DNA of 63,732 nucleotides, the filler included, from Octopus bimaculoides (taxonomy: Eukaryota): NCBI RefSeq assembly GCF_001194135.2. It is 8 parts of 5 records of this genome, joined end to end, with 100 filler letters (N's around TTAATTAATTAA, not from the genome) between each part and the next. Parts side by side here need not be neighbours in the genome. Positions count along the whole stretch, not along the records: positions 1 to 19,939 come from NC_068981.1; 7 more parts are not named here. One strand, given 5' to 3'. The notes beneath the pieces were generated by a model that saw nothing but the letters and a program-made list of their open reading frames with translations, had not been told where the DNA came from and searched no databases. A program made the position numbers and the translations under genes. This document shows positions 1 to 63,732 of the stretch, one piece after another. Each line of letters begins with the position of its first letter. Within the stretch, counting starts at the first letter, position 1.

Positions 1-289
1 CCCGACCTTGCTCCTTCAGACTACCATTTGTTTCGTAGTTTACAGAATCATTTGGGGGGCATAACTTTCGCAAGCCAGGAGGAGGTCGAAACTGACATTT
101 CTGAGTTCATTGCTTTGAAACCAAAAGAGTTTTACATTGATGGGATTAAAAAGCTTGTAAATAGATGGAAGGAAGTCATAGATAATCAGGGAAAATACAT
201 TGATGATTAAATTTCAATTAGATATAACATTTGATTACTTGTTTTCTTTATTCAAAATTCGGACAGAACTTATGGGATGACCTGATGTA
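1..289 (+). mobile_element. 3' end of a mariner (DD34D) transposon, with right TIR
   Basis: Frame 1 reads PDLAPSDYHLFRSLQNHLGG...GIKKLVNRWKEVIDNQGKYIDD* (stop 208-210); TIR-like end ...ttatgggatgacctgat followed by (g)ta. Confidence 0.9.
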
Positions 290-385
290 TATATTGAAAA
301 AATATTTTGAAAAGAAGTAAGAAATTATAGAATAATGAAGGAACCCAAACAAATAAACGAAAATACCAATGTTTAAGATGATACA

Positions 386-626
386 CAGTGGCGGACTGGC
401 CAGGTTGCGAGCTTGCCCGATGGCAAGTGAGCCCCTGCGCCATTAGAATCCATATATGGGGGACCATCTCCTCAAGTTTGAGAATTTTTTATTCACTCCT
501 GGAAGAATGCATTAATTATTTCAGCCTAGCTGTGTTTGTAGACAGTTGAAAAGAATACATTTAACAAACAAAAAAAATTAAATGATAGCATTGTAGTTGC
601 GGGTGGGCCCCCTTAGGCCGCCACTG
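386..626. mobile_element. Small hAT-like MITE
   Basis: Termini CAGTGGCGGACT / AGGCCGCCACTG (11/12 inverted match); GATACA flanks both ends (imperfect target duplication in CA-rich context). Confidence 0.6.
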
Positions 627-947
627 GATACACACTATTACAACTAAGACAGTGAAAAGATCACCATAAGAGGGCAGTATTAATCAATTCGGTCAACAAA
701 CCCCACTCTATAGCAGCTGACCACCTGATGGGTTCAGAATTTATTGAGGAGAGTTACCTCTTGAATGAAATAGAACAAAAAGATGTACTACCATCCTTAA
801 ATCGGCTGAATGAATGGCAAATAAATCCAGCACCACCACACACACCTCCATCCCCATATTACTACCATTTCTTCCTGTACTCTCATCACCTACCTCCCCC
901 TACCAAGTACATATATGTATCTGTAAATATGCAAACGCAATTCATAC

Positions 948-1025
948 CTAGTGTCTCCAGTTCAGAATTCTCTGTCTCCTCAGCCTCAGGTTCTAACTCG
1001 TCTGGTATCGTATCCTCTTCGAATT
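948..1025 (-). CDS. Secreted acidic protein, coding exon 6 (78 bp, (E)FEEDTIPDELEPEAEETENSELETL); gene continues beyond window start
   Basis: tttcctccatttcaattttctag|AATTCGAA...GACACTAG|gtatgaatt; phase 1-1; paralogue of exon 5; no stop codon reached within the window. Confidence 0.87.
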
Positions 1026-1631
1026 CTAGAAAATTGAAATGGAGGAAAGTTATTATTCGAAGTTTTAATACTAAATATTTAAAGATCTTTTTCTTTTTGT
1101 TATTTGAATATTTGCCTTCATACTGGTAAGAAGGGATTCACATCCCTCTGATACATCCAATAATGCAGTATCACCTGATGAAATGAATCAATGATGATGA
1201 TGAACCAGATGCCCGCTCAAAATCATGTAATTTGTGGAANNNNNNNNNNNNNNNNNNNNNNNNNNNNNNNNNNNNNNNNNNNNNNNNNNNNNNNNNNNNN
1301 NNNNNNNNNNNNNNNNNNNNNNNNNNNNNNNNNNNNNNNNNNNNNNNNNNNNNNNNNNNNNNNNNNNNNNNNNNNNNNNNNNNNNNNNNNNNNNNNNNNN
1401 NNNNNNNNNNNNNNNNNNNNNNNNNNNNNNNNNNNNNNNNNNNNNNNNNNNNNNNNNNNNNNNNNNNNNNNNNNNNNNNNNNNNNNNNNNNNNNNNNNNN
1501 NNNNNNNNNNNNNNNNNNNNNNNNNNNNNNNNNNNNNNNNNNNNNNNNNNNNNNNNNNNNNNNNNNNNNNNNNNNNNNNNNNNNNNNNNNNNNNNNNNNN
1601 NNNNNNNNNNNNNNNNNNNNNNNNNNNNNNN

Positions 1632-1680
<49 letters not shown>

Positions 1681-1684
1681 CACA

Positions 1685-2365
1685 TAGGGTGCGGTGAATA
1701 AATTGACATCCAAATTATGCAAAAATGAAAATAACACTAACAACTCATTTTAACAGATATATTTACCAAAATTGCATAAAAATATCTTGAAATGCTAAAG
1801 AGTAAATTTATTCAATAAAATCGCCATTGGCTTCAACTACTGCCTCCAGATGACTTCGGAATTTCCTGCATCTCTTCTGGACGGTCCATAATACTGCCAT
1901 AATCCTTGCCTTCAGTTCATCTTTGGTGTTGCAAGGAGTTTTGTTGGTCTCTCACTCAACTGCACCCCACACATAATTATCAAGGGACTTGCAGTCTGGG
2001 GAGTTAGGTGGCCAGATGTTAGGGGTGATGTGGTCGCATAAATTGTCTGACAGCCATGACTAGGTTCTCCTGCTTGTGTGGCATGGTGCAGAGTTTTGTT
2101 GCCAGACATAGAGTCTTCTAGCAGCCACCATCTTGACCCAGGGCAGCACTACCTTCCCCAAGCACTTGATGTAGCTCTCTGTGTTGAGTGTGAGACCATG
2201 TGGGAAGATGAATGGAGTCATGACGTCATCACTAGTGATCATTCCAAACGCCATGATATGATTGGATGTTTGATTGTTATCACTCTCGGTACATGTTTTG
2301 GGGACACAAAAAGCCAACGGTAGTTCTGTGTGTTCACCATCTGATCCTGGATAGATCTGCATAAA
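1685..2365 (-). mobile_element. Tc1/mariner maT-type (DD37D) transposon, 3' half, pseudogenised
   Basis: Minus strand QDQMVNTQNYRW...VMTPFIFPHGLTLNTESYIKCL...WQQNSAPCHTSRRT*SWLSDNLCDHITPNIWPPNSPDCKSLDNYVWG...VEANGDFIE*; 37 residues between catalytic positions 2 (D to N here) and 3; in-frame stops. Confidence 0.88.
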
Positions 2366-2645
2366 ATTAAGACTAGCAAACGACAACCGCCACCCAGAGT
2401 GTCAGATTACTAAAGGAAGATGACAAGGCTACTAAGACGATAGCAACACTTGGAGACCCGCATTCTATTTCTCACTACCTAAAGAAATCCAAATAACAGT
2501 ACTTGGTCAATGAAACATTTGTCAACGGATGACATGCGGCTTCGTGCCGTACGAAGTCGGCCACCGCAGCTTTTCAAATAGCCCGGTTCACTATTTCCTG
2601 TTGGAGGTTGGTCTGGAACGCAAACAAAGAAGCAAAGAATATATT

Positions 2646-2705
<60 letters not shown>

Positions 2706-2740
2706 CGTGTGTATGTAAACATATACATTTATAAATACAC

Positions 2741-2770
<30 letters not shown>

Positions 2771-2771
<1 letters not shown>

Positions 2772-3933
2772 TCAGGTTGGTGCAAAGGTAATGGCCGATG
2801 TTTTAGAAAACAGTTTTAGACAGTATTTTTTTAAATTGTAGCTCTTGCAATGTTTTAAGAATATAACTCAGTAATTTATACATTTTCCTTTCAGATTCTA
2901 ATTGTATTGGTCATAATCTTCTGCTATATTCACACCCATGTTCCTCCTATCTAAAGACCACATTAGACATGTCTTCCTCTATGAGTTTCATAAAGGTTTC
3001 AATGCAAGCACAACAGCAAAGTCTTTTCAGAGAGTTTATGGGGATGATGTAGTGAGTGAAAGAAGCTGCAGGAGATAGGTTCCGCTTCAGAAGTAGGGAC
3101 TTGAGTTTGAAAGACGAGCCAAAAGAAGTCGTTCAAAACAACTTGATTCTGAATAGTTGGAAGCTGTTGTCACAGAAAATCCAACCGCTACTTGTAGAGA
3201 ACTTGCAGAACAGTTTAACGTAGCTCGTACAACTGTTCTATCTCAACTGAAAAGGATCGCAAAGGTTTTAGTGGTTGAAAATGGGTCTCCAGAGAATCTG
3301 CAACAGCGTGTTGTTTGTTGTCAGTCATTGCTTTCACGACATCTTAAGAAACCATTTTTCGGGAGGCTTGTTACAGGTGATGAGAAGTGGATTCTTTACC
3401 ATTACATTAAACGTCAGCGATTGTGGATCAGTCGAAGAGAAAGACCTGCTCAACAACCAAGAAGAGGACTTCATTCAAGGAAGATCACGTTGAGTGTATG
3501 GTGGGATATTGAAGGAATTGTTCATTACGAACTGTTAGGCAACAATCAAAGAATTGCTGTTAATCTCTACCATGATCAACTTCATCGTTTGAAAGCTTTG
3601 ATCAGAAAGCAACCTTGTTTAATCAACAGAAAGGGTGTCATCTTCCACCATGATAGTCCTTGTTTGGGATGTTGCTTCATCCTTCATATTCTCCAGACCT
3701 TGCTCCTTCTGATTATCACTTGTTTTGGGGACTACATAACCATTTGAATGGTCTTAGGTTGACATCAAGGGAAGAGGTTGGAAATAAGTTGGATTCATAT
3801 TTCGCATCAAAACCTAAGCAATTTTACAAGTGTGGCATTTATAAGCTTGTTGACAGATGGAATGAAGTTCTAGAAATCAATGATCTTTTAATAGAGACCT
3901 TAAAATCGGCTACTACCTTTGCACCAACCTGAT
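2771..3933 (+). mobile_element. Near full-length mariner (DD34D) element with both TIRs; transposase disrupted
   Basis: TIRs atcaggttggtgcaaaggtaatggccgatgtttta (2771-) and taaaatcggctactacctttgcaccaacctgat (3901-3933); ORF from ATG 2938 MFLLSKDHIRHVFLYEFHKG..., TGDEKW, HHDS, YSPDLAPSDYHLF; stops and frameshifts. Confidence 0.95.
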
Positions 3934-3987
3934 TGATATATATATATACATAAATACATACATACATAAATGCATACGTATGTATGT

Positions 3988-4044
<57 letters not shown>

Positions 4045-4100
4045 NNNNNNNNNNTGTGTGTGTGTGTGTGCGTGTGTGTGTGTGTGTGTGTAGTTCATAC

Positions 4101-4178
4101 CTGGTGTCTCCAGCTTTAAATTCTCTGTCTCCTCACCCTCAGTCTCAAACTCATCTGATATCATATTCTCCTCGAACT
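4101..4178 (-). CDS. Secreted acidic protein, coding exon 5 (78 bp, (E)FEENMISDEFETEGEETENLKLETP)
   Basis: ttctccctttttatttctctag|AGTTCGAG...GACACCAG|gtatgaac; phase 1-1; about 63/78 nt identical to exon 6 by hand alignment. Confidence 0.87.
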
Positions 4179-4794
4179 CTAGAGAAATAAAAAGGGAGAA
4201 ACCATTTGTATAAAATGTTAATATTAAATATTTTAAGTGTTTTATACTTTTAGAATATTTGTGAGGCAATGCAAAAATCATTCACAATAACACAACGCAT
4301 ATCTCTTCCTTAACGGGTAAATACAAGAATATTTATGAACAAGTACTTCAAAATCTACAGCTTCTTTAGCTTGATAAAATCGCCACACATTTAAAAATAA
4401 TTATTACAGCACTTGGTTTTCTTATTGAACCCTTCTTTGGCAGCTTTGAGCGTCTATGATTTTTCTGCAAGCAAGGTGTTCACATAAAATATGCCTACAT
4501 AAAATACATCTATTTTCAACTGATATCTGTAAGATACCAGTTAAAAGTAGATACGAAAAATAATAAAGACTCTACTGAGAGATAAATTCATACATTTTCG
4601 TTGATGTATTCAAATTCAAGCATTGTATTTTTACCTTTTAACATTTAAACTACCACTTCTTCTCAACTATAAAAACACATATTTAAAGACAGAAAAAACA
4701 CATGCATGCATTCAATCAACCATTACAGGCATTTATGTATAAATACTTACCTGCGTACGTACATGCATGCTTTCACACATGTAATTTATGTATG

Positions 4795-4847
<53 letters not shown>

Positions 4848-4989
4848 GTACACATGCATGCATGTATGTATGTATGTATGTATATGTATGTGAATGCACG
4901 TAAGTATATATAAACATATATATATATACACACAAACACACTGTGATAAGGTGCTATGTCCGGATTGTCGGCAGCCAGTGGTTTGAAGT

Positions 4990-5410
4990 TCACCAGGAGA
5001 ACATACCTCTGGTGACTGCAATAAGACAATTCGTATTACCTGTTAATAAATACTGCAGATTGATAGAGAATGTGAAGTTTTTCACGAAGATAGAGCTGGC
5101 AATTACGGGCGCTGCGTGAATAAGGTGGTTTCCTGTCAATGATGGTCCATTTGATGCTGAGCGTCTTATCCTAGAAGTCACGGATCCTCCAGAGGAATCA
5201 AGACAAAGAAGTCGAATTCTCTCAATCCCTGCATCTGATCGAGTGCATGTGCTGTGTGTATCAGCCAAATCATTGGCTGTCATGTCCATGTAGTGCCTTG
5301 TAATGACATTGGATGGTGTGAGAGTGCCTCTGTAGACTTACAGCCCTCGAGAGGCAAGATCCTCCTAGAGGGAAGCCGGTAGGGTTTAGGCAGTTGCAGG
5401 TTGGGGTTGG
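4990..5410 (-). mobile_element. Penelope-like element, GIY-YIG endonuclease remnant
   Basis: Across frameshifts: CNCLNPTGFPLGGSCLSRAV-VYRGTLTPSN...RHYMDMT...IKWTIIDRKPPYSRSARNCQLYLREKLHIL...YCSHQRY, matching the PLE CNC-CPLxGxC / VY / YIG / C-x-H layout. Confidence 0.75.
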
Positions 5411-6884
5411 GGGTTGTAAGAGTGTATGTTTGTGTCCGTAGTAGCGTGACCCTCCTTGACTAATGGCAGCCTATCTTTCGGTAGCCATCTTGGACTTCTT
5501 GGATCCCCCCATTCAGCGTCCCAGAAGCCTGAAAGAGTCGGGTTCCGTTAGGAGCCAGCGAAAGTTGAAGTAGCACAGAACCGAACCAAACTGAAATATA
5601 GGAGAATTGATTTGGAAGACGAAAATGCAGTTGTGTCATAAAATGAAATGTTGCATTAAAAAATACGATTCTGGGTAGTTTTAATAGTCATTCTGTCATC
5701 AGAACATCCGATTTGACAATACTACGCAGTTAACTCTTACTCCATCCTCCCTTCCTTCTCCTCTCTATTTTTCCTCTCTGTCTTCCTCTCATCTATTTAT
5801 CCTGAGTTATCTGTACATCCCTGTTTAAAGAAATAGATTAGTTTGTAGCAATGTCCGATCATTGTTTTATAGCCCGTTGACCTCTAAAATCTTCGTTGGT
5901 TAAAGATTGCTAGCACTCGGTGTGTTTTCACTCTCTTCAATGATGCATAACTGAGAAGGTCAATCCACATCTTGTGGTATTTTTTTCTCTGAGCCAAATT
6001 TTTAGTCACCTGAGGAAAATAGTCTTTCGATTACATAATCGAACTATTCATCAATAAAAATGCGTTTGGAATAGCATCTTTAAATTTTACATTATTTATT
6101 GATTTACTCGTATCCCCGATCCTTTATTTTTAAGTTAGCTTTGTATCTTTTTATCTTATTGGTACCTTTTCCTTCAATATATGTATTTTTTATATACTGT
6201 TGCTACATTAATCTATAAATATTGTTCTTAATTATTAATCCTAAAATTTTAAATCCTCCTTACTGTTGGGCATCTATTTCTAGCATTTTAGCTCTCATTA
6301 ATGGTTGGTAAACCACAGCAGCAAAGCTCTTCCTAACCACCCAAGACCGATATTTATCTATTTAGCTTTGGTCTCCCTACGTCCATTTGATTACTCTTAC
6401 CCCCCACCCTCCTCGATAGCCTACCTTCATAATATGTCAATTGCTTTATTTCTCTTTGACTTTGTCATTCCCTATGACCTTTCACCCTGACACTACCGTG
6501 TGTGTGTGTGTGTGTGTGTGTTTGTGTGTGCGCGCGTGTGTGTATGCGCATGTGTGCGTGTATGTATGTACTTCGAAATTCGCAGGTTCTTTATCTTGAT
6601 TAAAAATACACATTACAAATAATTACTACTACATTTTGATATGTGAATGCTTCAGTAACAATTTTGAAAAGTCACCATTTTTCTCAAAGATATTATCTTG
6701 TTGCATAAATCTTACGAATACAATGTTTCTACGTAGGTTCTTATGTATGTAGTATGTACACATTCATATATATACATATAGACACACACACATGGTGCGG
6801 TTCTTTGTATGAGTATACGAATGTGTGTCTCACTGTGTCTCTATATGTATGCACATGTTTTGTGTGTGCATGTATAACACATAC

Positions 6885-6962
6885 CTGACATTTCCATTCC
6901 TGTATCTCGAATCGACTCGGTCTCAAGCGTCATCGTCTCAGGTATAATACTCTCGTCCGTTT
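6885..6962 (-). CDS. Secreted acidic protein, coding exon 4 (78 bp, (E)TDESIIPETMTLETESIRDTGMEMS)
   Basis: cttccatttatttatgtag|AAACGGAC...AATGTCAG|gtatgt; phase 1-1; same length as, and gapless alignment to, exons 5 and 6. Confidence 0.82.
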
Positions 6963-7044
6963 CTACATAAATAAATGGAAGAGACATATTATTACAAATG
7001 CTATAATACCTAATGTTTAATGTATTTTTCTTATTTCTTTTTTC

Positions 7045-7245
7045 TTTTACTTGTTTTAATAATTTGACTGTGGCCATGCTGGAGCACCGCCTTTAGTCGA
7101 ACAAATCGACCCAGGATTTATTCTTTGTAAGCCTAGTACTTATTCTCTCGGTTTCTTTTGCCGGACCGCTATGTTAGGGCACGTAAACACGCCAACATCG
7201 GTTGTCAAGCAATGGTGGGAGGGGGGACAAACACAGACACACAAA
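7045..7245 (-). mobile_element. tRNA-derived SINE family B, 3' part
   Basis: Matches 63430-63732 copy (gactgtggccatgctggagcaccgcctttagtcga...aagcctagtacttattct); runs into an N gap. Confidence 0.85.
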
Positions 7246-8613
7246 TGCATATATATATNNNNNNNNNNNNNNNNNNNNNNNNNNNNNNNNNNNNNNNNNN
7301 NNNNNNNNNNNNNNNNNNNNNNNNNNNNNNNNNNNNNNNNNNNNNNNNNNNNNNNNACACACACACACACACACACACATATATACTAATAAAAGTGAAG
7401 TCCAATTTTGCTTGCTTGTAATGTTACACAGCCAAACTGGCACATAATGGGAAAATACTATGAATTAAGTTTCCCCTAAAATGTTAATACGAACAGAATA
7501 CAATAAGTTTCGCGTAAATCGGACCAGTAGTTATTGTGATATTCGGGGTTTGGGGGTATAAATACCCAAAACGGTGCATAATGGGAAAATATTCCGAATA
7601 TAACTTCATCCTGAAAGAGAAGAAATTCTAACCTTTCGATTAGACACAGTGATTTGACAACGAAAAAATACGATTTGTTTTTTACAGTAAATGATTCTAT
7701 TTTCGCTTTTATTAAACACAATACTTTAATCATTTAGAGATATTTTTAAGTGAATGTGATTTCAAAAATGTAAGTTGTTTGTACAGTAAGTATTTATATT
7801 TTAGCTTTCTTTAAACAGACGATATTTTAATGCTTTTTGAAATTATTCTCAAGTGAATACCATTACAAAACTTTGTCTTAAAACGAAAATGACTTTAAAA
7901 ATGCGGTAAATATTTCATAAAAGATCCGTTCGTAACCTCGGTGTGAAATAATTTTTTTCGATAGGTTTTTTACGAATGCATTCAACATATCTCATCTCCA
8001 AAGATTTGGCTGCTATTTCTAGCACACGCTGCTACCACGTAACAGCTATTTGCGATAAAGGACCCGAAATACCTGTTACGTAGTAGCAGGGCGTGCAGGA
8101 AATAGCAGCCAAATATTTCCTTTTCTGGGTAAGGAGCCGTTTACGCGTGATTTCGATGTCACATTCGTTGAAATAACCAACGGTCACGGGTAGTCTAGTA
8201 TATGACTCACTACTGACCCTTCCATCTACGCACACATCCAAACACACACACACGGCCACACCCACTCATTCACACTCCTGTTACTATAGCTGCTGGCCTT
8301 TCAGAGAGACATTAACACACGCACAAACGCGCGCGCGCACACACACACACACAGATCCTACCACACACACACGCTATCATACTCATACACACAGTTACCA
8401 CCACATGCACACACGCTACCACGCACACAGACATACACACACATGCAGTTACTGTTGCACACACACGCGCTAGCATACATACACACATATACATACCGAC
8501 CATCTTCACACTCTCCTGTCCCAGAAAGCACTTTTTCTCCGCCTTCTACTTCCAGTCACTTCTCCTCTTTCTACTTCCGGTCCTTCTTTCCCTTTGGACT
8601 TTCCTGTTTATTC

Positions 8614-8650
8614 TGTTTCCGACGAAGAGCTATACTCGAAACGTAAAACA
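8614..8650 (+). ncRNA. Degenerate minimal hammerhead ribozyme motif (PLE terminus)
   Basis: TGTTT-CCGACGA-A-GAG(CTATA)CTC-GAAAC-GTA-AAACA; helix I TGTTT/AAACA; core U4 changed to C. Confidence 0.6.
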
Positions 8651-9068
8651 ACAACTCTCTTCTTTCTCCGAGCGTCTTATTAATACATTACTTGTGCTAC
8701 GACCGCACGTTTGTTTCTTCTTCTTCTTCTTCTTCTTTGTTTTTTGAATTGGCTATATATGTGTATGTGTGTGTATGTATGTATATATACACATGTATAT
8801 ATATGTATGTATGTATATATGTATGTATATATGCTTGTATGCATGTATATATGTATATATACACATGCATATATATGTACGTATGTATATATGTATGTAT
8901 GCATGTGTGTATGTATGTATGTATGTATGTATGTATGTATGTATGTATGTACATAGGTAATCTCTTGGTTGCTGGAGATATGTATGTTTATACACGTGTA
9001 CGCTTAAATATATCTACAGATGTGTACTAAAGATTGCTAGATACAGAGATATATACGATAATGTTGTC

Positions 9069-9341
9069 AGTTTCAACAGAATTGATAAGGAGCATTCTGC
9101 CTCACTGGCGGACCTAATATAAAAACTAAAAGACAATGGAATAAAATATAGTATTATTTGGTCCATAACAAATAATGCATACCCGTATGAACCCTTTTCT
9201 AGAAATTGCTATTTATGTTCAGAGAAATCCTTATGCATTTTGTTGAATGAAGAGAACTTAATCAACGAATACTCCGAAAGATTAATAAGATGTAACCATA
9301 GACCTAAGTACACATTTTCACTATATAACATGAACAATTAA
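9069..9341 (+). mobile_element. Penelope-like element, endonuclease C-terminus
   Basis: SFNRIDKEHSASLADLI*KLKDNGIKYSIIWSITNNAYPYEPFSRNCYLCSEKSL...NLINEYSERLIRCNHRPKY; typical PLE W-x-I, C-x-LC-EK and C-x-H tail. Confidence 0.8.
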
Positions 9342-10279
9342 TTAATTAATTAATGTGACTATCAATAGCTAGCAAGATTAATTTTTGCTGAAATGTTAAG
9401 GTCAATTTAAATTTCCGATTGTTTGTTTTGTTCTATTCTGATCGCATGTATATTTTATGGTTTTATTTAATGGTGTTTTGTCATCGGTGTATCACATTTT
9501 ACTTGTTTCTTTTATTTTATTTCTGATGCCTTGTACTCTTCTTTTTCTATTGCTTATATGAAAAGAATTCTTCATCGTATCTTATCTATGGAGACGCATA
9601 GTTCTCTACAATTAACAAAACGTATTGTTATAGAAATAAACGAAAGGGCAAATCAAAACGAGGTACTTTATGAGAAGTTACCTGAAGAGGCACCTCTGCG
9701 CCTACGCTGCACCACGACTCTTTGTACAACATCTCCATCTGCAAAGTACCGGAGCATGATGGGTCGAAACGATCGTAGTGAATGAATAAAATATAGAAGA
9801 TAGTGAATTCTATTTCCTTTTTATCCTCACTTAAATGTAGATATTCTGTTAGAACAAACTATACTGCGGTAGTTACCACGAGAAAAACTCTCATATTGGC
9901 TTTTGGTGCAAAATGCACTCTTGTTAATATCGCTGGCGGGAAGGTAAATCCCCCCCTTACACACACACCTCCAGCAGAGACTACCAGATCATGTGATTTT
10001 GACCTTCTTTGGACTTGTCAATGATGGAGGCTTGGCCGCTAGAAATAGCAGTGAATCATCTCCTCACCAGCGATATATAAAATAAGAGCTAGAACAGGCA
10101 CTGGTGTTGCGATTAGCCAGTGAGCTTGATAAAGAACGTCCGCGTGTAAGTTGGGATGAATATTACCTCTCAATATTAATACTGCCTCTGTCGTTAATAT
10201 ATATCTATTTTCTTTCTCTAATATTTTTATATGTTCATGTGTGTGTGTGTGTGCGTGCGTGTGTGTGTGTAATTCATAC

Positions 10280-10345
10280 CTTCCATCTCCTGTTTCATAT
10301 CCCGCATCAGCTCGGCTTCAGGCATCTCCTCATTTGACTCATATT
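10280..10345 (-). CDS. Secreted acidic protein, coding exon 3 (66 bp, (Q)YESNEEMPEAELMRDMKQEME)
   Basis: ccattttatttctgcag|AATATGAG...GATGGAAG|gtatgaatt; phase 1-1, open, Glu-rich; flanks resemble those of exons 4-6. Confidence 0.82.
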
Positions 10346-10949
10346 CTGCAGAAATAAAATGGATGAAACACATTATTTAAAACTTTAATATTTAATATTT
10401 CATGTTTTCATGTTATTGTTTCTAAATTACTGTGACTAAGCAGAAAGACTATGTACACTCAGATGTTCTGCGGATGTGAACATCTCTTCAATAACCACTG
10501 TGTAGGAAAATATATAAGGTCAGCTACTTAGAAACCTGCAACTTTTTGTTGATTAAAAATGTTAGCAATAAAAATTATTGAAGCGCATAGGGCGATGAGC
10601 TGGCAGAATCGTTAGCACACTTAGCGTCATTTCGTCCTTGCGTTTGTGTTTTCGTTTTGCTAAGGTGAGTAGTGGTGGTGGCGACGGCGGTGGTACTATG
10701 GATTTGTCGGTTTTGTGTGTGTGTGGTTTCGGTGATACTATTGTGATTGAGTGATTCGTTCAGAGCTGTTGTAACTTTTTAAAATTTTATATTATCTTTT
10801 TCTTTTCTTTTATTTGCTTAGCTAGTCCTCCACCTTCCAAGATATTTTCACGTCGGAAAGATTCTATGCAGGAGAAGGTAAATTTGCATGTGTGTCCATG
10901 TATGTATACTTAAAAAGAGGAGCTAGAGAGAGAGCCATAGGGAGGGAAT

Positions 10950-11335
10950 TATCTTGGATATTTTCCTGAGTGGTGGGTTTTGGTTCTGTTGCTGTGGGTG
11001 TCCTTCTGGCTATTGTTGATCTTGCTGTTTCTACGAGCCTTGGTGTTGATGTTGCTACAGTTGTTCTTGTTCCCTTCTATGCTGGTGCTCTTGTACTCTG
11101 TTGGCGCTGTGCTGTCGACTGTAGTGGAGAACATCTCTTTCCTGCATTTTATTGAGAACAGAAAGCTCTCAATCTGTCCTCCGAACCACTCTGGTGGTAT
11201 CTTGGCTTTTTGTCCTCAACCACAACGCGCATCTCCATATATTTTCCACCTCCTTCGGTTACATCTGCAGGAGGATCTCCACTGTAGTCCCAGATCAAAA
11301 CTCCATCTCCGTTCGTTTCACTTCGAAGGACCTGT
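10950..11335 (-). mobile_element. Decayed LINE ORF1-like fragment (L1/Tx1 type)
   Basis: VLIWDYSGDPPADVTEGGGKYMEMRVVVEDKKPRYHQSGSEDRLRAFCSQ*: Y-x2-S-x4-R-x4-C keeps the CX2CX4HX4C knuckle spacing, followed by T/S/P/A-rich low-complexity coding. Confidence 0.45.
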
Positions 11336-11379
11336 TACTGCTTTTCAAAGTGATACAGGGCGGGGGAATGGTAATCGCA

Positions 11380-11468
11380 TTTGGTGGAAGTTGAACTCAG
11401 AATGTAAAGTCGGAACAAACGCCGCTGAGCACTTTGTCCGGCGTGTCAACGATTCTGCGAGCTTGGCA
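11380..11468 (-). mobile_element. tRNA-derived SINE family A, head fragment
   Basis: Reverse complement gagct-gcagaatcgttgacacgccggacaaagtgctcagcggc...ttctgagttcaa matches copies at 21615, 35236 and 46679. Confidence 0.7.
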
Positions 11469-11544
<76 letters not shown>

Positions 11545-11545
<1 letters not shown>

Positions 11546-12076
11546 GGATGCAGTACCAGGCAGTGGCTCTCATGGCTTCTGATCTTAACTGATTGGAAGT
11601 GTTATCATGTACATTGTTTTGTCTTGGTATAAAAAGATGGGCTACAGCAAATATTCTGCTTAATACCACAGATTTNNNNNNNNNNNNNNNNNNNNNNNNN
11701 NNNNNNNNNNNNNNNNNNNNNNNNNNNNNNNNNNNNNNNNNNNNNNNNNNNNNNNNNNNNNNNNNNNNNNNNGTTCTTTGGGGTTTGAATAATTCACCTT
11801 TGGAAACATGGGTGTTTTGCTCAACATCCTTAAACAAACCTTATTCAGGGACCTTTTGAGCGGGATGGGCTACTCGACCTGAAGAAAATTCTAACTGGGC
11901 CCCATCTGCAAGGTCATGCGCTGTTTATCTTGATATGAGATCACCATGTCGCGTACATATGGTTGTGATGCATGTGCCTGGTGTACCCTTATCAGACGGG
12001 TAGTCATGATGAGTATAATGGGCTTCGTATATTTTACCCCAGTGTCACTTTGATGGCATGCACTGCTCTCTCACTC
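11545..12076 (+). mobile_element. About 510-bp non-coding element flanked by (AAT)n, copy 1 (contains an N gap)
   Basis: gatgcagtaccaggcagtggctctcatggc...ctgctctctcactc(aat)n; collinear with 13360-13864; no tRNA A/B boxes seen. Confidence 0.85.
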
Positions 12077-12097
12077 AATAATAATAATAATAATAAT

Positions 12098-12281
12098 AGT
12101 AACTGCAGAATATGTGGTGATGAAGAAGAAACAATAAATCATATTGGCTCTGGTTACCCAGTCCTGACTAAGAGGGAATATATTCACAGACACGACAGGG
12201 TGCAGGTAGCAAGCCCACTAAGCATGTAAGGCTTCAGGAGCTCCAACAAAACTTGTGATAAAGAGAAATAATAATAATAAT

Positions 12282-12350
<69 letters not shown>

Positions 12351-12892
12351 AATAATACTATGGAATGACAACAGAAAAAAGATGGTATAGGCATACGCCA
12401 GAAAAGGGCATAGGAAATGAGAAAGTATCCACACTCTGGGATATGCCAATACAGACAGATAGAGAAATTAAGGCCAATAGGCCGGATATAGTTGTCAGAG
12501 ATTACTAAGAAAAAATGTTTTCTCATTGATGTATCAGTACCAACAGATGACAACGTTTTTCTAGAAGAAACGGAGTAACTTTCAAAATACAAAGATCTGG
12601 AAATAGAGGTAACTCGAATGTAGAGCCTAAGAACAGAAACAATTCCTATCATAGTAGGCGCATTAGGTATGGTTAAAAAAAAACATTCAGACAAATGCAT
12701 AATAAATACACCAGGACTTACAAGTATATATAACATACAGAAGATAGCACTAACTAGGCACCGCACACATCCTACGTAAAACACCTTCAATACAGTGAAA
12801 AGAAGAGCACTATAATAAACCACAACACTTACCCAAGGCACATGGAGCTACGCTCGGTAGTGCAATAAAAGCAAGAGATTAAATTAATACTA

Positions 12893-12895
<3 letters not shown>
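12098..12895 (+). mobile_element. R4/Dong-like RLE non-LTR retrotransposon, 5'-truncated 3' end
   Basis: CRICGDEEETINHIGSGY (CCHC knuckle, last C to Y), REYIHRHDRV, WYRHTPEK, LWDMPIQTDREIKANRPDIVV, CFLIDVSVP, KYKDLEIEV, PIIVGALG; stop 12796-12798; about 100-bp 3' UTR; (AAT)n on both sides. Confidence 0.9.
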
Positions 12896-12967
<72 letters not shown>

Positions 12968-13128
12968 CTGCTCTACTATAGGCACAAGGCCTGAAATTTT
13001 GGAGGAGGGGACTAGTCGATTACATTGATCCTAGTGTTTCACTGGTACTTAATTTATCAACTCCAAAAGGATGAAAGACAAAGTCGACCTCGGCGGCATT
13101 TGAACTCAGAACGTAAGGACAGACGAAT
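12968..13128 (-). mobile_element. SINE family A fragment
   Basis: ggcacaaggcctgaaattttgg...aaagtcgacctcggcggcatttgaactcagaacgta is the reverse complement of the family A body and tail. Confidence 0.8.
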
Positions 13129-13210
<82 letters not shown>

Positions 13211-13357
13211 AAGAAGAAGAAGAAGAAGAAGAAGAAGAAGAAGAAGAAGAAGAAGAAGAAGAAGAAGAAGAAGAAGAAGAAGAAGAAGAAGAAGAAGAAG
13301 AAGAAGAAGAAGAAGAAGAAGAAGAAGAAGAAGAAGAAGAAGAAGAAGAAGAAGAAG
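13127..13357. repeat. Compound microsatellite (AAT)n(AAG)n
   Basis: Directly visible; AAG tract 13181-13357. Confidence 0.97.
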
Positions 13358-13359
13358 AA

Positions 13360-13864
13360 TTTCCCTGATGCAGTACCAGGCAATGGCTCTCATGGCTTTT
13401 GATCTTAACTGATTGGAAGTGTTATCATCTACATTGCTTTGTCTTGGTATAAAAGGTGGGCTACAGCAAATATTCTACTCAATACCACAGATTTGCTTGT
13501 CACTTGTTTGACCTTAACTAGTTAAGCATGTCCCTTGGTGGCTGACTATATGTGCAACTCTGATCACGAGCAAGCCATGTGTTGAGAGGAATTCTTTTGG
13601 GGTTTGAGTAATTCACCTCTGGAAACATGGGTGTTTTGTTTATCATCCTTAAAACAAACCTTATTCTGAAACCTTTTGAGTGGGATGGGCTACTCAACCT
13701 GAAGAAAATTCTAAGTGAGCCCCACCTGCACCATGTCGCATACATATGGTTGTGATGTATGTGCCTGGTGTACCCTTATCAGACGGGTAGTAATGCTGGG
13801 TATATTGAGCTTTGTATATTTGTACCCCAGTATCACTTTGATGCCATGCGCTGCTCTCTCACTC
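13360..13864 (+). mobile_element. About 505-bp non-coding element flanked by (AAG)n/(AAT)n, copy 2
   Basis: cctgatgcagtaccaggcaatggctctc...gctgctctctcactcaatagtaataat; same family as 11545-12076. Confidence 0.85.
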
Positions 13865-13865
13865 A

Positions 13866-13931
<66 letters not shown>

Positions 13932-14131
13932 TGTAATAATAATAATAATAAGAAGAAGAAGAAGAAGAAGAAGAAAATGTAATAATAATAATAATAGATA
14001 GATAGATAGATAGATAGATAGAAGAGTTCTTTACTTTTACAAAAGTAAAGAACTCTTCTATCTATCTATTATATTTCTGCTGAGTTACTTCAGTCCTTTA
14101 TATGAACTACTACTACTACTACTACTACTAC

Positions 14132-14208
<77 letters not shown>

Positions 14209-14209
14209 T

Positions 14210-14250
<41 letters not shown>

Positions 14251-14635
14251 TATAATAATAATTATAATAATAATAATAATAATAATAATAAGTGTGGAGG
14301 TTTACATATAAAGAGTGATGAAAAAAGAAGAAAGAACTATACACAGCATACATTAAAAGAAATGTAGTATACATAATATAAGCAATAAGNNNNNNNNNNT
14401 AATAATAATAATTATAATAATAATTATAATAATAATAATAATAATAACAAAGTGTGGAGGTTTACATATAAAGAGTGATGAAAAAAGAAGAAAGAAGTAT
14501 ACACAGCATACATTAAAAGAAATGTAGTATACATAATATAAGCAATAAGGAAAAACAATTGTGATATGGTGGGAGGGGCCTCCTGACACAGGAGGACCAC
14601 TGGGGATGACCGAAAAACCTCACCATCCAAGATCG

Positions 14636-15447
14636 CCCTACTCTCACTCCTGTATGTGCTGGGTCTCGAGCTATTGCTACGAGACTGAATATTTCAAGGA
14701 GCATCCCGCATGAACTAGGATGTGGAAGGTTCGAGTCGGTTTATGCGGACGACGTCACCATAATAGTGTCGGACGTCTCCGAAATCGAGGTGATCAGCAC
14801 TGCTCTAAGAGAGTACGGAGCGGTGACAGTGAACAAAGATTAACTAGGAGAAGTCGATATATCTGCAACTCGGAACCTAGAGAAGCAAGTCCATGTCGAC
14901 CGATAGCATCGGATGGAGCTTGACAGAAGGACCGGTTAAATTGCTTGGGGACTGGTTTTGTCCGGACTTCCAGGTGGACCAGAACAAGGAGAGATGACAA
15001 GCAGGATGGTCAGTTTCACCCAGAAATGAGCAAAGACGAAGTTGTCCCTAAAGAATCAGGCGGAAATAGCAAATACGTACATCGCTTCTGTCATCTACTA
15101 CCGCCAACCGTCGTCCCTTACTTTGCTTTGTGGTTGATCAAGCTGGAGTGTTCGCTCTCCTGCTTTCTGTGAAAGAGGCATGTTCTACTCGTCAGAGAGT
15201 CCATCTGTTGTCAGCAGCCGCTGAGTGGTGGACTGAGTATTCTGTGACTAATGATGTACAGGCATGCACTGAGGTTGCGACATCTCCAGCGTTTCCTTAA
15301 TGATAGAGGCGACCATCGCTACCTGGAAGCCGTCTGTAAAATGGCCAGTTTCGGACCCGTTTTCAGGGGCTGCATCGTTGCAATGCACAACGGCACCTGC
15401 TCGGTGGTCAAAGTAAATGATCATCTATTGGAACCGTTTAGAGTCGC
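14636..15447 (+). mobile_element. L1/Tx1-clade LINE reverse transcriptase remnant
   Basis: LLSLLYVLGLELLLR, SVYADDVTIIVSD (YADD at 14742-14753), GPVKLLG, YIASVIYY, RHALRLRHL, then DHRYLEAV..FGPVF..VKVNDHLLEPFRV; many stops and frameshifts. Confidence 0.85.
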
Positions 15448-15738
15448 NNNNNNNNNNCATGAATTTATTATTTTTGTTTTTACATAGATATTTTACCTGT
15501 GAATTTGCGTGTGTAAACTAGGAATTCATACAATGAGCTTCTCTGCCCTATGTGTACAGAAAACACTCGGCGAGAAATGGAAGAAAATTTAAAGAAAGAA
15601 AGAAAAAAAACAACATAATAATAAATAAATAAATAAATAAACGACTCTTTCTATTCCATCTTATTTTATTATACGGTCGGTTAGCGATCACTAAACGATG
15701 CACTCATGTTTAAGTAATCTGGAAACAGTTATACTTAC

Positions 15739-15771
15739 GAGCCGAGCCTGACCTCACAGATATGAAGAACA
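15739..15771 (-). CDS. Secreted acidic protein, coding exon 2 (33 bp, (V)FFISVRSGSA; end of signal peptide)
   Basis: aatcttatatttcag|TGTTCTTCATATCTGTGAGGTCAGGCTCGGCTC|gtaagtat; phase 1-1; completes a 21-aa signal peptide ending G-S-A. Confidence 0.78.
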
Positions 15772-16277
15772 CTGAAATATAAGATTACATGTAATGAGTT
15801 TAATAAAGTTTAATAAAAACATTCATTCTTAGACTAGACACTGGGCATATTCTTTATTAAGAAGGGAAAGCATAATACTCTTTGAATAAATAAATTTACG
15901 TGAGTATAGCCTTGGAAATGATTCCAAATATATCAACGGCGCTAGGAACACTGTATGAATTAATTTACAGACTCAGAAGAACAGAAAGAAGTAAAATCCA
16001 TTCGCAGAACTCTGAATTCCACTCAACCGGCTCCTAAATTCTAATGAAAGACATATCTTCCATGGATGAGACAGGGCATAGTTACTCACAGAAGGAGGTG
16101 AAGTTAATACAAGTCAATGAAATAATTGTCTGTTTTACAATGTTACTGCTTCTAAGAGTGAGAAACTAACACAGCATAGAAATGCCAGTTTGTACCTAGA
16201 CAGGCAGGGTTGTTAAAGTACATACCGTTACTGTTTATCCTTAAGAATAAACAATTAACCCATAAGCTAGTATGTGT

Positions 16278-16328
<51 letters not shown>

Positions 16329-16828
16329 CGCGCGCGCGCGCGCGTGTGTGTGTATATTACTCTTTTTATAATTTGGTTGACACCAGAAACTTTAAATTGC
16401 TCTGTATTTAATAGACAAAGGTCTATATTTTGTGTATAAGACCTTAGCAAAGTGAAGCAATGTGATGAGAAGAATTAACAGACCTGATACAAATTCTCTG
16501 ACTAAAGCGAATAAAAAGATCAAGTTTTGTTAACACAATACTAATAATAATGAATGCTCTCAGTTGCATAATTTTATATCTAGGTTGCAAAACTTTTGCA
16601 TAGGGATACATCGCTTTAAGGAGAAGGTCATAAGCTACAGGACTCTGATGATTGAAAGCAAAATTTAGATCTAATAGTGCAGAGTGTATACTTAGTGTTT
16701 CTGTAATGAAGAAGGCAAAGAGAGTGAGAGAGAGAGGGTGGGGAGAGCTTATATATATATAAGTGGTAGCGAGGGAAAAAGCAATTACGAACAACTGTAT
16801 TCTGTGTTTATTTTCATGCAAAGGCATC

Positions 16829-16871
<43 letters not shown>

Positions 16872-18507
16872 NNNNNNNNNNNNNNNNNNNNNNNNNNNNN
16901 NNNNNNNNNNNNNNNNNNNNNNNNNNNNNNNNNNNNNNNNNNNNNNNNNNNNNNNNNNNNNNNNNNNNNNNNNNNNNNNNNNNNNNNNNNNNNNNNNNNN
17001 NNNNNNNNNNNNNNNNNNNNNNNNNNNNNNNNNNNNNNNNNNNNNNNNNNNNNNNNNNNNNNNNNNNNNNNNNNNNNNNNNNNNNNNNNNNNNNNNNNNN
17101 NNNNNNNNNNNNNNNNNNNNNNNNNNNNNNNNNNNNNNNNNNNNNNNNNNNNNNNNNNNNNNNNNNNNNNNNNNNNNNNNNNNNNNNNNNNNNNNNNNNN
17201 NNNNNNNNNNNNNNNNNNNNNNNNNNNNNNNNNNNNNNNNNNNNNNNNNNNNNNNNNNNNNNNNNNATGTTTTCATTTAGTGTCCTATTTATAGGACAGT
17301 GGGACTAAGTTCGTTGAAGCCATCCGGAATCTAAACATGTCGGCTAGTTTTGAATAAATCATCGCACATTTTTAGATATATACGTGCATTGGGTCTTTCT
17401 CTTTCGCACATCAGAGAGACAACAATTTTGGGAGTCAAAAACGATGCTTTCATTCTAAGAATGATCTCGAAAAGCATGTTTGTTTGTTTTTTTTAAAATT
17501 TAAACGACTTCACTTTCCTAATTACCTTTCCTTTGCAATGATCAGAAAGAACGCGGAAGGACAAGTTATCAGAGTTGATAGAATTACCCTGGAATCACTT
17601 TGTTTTTTTTTTTCAGTGTACAAGTTGTACACTGCTTTTTCCAGGGTTGGAAACAGTAGAATTTTCTTCTTTATAATTCCTGGCAGAAAAACGTAGAATT
17701 ATAATATATCCTGAAGTACTACAATAGACACTGGAAAAAATAACTGATAAGAAAAATATTTCATTTAGAGCAATTGAATCGGCTAGGGTAGTATTTCTTT
17801 TGAAAAGGCAGTTTCTCCGACAAAAATAGTTTTTATTTCCGGTTCTATGTTTGTTGCACACTTGTATGAAGCTCAGCTTAGGCAATCTTCTGAACTACTT
17901 ATACACAACAATTTCAAGAGAATCCGCATTTATGGATTAAATGAGGTGTTTCAGCATCTTTTAAAACAATTTATCGAAAATAATGAATCCATGTAGCTAG
18001 TACATATATGATTAAACAGTTGTAATCGTGTGGATGGCATTCATAGCGTTCATTACAATAATTTAATTTGAGAATGTGATCGCAACTATCTCGAAACGTC
18101 AACCTAATGTGTTTCTTAAACGTTGTTTTCCAAACTAAGCACATAGGACTAATAAATATGAAAAATTCTTAATAAAAAATCGAACTTGAACATAGTCGTG
18201 TTTTTAAAATAAGAAAGTTAGAGAGACAAGGGGAGAAAGAGGGAGAAAGAGGAGGAAGAGGGAGAGAAAGAGAGAGGGAGAGAAAGAAAGAGGGAGAGAA
18301 AGAAAGAGGGAAAGAAGGGGTGAAGAGAGAGATCAGTTTCTCGCTTCATATCACAATATGCTCGTAAATTAACTGACGTTTTTTTGTTTTCAAATTAAAA
18401 TAAAATAATGTGAAACAACGATTGGAAAATCGCCAGAAAGATTGAAATTAAAGAAAGATTAAAATTAAAGAAAATCCCTTTAAGGTTATGTTAAAGAAAT
18501 CACTTAC

Positions 18508-18538
18508 CAAAAGCCACAAGTAAAGCACTCGTCTTCAT
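18508..18538 (-). CDS. Secreted acidic protein, first coding exon (MKTSALLVAF + phase-1 G); exon spans 18508-18541
   Basis: Minus strand: ttcttttctgcacgccgcag|AAAATGAAGACGAGTGCTTTACTTGTGGCTTTTG|gtaagtga; strong acceptor and donor; AAAATG start; encodes n/h-region of a signal peptide and joins in frame to 15739-15771. Confidence 0.8.
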
Positions 18539-18932
18539 TTTCTGCGGCGTGCAGAAAAGAAATGCTTACAAACTTGTATTGTACTGGATATTTAAATAAC
18601 TTTACCTGACCCAAGATAAATATGCAGAAATACATATGTTATTAGAAATGGATCAGTCATCTTTCCTCGCTGACAATTGTTTATTTCAAAGTGACAACTT
18701 ATAATTTCCTTTTCACTCAAAATTTGCTATACATATTCAATAGATTTATCTTGGCACGTGTGATAGAAATATATTGTTTTCATCACATCTAATAACTGTT
18801 ATTTAGTCTCATCAGTTTTAAAAATTTGAACAATGAACTACTCCTATATATTTCATGATTAGCATTATTGAAACCCAAAATACTTAACAGTAATAATAAA
18901 GACTGTTTCAAAAATAGGCATAAGGCCATAAA

Positions 18933-19075
18933 TTTGAGGAAGAGGATTAATCGATTCAATCGATCCCAGTACATAGCTGATACTTTATTTTAACATTGCT
19001 GGAAGGAAGAAAGATAAAGTTGACCTCGGCGATATTTCAGCTTAGAATGCTAAAAGCCGTAACTAAATATCTCGA
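18933..19075 (-). mobile_element. SINE family A, diverged fragment
   Basis: aatcgatcccagtacatagctgatactttatttt...aaagttgacctcggcgatattt matches family A reverse complement. Confidence 0.65.
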
Positions 19076-19192
19076 AGTTCGTTTTTTCTTTTGTTGCTTT
19101 TGTTTGTTTTTGTTTTTTTGCCTGCGCTGTAATGACTGTCAATCCTCCACTCTTTACAATAAATGTTTCTAATTTATGTATGAGATCAGAAA

Positions 19193-19939
19193 TTGCGGGT
19201 ATTACGACTTCTCATAGAGATGTCTCCATATGTCTGTGTGAGCACGAAAGATCTCCTCAGTAAAATCAGTACTTGCAACCACTCCAACGACCTCACAGGT
19301 TGTGTAGTGGGTAGTATGGATGTGATTTCACTCTACCCATCTATAGACATAGATTTTGCTGTGGAGATAATCATTCAGGTGATCTGTGAGAGTGAAGTGG
19401 AGTTCCGCAAGGTCAACACGAGGGAACTGGGCCTCCTCCTCAGGCTAAGCTACGACAGTAACTATTTGGATGACCATGACCTCAGTAGATTCTGCCCCAC
19501 CAGGTTACAGAGGGGAAGACCATCCACCATCAATTCAGCAGTGAAAAAAAGCACCACTGAATGCTGGAGTGACTGGACTGCACCCACCCAAAACCCTGAG
19601 AACAACAATCAGGTGAAGGAAATGATTGCTCACGCAATAGGGGCCAGTATAAAAACCACCTTGAAGAACCACATAGTAAAGTTCAACAAAAAATTATACA
19701 TGCAGGTTCAAGGTGCAGCCATCGGCGTTGGTGTAGCTGGAGATGTGGCCGGCCTCTTCATGACCTGGTGGGACAGAAAACTTAAACATATGTTAGCAGA
19801 ACAGTCCACAATTCTTCTACTTTACAGCAGATATGTAGATGACATTAATATCATAGTTAGGACCAACTCTAGTGACGGTCGTGTAGAAACAGAAAGGAAC
19901 GTAATGGAGAGCATCCAGCAAATAGCTAACTCCATCCAC
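19193..19939 (+). mobile_element. Penelope-like element reverse transcriptase core (open frame, ends at a gap)
   Basis: VVGSMDVISLYPSID, LYMQVQGAAIGVGVAG, LLYSRYVDDINII (YVDD 19832-19843): PLE-type RT motifs. Confidence 0.88.
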
Positions 19940-20839
19940 NNNNNNNNNNNNNNNNNNNNNNNNNNNNNNNNNNNNNNNNNNNNTTAATTAATTAANNNNN
20001 NNNNNNNNNNNNNNNNNNNNNNNNNNNNNNNNNNNNNNNGAAGCATGGAAGGTGTTTATAAGCCATTTAAACGCACACAAAAACCGTTAGATTCACTTCA
20101 ACGTTTAAATTTAATTTGCCAAATTTAAATTTATTTGGCAGATTAAATTTAAATGTTGAAGTGAATCTAACGGTTTATGTGTGTTTTTTAAATGGCTTAT
20201 AAACCACGCTGCAATTGTTTTTCTTTCAGCACACGATCTCAGATCAGGTTACTTGTTATGCAAGTACACCTCTGTAATATATATATATATATATATATAT
20301 ATACACTTCATTTTGGGATTTGGTTTGCAAGGTTCTTTATGTGAGTTCATGTGTTGAAGCATATTTTGTTGTGTCTGGTGATAGTCATTCTCTTTTAGTG
20401 CCATATTACTTAACACTCTCCCTGGTAAAGTTTCCACTCATTTACTTATTTAATTTTCCTAAAATTTTCGTTGCGTCTTGCAACCTTTTCAATAAATCGT
20501 TGACTTTGTGTGTTATCCGAGCTGCGTTCCTTTTGTTTGTTTGTGTGCATGTGTGTGGGTCAGTAGGAGTGTGCATACACATGTATGTATGTATGCATGT
20601 AAGTGTGTGTATGCATGTATATGTGTGTGTGCGCGTATGTGCATATGTATGTGCTGAGTGTTGACGTTTAGATGCATCATTACCGCTTCTGTTGACCAGG
20701 TATTTTGCTTCTGTCTCCAGTTCTTGGATATTAAGACAGACTTCTAGTTCAGATATGATGTATTTTTTGCAGGTGAAGGAGGGACAGTTATTCCTATTAA
20801 TGTTACTAGCATTCTCTAGTTTGCACGATATGTAGCCCT

Positions 20840-20996
20840 CTCTCCCTCTTTCTCTCTCTCCCTCTCTCTCTCTCTGTCCTTGTCTTTCTATATCTATTTG
20901 TCTCTGTCTGTCTGTCTCTCTCTCTCTATCTGTCTGTCTGTATGTATATCTGTCTATCTGTATGTATGTATGTCTGTCTGTCAGTCAGTCTGTTCC

Positions 20997-21073
<77 letters not shown>

Positions 21074-21200
21074 CTGTTTGTCTGTCTGTCTGTCTGTCTA
21101 TCTGTCTGTCTATCTGTCTGACTCTATTTATCTGTCTGTCTGTCTATCTGTCTGTCTCTATTTATCTATGTCCGTCTGTCTGTCTGTCTGTCTGTCTGTC
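20840..21200. repeat. Compound (CT)n/(TCTG)n/(TCTA)n low-complexity tract
   Basis: Directly visible. Confidence 0.95.
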
Positions 21201-21614
21201 CAGTGTAAATAAGTTATACATAAGTAATTTAACAGTTTCTACCACTGTCATGTACCTGGAAACCATATTTTAAGTCAATGGAAGGCGATAACCCATTGGC
21301 ATGCGCTAACAGCAAGTGTTCTTACTAGTTTTTTTTTTCCAGAAGTGGAATGGAATACGTCCAATTCTCTTTAATTAGTTTTCGAACCCAATATTTTAGC
21401 GCTATTATTTATCTTTTTATGCTTCGCGCTGCAATGTTCCAAAAATTATATTTATGTGTTTGATATTGTCTATATACAATTTAAACATGTTTAAAAATTT
21501 TGTATGATTTATTATATTTTTCACATCATCCCGAGATTAATTCTTTTCCGAAATATTTAACATCAACTGCTTGTACGTGTTTAGCAACATTTATCATGTA
21601 ATATATAATTCTTC

Positions 21615-21700
21615 AAGACGGCGATCAGACAGAATCGTTAGCACGCCGGGCGAAGTGCTTAGCGGTATTTCGTCTGCCGTTACGTTCTGAGTTTAAATTG
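21615..21700 (+). mobile_element. SINE family A, head
   Basis: gacggcgatcagacagaatcgttagcacgccgggcgaagtgcttagcggtatttcgtctgccgttacgttctgagtttaaatt. Confidence 0.8.
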
Positions 21701-23224
21701 GTAGCGAAATTACGCCTTTACCATACATATCCGTGTGTATGTATTGTTTCATCTTCGTTGGATTGGTTGGTTCAATCGAAGTAAAGATATTTTAAGTGTA
21801 GTACTCAATGCATGATAAGTTTGTAAATTTTAACATATTTTGATTTCAAGATATATCGTCTCAACTCAGAAAGTTATTTGCAATCTAGAACTCTCTTGTA
21901 GAGTATATCAAATTGTTACGGTAGGTTTGCGCCATTAAGAGATCTCTTAACTAACTGAGATGCCTTTGTATCGTTAGCAGAACTAGAAAGGAACAGAATT
22001 CGTATGACTGTGAGTATGCCCGATAAACCCATTAGAAACATCAACGATCCAAACAGTTTTCCGTAATATTCTACTGAATATCTGTTTCTTTTTAGGAAAA
22101 AAAAACACCGTTGGCTGCATCTGACTGCCATGTGCTTCTTAAAAAGTGATGCAACCACTCTTCTAATTGGGCTACTCTGCCGTGATCACGAAGTTTGCAA
22201 CATGCCATCCTTTAGTCGTCTATTTTACGGATCGATTCTAGGAAAGAACAACTGGTGTGCAAATTACTCTTCCAAAACTAAAGATTTTGAATGATTATAT
22301 TTTGCAAAGTTACTTCAAAATATTAGTTTGGTTTAAAACATTTAGTACGATATTTATCAATTTGAGTATTTAAGAATTTCCCCACAAAATATGAATCCTT
22401 TTTCGATTTATTGTCTATTTGGCCATGAATTCAAGATCTTGGGTATATAGCAAGAAGAGAGGGATTTCAGAAATCTAGGCAAATATCGATTATGATATTG
22501 ATGTATTCATCGGAGAGTATAATTATAGAAAAACATGAATTCAGATAATAGCATTACATTTATTGAGCAGTTACGGTCCATAGTTAGTGTACATCTTACA
22601 TGAATTACATATTAGATTAAACATGTAAAAAGATATTTATGTAAAGTATATTAAATGCATTGCGTTTACACCAAGTCCAGTGAGATCATTGATGGAAACT
22701 TTCAACGAATATATATACGTTTTTTGTAAATAGATTTTTTATGTGGCTATAACCTTAGATATTAATTGATGGATCACGTTCAATAATTATCGAAACGAAC
22801 GCAAATGGCGAATAAATGTTCTGCCAGCTTCTGCATTCCTTTCACTATTTCTTTCCTTCTCGCTATATAGAGTTCATTGTTCGGTTAAGGTAAGATAAGC
22901 AACAAAAGTACTCCATCCAGTGAGACAAATATCGTTCAATATATACAGTATAAAGGTACGTGCTACGAAGAGTTTGCTGCCGTAAAAATACGTACCTAGG
23001 CAGGATTTTATGGCACGCCTTGTGTCTCCAAGAATATTCAATTTCTGAGAACATGATCTCTTCTGTTTGAAAATCAGGACGCTGGTACATAAGAAAACAC
23101 GAGAAAAAATGAGAAGATTGTTGATGTAAAACATGGAAGAGTGAAACGGGAAAAGAAAAGATTATAGTTACTTCTCTTTTGACTGTGGAGAGAACTGCTC
23201 AATTCGGGGAAGGTGGTGTCCTCC

Positions 23225-23603
23225 AGTTTGCCACAAGAAAATTTATCCGTATGCTTGCATTTGCTGAAAATTTCAGTTCTGGAATTAAGTAGTACTGTGG
23301 AATTTTTAGATCTAAAAAAACATTGCGTTCTTTCAGCTACGCATAAGTTGAATTTCCTAGATGTGGCATGAACTTTTCTATTCTCCACTTGATTGTAAAT
23401 GGCATGCAGTTGACCTTCAAACCACATCCGTGGCTAGCCAAATTAGTGACTTTACTTTTGCCAATGTGCCGTAAAGGAGATAGATGGATTGCATAACGTC
23501 TTTTGAAATAGCCTTCGCATAAACCGATGTAATTTTTCTTATCATTTAAGTTTTCTTGAAGCGTGGTAGTGACTTCTGCCTTATAGACGACGGAGTTTAT
23601 CAT
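23225..23603 (-). mobile_element. Penelope-like element GIY-YIG endonuclease remnant
   Basis: NSVVYKAEV...KKNYIGLCEGYFKRRY..H...FTIKWRIEK, then FNLCVAER...LLNSRTEIFSKCKHTDKF across frameshifts. Confidence 0.85.
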
Positions 23604-23684
23604 ACATGCCTGGTCAAGTGGGCAAGCTTCAGGGTCCCGAGAGTTACAAGTGGGAGTGGGCTCTTGGTGATGCTTACGTGGGAA

Positions 23685-24000
23685 CCATCAATGCCAACCT
23701 GTACTCCGGACAGCTGGAGCGGATGTATGCCATTGTCAACAAGTTGGTGAACAGAAAGTGAGCTTCTCTGTAGCAAGACACTGCAAGACCTCAAAGCGCG
23801 CGAACGACCCGGCATAGACTCTACGGACTTAAGAAAATCGAACGGGTGTATGACCCAGAATATTGGCCGGACCTAGTTCTCTTGAATTGTTTCTTGATCC
23901 GATTCATTGCTCATTTCCTGTTCTCGCGACGCTTCATCAACCAAGAAGAGGTGGAAGCTTCAGTGAAAGGAGTTCTTTGCCTCGAAAAACAAGAACTAGC
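23685..24000 (+). mobile_element. mariner transposase C-terminal remnant
   Basis: TINANLYSGQLERMYA..LVNRK*ASL*QDTARPQ..PEYWPDL..AHFL..RRFINQEEVEASVK, a decayed QDNARPH / YSPDLAPSD region. Confidence 0.75.
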
Positions 24001-24716
24001 ATCTGAGTGGCCCCTCCTTTCAATGCTAGGGCGCTTTGGTTGTAGCTTAGTGAATAAAGCAAATAAGTCAGCAATACATATGTGTGTGTGTGAGAGAGAG
24101 AGTGTGTGTGTGTGCGTTTATGCATGAATGTATGCATCTATGTGTGATTTGTGAAGCAGTATAACCCGGATTATGACATATAACCGATGAATTTTAGCAT
24201 CAATTTTGTGCGGAACATTGCATTTGGCTTTAAATATGCTGGTCGGAAGAGTATTGTATCTTTTTCGCTTGAGGCAAATATATAACATTTTTCTAGAGGA
24301 GAAAAAAAGTTACCTCCCATGGATTACTGTCAGTTGTGATCGAACACAGACATGGTTACATGTCTGAGTTTACATGATTTCCGTTCTCTAGCCTGGAAGG
24401 AAGACGACAATCTTATGAAAATAAATTTTCTATTGTGGAGAACAACGACAAATTTCGCTTTCTGAGTTCAGGAAGGCGTCCTGATCATATGAAATATATT
24501 GGAATGATTCTCTCCTGTCGATCATGTAAAGCTTTCAGTGTTGAATCCCGTACTTTCGTTCCGATACGATCCAAGTTGTAACATTAAGCATCTCATGGAT
24601 TCTAAAAGCGGTCCTACTTGTCCTTTACGAAAACAGAAGGCAATCGGGACAGTATTTCTAACAATTGAATAAAGACAGGAAGACAGAGAACGCAATAAAT
24701 AATTTTATATTTCAGA

Positions 24717-24783
<67 letters not shown>

Positions 24784-25352
24784 TGAACACTTTTATAATA
24801 TCATTTTGTTATTGTTTAATCTTGTATGACATGAAAGAGACGTTACAAAAAATAATTAAAAAAAAAGAAATAGACAAAGTAGAAAAAGCAGCAGCAGCAG
24901 TAGTTACAGAACAGGAAAAGTAGTACAAGATAAATAAAAAAAAAAAGAAGTGGGGCGAGGAAAAAGGTTATGTCTATTTTGGAATGTCATATTCTTTGCA
25001 TGAAAGATGGAAATTTTATTTCACAGATGTATAACGACCTGCAGACATGATTCACATGGGAATGATCATAGACATTTTTCTACTTGTTTGTCTTTGTCTG
25101 AAAGGAGAAAGCATGCTAAATATCAAGTTTTGTCTTCTATACATCACAACCAAATGTACATTTTGTTTCCATAAGCAAAATAACGACCCTGCCACTTATA
25201 TTAACTCTAAACTATAAACCTAACTTAAAACCAGGGGTGACATATTTATATATACATACATATATATATATACATGTATATGTATATATATATATGTGAT
25301 GATATATATATATATGTGATGATATATATATATACATATATATATATATATT

Positions 25353-25399
<47 letters not shown>

Positions 25400-25500
25400 N
25401 NNNNNNNNNNNNNNNNNNNNNNNNNNNNNNNNNNNNNNNNNNNTTAATTAATTAANNNNNNNNNNNNNNNNNNNNNNNNNNNNNNNNNNNNNNNNNNNNC

Positions 25501-25709
25501 CATTATCTTGTTTTTAGCATTGAGCTCTGTTTTTAGTATTGATCTAACTCGTCTATAGTACTCTTTCTTTATTTTTTCTTTCATTTGTGTATGTTGTATC
25601 CTATCTAGTTCATTGACTCCTAAATACTTATATGGTTGGCTTTCGTCTAGTTCTCTTATTTCATTGGCTTTATCTAGTGTTATATTGCTACTTTTAACTA
25701 ATTTTCCTC

Positions 25710-25710
<1 letters not shown>
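25501..25710 (-). mobile_element. R4/Dong-like RLE retrotransposon, RT C-terminal fragment, 5' junction at (AAT)n
   Basis: RGKLVKSSNITLD..IRELDESQPYKYLGV..IQHTQMKEKIKKEYYRRVRSILKTELNAKNKI; starts directly after an (AAT)n tract on the minus strand. Confidence 0.85.
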
Positions 25711-25774
<64 letters not shown>

Positions 25775-27201
25775 CTGGAGCGTGATATGATTTGCAATAA
25801 TTCTGGAACTGACATTTTATTGAATTGAACAACATTTCGGCAGCATTTCTGTTTTTCTCGACTTTAAAACGAGAAAATAATACGCAGAATTGCAGAAATT
25901 CAAAATTTTAAACTGGAATATCCTGCGTTCATTTTTAGAAAAACTGTTAACAAGGAAAAAGTAGAAGAACTTGAAAAAAAAAAAGGAAGAAAGCAAGAAA
26001 GAACATAGTCAGTCAAAATGATTTGTGTAAATATGATGGAATTCTCCTGTCATTTTTTTTATTCCAGTAGAGCGTGGCTTTAGTAATGCACAGGTATATC
26101 TATTCCTCATGTTTTGAGGACTGAAAGGGCAGTGAAATATTTTCTGAGAATGTGTACTTTCAGATGTTACTCAAAATTACAGCTGTTTTACGTAAAATTT
26201 CTGGCAATTTCCGTTGAATTACTGCTGATACCATACCCATGCCCATTGCATCTTTTGCTTCTTTTTTCTGATGTGCAACCAACATAAGGCAAGTTGTGTT
26301 TGGTGCATTCCACTGCGTGCACATAAATGAAATGCTAACAGATCCTACCTTCTATGAAAATTATAACACTTTTATAATTGTGATGGAGTTGACTTGATAC
26401 ATGTTTTGGCACAATGAACATGGCTTACGTCTCTCGCGGTTGTTTTCGGAGTAAAGCACTCATGAACTCCAATAGATTTTTAATTGGGAGTAAAAGTACT
26501 GTTTAATAGTCTACTTATACCTTTATTGCTTCGAAAGGTTTCAATATGCAGAAAAGTTCTTTAACACAGAACCAATATCACATTTAATTAAGAATTATTT
26601 TCTCTCCAAAGATTACTCGTGTGTACAAGTATATTGTTATAATTTTTGGTTTAAGATACAGCATATGTCTGAAATATTTATGTAGAATAAAAAAAATATA
26701 TATCTCAATCCCATTTTGACCTTTTCCCATCTATTTTATTTGTAAAATTAAGATCAGATTAAGTTTCAACAGGTTTTATTTTGTTCGGTTTTAGTGATGA
26801 GAAGCTTCAACATACCCTGTTTGGTAGCTTTTAATAAGCAAATTCAGGGCACGCATGTTTCTGTAATATAATATTGCAATGCCACATTTTTGTACATTTT
26901 ATGTGGAGATAGGGTTGAATCGGTCCATCACTTAGTTTATTTACACGTAAAGCAAATCAATGCGAGAAGTCCGACGGATTTCTTTACACACAACCCCACC
27001 ACACACACATGTAGTGAGCACACGCATGCATGTTTCGAAGCATATAATTTAGCTGCTGTGGCGAAACTCAGTAACTGTTTCATTTCTTATAAATTCATAT
27101 CTGGATATGTATGTATGCAATTTTATATGTCTATTTATGATATTTTCTTTAATGTCATGAATTATTTCATCGGTCCCCGTTTATTAGTACTGTTTACTGA
27201 T

Positions 27202-27585
27202 TGTTGGCACCCCATCGCTTACGACATCGTGGGTTCCAGTTGATCCGATCAACGGAACAGCCAGCTCGTGAAATTAACATGCAAGTGGCTGAGCACTCCA
27301 CAGACACGTGTACCCTTAACATAGTTCACGGGGATATTCAGCGTGATACAGTGTAACAAGGCTGACCCTTTGAATTAAAGGCACAACAGAAACATGAAGT
27401 AAGAGTGAGAGAAAGTTGTGGTGAAAGAGTACAGCAGGGTTCGCCACCATCAGCTGCCGGAGCCTCGTGGAACTTTAGGTGTTTTCGCTCAATAAACACT
27501 GACAACGCCCGGTCTGGGAATCGAAACCGCGATCTTGTGACCGCGAATCCGCTGCCCTAACCACTGGGCCATTGCGCCTCCACCC
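27202..27585 (-). mobile_element. Full-length tRNA-derived SINE family C with 13-bp TSD
   Basis: Head with A box TGGCCCAGTGG and B box GGTTTCGATTCC; ACTGTTTACTGAT at 27189-27201 and 27586-27598. Confidence 0.93.
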
Positions 27586-29577
27586 ACTGTTTACTGATAG
27601 GAAACTGGTAAAAGGCAAACTAGATACCTATGTGATTTGAGCTCACGAAGTGGATGGACAGGCTAAATAATCCACCTTATATGTTTCATTGCTTGAAACT
27701 GCCTATAAAATGAACAGCTTAGAATCATGTCACGTTGAAATTAAACAACGTTTGCTATATTTCACCAACCCTATTTGATTATTTGGAAAACATCGAAATA
27801 TATTTCAATGAAGTATAAAGGCCAGAACAAATATAATAAAATAAAATAAATAAAAACAAAAACATATACATTTTCCAAATTAGAATTACATTAAAAAATA
27901 TTATCTACAAAATTTGTTGTCAAATTATTTAAAATAAGTTCATAATATAAACATCAATGTCACATTAAAATATAATTCGCTACAATACAACTTCTCCGTT
28001 GTGGTTTGATGTCCTCTAATCATATTTTAGATTAAACTATAAAATTATCGATTTTGTGCATAGACGTAATGTCTCCCATTCATATGGGAAGACTAATCTT
28101 GTTTGTCGTTCATTTAGCTTGAAAGTAAAATCCGAATATTTAGCTTTTATTTTTATTTTGGACTGTGATTCTGGAGTATATAACTGTTTGAGTAGATTCT
28201 TTATGTGCGCACGGTAGTCTTTTTGTATTTGTTTAAAACCTATCTCAAATATATTAACAATTTGAACTGCAGCGTTCGTTTTATTTGCTTAAGAGTTAAA
28301 TTTAGGCTTCTTTTCAGTAGGCAACAAATATCCCTACTTTAGTTCAGGACGTATTATGAATTGAATCAATACTTTGTTGTAATGAGTTCATTTTGGGATT
28401 CAAATTGTGTATTTGTTTGAGAGGGAACACTTTTGCTCTAAACAAACTTAAAAACTATCATGAATTTTAATCCCAACCAAATGACATCACTGACTCTTTT
28501 GCCTATGTGAAAAAGAATCTTTCCTGACATTATTATTGCTGTTGTTGTTGAGCCTACGATGAATGCACGCTGTTTGAGAAAACTTATGATAAAAGACGAC
28601 GTATCAATTGTGACAATCGTACCAGTTTGTATATGAGTGATTACAATCCCCCTTGTATAGTTTTTAAGACGTTTGGATGTGATATGAAAGAAATCTGGTT
28701 GTTATATTTAACGCATAGAGCAACCGGGTGGAGACTCCTTCTGCTTCTTCTTTAAATACATTAATAAATTTATGTTAGGTAATTATACCATGTGGTAGCA
28801 AAACTGTTTTCTAAAACTGCAACGTCCTTAGAAAGTAGAATCCAGAAATGTATATAAATATTAAATATATTGTACAACTTTTTCTTGTAAAACAAAATAA
28901 CTGAATGAGAATGAATGTGGTGTAGCTCCTAGTTTGATGGATGTGATTTTATATCCACTGTAAGTATTTCATTCTTTCTCTGTTTCAGAGCTCACTAATT
29001 TATGTGTCTGTTTACCAAGTTAAAAAGAACTGAAAAACAGGTTATCCGATAAAAGTTCCTTTTTGTACTTTAGGATCCGTAAGGATGACAAGAAATAAAC
29101 ATCAGTTTTATAATGTGCATGCTGAATAGTATGGGTATATAGGAAGCGTGAAGCCTCAATCAAGTCGTTCTGACTACTAGAAAGAGGTGCGGAATCCCCC
29201 TGAAGTATCAATATACCGTCTTCAAAATAAAAAAGTTTACATCGGTTAATGTATACTCAAATCAGAGAAGACGATATGGACATGGGAACACAGCGCTGAG
29301 TATAGATTTTCACTGTAATTTCATCTTATATATACATATATATATATATATATANNNNNNNNNNNNNNNNNNNNNNNNNNNNNNNNNNNNNNNNNNNNNN
29401 NNNNNNNNNNNNNNNNNNNNNNNNNNNNNNNNNNNNNNNNNNNNNNNNNNNNNNNNNNNNNNNNNNNNNNNNNNNNNNNNNNNNNNNNNNNNNNNNNNNN
29501 NNNNNNNNNNNNNNNNNNNNNNNNNNNNNNNNNNNNNNNNNNNNNNNNNNNNNNNNNNNNNNNNNNNNNNNNNNNNN

Positions 29578-29630
<53 letters not shown>

Positions 29631-30392
29631 TACGCGCGCACACGCACACACGCATACGCGCGCGCACACACAACACGAATTTAGAGGGATATATTAACTT
29701 GGCGGGTACCGTGGTAGCTCTGTTATGTTCCAGGTTACCATTAACCGCATTGATTAGTAGTTAACGTCTATGTTGTCAGTCACATTGTAAATTCCTCCAA
29801 TGGGTAATTCCATGTTCGCTTCACTGGATTCTAATGTCTCGAATGTAAATTTGCAGTAATTATAACGATAAATAATATGGAGAATGGTGCATCATCAAAA
29901 TTAATCTCTTTTTATTTTACGTTATGACTTACAACATTGCTGTATGTCATACGGCAATGAACCAACAGACTCATACCCAAACGGACACACAGAAATATAT
30001 ACATTTGCACACAAATACACGCAAGCATATTCGTTCATATTCTGACATACGTATTCACTCATATATGCACATAAACACATGCAAACCAAACTGAAATACT
30101 GACATTAAATGGAACGTACCATTTGAAGCTTTTGAATTGGCCCCACTTCATGATTTACTTTCTAAATAATTCGACACGAGCTCTAAATTATTCGACACGG
30201 GCTGGGGTTTTTTTTTTTGCTTATCTTTTTTTTTTTGTATTATTGGAATGTCCATTCATTGTCTCCTTTGTTTCATAATGCTTAATTGTTTTTATGTTCA
30301 CAAATTCTGATGATCTGATCAAATAAATTTTCTCTTTTTCTCATTGGTAAACATAATATAATATAATATAATATAATATAATATAATAGTAT

Positions 30393-30422
30393 ATACTAGC
30401 TGGATCCGTGAAAAATTCACGG
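30393..30422 (+). mobile_element. Possible Helitron/Helentron-type terminus with hairpin
   Basis: atactagctggat then a perfect 7-bp stem CCGTGAA-AAA-TTCACGG (30406-30422); partner end not found. Confidence 0.35.
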
Positions 30423-31397
30423 AAAACATAAAGAATGTATAGAAATATTAATATTTTTAAGTCTCTCTAAATGAGACTGCGGCAGCAGTACTAGAAATTA
30501 ATAGTTATCGCCAAGCCAAGATGGCTGTCCTAAAAATAGGACGAATGCTGCCGTTGATTAGCCCCAAGAGGCTAGCGCCTCTAGCTAGCTATGTGACACA
30601 CGAATCTGTGTCCAATATAACCTTCGAACAGGGGAGGTCAGCCGCTTCCCCTTGCTAGTCTGGCATCTACAGACTAGTTTCGAGGTATTGCCTTTTATCA
30701 ATGTAGAGCATAATGTAAAAAACGTAAGCATCTGCAAACAGTGTACTGATGCCATGAGAAATGTTTGCATATTATGACTGTCTTTCTTTACGTTCTGAGT
30801 TCAAATTCTGCCGAGATCGCCTTTACCTTTCGTTCAGATATCACTTCAATGGTGAATTCTTCGCTTTTTTTTCCCAAGGCTAAGCCAGGGTTACTCAGAT
30901 CACCAAGCTACAATATACAGATACCAAAATTTCACCAGGATATTCACAAATACACACAGTTAATGAACACCAGTTCATTCAAGACCACATCTTCAGATTC
31001 CGAAATGACAAAATACTCGCACAAACTTCTCCAACATCTATCGTTCACTATATCAGCACCACTGTCTCGAACATTTAGGCAATTACCCTGAAGTTTAAGC
31101 CAATTAGCCCTTTTGACAGAACATTTACTAATCGTTATTGACGGTCCTAAGATGACCTGGCGCTATAAATTTAGCGCAGTTCATGCTGGTTTCGAAAGAA
31201 TTATACCATCCTAGGGACAAAGATATTTTGTTTTTAGAATAAAAGAGTTAGGATATTACAACTTAGGTGAATGGATTCATCTGGAGATTGTAATAGCGAT
31301 GTGATATGGACATAAAAATAAAACTCAAGTCTGTCTCGCGCATACATAGTCAATTGGCCGTAGATTTGTCCGGTTTCTCAGGCATATAAGTGACTTA

Positions 31398-32058
31398 GGA
31401 TCTATTTCAAAACGGGGGCACCAGTATTTTCTTAATGAAACACTAACGAAACACTTTGAAACTTGGGACACTGGTAGAATGTGTCATATAAAACATCTTT
31501 TACTCTTAGTCTTCTTAACAAAAAAACGTACATCGCAAGTTATTCCATGTTAAAGTTGTCGTATTTCTGTAATTTCAACCAATCACTGACGTCTATTCAG
31601 CTGAATAGAGTTACTGCTGGGCGGTCATAAAAATGTTATTCCCTGTGACATATTTCATCCGGTTTAATCGTAATTTATACGCATATATTGTTTACATAAT
31701 AAATTACGCTGTGCGTATCTATGTGTGTAACAATTTTAGAGTTCGGATTCTAGAGTTAGGGTTAGTTTTAGAGTTAGGGTTAGGGTTAACAGTCTAGTTA
31801 GGGTTAGGGTTAGGGTTAGGGGATTAATACGATATACACCGTTACAGCGCTAACTGTTTTCAACTGAATAGACGTCAGTGATTAGTAGAAATTATCGAAA
31901 TTAGGCAATTTTTTACATGAAATAAATTCGAATACAAAAATTTTTTTCTGTTCTATAACACAAAATAGATAAGTATACGAAGTTTGAAAGTCTTTCAGTA
32001 CCAAAAACACTACATAAAACATAAATGAAAACTGGTGCCCCCGTTTTGAAATAGATCC
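31398..32058. mobile_element. 661-bp non-autonomous DNA transposon, Merlin-like, with internal TTAGGG array
   Basis: Perfect 28-bp TIRs GGATCTATTTCAAAACGGGGGCACCAGT (31398-31425, 32031-32058); 8-bp TSD GTGACTTA (31390-31397, 32059-32066). Confidence 0.88.
31755..31821 (+). repeat. Degenerate interstitial (TTAGGG)n array inside the MITE
   Basis: ttagggttagttttagagttagggttagggttaacagtctagttagggttagggttagggttagggg. Confidence 0.9.
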
Positions 32059-32578
32059 GTGACTTAGGACGTGATTTGTCACACTGGGCGTTAAAAATTT
32101 CAGCTAAGCAGACTTCGACTTGTTCTATGAATCTCAGTTTTATAAATCAATATAATATTGATTTAAAGCCTCGTATTACATTGCACAGTCAGTTCGATCT
32201 GCCATATACATTACTGGATTTATTTAATCGAACTAACATGGATAAACGGTAAATTGAACTCTGAACGAAAAAAAGAGACAAGTACGTACCAACATTCCTG
32301 CCACTCCACCATCCTATAGATGAATAAACTATCTAATATTTATCATAGCTTTCGTTTACCAGATGAACAACAACTCTTTGACCCTATTACACCAACTATT
32401 CAAATCTCAGATCTTTTCAAATAAACTTTAAACAACTGCGATTACAACGATGATGGCAACGACTGTGAAAACTATCTTGTTTGCCTTAACAGTTCTTACG
32501 TTAGAATTCCAACACACTAAAAACAGCATTCGCGTATACGTCCAGTCCTTATTACATGAAAGCGTTTTAGAAACTTAC

Positions 32579-32716
32579 CGACCTTCCGATCTCTAAATGC
32601 AAAAGACTACAAACGTGACCTTTTCTTCGCGTAAAACATCAAGCAGCCGCAGTATCTCGTTGTGTAACAACATCAGAAAATGTCTAGCTAACGGTAACGA
32701 CAGTCGCCAATTTATA
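32579..32716 (-). promoter_or_regulatory. Candidate TATA box plus non-coding first exon ending in a GTAAGT donor
   Basis: Minus strand TATAAA at 32716-32711, about 130 bp upstream of GGTCG|gtaagt (exon end 32579), in non-repetitive sequence. Motif-only evidence. Confidence 0.25.
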
Positions 32717-33746
32717 CGAATAATGGAAAGAAGAAAGAACAAAGATCTTTTTGTTTCTCTCGGTTAGCAACCGATTTCTTTTATATGCTGCCAAACTCTT
32801 CTTTTGTTCATCAGAGTTAAATTCATACGATTTTAATTACAGTTAACACCTGGATGTCGCACATCTATTAATTCATAGTCGACAGTAACGATATTTTATT
32901 TACCACAATCAATCTTCACTGTATTCTTCAATTGTCTCTCGACAAAGCAGAATCTGGCATAACGTTTCCATTTCCCCCACCATCATCACTAGCATCGCCT
33001 CCGCCGCCGTCGCGCTGCCATCACCATGGCCACTCTAGCAAATATCAACCAAGCAAACATCCACCATCAGCATCCCTACCAGCATCATTATCCCCCACCC
33101 ACTATCATTTACACCCCCATCCCACCATCATTAACAACCTCACCCCCACCATCAACACCACCAAGTTATTGTTGTTGTTGTTGTTTCTTCTTCTTCTTCT
33201 TCTTCTTCTTTTTCTCTATTTCATTGGACATGATGTCGGTAATTAACATGAAATTAATTAATCAGACAGTATGTAGTTTTCTTTGGAATCATCTGCCTTA
33301 CTCAGTCAAAAACTATTTGTGTCTCCATTGTTCCTCTCTTGATTTTTCTATAAATGAATTGTGAGGTCAGTATTACCAATATTATGTTATGAGGCAAGAA
33401 ATTTCAGCTAATTAAAATTACCCGTGGGTTCAGCAGAAAGTATATGCTTAACGATCAAGTCTTGTCAGGAATTAAAGGTATTTAAAAATAAATATTCATT
33501 TTAATCTGTTTAATTTAGAATTACAAATTACGATGCATTGGTTTCGTTCTTGGTTAGACTAAACGACAAGGATCAATTAGATTTATGATCAAAAGACATT
33601 GCAGTCTTTTGCTTTTACATCATCCAGTCTACCCTTATTTGATTTGAAGGAGATTTCACTTCTATATCTGTTAGTCCAAAGAAACAGATACTGTATATAT
33701 CCTTATAATCTTATATGTATGTATGTTTCTATGTATCTATCTCTGT

Positions 33747-34119
33747 GTGGAGGTGAAATGGCCCAGTGGTTAGGGCAGCGGACTCGCAGTCATAGGATCG
33801 CGGTTTCGATTCTTAGACCGGGCGTTGTGAGTGTTTATTGAGCGAAAACACCTAAAGCTCCACGAGGCTCCGGCAGGGGATGGCGGCGAACCCTGCTGTA
33901 CTCTTTCACCACAACTTTCTCTCACTCTTACTTCCTATTTCTGTTGTGCCCGTAATTCAAAGGGTCAGCCTTATCACACTGTGTCACGCTGAATATCCCC
34001 AAGAAGGGTACACGTGTCTGTGGAGTGCTCAGTCACTTGCACTTTAATTTCACGAACAGGCTGTTCCGTTAATCGGATCAACTGGAACCCTCGACGTCGC
34101 AAGCGACGGAGTGCCAACG
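33747..34119 (+). mobile_element. Full-length SINE family C with 12-bp TSD
   Basis: Collinear with 27202-27585 in the opposite orientation; ATCTATCTCTGT at 33735-33746 and 34120-34131. Confidence 0.92.
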
Positions 34120-34126
34120 ATCTATC

Positions 34127-34171
<45 letters not shown>

Positions 34172-35235
34172 TCAATAAGAATACCGGATCTTTAAACCAA
34201 ATTTTTATTTTTAAATTATTAGATTGTATTAAAATGCGTATATTGCTTTCAAAATTATTTCAATAATAAATAAAAACTAAAATTTAAGATGAAAACTTAC
34301 AAGAGAGAAGATGCGTAATTAAAGTTTCCTAAGAAGAACCGTGCTCAAAAATCAGATCTTCAATAGACTTCATAGCAAAATCATATATGTGTATATATAT
34401 ATTTATGCATGCTTTAGCTATTTGCTTTTCGCATTATTTCTTTTCTCTGCATTTTTCACTTGCCTATTTTGAACCGTTCATCGTCGTTTGCTCATTGCTT
34501 CTACCTATGGTTTGAGAGAAATAGAGTGAGAGAGAGAAATACCAGTAAAAATAGAGGGAAACAATGCAGTTATATCATAAATCATCACAATGTTTCTGTG
34601 GAAATAGTATACTGGGTGTTTAATCTATTTGCCACACCTGCGTTGGCACTAAATCGTCTAAGAGACTCCTCAAAAGGCAGGGTAGATTTCTTCACAGCTG
34701 TATGGGGTGAATGTCTTTTATAAAATCACAACAAATCTGCAACAACCTAGAATTTCAATGCATGAGAACTACTCATTAAATAATATAAACATTGTCAGTT
34801 TTACTTCAGGTTAGTATTAATATTAAATAGCTCCTTACTATGAAGTCATTGAAAGTTAATGCTGAGATGCAGCGTTAAATGTAAATCGTTAGTGCGTGAT
34901 GTGATCAAAATTGAATGCATTATAAATATAGGAGCTGGAATAGCTTGCCTTCTTTTCTCCCACAAATGTTAACAGTCATTCAAGATGTCATACAAAATTG
35001 AGAATCTAAATTTAATGTGCTATAAAAATTAATATTGTAACAATTACTAACGTGTAAGGGAAACAGACTTTGGCTATTTTAATTGATAAATGAATGAATA
35101 TAATGATATTGGTGGCAAACTGAAACTGCTATAGAGAATCCTTCCAAATTGTAGTTATTTCTATTCTCGTGCGCGCTCTTACTGATTGTGCATAAACTTC
35201 AGAGGCAGAATTGGCTCCAATATGTTGGTCTCTGA

Positions 35236-35458
35236 ATGCAGTGAGCTGGTAGAATCGTTAGCACGCCAGGCAAAATGCTTAGCGGAATCTCGTCCGCCTT
35301 TAAGTTCTTAGTTTAAATTTTCCCGAGGTCGACTTCGCCTTTCATCATTTTGAGGTCGAAAAAAATAAATACCAGTTAAACACGGGGGGGGGGTCTAATT
35401 GACTTATCCACTAGTTCATCGAATTTGCTGGCCTTGTGCCAAAGTTTGAAACCAATAT
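35236..35458 (+). mobile_element. SINE family A, near full length
   Basis: gagctggtagaatcgttagcacgccaggcaaaatgcttagc...gaggtcgacttcgcctttcatc...ggccttgtgccaaagtttgaaacc. Confidence 0.85.
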
Positions 35459-36615
35459 GTTGACCTCTTAAAAGACGGCCAAGCACAGCAGAAGCGTTAA
35501 AGTATCGGAAAAAATTACTTGCGTTGTTTCTTTCCGCTGTTTACGCTTTGAATCCAAATCTTGCAGAAGGGAGGTTTGCTTCTCATCCTGTCGGAATCGA
35601 TAGAATAAAGTACCAGTGTTGAAGAACTCGTTTGAATGTCTCTCTCCAAATTGCTGGATTTGTGGTAAATTATTAATAATTTGGTTGATCTTTTAAATAC
35701 AAACGAAGTGTTTGACAGTTTCCGAAATCTCACATATACATATACATATGCATATATCCGACTGTATATATGTATATATATATATACACTCCACACACAA
35801 ACGTTTATATGAAATGTTGAATTCTAAAGTAGATGTATGACTAATGATTTTCTGGTAGTGAAGCAGTCAACTTAATCTAGCCTGCTACTTGATAAGTATA
35901 CAGCTTATCGAACTCTAGGAGGATAAAGTGCGAAGTGATCTTTATCTGAACCCAGAATACAAACTGCTGAAAACAAATATTACACGAACATAATTTCCAC
36001 TAACGTATCTCAACCCACATATCTATCACTAGCCAACCGTCATCGTTGTCTTTTATTCACACTCAGTTTACACATTGTAGAAATAGAATTATACTTTATA
36101 ATCTTATGGTAAATTTTAAACGCAAACATGAGACCATTTTTGGAATTTGGAGTCATGCAATTAATTATTAAAAAAAAAAGCCTACAACATTTCATGTTCA
36201 TTAAATTCAAATTCCAACCGCCCTACCGTGCTTTTCATCAATCCAGATTTGTTTTTGTGCTATCAAAATATAATTCGGGGAGTTCTTTTTGTTGTAATTT
36301 TACCTCTTACAGAATCGGCAATTGCATAGTTAAAATAAACATGTAATAAAAGATATGGTAATAGGAGATAATATTGAAAATTTATTTTTGTGTTCCCTTC
36401 ATCATTTTCGTAAAATATATCTCTCGTATACTTGCAAAATAAGAGCATATATTTGATTTGTACTAAAGATCCACTACTCTTTTAACATGAGAAATTTTAC
36501 TGTAGTAATTTTCAGAAAAGTTTTTGTCGTACATTCTTAAAGTTTTGAAATATTTGAAAACAATATGTATACAAACATCATAAATACACACATACATGCT
36601 TAACACAAACACACA

Positions 36616-36669
<54 letters not shown>

Positions 36670-37156
36670 NNNNNNNNNNNNNNNNNNNNNNNNNNNNNNN
36701 NNNNNNNNNNNNNNNNNNNNNNNNNNNNNNNNNNNNNNNNNNNNNNNNNNNNNNNNNNNNNNNNNNNNNNNNNNNNNNNNNNNNNNNNNNNNNNNNNNNN
36801 NNNNNNNNNNNNNNNNNNNNNNNNNNNNNNNNNNNNNNNNNNNNNNNNNNNNNNNNNNNNNNNNNNNNNNNNNNNNNNNNNNNNNNNNNNNNNNNNNNNN
36901 NNNNNNNNNNNNNNNNNNNNNNNNNNNNNNNNNNNNNNNNNNNNNNNNNNNNNNNNNNNNNNNNNNNNNNNNNNNNNNNNNNNNNNNNNNNNNNNNNNNN
37001 NNNNNNNNNNNNNNNNNNNNNNNNNNNNNNNNNNNNNNNNNNNNNNNNNNNNNNNNNNNNNNNNNNNNNNNNNNNNNNNNNNNNNNNNNNNNNNNNNNNN
37101 NNNNNNNNNNNNNNNNNNNNNNNNNNNNNNNNNNNNNNNNNNNNNNNNNNNNNNNN

Positions 37157-37197
<41 letters not shown>

Positions 37198-37235
37198 GTA
37201 TGAATGTGTGTTTGTGTATGTATCATGTATAAATA

Positions 37236-37850
37236 TACGAGGTCTGATCAATATGTATCCGGACTGTTGCCATAATAACGAAGCTAAAGCATTCACAGTG
37301 AAGCCGCTCGGCCTGGATTGACCTTGAACCGTGTTGTGCATGCGCAATAAGTTTCAACGTTCCAGCTCACTTCCGCTGTTTACAGCCAAGTTTGGAACGA
37401 ACGTATGTAGCTTGTGATCATCGAATTGACTATGACAGAGGAAGTTGTCATGGTGATAACTACTTAGTGACCTGCACAAAGTTGCAGAAAGTGTATGGAG
37501 AGGAGTGTATGAGTCGCACAAAAGTGTGCGAGGGGTTCAGATGTTTTCAAGATGGCCGTAAAAATGTTGATATTGACGAATGTTCTGAGAGACCTACGAC
37601 CAAAAAAACTGAGAAAAGCATCGCAGATGTGGGCGCAACTGTGAGGGGAATTCATCGAATCACCATCCGTGCGATTAGTTACGGTTCAGTTCAGTCCATT
37701 GTCACTGAAGATTTGGGTATGAGATACGAGTCCGCCAAGTTTGTGTCCAAACTGCTTTCGGCTGACCAAGAGGACACTCGCGTTTCATTTGCGCATGATC
37801 TCCTTGATTGTGTCGAGAACGATGTAAACATTATGAAAACTTTGCGTTAG
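37236..37850 (+). mobile_element. mariner element 5' half (TIR plus N-terminal HTH region)
   Basis: ta-cgaggtctgatcaatatgtatccggact terminus; KLQKVYGEECMSRTKVCEGFRCFQDGRKNVDIDECSERP..SYGSVQSIVTEDLGMR..KFVSKLLS; truncated before the catalytic domain. Confidence 0.85.
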
Positions 37851-38686
37851 ATAAAAGGAGAAACTGATGAAACGGATTTGGTTAATTTCTGCTCTATGGT
37901 ACCCGACATTAGTTTTTAATATATACTTTTTAACATAAACACCTTATTCAATGTTAGAAGGCTATAGTCAATTGAATCGAATAATAACTTTTTTAAACTC
38001 GGGACATTAAGAACCGTAAGTTAATATTGCAATCCACTTTGTTCAACACACTGCCAATTTACCGTCTTTAGACCTACAAGTATACTTGAATATTTTTTAT
38101 ATGAAATTCTACATATACATTTACTGGAACTACAATTTTGACTGATGTAATAACGAATCGGATGTTTCATAATACCTGAAATGGTTTACGGTATAAAATG
38201 AAGGTCAATGATAATGCCGCAAGAACATAAGAATAACAACAATAACGGCTATCACAATAAAAATAAATCCGACTACAATTTCAATTACGGTAACGACACC
38301 AATAAGATTATTTTTAGTATAAGAATAATATCGATAATTTACTACTACTACTACTACTACTGCTACTGCTGCTACTGCTGCTGCTACTGCTGCTGCTGCT
38401 GCTNNNNNNNNNNNNNNNNNNNNNNNNNNNNNNNNNNNNNNNNNNNNNNNNNNNNNNNNNNNNNNNNNNNNNNNNNNNNNNNNNNNNNNNNNNNNNNNNN
38501 NNNNNNNNNNNNNNNNNNNNNNNNNNNNNNNNNNNNNNNNNNNNNNNNNNNNNNNNNNNNNNNNNNNNNNNNNNNNNNNNNNNNNNNNNNNNTTACTACT
38601 ACTACTACTACTACTGCTACTGCTGCTACTGCTGCTGCTACTGCTGCTGCTGCTGCTGCTACGGACTATTATTATTTATTATCGTT

Positions 38687-38800
38687 GAGTGAGAGAGCAG
38701 TGCATGCCATTCAAGTGACACTGGGATACAAATATACGAAGCCATGTAAACTAGTATACACATCATGACCACCTATCTGATCAGGGTACATCAGTCACAT
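38687..38800 (-). mobile_element. 3' fragment of the (AAT)n-flanked non-coding element, copy 3
   Basis: gagtgagagagcagtgcatgccattcaagtgacactggg...catcatgaccacctatctgat is the reverse complement of the 3' end of 11545-12076; abuts an (ATT)n-like tract. Confidence 0.8.
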
Positions 38801-38899
38801 GTAGCATATTATTTGATCATTTTCAGATACCAGAGGCCTGACAGTTTTATTGAAGAGCATTGCATGTTGAGTGTAGATTGTAAGGGCATGATAGTGCCG

Positions 38900-39285
38900 T
38901 CAGCACTGTCTGCCTGAGATGCGCATTGATTGAGAAAACCGTCCTTCACTCGCTCGTAAAGGACTCGAGCATTGCTACCTTGTGCAGTTAGGTTGAACAG
39001 CTGCTATTACGGATGCGGTTATCGGTTAATTACATTGTAACGATCGCACCGGTGCTTTCATTTATCCTGGATAGACAGACAGTTTTTCTCTGTCTGGTAG
39101 TTCAGGCGAAAGAGTTGTATGGTAGAAACGACTTAAGAGACCGAAAGCAGACACTTCCTTTTCGGCCAAACTTTTTTCATGAACATCCACTTGGAAAGGA
39201 AAATGAGGTGCTGCTTCATCAGAAAATTTCTAAAATGGTGGATGAATATAGCGAGATTGGCCCGAGTGAACGAGTCTGCCTCTAG
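38900..39285 (+). mobile_element. L1/Tx1 LINE ORF2 C-terminal remnant
   Basis: VCLRCALIEKTVLHSLV (C-x2-C-x8-H knuckle) ..VEQLL..FLCLVVQAKE; decayed. Confidence 0.6.
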
Positions 39286-40265
39286 GTATGCACCTGTTAG
39301 CTAAGAGATATGGAGGAGGAAAGAGGAGCACTTCCCATGGTATTCCTGGTGAATAAGGTGACTCAGAAACTATGGGGTTCTTTGCTTGACCCTGGGTTCG
39401 GGAAATATGTCGTTAGAATTGATTTTAATTGTTATCGTTTTATTGTTTCCACATGTTTATGTGAACTCCCTTTGTCCTATGTCTTTGTATTTTCCTAAAA
39501 CGTTTCTTGCAGCCCTTGTATCCCATCAAATACTATAACTTTGATCATCATTATTAAATTTCTAATAATACTGCAAATAGAAATAAATATAATTCGTTAG
39601 TATTGATTTGTTCATACATTATATATAAAAAAACAACATTGTTATTGTCTTTGTTATTATAAATTATATGTAATTTAGTAATTTTCTATGAATTATCAAA
39701 ATAATTATTGTGCAAATTTTTACTATTTTTCTCATATAGACGTTTGTTTACGGAGCCAGTCGAGAAAGAAATTTATGTATGTTATCATGATTCAGTGGAG
39801 CCGAATTTAGTTGAACTTGCTTACCAATTGAGCTTCAGCGTGGTCGCTTGAAGGAAGTATATAAGATAACGGTATGGAAATACTGAAGACAATGATTTTA
39901 AAGACACAGAAACGGTTTTGAGTAACATTCACTTTGTTTTCAAGTAAGCTGTCGTGAATGCATCACGTGGTCTTGAGTTAAAATTAAACGCCGATGATTT
40001 GATATTTTTCTGAACATATCACATAATTTAGACCAACATTGCTTCGCCACACCAAGGCTGTTGTAAAAATGTAATGTACTGGAATTTTCTGAGTAAAATT
40101 TAAGTGCGATAAAGCAGGGCTCCATATGCGCAGAGGGACCTACTTTTCTGTTATCATCTTAATACAGAACAAAATAACTGATTGTGGCTGTTTCGAAGCT
40201 GGAGATTTGGCAACGTTGACTAGATATTCAACCTGTTTTTATTACAATACACTTTGGAACTTGAC

Positions 40266-40382
<117 letters not shown>

Positions 40383-40878
40383 CACATGTTCGTGCACGCA
40401 GAAATATCCACATACATTCAAAAGGTAAGACAGACATTTCACATACATAGAACCATTTGACGTTTACACATATAAACAGAAGGAGGGGGAGTATTAAAAC
40501 ATCTGAAGTGAAATAAACAGCATCAAATCAGCAACACTAAATAAGCGATGCAAAAGCAGCTGTGCCAATCGTCTCTTACCAATTGCAATAAAAGTCGTGT
40601 GACAATCCTATGAACATCGCCATTAAAGTAAATGATCATAAAAATTAACAGAAATAAGTGATGGACCGGGACCTTAATATACTTACCTTGAATTGCTCTC
40701 AATATATCCGAACTGTATCAGACTTAAGGATTTTCTTCATTTTCATACACATGAATGCACACAGATAAAACATTGATCCATGCAGGTAAACTTGTATAGA
40801 TCAATCTCGTTGTAAAGTAAAAATGATTGCATATTCACATACTGTGTTCTATTTTTTGTTTCAACTTTTAAACCTCTC

Positions 40879-41178
40879 TGTGGGCCGCAGACCCACAGTC
40901 GTAGTATGGCGGTTTCGATTCCGAGACCGGACGTTGTTGGTAGTGTTTATTGACCAAAAATACCTAAAGCTCCACGAGTTTCCAGCTGTACTCTTTCACC
41001 AAAACTTTCTCTCATTCTTTCTTCCTGTTTCTGTTGTACCTGTATTCCAAAGGGCCAGCCTTGTCACACTGAATCTCCCCAAGAACTACGTTAAGGATAC
41101 AAATGTCTGTGTACAAGGAGGCTGTTCGGTTGATCGGATCAACTGGAACCCTCGTCGTAGTAGTCGACGGAGTACCAC
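40879..41178 (+). mobile_element. SINE family C, diverged and internally deleted
   Basis: gcggtttcgattccgagaccgg...cctaaagctccacgag...gatcggatcaactggaaccctcgtcg. Confidence 0.8.
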
Positions 41179-41544
41179 GATATATNNNNNNNNNNNNNNN
41201 NNNNNNNNNNNNNNNNNNNNNNNNNNNNNTTAATTAATTAANNNNNNNNNNNNNNNNNNNNNNNNNNNNNNNNNNNNNNNNNNNNCTGGAAAAAAAAATG
41301 GCTCAACACGATTAGATAAAGCGAAAAACGGGCTTTAAAATGGTATATAAAGTCAAAGTAATTTAACGATAATTAATTTGGAAATACATCATTTAAAACC
41401 AAAATAAAAAATTCCGCAAGAACCTTCTTGACAATCTAATACATATAATTTTCTTAATTCATTACCGCACCGGACAAAATGTTTAGTGACGTTTCTTTCG
41501 ACTTTACGTTCAAGTGTCGCCGGTATCGAGTTTGTCCTTACCCT

Positions 41545-41645
41545 TCATAATCGATAATATAAATACTCTTCGAGTACTGGGATCGATGTAATCGATTTAT
41601 CCACTCTCCAGAAATTGCGGGTCTTGTGCCAAAATTTGAAACCAA
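41545..41645 (+). mobile_element. SINE family A, 3' fragment
   Basis: gagtactgggatcgatgtaatcgatttatcc...gtcttgtgccaaaatttgaaacc. Confidence 0.65.
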
Positions 41646-42026
41646 CGGTAACGGCTATATGTTGTTTGAAGAGTTTATATTCATTCATATCATTTTTCCA
41701 ACCCGTGGAAGCTTGAAACATGGTCGCCAAAAGATGATGATGATGATGATGATGATGACGACGACGACAATGATGATGATGATGATTCATGTTTCACTTA
41801 AACAACGACGTATGACTCCCATTCCGTCCACCATACCTCGTATCTTTCAGTACCTTTTCTATGAGCATTTCTCACTCACTTCTTAAGTTAGGGGTGGGGG
41901 TCACTTATTTGGTTTCGTGACACCTTTTTTCTTTTTTTAAATTGCGTTAACGTTAGCAGAGGTGATAGGAGTGCCAGCATATACATCATCACCATCAAAA
42001 ACAGAATTAACATCAGTAACAACAGG

Positions 42027-42093
<67 letters not shown>

Positions 42094-43149
42094 CTGTATA
42101 TGGTGGTGGTGGTGGTGGTGGAGGNNNNNNNNNNNNNNNNNNNNNNNNNNNNNNNNNNNNNNNNNNNNNNNNNNNNNNNNNNNNNNNNNNNNNNNNNNNN
42201 NNNNNNNNNNNNNNNNNNNNNNNNNNNNNNNNNNNNNNNNNNNNNNNNNNNNNNNNNNNNNNNNNNNNNNNNNNNNNNNNNNNNNNNNNNNNNNNNNNNN
42301 NNNNNNNNNNNNNNNNNNNNNNNNNNNNNNNNNNNNNNNNNNNNNNNNNNNNNNNNNNNNNNNNNNNNNNNNNNNNNNNNNNNNNNNNNNNNNNNNNNNN
42401 NNNNNNNNNNNNNNNNNNNNNNNNNNNNNNNNNNNNNNNNNNNNNNNNNNNNNNNNNNNNNNNNNNNNNNNNNNNNNNNNNNNNNNNNNNNNNNNNNNNN
42501 NNNNNNNNNNNNNNNNNNNNNNNNNNNNNNNNNNNNNNNNNNNNNNNNNNNNNNNNNNNNNNNNNNNNNNNNNNNNNNNNNNNNNNNNNNNNNNNNNNNN
42601 NNNNNNNNNNNNNNNNNNNNNNNNNNNNNNNNNNNNNNNNNNNNNNNNNNNNNGCGGCGGCGGTGGCGGTGGCGGTGGTGGTGTTTGTGGTGGTGGTGAT
42701 GGTAGTAGAACATTTAACTTATAGATCATAAAATAATATATTTCAAATTGCAATCATAAAGTGACAACTAAAACAGATGACTATGCTGGGATTAAAATGA
42801 TTTTCCTATCACGTGGGCAATAAAATTCCAATTTGGAAAGAAGTCATTCTGCAATAGCGTGTTTAACTGATGATCTACAAAGAACGTAGTTATTTGTCTT
42901 GTTTGGCTATCAGTTAACCTTCTGCCTTCTTTAAATCATATAACCCAAAGAGCCATATTTACATTTAAGATATAGAACCGTATTCGTTCACAAATACTTG
43001 TGTAAGAGGCATCAAACGTAATAAATATTGAGTAAATGAACTCTAATTAATGGGTAAAAAAAGGCGTAAATCACAGCTTTGAAAAGTTAGTGATTTTTTT
43101 TTGTTATAGCGGTATTGATTCAAAGCACACGTGAACTCCGTCAGAGAAC

Positions 43150-43420
43150 AGCGGAAACCATGACTCTTGCACGAAACGGCGTGAAGAAAAAACTTAACAT
43201 TATCAACTGGAGTGAAGACATCGATAAACATAGGAAGTACCTTGTTATCACCCTTCCCTATGATATTGGTCCACATAAATTTATTTAAAACACTACAATA
43301 CTTCACAGCTACACCCACCAAAAACCCACCCCACATTTTTCAAAGAATTAAAATTTTTATAAAGATCCCGCGCAGGATATTTGTTCAAATGTACAACACA
43401 ATAAGAACAGCATCAAAAAC
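43150..43420 (+). mobile_element. Possible highly decayed PLE RT-endonuclease linker
   Basis: KRR*RKNL..STGVKTSINIGSTLLSPFP resembles the PLE RKR..VKTNIG..FP segment; weak. Confidence 0.3.
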
Positions 43421-44926
43421 ACCTTTATAGAACTAAAAGATTTTATCATCACACTCGACATACAGCTAGGACAATTCCATCTCCATATAAAGCAGCCAAT
43501 ATACCAAATACATATAAAAGTGAAAGACAAAAGGAAAAATGTTTTTCTCCGTCTAGATCAAGGTTTCAACTCTTTTCTTCCATCAACACTTGTAAAGTGG
43601 TAAGGAGACAAGATTTCAAAAGCTTCATGACCATACAAAATTGCATATGCGCCCCTAAATACTTCGGACCTGACAGAACCAATGCAGTCACCAATGTCTA
43701 CAACTTCTCGTACAAACACTGACAGCATTAGACACTGTGCCGCACGTTGATAATCTCGAAGTGAAATAGCATCATAAAACACAATATCACTCCTATGATA
43801 ATATGAAAATTTTAGCTGAACAGAGTAATGGTCTTTGAGTCATACTTTGACGTTCAAACTGTTACTGTATATCATAGGAAACGAGATGAGGCCTGACATT
43901 AGGTCACTAAACAAGAACATGAAGAACAATAGCAAAAATGTTATTATTATTATTATTTATTTCGAATATTGAAGTTAAGGCATAAACTTGCATTGATAGT
44001 AGTTGCCATTTAATCAACTACAGTTGATTAAAAGAATGAAAAGCAAAGTTAAACACTGCGGGAAATACAGGTTATTTTGTTGGAAATTTTAAGAATTCTG
44101 CCAATCCACTGCTCTATCAACAAGAACAATGTTAGAAACAAAGTCTGTTATAGAAGCAACTTAAACTATGCAAGTGTATGAATGAATGATTTTCTTGTAT
44201 GTAAAATAATTATCACATATGCTTGGCTTCCGTGATGACTCATGAGGAGATAAGATAACTATCACACTTCAAAATGTTGCGATACAGTAGATCGTACTAA
44301 AACAGAAATACCAAGGACTAATCTAACTTCAAAATATTTCTTAGAATAACTCTGTGAAGTATTATTTTCTACGGTATGTAGAAAAATTGCTTCTATCTGA
44401 AGATGATCGTCGTTTCTTTCAAGCCGAAATATTATAATAAGTGCATATCTTTAAAAATATGGAATTTATAGATAAACATTCTCTCATTTGCACTGCTTGA
44501 CTTCGTCTGAAAAGAGAACTTGCTATCAATGCCGACGCATATGCCTTAAGAGAACACGAATGCGCACACTTGTAAACACGCACACTCAGTGTTTGTATGT
44601 ACAATACAAAATATACAACGTCACATGCAAGAGAGTATGACTCAGTCTCATGTAGTATGTTTTCGCTATAATGCGCATCTATAGTGGCAAGCAACCACAG
44701 CTACCCTTTCTGTTAATTTACATTGCACCTAGCAGAATATCGAGGATATGATGGCTTGAAGGAGAGAGGGCTTCCAGAGCACTGAGCTGATAGTACTTTC
44801 CAATTGAATGGACTGGAAAACCTTTAATGAAGTGCATTACTCAAAGACATAATGATGTCCAGGAATGGATCCCACCACTTATTATCATGAGTCCATCAAG
44901 CTAATAACTCTTGTGCATAGATATTA

Positions 44927-45018
44927 TTTGTACCATCATCTGCACGACTTTTGTACCATCGTCTGCACGACATTTGTACCATCGTCTGCACGGCTTTTAT
45001 ACCATTGTCTGCATGGCT
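44927..45018. repeat. Minisatellite, 4 x 23 bp (tttgtaccatcgtctgcacgact)
   Basis: Four head-to-tail units with 1-4 substitutions each. Confidence 0.93.
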
Positions 45019-45108
45019 GAGGTTTCCTTCCATTGCCCAAAAGCAAACTATACACTAAGCAGATGTAGTAACTATGTGTCTTCTTTTCAGACCCACATTC
45101 ATGTCGTT

Positions 45109-45507
45109 CTATATGATTAACTTCCTCTCTGTTTTCAGAGTTGGGTCTTCCTTTTCTTTGCTGTAGCTACCATCACTTATAAGACTTGCCAACTTTTCAG
45201 AGTAGTCAGACTTGTTCATCACTACTGTAGCATTTCCCTTGTCTGCTGGAAGTATTATGATGTAATTGTCATTCTGTAGTCTTTTGATAGCGAACTTTTC
45301 TTCCTTGGTGATGTTTGGTTTAGGAGGTTTTCTTTTTTCTAGTACCTGTATCACTTTCCACCTAAAATCATCTCCCTGAGCTTTTGGTATCTTTACGGCT
45401 ATCTCTTCAATAGGGGCTATTATGTCCAAGTATGGAATACGCTTGATGGTTGTCGCAAAGTTGAGACCTTTGTTCAAGATTCCGAGTTCGATTCCAAGCA
45501 GTGATCT
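45109..45507 (-). mobile_element. Penelope-like element, region N-terminal to RT
   Basis: ILNKGLNFATT..PKPNITKEEKFAIKRLQNDNYIIILPADKGNATVVMNKSDYSEKL..DGSYSK..DPTLK; diagnostic PADKG..VVM motif. Confidence 0.88.
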
Positions 45508-45514
45508 GAACAAT

Positions 45515-45578
<64 letters not shown>

Positions 45579-45626
45579 TCGAAAAATACCTTAGGAATGA
45601 GAACCCAGGTTCGAAATTTCCCCCAA

Positions 45627-45672
45627 GATACCTGAAGAAGGCTGGAGGGTATATCAGCCGAAACGTTGTGGT
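45627..45672 (+). ncRNA. Minimal hammerhead ribozyme motif with intact core (PLE terminus)
   Basis: TAC-CTGAAGA-A-GGCTG(10 nt)CAGCC-GAAAC-GTT-GTG; 5-bp stem II; palindromic AACGTT helix III; only 3-bp helix I. Confidence 0.65.
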
Positions 45673-45708
45673 AACATGAAACAAGATGAGGACAAATATC
45701 CGTCGAAT

Positions 45709-45753
45709 GTAAATAATGTAAATAATGTAAATAATGTAAATAATGTAAATAAT
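45709..45753. repeat. (TGTAAATAA)n, about 5 copies, tail of the PLE terminal repeat
   Basis: Directly visible. Confidence 0.9.
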
Positions 45754-46075
45754 GAACTCGTTGCTTCGTTTAGACTAAAAATCTAAGAAATATCAATCGA
45801 CTAAAAAAAGTTTTTACTCCTCAATTAAAAATATATCAAAATAGATCATTTCTAAAAAAAACATGGTAGGTTGAAGTCCAAGGAGCGTAAGAGAGTTCCA
45901 GAAGATCAGGTATATATTTATATATATATATAGTAAATTAATGAAACATATATCAGAAACGTAGCACACTATAAAGAATAGAGCAGTAATTATTACAACA
46001 AAAATGTTAATAGAACCACAAGCGAAATCAAAACGTCGATATAAGTTATAGTGAAGTGAAATTTAGAAATCGAAG

Positions 46076-46300
46076 CCAAGGAATTGGCTGTGAAGCGATG
46101 GTGGGGAGACAAACACAGACACACACACACATTCACACACACACGCGCATACACGACAGGCTTTTTTTAGTTTCCGTCTACAATATTCACTCACAATGCT
46201 TCGGTCGGCCCGAGGCTATAGCAAAAGACACTTGCCCAAGGTGCCACGCAGTGGGATTGAACCGGGACCATGTTGTTGGTAAGCAAGCTACTTACCACAC
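46076..46300 (-). mobile_element. SINE family B, 5' two-thirds including tRNA-like head
   Basis: gtttccgtctac...ggtcggcccgaggctatag...cttgcccaaggtgccacgcagtgggattgaacc...ggtaagcaagctacttaccacac. Confidence 0.85.
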
Positions 46301-46678
46301 ACGCATACATATATGCATGTATATATGTATGTATGCATGCATATATGAATGTGTATGTATGCATGCGTGCCTGTATGTATATATGTATGTATGTATGCAT
46401 GTATGTATGTATGTAGGTAGGTAGGTAGGTAGGTAGGTAGGNNNNNNNNNNNNNNNNNNNNNNNNNNNNNNNNNNNNNNNNNNNNNNNNNNNNNNNNNNN
46501 NNNNNNNNNNNNNNNNNNNNNNNNNNNNNNNNNNNNNNNNNNNNNNNNNNNNNNNNNNNNNNNNNNNNNNNNNNNNNNNNNNNNNNNNNNNNNNNNNNNN
46601 NNNNNNNNNNNNNNNNNNNNNNNNNNNNNNNNNNNNNNNNNNNNNNNNNNNNNNNNNNNNNNNNNNNNNNNNNNNNNN

Positions 46679-46762
46679 ATTTGACCTCAGAACGTAGCGA
46701 CAGACGAAATACCTCTAAGCATTTCACCCGGCGTGCTAACGTTTCTGCCAGCTCGCCTCCTT
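46679..46762 (-). mobile_element. SINE family A, head
   Basis: cagaacgtagcgacagacgaaatacctctaagcatttcacccggcgtgctaacgtttctgccagctcgcctcc. Confidence 0.85.
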
Positions 46763-47224
46763 GTATGTATGTATGTATGTATGTATGTATGTATGTATGT
46801 ATGTATGTATGTATGTATGTATGTATGTATGTATGCATGTATGTATGTATGTAGGTAGGTAGGTAGGTAGGTAGGTAGGTAGGCATGAATGTATGTATGT
46901 ATACACATATGTATATTACTTTATTTTCAAGGCGGTCAGCTAGTACACTTTTTTCCGGGCTGAACAAAATACTTGGAGGCATTTCTTCTGGTTCTTTACT
47001 GTCTGAATTTGATTTCAACGATGTGTTTCATCGTTTCGTGTTCGTGGAAACAAGTTTCTGTTAGCCACTAGGACTGATGTAATTGACAACACAATTTCAA
47101 TCTTTGTACCTACAGCAGAAAGATTATATTACATAATTTATACACTTAAACATTTATATATGCATACACAAATATAATATAATATTATATATATATATAT
47201 ATATATACGCACGCACATGTACAT

Positions 47225-47335
<111 letters not shown>

Positions 47336-48383
47336 ATTGATTAATAGCAGACAGAATTGCATTAATAGTTAATTGCCTGCAGATTCTTGTCCTACCATTG
47401 TCCTTCTTATGTTTATTGTTGACCAAACCATAGAAAACCTAACCATACCAACAGAAATAATGGCATTATTGTTTTCATTATTATTGTTGTTTTTATCGCT
47501 AATGTTGTTATTGTTATTACTATTGTTGTTGTTGTTGTTATTATTATTACTGTCATTATTATTATTGTTTTCCTTTGTATTGTTATTAAATGCTGCTTTT
47601 CTCAGAGCTCACCCAAGAAACCATCAATCCATTTTCGTCAATTGCATCATTTTCTCAAAGTCAATGACTGTCCAGCACATTTACGTATTTTTCCTGTATT
47701 GTTTATGTAATTCCTGTAAAGTTGACTTAGTCACCATGTGGATTTTCTGAAGGATTAATTTATGACATTTTAAACAGAGAATTTATGGCATAAGAATCGT
47801 TTCTATCTAGATTCAATGAATATAATTTAATACATTTGATTTTCATACATTATTGATTGCATGCTTACTTAGCTTATTTGGTTAAATTGCTTTCCGAAAT
47901 TGAGTAATTAATATGAATGATTGCTTTTGTATTTCTTTTGACAAAATGACTATGGCTATGCGAGTGTATAATGAGGTTTGAGATTTAATATAGGGTGGCA
48001 GCTAAACGACGTCCAAAGATTCGATGGTTAGGAAGCAATATTTTCAGCCAGTGTCGCTAGTAATATATCTGGTACCGCAATCCACGATATTAAAGTAGCA
48101 TAGAAACACGTTGCCTGGAAACTTGGAGAAGAGAATGTGACCTGGCATCTAAGATAGGTCGATGATAGGGTTGAGTTAATGTCTTCTAGAGAAAGATGGG
48201 GAATAAAGAAGTGGAGAAGAGTGGAGTTTGAGTGGGAGCATTTAAGTTTCGCCGGTTAGTAACTTGAAAAGATTTAATTCTTATTTTACTCTGTGCGTAT
48301 GTGTTATGTGTGTGTGTGTGTGCGAGTGGTGTGTGTGTATGTATATAGATAGATAAATAGATACGTATATATACATACATGCA

Positions 48384-48414
<31 letters not shown>

Positions 48415-48509
48415 ATATATATGGGAGAATGTACGAAAAAAACAACAGACGAGGACAGGTGGTGTAAACAACAAAAGGATGTATTAGTTTAACGCTCGGG
48501 AATAGAGAG

Positions 48510-48546
48510 TCTTTAGCGTTTCGTGCTACGCTCTTCAACAGAAAGA
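48510..48546 (-). ncRNA. Degenerate minimal hammerhead motif (same family as 60288-60324)
   Basis: Minus strand TCTTT-CTGTTGA-A-GAGCGTAGCAC-GAAAC-GCT-AAAGA; stem II and cleavage triplet mutated. Confidence 0.55.
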
Positions 48547-49471
48547 ATACGGAGAAAATAAGGAGAAAAACACGGAGGAAAAAAATATATATATGTATCA
48601 AATGCATCGTTGGAATGTACCTGTAGAAGATTGTCATTTTATACTTTAAGTCGAAAATGAAAACTACACCCTCTCTTACTCACGCGTGGGTACGACTTTG
48701 TGATATGTACCTTGCTTTCACTGATTGTTTTTAGATGGCAGAGCAGTCTCCCTCTCGACTCCTCATTATACATCCAAGAGAATTTCCAAACTATTAGAGC
48801 TAGAAAGCTGCGGTGAGAGAGAGAGGTTTGGAGAGAAAAGGAGAGAGAAATAGGTAGATAGATAGATGATAGATAGACAGAGAGAGAAAGAGAGAGAGGT
48901 GGGGACTGCATCAGCACACGGGTGGTTAACATCACAGTTGAGGAGACTGGAGCATCATGAAATGAAGTGACTTGGTCAAGCGCAAAATCCACCGACTGGT
49001 GTAAAATGTGAACGCATGTCCTTATATCAATCATCAGTGAACACTCTTAGCCCGAGTACACGCGCCATCAAAACGAAAATAGCTAATCTGAACTTCTCGA
49101 GAGATAACTGAACCATGGTAATTATATTATTCTACTGCCGTAACGAAAAAACAAGAGAAGATGATAATGGAGTGACGAGGCGAATAAATCATAAACAAGA
49201 CATTATTGTATTTGAATGTATTTGATTATGTTAAGTAATGCTAAGTAAAGTTTTTCTCAGCTCAGTACTAATATAATTTTAATTCATTAAAGCTTTCGAG
49301 CTTCCCGTATAAGGTATATTAACAAATAATTCAGTACACTCACATACATACATACATACATACATAATACATGTATACATACATACGCACATACATGCAT
49401 AAGTACATATATGCATACATATATATATATATATATATACAGACACACTCGCAAGCGCACACTAACACACG

Positions 49472-49506
<35 letters not shown>

Positions 49507-49525
49507 ATATATATAGAAAGACGAG

Positions 49526-50445
49526 ACATGCAACATAAAGAATATTTCCCTTCATCAGTTGTCCCTAACCCATCTACTCCGCGTTTTGAAGGCAAGGACA
49601 ATACGCGACTTCGTTGGAACAGTCCTTCCCGCAAAGCAAATTAAATAAAATTTGGAATTTTTTGCGTAGGGTGAAAGTATTAACAAGAACAGGACAGTAA
49701 GACAGTAAAAACAAACAATGAGGGCTGTTAGACCAAGACGATAGAAAAATTATTATTTTTTGAACGCTAGTAGACGTGAATGAGAGGAGAGACAAGTGTC
49801 AGAAAAATCACGTCTTCTCTATAAAAAGCCAGCGGATAGAAAGAAAGAATCCCTTTCGTCACGTGTCAGCGACGAGAGGGTCAAGGAGGAAGAGTGAGAG
49901 AGAGAGAGAGAGAGGGGGGACGGTGAAAGAAGAATAGGGAAAGGGTGGGAGAGAAAACAAAAAGGATGAAGAACAAGAGAGGGAGAGAGATAGACAGGGA
50001 AGTAATAGTAATAGTAGTAGTAGTAGAGTGCGCAAATAAATATTAAGATAAAACTTACTTAGAGAAAGATGCATGGCGTTCGATCATATAATAATATAAA
50101 TAATATATAAATATATGCATATATCCATACATATATGTACATACCTACATATATATGTATACATACATGCATATATGGGTACAGGACATCACAAAAAAAA
50201 AACGTTAAAAGCAATGAGAAAGGATAACAGAAAACGAACTTATTTTGAACAACGAAAAAAAAAACCAGAGAGATGAAACATGCAACATAAAGAATATTTC
50301 CCTTCATCAGTTGTCCCTGCTCCATCTACTTCGCCTTCGAAGGCAACGACAATACACGACTTCGTTGGAATAATTCTTCCCGCAAAGCAAGTTAAATAAA
50401 ATTTGGAATTTTTTGCGGAGGGTGAATGTGTTAACAAGGACAGGA
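49526..50445. repeat. Two direct copies of an about 170-bp repeat (49526-49694, 50278-50445)
   Basis: acatgcaacataaagaatatttcccttcatcagttgtccct...aaataaaatttggaattttttgcg..gggtgaa in both copies. Confidence 0.88.
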
Positions 50446-50645
50446 TCCTTCTGAATTGACGGGCACCACTTTTCATTTATGTTTTATGTAGTGTTTTTGG
50501 TACCGAAACACTTTCAAACTTTGTATACTTGTATATTTTGCGTTATAGAACCGATAAAAATTTTGTATTCGAAGTTATTTCATGTAAAAAAATTGTCGTA
50601 TTTCGGTAATTTCAACCAATTACTGACGTCTACTGAGGTGAACAC
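50443..50645. mobile_element. Decayed one-ended copy of the Merlin-like MITE
   Basis: ggatccttctgaattgacgggcacca (degenerate TIR) followed by sequence matching the reverse complement of 31860-32030. Confidence 0.8.
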
Positions 50646-51166
50646 AATTACTGCCGTGGAATGTAAACAACATGTTCTAACGGGGTCATGGGATCTTTTC
50701 CCTTGAATAAAATTAGTACCGTTGTTTGTCAACAACAACTATCGGCGGTTCTGTTATTTATGACATCGTTCGTGCCTTTGTACTGGTTTTGTACTAGTAT
50801 TTCCATACACGCCAGCTTACTTTAATTCGTCCTTAGTCGAAAGACATCTGTTGTTTTGTCCTGTTATTATTACTACTGTATTTGTGTAATATTGTTAATT
50901 TTTTCCGTCCTTGTTTTTGTATACATTCGCTGCTTTCTTCCAAGGAATCTAATGCACTTAGCTTAGTTTTACCTTGGGGCTGGCCAGATTGGAGCAATAT
51001 CGAGAATAACCAGCCGAAATTGCAAGGATAATCTGGATCTCGACTGAAGAGAGAAAACTCCGAATGACCTGTCCGTGTTTTCTTTGTATAGTCTATCTGG
51101 ATGTTTTGTCTCTTGTATCACCTAACTGTCTTGATGTTTTGCGTTCTTGTCCCATTCTGTATTATA

Positions 51167-51216
<50 letters not shown>

Positions 51217-52087
51217 NNNNNNNNNNNNNNNNNNNNNNNNNNNNNNNNNNNNNNNNNNNNNNNNNNNNNNNNNNNNNNNNNNNNNNNNNNNNNNNNNNNN
51301 NNNNNNNNNNNNNNNNNNNNNNNNNNNNNNNNNNNNNNNNNNNNNNNNNNNNNNNNNNNNNNNNNNNNNNNNNNNNNNNNNNNNNNNNNNNNNNNNNNNN
51401 NNNNNNNNNNNNNNNNNNNNNNNNNNNNNNNNNNNNNNNNNNNNNNNNNNNNNNNNNNNNNNNNNNNNNNNNNNNNNNNNNNNNNNNNNNNNNNNNNNNN
51501 NNNNNNNNNNNNNNNNNNNNNNNNNNNNNNNNNNNNNNNNNNNNNNNNNNNNNNNNNNNNNNNNNNNNNNNNNNNNNNNNNNNNNNNNNNNNNNNNNNNN
51601 NNNNNNNNNNNNNNNNNNNNNNNNNNNNNNNNNNNNNNNNNNNNNNNNNNNNNNNNNNNNNNNNNNNNNNNNNNNNNNNNNNNNNNNNNNNNNNNNNNNN
51701 NNNNNNNNNNNNNNNNNNNNNNNNNNNNNNNNNNNNNNNNNNNNNNNNNNNNNNNNNNNNNNNNNNNNNNNNNNNNNNNNNNNNNNNNNNNNNNNNNNNN
51801 NNNNNNNNNNNNNNNNNNNNNNNNNNNNNNNNNNNNNNNNNNNNNNNNNNNNNNNNNNNNNNNNNNNNNNNNNNNNNNNNNNNNNNNNNNNNNNNNNNNN
51901 NNNNNNNNNNNNNNNNNNNNNNNNNNNNNNNNNNNNNNNNNNNNNNNNNNNNNNNNNNNNNNNNNNNNNNNNNNNNNNNNNNNNNNNNNNNNNNNNNNNN
52001 NNNNNNNNNNNNNNNNNNNNNNNNNNNNNNNNNNNNNNNNNNNNNNNNNNNNNNNNNNNNNNNNNNNNNNNNNNNNNNNNNNNNNNN

Positions 52088-52334
52088 TATATATTAGAAA
52101 AAATAATAAGGTACTCAGATATCTGGATGGTTGTATATTTGCAGATTTTTATTAATATGTCACATGTTTTAAAAATTATCGCTTGCATCTATTCTTGTAG
52201 ATTCTCCAGATTCGGAGAATCTACAAGAATAGATGCAAGCGCTAATTTATAAAAACATGTTACATATTAATAAAAATCTGTAAATGTACAACCATCCAGA
52301 TATCTGAGTACCTTATTATTTTTTCTAATATATA
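52088..52334. mobile_element. 247-bp foldback (about 120-bp arms, 6-nt loop)
   Basis: Left arm 52088-52207 and right arm 52214-52334 are reverse complements with about 6 differences; loop AGATTC; TA-rich flanks. Confidence 0.85.
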
Positions 52335-53985
52335 ATTCCTGTACATCACCTTCAAGCCTTCTAATATATATTATATGTATATACTTATATATAAATGGAC
52401 ATTTTGTAAGTATATATATGTGTGTGTATGTGTATGTGTGAGTGTGTATATATATATATATAAATACACTCTCTCTCACACACACACACACGAGCATAAA
52501 TACACTCTCGCACATGTTGTGTACGTAGATATTTGTACAATCGCAGTCAGAAGCATCACATCGCTGGTGGTCCAATGGTGGTCTTTTAGCTTTTGCAAAT
52601 GCGTCTTTCTTTTTCTCTTTTCAGTTCTATTTTCTTTTTATTTCTTTCAGAATTTGTGACAGCTAACCGTGCTTACTGAAGCGTGCGACACAACGACATC
52701 ATGCCTTCTTTAACCTTCGTCGTTTGGTTGCTAAAAGAAATAAAAGACTAAAACAGCAACAACAACCACAAGAATAGACCAAACTGTGAAAAAAAAAAAA
52801 ATCCTCCATCTATACAAATAAATAAATACAAATAAATAAATATAATAAATAAGAAAGAGCCCCAACGTCCCCTTCTCTAAACAAAAAAATACTAACAACA
52901 CCACCAAACTATAGTAAATGTACGTATATCTAAACGTTTCACGCAGCCGCATTGTAATCGGGGCCACCGCGTTTCGTTTATTCATTTAATTATAATTTCT
53001 ATAAAACAAGTCATCAATCACAAAATGTACAAATAGGGTTTTAAAGGGCTCTAGCCAGCTGGTAGAGTCAGGACTAAGGGTGAACGTCTTTCAGCCTTTC
53101 TGTCTTTCTGTCGTTCGTTTCTTCGTTCTTTTTTTTTCTGTCTTCTTCGTTTCCTTCCTCGAGGTTTTTCTTCTCCTCCTCCACATCCTCATTCTTTTCT
53201 TTCTTTTTCTCCGCCCTTCCTGCTGCTCTTTCATATTCATCCTCCTCTACTTCCTCTTCCTTCCCCTCTTTATCTTCTTTTACTTCTTAACTTCTTATTC
53301 CTCCTCATTTTTCTTTTCTTTGTCATTTCTCTTTCTTTTGTGTGTATTTATTTCTTTTCGTGTTTCAAAAGTGAGTGACTTTGAAAACGAAAAACAAAAA
53401 AGACAAAAAAAGAAAGAAAAAAAAAAGAATCGCGATGTGGGTATTTACAAATTCGACAGAATAAGTATGTTTCACTGGTATATTCAATACCCTTTATCTC
53501 TTACAAGTCCTCTATCAAATATGATATAAAGGCAGATATACAACAAAATTAAGTTAACAATTGACGTTGTTTGGTTTGTCCGCAAAGCGTTGGTGATATG
53601 TGGCGAGCTAACTGGTTAATTAGCAGGGCAAGAAAGCTTAGCATCGGCTAAATGATGGATTACTTTCTTCTATGATTAAAATTGATGGAAACAAACAAAA
53701 CAAAAACAATAACACCATAATCACCACCGTCGGAACCTGATTGTATTCCTCTTCTCTCCACCACCACCACCACCACTATCTGTACCAACTCCGACATTAC
53801 CACTACCATCACCATGAGCACTACCACTCCCACCNNNNNNNNNNNNNNNNNNNNTTACGACGACCGTCACCATTAACCGAAATACCACCATCACCACTAC
53901 CTTTACTAGCAATACAAACACCACCACAACCATAACCACTACCACCGCCGCCGCCACCACCACCACCAACAACAACAACAACAGC

Positions 53986-54022
<37 letters not shown>

Positions 54023-54229
54023 GCAACAACAACACCATCATCATAATCATCATCACCACCAACACCATCAACAGCAACAACTGTGATGGAAAAGCATTTA
54101 TTCAGTCGCTCGATGTGCTAGAAATATCTGCCAAATCTCTCTTAAATCATACTTTACTGTGTGCACAAAAATAAAAACATATATATATACAAGATGTTCG
54201 AGCTAAATTTGACGAATGTTTGTGTCTCA

Positions 54230-54490
54230 TTTTTCCAGGAACAGCTTGATATATTGGTAAATAGTCAACGGCGTTGGAAAGCATAAAGCCATCTGAATAT
54301 TGTGAAAGAGTTACTTTTGTCGTGATGATTCGCGATTGGTTTCAAAATGCCGACATCATGACTGCTATGAGCACTGTAAATGCTGTGAGACGTAACATGA
54401 ACATCATGAAAACCAAGTTCACCACAACTGTGACGTTCCTTGGGTGTGTCTCCGGTAAAGGTGACGTCATGTTGTCTCATTTCTTAGGCT
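54230..54490 (+). mobile_element. maT/DD37D-type transposase fragment, second subfamily
   Basis: MKTKFTTTVTFLGCVSGKGDVMLSHF corresponds to the KTKxPxxVMVFGxVSSxGDVMPP motif also seen at 2200-2260. Confidence 0.6.
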
Positions 54491-54739
54491 CAATTCAGCC
54501 ACCTATGAAAAGCTGCTGGAGACGGCGATCAATCCGCAGAAAGAGAGAGTTGCTGCCATCATTTTGAGATTGGATGCACTCATATTTTATTTATGCCAAG
54601 TGTACAGCTGAAAGAGACCTTCAAAGTAAGTCTACAGGAGATTTTCTTGTATTTATGTGTTTGAAGGAAATAGTTATCGACTAAACTATGGAAGATCGTA
54701 CCTACACGTGTTTAGTTTAGGGAAAATAGCGATGCAACG

Positions 54740-55445
54740 CATATAACTTTAGGGTAGCGTTTTCTTTTGCGAGGTTAGCGTCGAACTAATCTTATCTTTG
54801 AAACCACTGGCGGTCAGGACCCTGTTTTAGTGCGGAGTCGCGATGTAGAATATCTCCTAATTTGATGATAGCTCGGAAATTCTTCAGCTAACCTTCCTTA
54901 ATTACGTTTCCGAAAAGTATGGCTAGATGGCATGAAGTTATGTTAATAGTTATCAAACTCTCATTAGGTTTCCGAAAAAAATTATGAGTATTAGTGTCTA
55001 GGTTAAATGTAAAATCCAGGAAATCAGTCATTTTCAAATTGGGTTTTATTGCAAATTTCAGCCCATGGGAATTAATGTCGATCGAAAGTGTGACTGAAAT
55101 ACCGTCTGTATAGTGCCAAAGCATCGTCCCTATACAGTTGAAAGCTAAATGAGTGGAAATTCTCAGTAAGTGCTCAATTGAACAAATCTCTCGATGTAGG
55201 TGAATAAAAATCCGCTATATCGAATTGGGTGAACGTTACTTTGCCTCCGTTGTTGCTGGTTTTAAACCTTATTGGTGTTGCACCAGCGGGAGAAGCCAAA
55301 TGCTCTCCTAATGTCGTTGTTAGCCTTCCTGAGAAGGTATTTGCTTCACCAACGCAATCTCTGACTTCACAGGTTTGATCAGTTGACATTTGGGCCTGGA
55401 GACAAAATTAGATTTGTGGTCTTCAACTGTTATAAAAGCACCTCT
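54740..55445 (-). mobile_element. Penelope-like element RT remnants, internally deleted
   Basis: AFITVEDHKSNFVSRPKCQLIKPVKSEI; FTQFDIADFYSP; DFLDFTFNLDT..FRKPNES..IN..SCH; interrupted by a (GA)n tract from 55445. Confidence 0.78.
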
Positions 55446-55559
55446 CTCCCTTTTTCTTTCTTTCTCTCTCTCCTTCTCTCTCTCTCCCTTTTTCTTTGTT
55501 TCTTTCTCTCTTTCTCTCTCTCCCTTTTTCTTTCTTTCTCTCTCTCCTTCTCTCTCTCT

Positions 55560-55596
<37 letters not shown>

Positions 55597-56238
55597 TCTC
55601 TCTCTCAACAACCTTACGGCAACAATTAGTATACACTTCAAGTATTCTGATCTGTACTATTTCTCCAATCAAGTGAAACAGAATTTTTTATTAACTGAAA
55701 TGTCCACTTCCTCCTCCTACTCCCCCTCATCATCTCTATTACTGTCACCATCACCACTTCAATCAGCTCCCCTACCACTATTACCCCACCAAAGACCACC
55801 AGCACCCCAACAACAAGGGTAACGCCAAACACAAGTACAATACCACAATATCACTTCTTTTTTCTTTTCCTCTCCTCCTCATCCCCTCCCACCTTCTTCA
55901 CTCCTCTTTTGCTTATTCTTCCTTTTCCGTCCCCCTCCCCTCTTCCTACCGTTACTACCATCTTTATTATTAATATTCTACTCTTCGTCTTCGTACTTCA
56001 TTATTATTATTATTATTTTTCAGTAGCTTTATTTTTATAACGTGCTTTCACTTCACTACCGAGCGCAGCTCTTTGCGCCTTGGGTATGTGCTGTGGTTTG
56101 CTGTGGTGCTCTTATGTTTACTGTATTGAAAGTGTTTTNNNNNNNNNNNNNNNNNNNNNNNNNNNNNNNNNNNNNNNNNNNNTTAATTAATTAANNNNNN
56201 NNNNNNNNNNNNNNNNNNNNNNNNNNNNNNNNNNNNNN

Positions 56239-56270
<32 letters not shown>

Positions 56271-56279
56271 TGTCTGTCT

Positions 56280-56475
56280 GTCTGTTTTGTTCTCTCACCA
56301 CCATTTTCTAACCAGTGCTGGTGAGTTTACGTATCTGTAATGTAGCGGTTCAGCAAAAGACACCCATATATTAAAAATATAAGTACTTGGGTCGATACAT
56401 TCGACTAAAAATTCTTAAAGGCGGTGCTCCAACGTGGCCGCAGTCAAATAACTGAAAGCTGTGAAAATAAAAAAG
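56280..56475 (+). mobile_element. SINE family B, 3' part
   Basis: gtagcggttcagcaaaaga...gggtcgatacattcgactaaaaattcttaaaggcggtgctccaacgtggccgcagtcaaataactgaaa. Confidence 0.8.
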
Positions 56476-57451
56476 AAAAATGAAAAAGAATTACTTTATC
56501 AAATATTGTCCATTAGGTGGTTTGGGATCATGCTAGAAATAGCAGCCATGTGCCCTGAAATTTGTATTTTTCTCAAAGAAAAGTGAAGAACTTTTTTCAA
56601 AAGCATCTGTTAAAGAATTGTTCCACTGCTGGTTTCACTCCATGCCAGAAATAACATCGATTTCTCCTCAAATGTGCGTTGTTTACATAGAATATCAAAG
56701 CACACTTGAGACAGTCCAGTAGTTGGCCTCGCATCTTGCTAGATATAACAGTCAAGTGTCTTCAAATATGTGATGCGTTTCATAAAAAAAAGAAGGGCAC
56801 TTAAAATTATACACTTCCTCAATGCTTCCCCCGTTTATATTACCGCATCACTTCACGTTTGCACCTCCCCCTCCTTCTTTCTTTATCTCTACTTTGCTTT
56901 CTTTCTTACTCTCCTTCTCTCATTATGTTTCTCCTCTATCTCTTCCCACTCTGTACCCTTTTCTCTCCCCGCCTCTCTCTCTCCGACTATGCTACCTCAT
57001 TATATATTACAATCTTACTCCATCTCTTTTACTTTCTCTCGTACTACATATTCTCCTACTCCTTCTTCCCTCTCAGTCAGCATTTCTCATTCTCCTTCTT
57101 TCTCTGTTTCTCTCTCTCTCTCTGTCTCTTTTCCTCTCTCTGACTCTATCCACCTCTCTCTGACTCTATCCACCTCTCTGTCTCTCTCTGTCACTGTCTG
57201 TCTGACGGCGGTTGCGTTACTAAACTGTGATAAAAACAACATTATATATGAATATTTGATATTTGCCAATTGAGGCTATTGTTAAATGATGTACATGACG
57301 ATAGATGCAGATGAAAATGAGGATTTTAATTAAAATGCCAAAATAACAGGAAAAAAGACAAAAATATATGAATTACATGGAAATATTATTTTATATGTTC
57401 TCTCACTTATAAGAAAAGCGATCTCTCATAAGGGTAATAAAGCGTGGATAT

Positions 57452-57555
57452 GCGCAGGCTTGGCCGTGTGCTAAGAAGCCTGCTTCTACTGCAGCTTCCA
57501 GCCGACCAAAAGCCTTGCGAGTTTATCTGATAGACGGAAACTGAAATAAGCTCAG

Positions 57556-57556
<1 letters not shown>
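57452..57556 (+). mobile_element. SINE family B, deleted head fragment
   Basis: gcgcaggcttggccgtgtgctaagaagcctgctt...gccgaccaaaagccttgcgag..gatagacggaaactgaaa. Confidence 0.65.
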
Positions 57557-57589
<33 letters not shown>

Positions 57590-60287
57590 NNNNNNNNNNN
57601 NNNNNNNNNNNNNNNNNNNNNNNNNNNNNNNNNTTAATTAATTAANNNNNNNNNNNNNNNNNNNNNNNNNNNNNNNNNNNNNNNNNNNNATTCAATTCAT
57701 CACTGCAACTGTAAAAATCTGTAAAACTTTCCAGAAGTTTATCATTTAAATATATATATGAGCATGTCTAGATATGGAACTATATGCGTGAGAATACATA
57801 CATAAAACATACAAAGCTGCACGTACATGCATACATACATACATGCATACATACATACATACATACACACATACGTACGTATGTACAAAGAAAAATACCC
57901 CTGCTATTGATGTTGAAATTCCAGTGAAGGAGCCTTGGATCTAGGTTAGAAACCGGTTCTTTATTAGCGAGGAATCTTGAAATAAACTGAATAATGGCAT
58001 GCACACATACATACAAGCATACATACATGCATATACATGAGTATGTGATCCTGTATTTACATAAAAATGGAATTCTGAGTTCAGAAACTTATATCCTCTT
58101 CCGATTGTTATCCATCCTTCACCACTGTTAATGATTAAGAAATAAATTTTAAAAAAAAACAATTCAATAAAAACCTTATCGTCTTCTAATCCAGATAGCG
58201 TATAAACACTTGAGGTGCTTCTTCTCCTTTCTTGTAACACGTAAGTTAAAATCTAATTCGATAGATTCCCTTTTAACGCTATGTATCCACGGTACCCTCC
58301 AGACTTGCACAAACAATATCAATTTCTCCTGGGACATCTTTAGTAAATTTGCAATGAATATGACACCCAATGACATAAGGTTTCTTTACAGATGATCTAT
58401 TTACCATAGGGCAATTCCTAAGGTGTGCTACGTTTGAGTCATGTTTTGTACATATTGAATCTCATATTATGAGAACGAAGCGATTATAGAATCCCATTAT
58501 AGACGTAAGGGTGTCCATTTTCCAAGGAGTTACAATATCTTGTGATTATACCAGATGTCATAATTATCAAGAGGTCTGTGTAATATTTATTTTGTTTCTG
58601 TTTGTTTGGTATTTTTTTTAATTTTTTTTTTGCTTTGGGTCTCTTTCTGTTTTTTGCTTTTTGCATTGAAGATGATTCTCCTTTGTCACTGCGGTGTAGG
58701 TTAGAGCTTGCAATGTCAGAGAAGTTATCTCTGTTGCGAAGATAAACATGACCATTCCACTTTCAGGAAATTGTCAATGGCATGTATCATATTTCAGAAT
58801 TATGCGCGTGTGCGTGTTTGTGTATGTGCTGTGCGTGTGTGTGTGTGTGTGTGAATGTGTTTTTGTATGAGTGAAGGTAGAGAGGGACAATGAGGAAGTG
58901 TGTAGATGTGTGAGTGTGTGTGTGTGTGTGTGTGCGCGCGTATGTGTGTGTGTGTGTGTGGAGGCGTAGATATGTATATGTAATTAAGTAATTAATTTCT
59001 TAATCGTCTGTGATTGGGTTCAGTTCACCTTGGTTAGGTGTCTCCTGCCATGACCTACGATCGACAGATGCTTTATGATTGAGTTTTTAATACAGAGACT
59101 ACGGGGAAACTTAGTTTCTATCTAACACAAGTATATACACATACTCACATATGTATACATGCATATTTACATACATATATGCATTCAAAGCGTCGAGTGT
59201 TAAAACACTTGAAATTCATAAACAGGCGAGACCACTCACCCCAATCTCATTCAGGATCGATGGACATCGAGAGACATCAGTGTTTCGCTATTTTTTGTGG
59301 CTTCAACATCACGTACCCGAACCGAATTGGAGGTGAACTGAATTTCCTCATCAAGCGTCCAATCAAGCAGTCCAAATGTTGGTATGAGTAGTGGGACTGC
59401 AATCACATTGTGGACTACTGTTTTATTGAATGCAGAGAGTTCTGAGGTTCAAATTTTCTTTATACGGCTGTAATATTCTTTAGTGACACGTGTTTTGTTA
59501 CAGGTACCATTGTTACAGGTGCCATTTTGTTACTGGTGCATTGTTACAAGTACCATATGTATGCATGTATGTATGTATGTATGTATGTATGTATGCATGT
59601 ATGTATGTATGTATGTATGTATGCATGTATGTATGCATGTATGTATGCATGTATGTATGTGTGTATGTGTGTGTGTATGTATGTATAAGGGTGTATGAAA
59701 ACAACGAAAGAACGTAGTCTTCGACGCATTCATTTGGAGTTGCAAGTATTTAATAAGAGGTTGACTCAACACCACATTACTCAGAGTTTCGCGAGCGCAG
59801 AACATTTCAACGTCATGAGGGGTACGCTGTCAGTGTAGAAAAAAATTTTAAAGAAATTATTTTAACATGGCTTCTGTGTGAGAGTTTTTAAGTGTGTATT
59901 GGTCATTTCAGATCATATGTAGTTCATAAGTATACATGATCCAAGCCAGTGAAACTTGGTTCATCTAGGCAACATATCTAATAACTGAGAGCACAAACTA
60001 CTTCGACGGAGATTTAGTTCCATGTGTTGAGTTATGTATAAATTAAACAAATATCTTAATTCTACCAAATAATTGAAATATGGAACATTACATACGATTT
60101 ACGTTAAGAAACATCTAAATGTTTCAGTGGTAATTTACTTTGTCAGCTGCTGTTGAACAACAGACAGTAGCTCTCTCAGCCACCCAATACATAACAGTCC
60201 TTCATATAACGAGATAAGATATTGTTTGACCATTGACTGAACACTATTCAATTTTTTTTCTCCGTGTTTTTCTCCTTGTCTCCGTAT

Positions 60288-60324
60288 TCTTTCTGTTGAA
60301 GAGCGTAGCTCGAAACGTCAAAGA
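60288..60324 (+). ncRNA. Minimal hammerhead ribozyme motif, core variant CUGUUGA
   Basis: TCTTT-CTGTTGA-A-GAGC(GTA)GCTC-GAAAC-GTC-AAAGA; 5-bp helix I, 4-bp stem II, GUC triplet, ACGT palindrome. Confidence 0.68.
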
Positions 60325-60481
60325 CTTTCCGTATTCCCGAGCGTCATACTAATATATACTTTTGTTATTTACACCACCTGTNNNNNNNNNNNNNNNNNNN
60401 NNNNNNNNNNNNNNNNNNNNNNNNNTTAATTAATTAANNNNNNNNNNNNNNNNNNNNNNNNNNNNNNNNNNNNNNNNNNNN

Positions 60482-60640
60482 ATAGTAAATGAGTATATAT
60501 ATATATATATACATATATATATGTATATGTAAATGTATATGTATGTATATGTATATGTATATATATGTGTATATATATGTATGCTTACGTATATATATGT
60601 ATATATACATAGATATACATACATATATATACATACACAC

Positions 60641-60732
<92 letters not shown>

Positions 60733-60934
60733 ATATATATATGTATACATACACCTATATCTATATATATGTATATATTTTTCTATGAGTGTCTGTGTGG
60801 GAACACGTATACACACATACACATATATATGCATATACATACATATATGTGTGTATGTGTGTGTGTATGTGTGTGTGTATGTGTGTGTATGTGTGTGTGT
60901 ACATACATACATGCACGCACATATNNNNNNNNNN

Positions 60935-60989
<55 letters not shown>

Positions 60990-61060
60990 TTGTATACGCA
61001 TAAATGAATACGTATATAGTACATATACCTGCACATGCGTATATATTTCTGATCTATCTA
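60482..61060. repeat. Compound (TA)n/(TG)n microsatellite field
   Basis: Directly visible; representative of many similar tracts in the window. Confidence 0.95.
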
Positions 61061-61818
61061 TCTGTCGGTCTGTCTATGTATTTCTTATGCACACACACAC
61101 ACACATAGATAGACACATTTATACACATGCGGGCGCACACAGACAGTCACACAGACACACAGATGCACACACTCATCCACTCACAGAGACACACACGCAC
61201 ACATTTGTTATACCTGAGTAGATGCAGAAAATGGTGAGAAAATTTTACAATCTTCAGGCTTGTCCAAATATGTCTCATAGGTAGTTGCACCAGTAAGGGT
61301 CTGACACTGCAGTTTATCAAATATATGTCTGAAGGCAAAAGAGTGTTAAAACGACATAACCAGCTCAGGGCATTTTGTATTGCACCAATGGGTGCATTTC
61401 GAAATTGTTTTTGCTCCTCAGTACCAGATACGAAGAGAGACAACTCTGGGATCATTAGGAAACACAGCTTCCTTTACCGCAAATCAGTAAATATTATTTT
61501 CTTACCCTGATATTTATTAACATATATATATATATATATATATGTAGTTTGTGCTTAGTCATTTCACAGTATGGAGCCGTGGATTCTGTGTTGCTCATTC
61601 GAAAGACCCTTCCGAATGAACAGCACAGAATATATATATATACACGTATATATATATGTATATACATGTATATAAAAGTATATATATGCATATATATATA
61701 CTTATATATATATATATANNNNNNNNNNNNNNNNNNNNNNNNNNNNNNNNNNNNNNNNNNNNTTAATTAATTAANNNNNNNNNNNNNNNNNNNNNNNNNN
61801 NNNNNNNNNNNNNNNNNN

Positions 61819-61895
<77 letters not shown>

Positions 61896-62924
61896 ATGTA
61901 TACATATATATATATTCATATACATGTGTGTATGTATGTATATTCTACATATATGTATGTTATATCACTCTTGTGCTACTGTTAATACATAACCCACTAT
62001 AACTTGTCGTGTGGTCAAGCCGTCGGTGACTAAACTGGTCATTAAGCCGGTCACCCTACCAAGCTTGCTTGGTAAGGAGGATGGTTTTCGCTGGACGCGA
62101 TGCAGGAATAAAATTAAAACCTTTCAAAGTGCAAACGAATTGAGTGGAGACAACGGCCGCCCAACAGATGGAACTGAAAGACCCCCAGTCTTTATTTAGT
62201 CATCACTCTATGAGATGGAATACTCTGGCACTTCATGTGCAATTTCGTTTTTGTTTGCAATCAATGATGCAAATTAGTTCTTCTTTTTCAGCAAATGCAT
62301 ACGCTGTTTATAGTGTGGGATTGGTCCGTTAGGGATTGAGATTAACCTGTGCAAGGCCTTTCCTCTCTTTAAAAGATTTCAAGCATAGGCATCGCTTAAT
62401 TATTAACATCTCCATTTTGTGTTGCATATTATGACTGCTCGTAACCATAATGGAATGAAGGCATGCGTCAGCGTAGTTGGTAAGCTCTCCGAACACCTGT
62501 TTCAAGAGGCTCCCATCATTGCCACATCTGTGCAAAAGAATGTAGGTCCTTAACAGGACTAAAAAGCCACTTCCATGCTGCTCATGCTAACAGGAAGAAT
62601 AAAGCGATGGAATTGTTTGAAACTGAATTGCAGCCATCATGCTCTCTCTCTCTCTCACACTCTCTCTCCACACTCACTCGCACGCACGCACACACACATA
62701 CACACACATATATATATATAATATACATATATACACACGCGTACATATATATATGTAAATATATTTATAAATGTATATGCATAGAGAGAGAAAGAGAGAG
62801 AGAGAGGGAGAATACATATATATGAATATATATAGATATAATATTTGCACGCACACACATACATATATTTATATATACACATACACATATATATATATTT
62901 ATACATATATACATATAGATATTA

Positions 62925-62977
<53 letters not shown>

Positions 62978-63429
62978 CATGTGATAATTTGTCCATCAAA
63001 TTTGACATGGGTCTAGGACCTGCGAAAATATATGAATAAGTACAAAACAGAATGAAAAAGACATAGCCAAAGAAAGAAAACACGAAAATAATGAAGCTAT
63101 TTCGGTTATTGATGATCAATAAACAGAATGACAACAAACCTTAACATATAGAGACCAGAGAATCATAACTGCTCTTCCCTGCATTAAGCCATTACAGTAT
63201 TGCGTCTTAACTGCAGATGTAGTGGCTGGGATCTTTGATATAATGCAATGGCGTCCATTTAGGGAGCAGCTATAACTTTGAAGCCCAAATACAAGTGCTA
63301 AAGATTCCACGATCCTCTCTCTCTCTCTCTCTCTCCCTCTCTCCTTGTTTCTCTGTATACATGCACACATACACACACACACGCATATATATATATGTAT
63401 ATATATATATATATGTGTGTGTGTGTATC

Positions 63430-63732
63430 TTTTTACTCTTTTACTTGTTTCAGTCATTTGACTGCGGCCATGCTGGAGCACCGCCTTTAGTCGAGCAAAT
63501 CGACCCCGGGACTTATTCTTTGTTTGTAAGCCTAGTACTTATTCTATCGGTCTCTTTTTGCCGAACCGCTAAGTTACGGGGACGTAAACACACCAGCATC
63601 GGTTGTCAAGCAATGCTAGGAGGACAAACACAGACACACAAACACACACACAAATATATATATATATACATATATACGACGGGCTTCTTTCAGTTTCCGT
63701 CTACCAAATCCACTCACAAGGCTTTGGTCGGC
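63430..63732 (-). mobile_element. SINE family B, well preserved, cut by the window end
   Basis: ttttactcttttacttgtttcagtcatttgactgcggccatgctggagcaccgcc...gacgggcttctttcagtttccgtctaccaaatccactcacaaggctttggtcggc. Confidence 0.92.

Follow-up and report, generated by a model that had tools for sequence, protein, structure and literature searches.

The question raised by this locus is whether six very short open segments, strung along the minus strand between positions 948 and 18541 and separated by kilobases of intron-like DNA, are exons of a gene and, if so, what kind of protein that gene encodes. The window, by which we mean the whole stretch of Octopus bimaculoides DNA that was analysed (63,732 nt), most probably contains here the 5′ part of a real, octopod-restricted gene for a secreted, disordered, Glu-rich repeat protein (rough probability 0.6).

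The first-pass annotation had described six minus-strand exons of 31, 33, 66, 78, 78 and 78 bp with their acceptors and donors, joining without stops. Reading of the sequence reproduced all coordinates exactly and gave the same stop-free peptide of 121 amino acids. The features are as follows:

18589–18598, minus strand: TATA-like box, TATTTAAATA, located 60 nt 5′ of the ATG, read from the sequence
18508–18538, minus strand: exon 1, coding part, 31 bp, encoding MKTSALLVAF and the first base of the codon that follows
15739–15771, minus strand: exon 2, 33 bp, phase 1-1, encoding VFFISVRSGSA, which completes the candidate signal peptide
10280–10345, minus strand: exon 3, 66-bp cassette, phase 1-1, QYESNEEMPEAELMRDMKQEME
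6885–6962, minus strand: exon 4, 78-bp cassette, ETDESIIPETMTLETESIRDTGMEMS
4101–4178, minus strand: exon 5, 78-bp cassette, EFEENMISDEFETEGEETENLKLETP
948–1025, minus strand: exon 6, 78-bp cassette, EFEEDTIPDELEPEAEETENSELETL

The first-pass range ended at 18541, which takes in 3 nt of the 5′ leader; the ATG, with an A at −3, begins at 18538. A pyrimidine-rich tract and AG lie ahead of each internal exon, the donors are GTAAGT after exons 1 and 2 and GTATG after exons 3 to 6, and all five introns are in phase 1. The exon 1 donor (TTG|GTAAGT) scores 8.2, and without splicing the reading frame would run into a stop after 12 codons. Exon 2 lies between the acceptor tatatttcag and the donor CTC|GTAAGT; with a mediocre acceptor score of 4.9 and no cross-species support, it is the weakest link of the chain. 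A cryptic donor, GG|GTGAGG, occurs within exon 5 at 4137. Since exon 6 ends in a donor (TAG|GTATGA), the coding sequence goes on to the left of position 1, and the six exons are probably the 5′ end of a much longer cassette-exon gene. A generic splice-site scan of the whole piece for open phase-1/phase-1 exons returned nine candidates on the minus strand, including all four acidic exons (3 to 6), and three on the plus strand. The remark that such exons are too short to appear in the open reading frame track holds loosely, but exons 4 and 5 lie inside listed ORFs of 78 and 122 amino acids.

All runs of N are within introns of the chain and none touches an exon; the length of the gaps therefore has no effect on the frame. 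The gap closest to an exon (4045–4054) is situated in a CA microsatellite 47 bp past the exon 5 donor. Only intron 4 (6884–4179) is fully sequenced. The remaining junctions each contain one gap or more; the order of contigs and exons there rests on scaffolding, and the gaps of about 390 N could hide further cassette exons. One intronic run, at 16872–17266 (395 N), is missing from the gap list of the program.

Exons 3 to 6 are homologous to each other, together with about 70 bp of the upstream intron, and are thus paralogous cassettes. The conserved 3′ intron flanks, which are 68–74% identical between units, are:

10346–10415, minus strand: flank of cassette 3, with an AT-rich block, a polypyrimidine tract and AG
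6963–7032, minus strand: flank of cassette 4
4179–4248, minus strand: flank of cassette 5
1026–1095, minus strand: flank of cassette 6

Exon 3 differs from the 78-bp units by an in-frame deletion of 12 bp, and a Glu codon is split as G|AA or G|AG at each cassette junction. An nhmmer search of the window found only these four copies, all co-oriented. Between divergent cassettes, substitutions fall evenly on all codon positions and the exons are less conserved than their intron flanks, indicating weak constraint on the amino acids of exons other than the EFEE type.

A profile of exons 3 to 6 searched against 1.84 billion proteins identified one real relative, CAI9715271.1 from Octopus vulgaris (E 2.3e-6, three stretches; UniProt A0AA36AH76, "Hypothetical predicted protein", locus OX597814.1:67.39–67.49 Mb), which is built of the same 26-residue repeats and reached 248 bits with a joint profile. 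The tandem repeat, of about 26 residues, has the consensus E-F-x-x-x-x-I-P-E-E-L-E-S-E-A-E-E-T-E-N-L-E-L-E-T-P, which the window exons match; for instance, EFEENAIPEELESETEEAEDLELETL of the O. vulgaris protein compares with EFEEDTIPDELEPEAEETENSELETL of the window. We then confined the genomic comparison to 99 kb of the O. vulgaris chromosome around this locus (L001). Searched with an nhmmer profile built from the window exons and their flanks, L001 yielded at least 13 distinct units, which extend over more than 55 kb and all lie inside one array. Each has the same polypyrimidine-AG acceptor flank, an open phase-1 exon of 54, 75 or 78 bp and a GTATGAA donor with a microsatellite after it, and the annotated O. 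vulgaris exons coincide with these units. DNA identity to the window is 75–83% over exon and flank, reaching 77–79% between exon 5 and the O. vulgaris exons at L001 42300 and 43903 and 83% between exon 6 and the exon at L001 43903–43980; only exon units and transposon fragments align between the two loci. The O. vulgaris locus is not a simple ortholog, however: exons 1 to 4 have no close counterpart in the 99 kb, its introns measure from 177 bp to 1.3 kb against about 3 kb in the window, and it lacks signal-peptide exons. Two of its units are degenerate, having lost a donor or an acceptor, which shows that the array decays in places. The array also contains 78-bp units that are not acidic, such as a basic one at L001 37186–37263.

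The exons behave as coding sequence. In the donor-anchored frame, 17 units contain 3 stops in 403 codons, all of them in a single mis-anchored unit, against 34 in each of the other two frames; body length is a multiple of three in 13 of the 17, the remaining ones using alternative sites. Values of dN/dS were between 0.06 and 0.95, and hence below 1, in 10 out of 10 close pairs of EFEE-type exons, and the concatenated comparison of window and O. vulgaris gave 0.18/0.48. Preservation of the frame and dN/dS below 1 indicate real coding exons rather than a dispersed repeat, and the claim that these are genuine exons of an acidic protein is borne out, with a homolog sharing the same exon boundaries. 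A dispersed repeat or transposable element was rejected on these grounds, because in the window and L001 the copies are co-oriented, confined to arrays and preserve their frame. The first-pass annotation had named membership of a high-copy repeat family as one outcome that would speak against a gene; what was found is four co-oriented copies in the window and one array in L001. Alternatively, the units might be non-functional: a non-coding repeat that was amplified locally, or pseudo-exons in decay that look enough like exons for gene predictors to string them together. This might be thought from the splice sites lost in two O. vulgaris units, from flanks conserved as much as exon bodies, and from an O. 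vulgaris model that may be largely ab initio; EVM produced its annotation as a consensus of three sources, namely transcripts, protein alignments and ab initio predictors (PMC10700109). With 0 to 3 stops in the coding frame, indels in multiples of three, AG and GT unchanged at the aligned boundaries of almost every unit, and co-oriented copies found only inside arrays, we regard this as very improbable.

The coding reading thus stands for the cassettes, and the 5′ end of the gene is a separate matter. Exons 1 and 2 encode a 21-residue candidate signal peptide, MKTSALLVAFVFFISVRSGSA, that passed a tripartite heuristic (basic n-region, h-region with at least 10 hydrophobic residues, small residues at −3 and −1) as MK / TSALLVAFVFFISV / RSGSA. 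The N-terminus of the product looks like a signal peptide, as predicted by this heuristic and decoy statistics. The cleavage position (−1/+1) predicted for it coincides exactly with the phase-1 intron, and such introns reportedly cluster at cleavage sites. This was the only exon pair to pass on the minus strand of the window, and the same heuristic found none on its plus strand or on either strand of L001 (2 × 99 kb). In Markov simulations at least one such pair appeared in 8 out of 200 sequences of 19 kb (4%), a frequency to be read as post hoc, since the decoy thresholds were taken from the observed scores. No other ATG occurs between the TATA-like box and the start codon, and the box may mark the promoter.

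It might be, then, that cassettes 3 to 6 are real and exons 1 and 2 a chance pattern, the true 5′ end being situated upstream, in a gap or beyond 19939, and the protein being perhaps an intracellular acidic repeat protein. The pair has no counterpart in the 99 kb of L001 and the model of CAI9715271.1 begins without a signal peptide; moreover, the simulations do yield such a pair occasionally, the exon 2 acceptor is weak, and an h-region split by a 2.7-kb intron is unusual for a signal peptide. Nevertheless, the correct strand yields no other match, and the pair is placed ahead of the cassettes and closes in phase 1, which matches theirs; its intron sits at the cleavage position, a TATA-like box occurs 60 nt upstream, and the 2 × 99 kb of real octopus DNA gave no match. 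Besides, the O. vulgaris N-terminus is uninformative, coming as it does from a fragmentary model that extends across a duplicated and in part inverted block. We therefore hold a chance origin of exons 1 and 2 to be rather unlikely. The earlier assertion that the product is secreted is favored by the signal peptide and its phase-1 intron, but exons 1 and 2 lack cross-species support, and secretion is best described as predicted.

After residue 21 the peptide contains, in 100 residues, 34 Glu, 6 Asp, 2 Lys, 2 Arg, 5 Pro, no Val and no Cys, for a net charge of about −36; our recount agrees with the first-pass figures for the acidic, basic and Cys residues. It falls far on the disordered side of a charge-hydropathy plot, and the AlphaFold model of the O. 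vulgaris homolog has a pLDDT of 57 and a pTM of 0.15, which is consistent with a disordered product that would lack a fold. No Pfam family was found for the window peptide or for CAI9715271.1, the PDB gave no sequence match, and our literature search found no paper giving a function for the protein or placing it in mineralized tissue.

Secreted peptide precursors commonly have acidic pro-regions, and the coding sequence is open at its 3′ end; the acidic region could thus be a long pro-region or spacer ahead of a bioactive peptide, toxin or folded domain encoded beyond position 1, and the non-acidic units of the O. vulgaris array would be in line with this. The visible 100 residues contain no dibasic ([KR][KR]) or other obvious processing site, though, and the O. 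vulgaris locus has at least 13 cassettes over more than 55 kb but no domain that is Cys-rich or known, as would be expected of a repeat protein more than of a spacer, which makes a pro-region distinctly improbable. The mark of a neuropeptide or toxin precursor, mono- or dibasic processing sites on either side of a mature peptide, was looked for in these 100 residues, and no [KR][KR] site is present there.

Among known systems, elastin-type cassette-exon genes resemble the repeat-protein gene proposed here in having exons that are multiples of three, junctions that split a codon after its first base, duplicable or skippable exons and a repetitive, largely unstructured extracellular product. Elastin itself is rich in Gly, Val, Pro and Ala, with Lys-Ala cross-link domains, whereas the window protein is polyanionic (34% Glu) and shows no sequence relationship to it. 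With acidic, intrinsically disordered proteins of biomineral or secretory matrices (Starmaker, Aspein, the vertebrate SCPPs and granins) the window protein shares a predicted signal peptide, extreme negative charge, absence of Cys, predicted disorder, a repeat-based sequence and lineage restriction; but those proteins are rich in Asp and Ser, and the window protein is Glu-rich, has just two S-x-E motifs per 100 residues and is free of dibasic sites. In SCPP genes all introns are in phase 0, and S-x-E phosphorylation motifs are dense. Membership of the vertebrate SCPPs was rejected, since all window introns are in phase 1, only two S-x-[ED] motifs occur in the visible 100 residues, and there is no Pfam or PDB similarity. 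The PEVK/poly-E region of titin also has Glu-rich, disordered repeats of about 26–28 residues, each with its own exon of some 78–84 bp; PEVK segments, however, consist of P, E, V and K for at least about 70% of their residues and belong to an intracellular sarcomeric giant protein. They were discarded, given 41% P+E+V+K in the window (V 0, K 2), the lack of sequence similarity and the predicted signal peptide. The flagelliform spider-silk gene likewise consists of repeated exon-plus-intron modules whose exon-adjacent intron is conserved at least as well as the exons, but the window conserves only a flank of about 70 bp, not whole introns, and the protein chemistry is unrelated.

We propose that a TATA-like promoter about 60 nt upstream of the ATG would drive a minus-strand gene in which two micro-exons would encode the 21-residue signal peptide, with a phase-1 intron exactly at the cleavage site, followed by homologous 66–78 bp phase 1-1 cassettes, each adding about 26 residues as a single Glu-rich repeat. 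The product would be a secreted, intrinsically disordered polyanion, of about −36 per 100 residues and without Cys. Judging from composition, its most likely action would be to bind cations (Ca2+) or basic partners multivalently, putatively in a secretory granule, a secretion or the extracellular matrix. The phase symmetry of every cassette allows units to be gained by duplication, lost or skipped in frame, which would explain the divergent arrays of this genome and O. vulgaris.

The description of a hidden gene of unrecognized family needs qualifying: the relative is indeed uncharacterized, but it was already annotated, as a fragmentary and probably chimeric model. Standard annotation thus captures the family poorly, its sole database member also lacking a signal peptide. 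As a kind of protein the product is not unusual; what the locus illustrates cleanly is the building and remodeling of a repeat protein from symmetric phase-1 micro-exons, the splice flanks of which are conserved at least as well as the coding sequence. If transcripts confirm the gene, a taxon-restricted family of secreted proteins would be added to the cephalopod gene catalog. More tentatively, and with considerable doubt, octopods may have, as a feature of their own lineage, a cassette-exon gene of very large size, or a small cluster of genes, for a secreted polyanionic disordered protein, with tens of 54–78 bp phase-1 exons over more than 50 kb, constant splice-flanking intron sequence and fast-diverging exon bodies. 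Its product could be a hitherto unrecognized matrix component of an octopus secretion or mineral (statolith, egg coat, saliva, mucus). Such a gene, if real, would permit combinatorial exon inclusion and rapid evolution of copy number. In either reading, the extreme charge of the repeat protein makes it a candidate cation-binding or matrix component for octopus secretions and statoliths.

The piece that carries the gene (positions 1–19,939, from NC_068981.1) comprises 19,939 bases, with a G+C content of 36.7 % and eight runs of N. The first-pass annotation had proposed that six minus-strand micro-exons join without stops into an acidic peptide, and reverse-complementing the six intervals it stated gave the following exons:

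18538–18508, minus strand, exon 1, 31 bp, donor GTAAGT
15771–15739, minus strand, exon 2, 33 bp, donor GTAAGT
10345–10280, minus strand, exon 3, 66 bp, donor GTATG
6962–6885, minus strand, exon 4, 78 bp, donor GTATG
4178–4101, minus strand, exon 5, 78 bp, donor GTATG
1025–948, minus strand, exon 6, 78 bp, donor GTATG

When joined, these exons form a stop-free stretch of 364 bases whose translation is identical to the proposed 121-residue peptide; a pyrimidine-rich tract and an AG precede each internal exon, and all introns of the chain are in phase 1. Intervals, acceptors, donors and peptide were all reproduced, as was the claimed acidic composition, with 34 Glu, 6 Asp, 2 Lys, 2 Arg and no Cys after residue 21 and a net charge of about −36 over the same part. 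The observation of a six-exon acidic chain is thus confirmed. Since exon 6 ends in a donor, the coding sequence extends past position 1. A coding reading of the antisense (plus) strand was ruled out, because its exon boundaries would be AC...CT instead of GT-AG. Another phase-1 exon candidate, at 758–805 (DLRMVVHLFVLFHSR), was left out as not family-like.

When the piece was scanned generically for open exons, phase 1 at both ends and flanked by acceptable splice sites, nine candidates were returned on the minus strand versus three on the plus strand, and all four acidic exons (3 to 6) were among the nine. These four can be aligned with each other, along with ca. 70 bp of upstream intron (1026–1095, 4179–4248, 6963–7032 and 10346–10415) and the first bases past the donor. 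With an nhmmer profile of this alignment, the piece yielded only these four copies, which are spaced ca. 3 kb apart and all minus-strand. A dispersed repeat, which would have left scattered and unconstrained copies, does not fit the copies found here and in the Octopus vulgaris locus below. A CA/TA microsatellite directly follows the donor of nearly every one of these cassette exons, in the window as in the Octopus vulgaris units described below.

The translations of the four exons were made into a profile, and an exhaustive HMMER search of 1.84 billion representatives with it gave two matches, one of them (P0021) an unrelated repeat protein matching by chance. The other, CAI9715271.1 (A0AA36AH76), is a 238-aa 'Hypothetical predicted protein [Octopus vulgaris]' that a 12-row joint repeat profile (A4) scores at 248 bits. 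Word-indexed protein searches gave no match for the 121-aa peptide or for A4; since the latter search thereby missed CAI9715271.1, such negatives are uninformative for this low-complexity family. Judged by sequence, its repeats EFADNTMPEELESEAEETKNLELETP, EDYTKPEELESEAEVTENLEMETR and EFEENAIPEELESETEEAEDLELETL plainly look the same as their window counterparts EFEENMISDEFETEGEETENLKLETP and EFEEDTIPDELEPEAEETENSELETL. At its locus (L001, OX597814.1:67,386,818–67,486,295), a search with the window exon-plus-flank profile identified at least 13 distinct units. Their architecture is that of the window units: the flank, AT-rich and polypyrimidine, ends in AG, the phase-1 body is open over its 54, 75 or 78 bp, and a microsatellite follows the GTATGAA-type donor. 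The annotated exons of CAI9715271.1 match these units in position. The annotation is an EVidenceModeler consensus (PMC10700109) that combines Iso-Seq/RNA-seq assemblies and protein alignments with predictions by Augustus and GeneMark; it recognised these exon boundaries independently, in a predicted gene model. Within L001, a block of 34.6 kb is repeated (1–34589 versus 53900–99478) with 99.5–100 % identity and its middle 8.9 kb inverted. Either this duplication is very recent or it is an assembly artefact. The CAI9715271.1 model takes exons from both copies of this repeated block with an inverted middle, so it is probably chimeric and its N-terminus uninformative. One 78-bp unit of the same architecture (L001 37186–37263) encodes a basic peptide (VEPKERPTHALRNIILAHKKEMDIP), and the O. 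vulgaris array is therefore not uniformly acidic.

Coding constraint was examined in 17 distinct units retrieved by nhmmer alone (four from the window and 13 from O. vulgaris), each read in the frame that its aligned donor sets. In this coding frame there were three stops in 403 codons, all of them in a single unit with a donor misplaced by the HMM, versus 34 in each of the other two sense frames. Body length was a multiple of three in 13 of the 17 units, the exceptions using alternative acceptor or donor sites. Among the five exons of the closer, EFEE-type subset, dN/dS ranged from 0.06 to 0.95 and was thus below 1 in all ten pairs; concatenated, the window and O. vulgaris exons of this type gave a dN of 0.18 and a dS of 0.48. 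Between genomes, EFEE-type exons were 77–83 % identical and their flanks 67–77 %, whereas this relation was reversed in the divergent cassette types (mean identity of 65 % for flanks and 57 % for exons in 100 unit pairs), in which substitutions were also spread evenly across codon positions. Taken together, composition and frame show stronger conservation than the sequence itself. Overall, the 60–70 bp upstream of every cassette exon in the window and L001 are at least as conserved as the exon bodies (on average, 65 % versus 57 %). Splicing constraint or concerted evolution are possible causes of this strong flank conservation. The reading of exons 3 to 6 as parts of a gene is well supported, and we assign it a probability of about 0.9.

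The 5′ end was also claimed to encode a signal peptide. Exons 1 and 2 join into MK/TSALLVAFVFFISV/RSGSA, read-through of the exon 1 donor meets a stop after 12 codons, and the intron after exon 2 splits a Gln codon directly after Ala21; a phase-1 intron at the cleavage site of a signal peptide is reportedly a known regularity (Tordai & Patthy 2004). All ATG-first exons and phase-1 micro-exons with splice scores at least as high as those observed were paired, and a simple tripartite rule was applied to the joined peptides. On the window minus strand a single pair complied, exons 1 and 2 themselves, with none on its plus strand or on either strand of the 99-kb L001. Of 200 second-order Markov simulations, 8 contained at least one such pair. 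The thresholds of this test were chosen after the data had been seen. The uniqueness of the pair favors the claim, but exon 2 has a mediocre acceptor, and blastn, tblastn and a signal-peptide heuristic all found no counterpart of the two exons in the 99-kb L001. This leaves the predicted signal-peptide 5′ end reasonably, if less firmly, supported. The ATG, which has an A at −3, is preceded at a distance of 60 nt by TATTTAAATA, a putative promoter element of the gene, and no other ATG intervenes.

The N runs of the piece are all intronic, including a gap of 395 N in intron 1 (16872–17266). The one closest to any exon (4045–4054) lies 47 bp beyond the exon 5 donor, within a CA microsatellite. 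Intron 4 (6884–4179) is the sole fully sequenced intron and all other junctions span a gap, so that exon order and orientation depend on scaffolding. Gap length cannot affect the reading frame, and the gaps of ca. 390 N could conceal additional cassette exons. A direct duplicate of 152 bp with 97 % identity (14238–14389 and 14400–14549) flanks a 10-N gap (14390–14399), probably an unmerged contig overlap and likely an assembly artefact.

The piece also contains mobile-element sequences. Intron 5 harbors a frameshifted relic of a mariner-type transposase (3157–3744, plus strand, with Pfam matches to Transposase_1, E 1.9e-16, and to an HTH; and 3660–3929 in another frame) and a transposase-like ORF without a Pfam match (2063–2386, minus strand), possibly a second part of the relic. 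Upstream of the gene and on the opposite strand, a reverse-transcriptase-like ORF truncated by the piece end (19193–19939, plus strand) has O. vulgaris hypothetical proteins as its best named relatives (68–75 % identity), which marks the piece as octopod, though probably not as O. vulgaris itself. An interspersed repeat of ca. 300–600 bp, with long (AAT)n/(AAG)n microsatellites at its borders, is present at 11469–12102 and 13289–13890; these copies are 81–83 % identical to each other and 90–92 % identical to one at L001 40767–41303, whose orientation with respect to the gene is opposite. No Rfam match was found in the window, and none of four of its ORFs that were looked up by exact match had a database entry.

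Neither the 121-aa peptide nor CAI9715271.1 matched a Pfam family, sequence searches of the PDB found no relative, and the literature yielded nothing relevant for the accession numbers or the repeat motifs, nor on octopus or statolith proteins that are acidic or rich in Glu. The only family membership that we can claim, from sequence similarity, is with the uncharacterised CAI9715271.1. Charge-hydropathy values of the peptide fall far into the disordered side, and the AlphaFold model of CAI9715271.1 (pLDDT 57, pTM 0.15) shows only isolated low-confidence helices. The visible acidic part contains neither N-glycosylation sequons nor dibasic sites, and the peptide has two S-x-[ED] motifs per 100 residues. 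On the best reading, the product would be a secreted disordered polyanion that, judging from its composition, would act by binding cations or basic partners multivalently.

The product resembles acidic disordered matrix proteins, and the gene is like elastin-type cassette-exon genes in that every junction splits a codon 1/2. In contrast, it lacks both the phase-0 introns and the dense S-x-E motifs that define the SCPP family; unlike titin PEVK, its product has only 41 % P+E+V+K and a predicted signal peptide; and the visible peptide shows none of the dibasic sites that a peptide precursor would be expected to carry. The octopus gene probably encodes a lineage-restricted, predicted secreted, acidic repeat protein built from symmetric micro-exons.

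Follow-up and report, generated by a model that had tools for sequence, protein, structure and literature searches.

The PEVK region of titin consists of ~28-residue modules and Glu-rich motifs, each carried on its own short symmetric exon; it was expanded by exon duplication, and differential splicing sets the length of the spring. Genes for disordered proteins often have symmetric exons and internal tandem duplication (PMC3632108, in which titin PPAK is also mentioned). The SCPP/SIBLING genes encode secreted, acidic, disordered proteins and combine a signal-peptide exon with short symmetric exons and internal duplications (PMC3632108). Tandemly duplicated exons occur in ~10% of animal genes (PMC9013439).

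How does an acidic exon array in Octopus bimaculoides compare with these systems? We analyzed a stretch of 63,732 nt from this genome, filler included (hereafter, the window), in which a first-pass annotation had marked four short exons as tandem duplicates. All four are found where it placed them, on the minus strand, with lengths of 66, 78, 78, and 78 nt and AG/GT splice sites. They and their flanks are as follows.

10280-10345, minus strand: cassette exon 3, 66 nt; acceptor ccattttatttctgcag; donor GTATGAATT plus (CA)n; encodes EYESNEEMPEAELMRDMKQEME
10346-10425, minus strand: conserved acceptor flank of exon 3, with the AAATATTAAATATTAA element, a branch-site-like TATTAA, a pyrimidine tract, and AG
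10238-10279, minus strand: exon 3 donor GTATGAATT, then a (CA)n microsatellite, read from the sequence
6885-6962, minus strand: cassette exon 4, 78 nt; acceptor ccatttatttatgtag; donor GTATGTGTT; encodes ETDESIIPETMTLETESIRDTGMEMS
6963-7042, minus strand: conserved acceptor flank of exon 4, from the flank comparison
4101-4178, minus strand: cassette exon 5, 78 nt; acceptor ccctttttatttctctag; donor GTATGAACT plus (CA)n; encodes EFEENMISDEFETEGEETENLKLETP
4179-4261, minus strand: conserved acceptor flank of exon 5, with an exact AAATATTTAATATTAA at 4218-4233
3990-4100, minus strand: exon 5 donor GTATGAACT, then a long (CA)n run that includes the 10-N gap at 4045-4054
948-1025, minus strand: cassette exon 6, 78 nt; acceptor ccatttcaattttctag; donor GTATGAATT at 939-947; encodes EFEEDTIPDELEPEAEETENSELETL
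1026-1106, minus strand: conserved acceptor flank of exon 6, from the flank comparison

As had been claimed, all four cassettes are phase 1-1 and have lengths divisible by 3, and the phase-1 frame is free of stops in each. The donors match the annotation: exons 3 and 6 share GTATGAATT, exon 5 has GTATGAACT, and (CA)n follows the donors of exons 3 and 5. The intervening introns, put earlier at 2.7-3.3 kb, measure 3317, 2706, and 3075 nt, estimated gap lengths included. The tandem arrangement of the four units assumes the scaffold order across gaps, and the window ends 947 nt past exon 6.

Are these exons copies of one another? Exons 5 and 6, thought to differ at about 15 of 78 positions, differ at exactly 15 (63/78 nt shared; z 7.7-21 in shuffle tests). 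Exon 4 aligns with both without gaps, again as annotated, with 39/78 and 41/78 nt shared in the two comparisons against codon-shuffle means of ~25 (p<=0.00085 and p<=0.00015, respectively), and exon 3, aligned with a single 12-nt gap, matches the other cassettes at 36-38 of 66 nt (codon-shuffle p 0.0016-0.014). The upstream 90-nt intron flanks are alike in all six pairs (z 3.6-11), with the observed score reached by 0-7 of 1000 dinucleotide shuffles, and the similarity spans ~80 nt of upstream intron in every exon pair. Leave-one-out profile searches regained every omitted unit (E 1e-16 to 1e-30). A profile built solely from Octopus vulgaris units (described below) recovered the four window units at E 1.7e-37, 3.6e-29, 4.2e-18 (exon 3), and 5.5e-10 (exon 4); across the window it found no fifth unit, the next match being at E 0.17. 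The hallmarks of tandem exon duplication are thus present: exon similarity beyond chance, flank homology that includes the splice signals, and shared strand, order, and phase. Exons 3 to 6 are clearly diverged copies of one exon-plus-splice-flank unit. In shuffle tests, the check proposed for exons 3/4 and 5/6, the in-register similarity is significant and common origin is supported; the core proposal, in which successive duplications of an exon plus its flank enlarged the acidic region, is borne out by the exon and flank statistics and by the O. vulgaris locus. The duplicated unit is an exon plus flank, as proposed, but its recognizable extent is short rather than the whole intron: the exon 5 and exon 6 units align at 4094-4261 vs. 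941-1106, or about 170 nt (172-nt alignment, 77.9% identity).

Does the module occur elsewhere? Among 1.84 billion protein representatives we found a single relative, CAI9715271.1 / A0AA36AH76, an O. vulgaris "hypothetical predicted protein" (E 1.6e-7) from an EVM/PASA gene model (PMC10700109). It has the same 26-residue module (EFEENAIPEELESETEEAEDLELETL vs. EFEEDTIPDELEPEAEETENSELETL in the window), and its exon design and flanks are likewise the same. For the window species, no annotated protein with these exons was found in the collections searched. The O. vulgaris gene lies on chromosome OX597814.1 in a gapless 99-kb locus (L001), where 18 profile matches come down to at least 10 different cassettes, 54, 75, or 78 nt in length. 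Each of the 10 has a length divisible by 3, is phase 1-1, and shows the flank design seen in the window, and 9 of them keep the donor GT, mostly in a GTATGAATTACA-like context. When the two species are pooled, 13 of the 14 units place their AG and GT identically, in a single orientation. The best cross-species match of exon 6 is at 43880-43989 of L001 (85.6% identity). The locus also contains dead cassettes, one of which has lost both splice sites and carries a 30-nt deletion, and a second in which the donor GT has become TT. A dead cassette at 52017-52645 is collinear with the window's live exon 5 plus ~615 nt upstream of it. The CAI9715271.1 model is truncated at the 5' end, starts at a cassette-internal Met, takes its last exon in a different frame, and extends across a 20.8-kb duplication (99.7% identical) that may be an assembly artefact inflating the model. 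Unlike the exon design, the cassette set and order differ from the window's, and no clear counterpart of window exons 1 to 4 was found in the 99 kb; L001 may therefore be a paralogous or rearranged locus. For the idea that length and charge are tuned through copy number, the dead O. vulgaris cassettes provide limited support, but the orthology of the window and L001 is not secure.

Upstream of the cassettes, two further coding exons are predicted.

18508-18538, minus strand: predicted first coding exon, with ATG at 18538; encodes MKTSALLVAF and base 1 of a split codon; donor GTAAGT; ends in phase 1; from the window sequence alone
15497-15565, minus strand: predicted exon 2, 69 nt, phase 1-1; long pyrimidine tract and AG acceptor; donor GTAAAA

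Predicted exon 2 completes a signal-peptide-like N terminus (MKTSALLVAFVFSVHIG/QRSS...), then YTRKFT; the 10-N gap at 15449-15458 is 38 nt beyond its donor, and no counterpart of this exon was found in L001. Both predicted exons end in phase 1, matching the cassettes. An AG and pyrimidine tract just upstream of exon 1 suggest a further 5'UTR exon before it. The cassette part of the product comprises 100 aa, with 41 Asp/Glu vs. 4 Lys/Arg, a net charge of -37, and a pI of 4.05. AlphaFold modeling of the product has a mean pLDDT of 58, with the part from exons 4 to 6 mostly coil plus one short helix. No Pfam family was matched by the window product at E<=0.01 or by CAI9715271.1 at E<=0.1, and a PDB sequence search returned no match at E<=1. 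Most likely, the predicted product is a polyanion that is secreted and intrinsically disordered, and we infer that the gene is expressed and its protein secreted; for expression and splicing, the EVM/PASA model of O. vulgaris and the substitution pattern (below) lend indirect support. The more cassettes are included, the longer and more highly charged the polyanion would be.

What lies in the long introns? All three N gaps among the cassettes are intronic and are crossed by no exon or reading frame. The gaps, and a transposon remnant, are located as follows.

7259-7356: gap, 297 nt upstream of the exon 4 acceptor, between CA/TA-type repeats
4045-4054: gap, 47 nt beyond the exon 5 donor, within a (TG)n run that continues on either side of it
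2771-3933, plus strand: decayed mariner in the exon 5-exon 6 intron, recognized by its terminal inverted repeats and Pfam
1240-1631: gap of 392 nt, 215 nt upstream of the exon 6 acceptor

The 392-nt gap has room for a further ~170-nt unit, which makes the window's copy number a lower bound. The mariner has 32-nt terminal inverted repeats (91% complementary) and a Pfam Transposase_1 match (E 1.9e-16); it lies outside the duplicated unit and explains part of the length of the exon 5-exon 6 intron, the one examined, which also contains microsatellites. Beyond the recognizable unit, no similarity between copies was detectable in the remainder of the 2.7-3.3 kb introns. In O. vulgaris, the intron between two adjacent cassettes is only 176 nt. 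Given the ~170-nt unit, this short intron, and the mariner and microsatellites between exons 5 and 6, the ~3 kb window introns are probably a later, secondary state.

Could the exons be alike without common descent, through convergence on an acidic, low-complexity composition? They are 41% Asp/Glu, and local nucleotide alignments are no better than shuffles for exon pairs 3/6, 4/6, and 4/5 and modestly better for 3/4 and 3/5 (z 0-4.3 over the weak pairs). In-register identity, however, exceeds that of composition-preserving codon shuffles, the homologous noncoding upstream flanks in every pair contradict convergence, and profiles from the other species regain all four units, flanks included; we regard this explanation as extremely improbable. 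It is also unlikely that a locally amplified noncoding repeat merely mimics exons, with the O. vulgaris protein an ab initio prediction artefact. Such a repeat would account for the lone relative among so many representatives, itself a flawed model, for the want of Pfam or PDB matches, and for a repeat-rich locus with near-identical segmental duplicates in L001; moreover, the antisense frame has no stop in any of the four window exons, as is expected of GAR-rich sequence. Yet the 14 units differ in length only by multiples of 3, and the same frame is open throughout (for the four window exons, a chance of ~0.001 with shuffled exons and ~0.05 under simulated drift). In each of the eight comparisons among the five EF-type cassettes, pN falls below pS, with dN/dS of 0.08-0.66 on 13-20 substitutions per pair, the pairs not being independent. 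Splice sites hold their positions in nearly every unit, the copies that have lost them include one with a large internal deletion, and the phase in which the predicted signal-peptide exons end fits that of the cassettes, all of which argue for coding exons.

If these are exons, are they joined in series or chosen one at a time? Judging by lengths and phases, in-frame skipping of any cassette subset is arithmetically possible, as had been pointed out, and such skipping may be regulated; the purine-rich (GAR) composition of the exons and their strong, conserved splice signals are equally compatible with constitutive inclusion. A partly palindromic element, AAATATTTAATATTAA, stands 41-57 nt upstream of exons 3, 5, and 6, with 9 matches in the window vs. 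1.7 expected; the plus-strand matches are palindromic self-overlaps, and two remaining 3-mismatch matches are at chance level. Conserved upstream of exons that are homologous and share length and phase, this element could be read as the selector of a mutually exclusive cluster of the Dscam/14-3-3zeta type, pairing with a docking site so that each mRNA receives one cassette, and selector sequences can arise by tandem duplication (PMC6071210). But no separate docking site complementary to AAATATTTAATATTAA was found in the window beyond chance, cassette lengths are unequal (54/66/75/78 nt), the encoded stretch is repetitive and probably disordered, each module being an addition rather than an alternative, many cassettes are joined in series in the O. 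vulgaris model, and the 176-nt intron imposes no steric block. Mutual exclusion is therefore very unlikely. A more elaborate scheme also seems doubtful: an octopus orphan gene or small family whose mature product would consist of at least 10 independently spliced 18-26-residue cassettes, with fast gain, loss, and death between species, combinatorial inclusion yielding graded secreted polyanions, and the AT-rich element 41-57 nt upstream serving as a shared splicing-control site.

We consider it fairly probable that the window holds the 5' part of an octopus-restricted minus-strand gene in which a signal-peptide exon pair precedes tandemly duplicated acidic cassettes, the product being a likely secreted, disordered polyanion. 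Such a gene would have grown by serial tandem duplication, presumably through unequal recombination, of one unit made up of an upstream flank, a ~78-nt exon, and a donor. The ancestral flank would have held a branch-site-like element and a pyrimidine tract, and the donor GTATGAATTACA would have adjoined a CA/TA microsatellite. The duplicated DNA would have been short, its period ranging from a few hundred bp to as little as ~250 bp, with introns later inflated to ~3 kb by transposons and microsatellites. Every copy would have kept its splice signals, phase, and acidity as the peptide sequence diverged, each cassette encoding an 18-26-residue Glu-rich module. If expressed, the gene would represent an unannotated, lineage-restricted secreted octopus protein that owes nearly all of its structure to exon duplication. 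It would illustrate cleanly how disordered repeat proteins grow in nature, one symmetric exon at a time, and would show how transposon insertion can later mask the original duplication period. Comparing live and dead cassettes in the two octopus species would make rates of exon birth and death measurable.

How, then, does the array relate to known systems? Its likeness to titin PEVK is one of architecture only: a short symmetric exon for each ~26-residue Glu-rich module, a multicopy array, any subset of which could be skipped in frame, and length and charge that would scale with the exons included. Sequence homology to PEVK/PPAK is absent (Pfam, PDB, and the 1.84-billion-protein search), and PEVK is sarcomeric whereas the octopus product is apparently secreted. 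The layout of SCPP/SIBLING genes, with predicted signal-peptide exons and duplicated short symmetric exons, is likewise shared, but those genes are vertebrate, their exons are class 0,0 rather than 1,1, and they lack sequence similarity to the octopus cassettes; a calcium-binding role for the octopus product is pure conjecture. As in other disordered proteins encoded by symmetric exons (PMC3632108), the array encodes a region that consists of repeats and probably lacks a fixed fold. With known tandem exon duplications the array shares homologous neighboring exons, a common length class and phase, and homologous splice flanks. It differs in belonging to an uncharacterized, apparently octopus-restricted orphan gene, in which cassettes make up nearly all of the known coding part; the best-known tandem duplicates are mostly mutually exclusive pairs within folded domains, which these cassettes apparently are not. 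The octopus array is clearly an ordinary tandem exon duplication of a well-documented kind, in which symmetric exons are duplicated, and it adds a new example rather than a new principle.

Are the acidic exons of the window copies of a single unit? The first-pass annotation had proposed that they arose by tandem duplication of an exon together with its splice flanks. The DNA is AT-rich, rich in repeats, and interrupted by several assembly gaps, and it contains four cassettes—short, symmetric phase 1-1 exons encoding Glu-rich modules of 18 to 26 residues—with a predicted pair of signal-peptide exons upstream of them:

18508-18538, minus strand: predicted exon 1, with ATG (MKTSALLVAF), donor GTAAGT, phase-1 end
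15497-15565, minus strand: predicted exon 2, 69 nt, phase-1 end
10280-10345, minus strand: exon 3, cassette of 66 nt, peptide EYESNEEMPEAELMRDMKQEME, donor GTATGAATT followed directly by (CA)n
6885-6962, minus strand: exon 4, cassette of 78 nt, peptide ETDESIIPETMTLETESIRDTGMEMS, donor GTATGTGTT
4101-4178, minus strand: exon 5, cassette of 78 nt, peptide EFEENMISDEFETEGEETENLKLETP, donor GTATGAACT followed directly by (CA)n
948-1025, minus strand: exon 6, cassette of 78 nt, peptide EFEEDTIPDELEPEAEETENSELETL, donor GTATGAATT

Exons 3 to 6 are open segments flanked by AG and GT, with phase 1 at both ends, and each begins with a Glu that uses a G carried from the preceding exon. Their acceptors follow the pattern cc[a/c]ttt..tt..ag, and the introns between them measure 3317, 2706, and 3075 nt. 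The earlier description of these exons (phase, donors, acceptors, introns, and CA runs) was correct throughout, down to the 15 of 78 nt at which exons 5 and 6 differ.

The similarity of exons 5 and 6 is beyond doubt (z = 21 in local alignment). Because local alignment at +1/−1 is too harsh for exons 3 and 4, which are ~50% identical to the others, it was replaced there by in-register identity measured against codon shuffles that keep composition. Exon 4 is identical to exons 5 and 6 at 39 and 41 of 78 positions, against a shuffle mean of 25 (P ≤ 0.00085 and P ≤ 0.00015, respectively), and exon 3, aligned with one 12-nt gap, is identical at 36 to 38 of 66 positions (P = 0.0016 to 0.014, codon shuffles). 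The strongest evidence for similarity above chance is the noncoding upstream flanks: the 90 nt preceding the acceptor are alike in all six pairs (z = 3.6 to 11). In a self-BLAST of the window, the units of exons 5 and 6 (i.e., exon plus splice flanks) align over 172 nt at 77.9% identity (4094-4261 versus 941-1106), and no other part of the introns aligns between copies. Leave-one-out profiles regained every omitted unit (E = 1e-16 to 1e-30). The proposed duplication of an exon-plus-flank unit is thus supported by the codon-shuffle, flank, and profile tests. As a fifth cassette, the readable window offered only a nonsignificant candidate at 9047-9115 (minus strand; E = 0.17 to 1), in the intron between exons 3 and 4, where three profile searches gave a weak cassette-like match to the start of an exon and its acceptor region; this could be a relic in decay or a chance match.

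How far does this family extend? HMMER, run with the spliced 133-aa product against the full set of 1.84 billion representative proteins, gave a single match (E = 1.6e-7), the Octopus vulgaris “hypothetical predicted protein” CAI9715271.1/A0AA36AH76. Word-indexed protein searches returned no match for the spliced product and only itself for the O. vulgaris protein; with a three-cassette profile, none of 8000 candidates reached E ≤ 1 and the O. vulgaris protein was also missed, probably because acidic words swamped the candidate list. An exact-sequence look-up of the 78-aa ORF that runs through exon 4 found no record. Literature searches gave no mention of the O. vulgaris protein's accessions, nor did the supplements of an O. 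vulgaris skin-mucus proteome paper, and they found no papers on tandem exon duplication in cephalopods. The coding region of this protein spans 79 kb of chromosome OX597814.1, within a locus (L001) of 99,478 nt that has no N. The window-derived unit profile found 18 copies in L001, and 10 distinct cassettes were defined there, of 54, 75, or 78 nt and all phase 1-1. Most have an acceptor flank ...tttcctcc.tt..tttctctag/AAT and a donor near AG/GTATGAATTACA, after which CA/TA repeats often follow. A profile built from O. vulgaris units alone singled out precisely the window's four units (E = 1.7e-37, 3.6e-29, 4.2e-18, and 5.5e-10; next match 0.17), so the window exons are part of a larger cassette family common to two octopus species, with 75 to 92% nucleotide identity between window and O. 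vulgaris. This level of identity points to a related octopod other than O. vulgaris as the source of the window, and the abundance of gaps would suit the fragmented O. bimaculoides assembly (PMC10700109). Clear counterparts of window exons 1 to 4 were not found in L001, where a signal-peptide-like MKYTALLYSLG was dismissed as a chance match for want of a donor. L001 also holds a 20.8-kb direct duplicate (1-20791 versus 53900-74726, 99.7% identity) and a 4-kb inverted one (21017-25000 versus 86169-82176, 99.35% identity). The annotated gene spans both, so its cassette count is inflated, whether by segmental duplication in the very recent past or by an artefact of duplicated haplotypes.

Are the cassettes coding? 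Among 14 units from the window and O. vulgaris, every length difference is a multiple of 3, and AG and GT stand at identical alignment columns in 13. In the window, none of the four exons has a stop in the phase-1 frame, for which the chance is ~0.001 among shuffled exons and ~0.05 when neutral drift from a common ancestor is simulated. For the five closely related EF-type cassettes (window exons 5 and 6 and O. vulgaris EFADN, AFEDY, and EFEEN), pN (0.14 to 0.19) is below pS (0.27 to 0.68) in 8/8 comparisons. O. vulgaris copies whose splice signals are gone show other decay or are left out by the gene model: a dead cassette at ~52.6 kb of L001 has AG changed to GG, GT to GA, and a 30-nt deletion, and at 81214-81291 the donor GT has become TT. 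Counting against coding, the antisense frame of exons 3 to 6 is open too, and protein searches found no annotated protein resembling the product besides CAI9715271.1, itself a poor model: its start is a Met inside a cassette, one cassette is given an odd upstream acceptor, the last exon is read in a different frame, and the model spans the duplicated 20.8-kb segment. We place exons 3 to 6 in a predicted, unannotated orphan octopus gene.

Joined, predicted exons 1 and 2 give a signal-peptide-like N-terminus, MKTSALLVAFVFSVHIG/QRSS.... Of the 100 aa that the window cassettes encode, 35 are Glu, 6 are Asp, and 4 are Lys/Arg, for a net charge of −37 and a pI of 4.05. The product has no Pfam or PDB relative, and its single-sequence AlphaFold model is of low confidence (mean pLDDT 58, pTM 0.23), with exons 4 to 6 mostly coil. 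We read the predicted product as a secreted, intrinsically disordered polyanion. After predicted signal-peptide cleavage it would begin QRSSLYEFLVYT-RK-FT, with a dibasic site 12 residues in, within predicted exon 2, an arrangement that resembles a propeptide or neuropeptide precursor. Inside the same exon stands a GTATGAATT that resembles the donors of the cassettes.

Could length and charge be tuned, as also proposed, by splicing or copy number? That any subset of cassettes can be skipped in frame is arithmetically true. GAR-rich exons with strong conserved signals are expected to be included efficiently, as purine-rich sequences act as splicing enhancers. A Dscam-like arrangement, in which the cassettes would be mutually exclusive, is unlikely: a docking site was looked for and not found, the cassettes differ in length, and the O. 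vulgaris model strings them together one after another. For tuning by copy number, comparison of the two loci lends limited support. The live window exon 5, taken with the 615 nt upstream of it, is collinear with a dead cassette of O. vulgaris (L001 52017-52645; 66.6% over 683 nt), a pair whose orthology is not secure because window exons 1 to 4 have no clear counterparts there; L001 contains further partial cassette copies, and the window stops 947 nt beyond exon 6.

How did the array arise? The conserved unit includes an AT-rich, partly palindromic AAATATTTAATATTAA, which lies 41 to 57 nt before the acceptor and has 9 matches in the window versus 1.7 expected, together with a branch-site-like TATTAA, a pyrimidine tract, the exon, and GTATGAATTACA leading into a CA/TA microsatellite. 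O. vulgaris AFEDY and EFEEN are 176 nt apart (period 254 nt), whereas the corresponding kind of intron in the window is 3 kb long and filled with mariner, other transposon remnants, and microsatellites, which suggests that the ancestral duplication period was short; the long window introns are probably secondary. Some duplications took along more intron, as the stretch 120 to 313 nt upstream of window exon 5 also has matching sequence ahead of several O. vulgaris cassettes. A plausible candidate mechanism is unequal exchange between the microsatellites after each donor, and ongoing selection for splicing would be the simplest reason why the flanks are recognizable while distant exons drifted to ~50% identity.

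Three assembly gaps adjoin the cassettes: 4045-4054 (10 N), within a (TG)n run just past the exon 5 donor with the same repeat on both sides; 7259-7356, 297 nt upstream of the exon 4 acceptor and flanked by CA/TA-type repeats; and 1240-1631 (392 nt), 215 nt upstream of the exon 6 acceptor, which could hold one more ~170-nt unit. All are intronic, so no reading frame depends on them. Cassette order and orientation across them are assumed, plausibly so because no cassette lies on the other strand and the O. vulgaris locus, which is gapless, is laid out alike. Elsewhere, a 152-nt segment occurs on either side of a 10-N gap at 14391-14400 (14238-14389 versus 14400-14549, 97% identical), which looks like an assembly duplication.

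The window also carries other elements:

1-210, plus strand: C-terminal fragment of another mariner-type transposase (PDLAPSDYHLF...KYIDD*), cut by the window edge and resembling the end of the mariner at 3660-3932
2771-3933, plus strand: complete but decayed mariner in the intron between exons 5 and 6; its intact terminal inverted repeats are 32 nt long and 91% complementary, its Transposase_1 domain scores E = 1.9e-16, and its reading frame is broken
8000-8118 and 14000-14078: palindromic inverted repeats in introns (79% and 92% identity)
11497-12102 and 13363-13890: two copies, 89 to 94% identical, of a ~520-nt SINE-like element, both set between very long runs of (AAT)n, (AAG)n, or (AAC)n; also at L001 40767-41303 (90 to 92% identity)
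~14600-15450: second stretch, decayed and reverse-transcriptase-like
19193-19939, plus strand: long open frame, cut off by the end of the piece, whose YVDD motif is typical of reverse transcriptases; Pfam gave no match at E ≤ 0.01

Exons duplicated in tandem are a common feature of animal genes, ~10% by a figure cited in PMC9013439. Genes for disordered proteins are often built from symmetric exons via internal tandem duplication (PMC3632108), and the octopus cassette array fits this pattern. Architecturally it resembles the titin PEVK exon array and, to a lesser degree, the SCPP genes, with no sequence in common with either.
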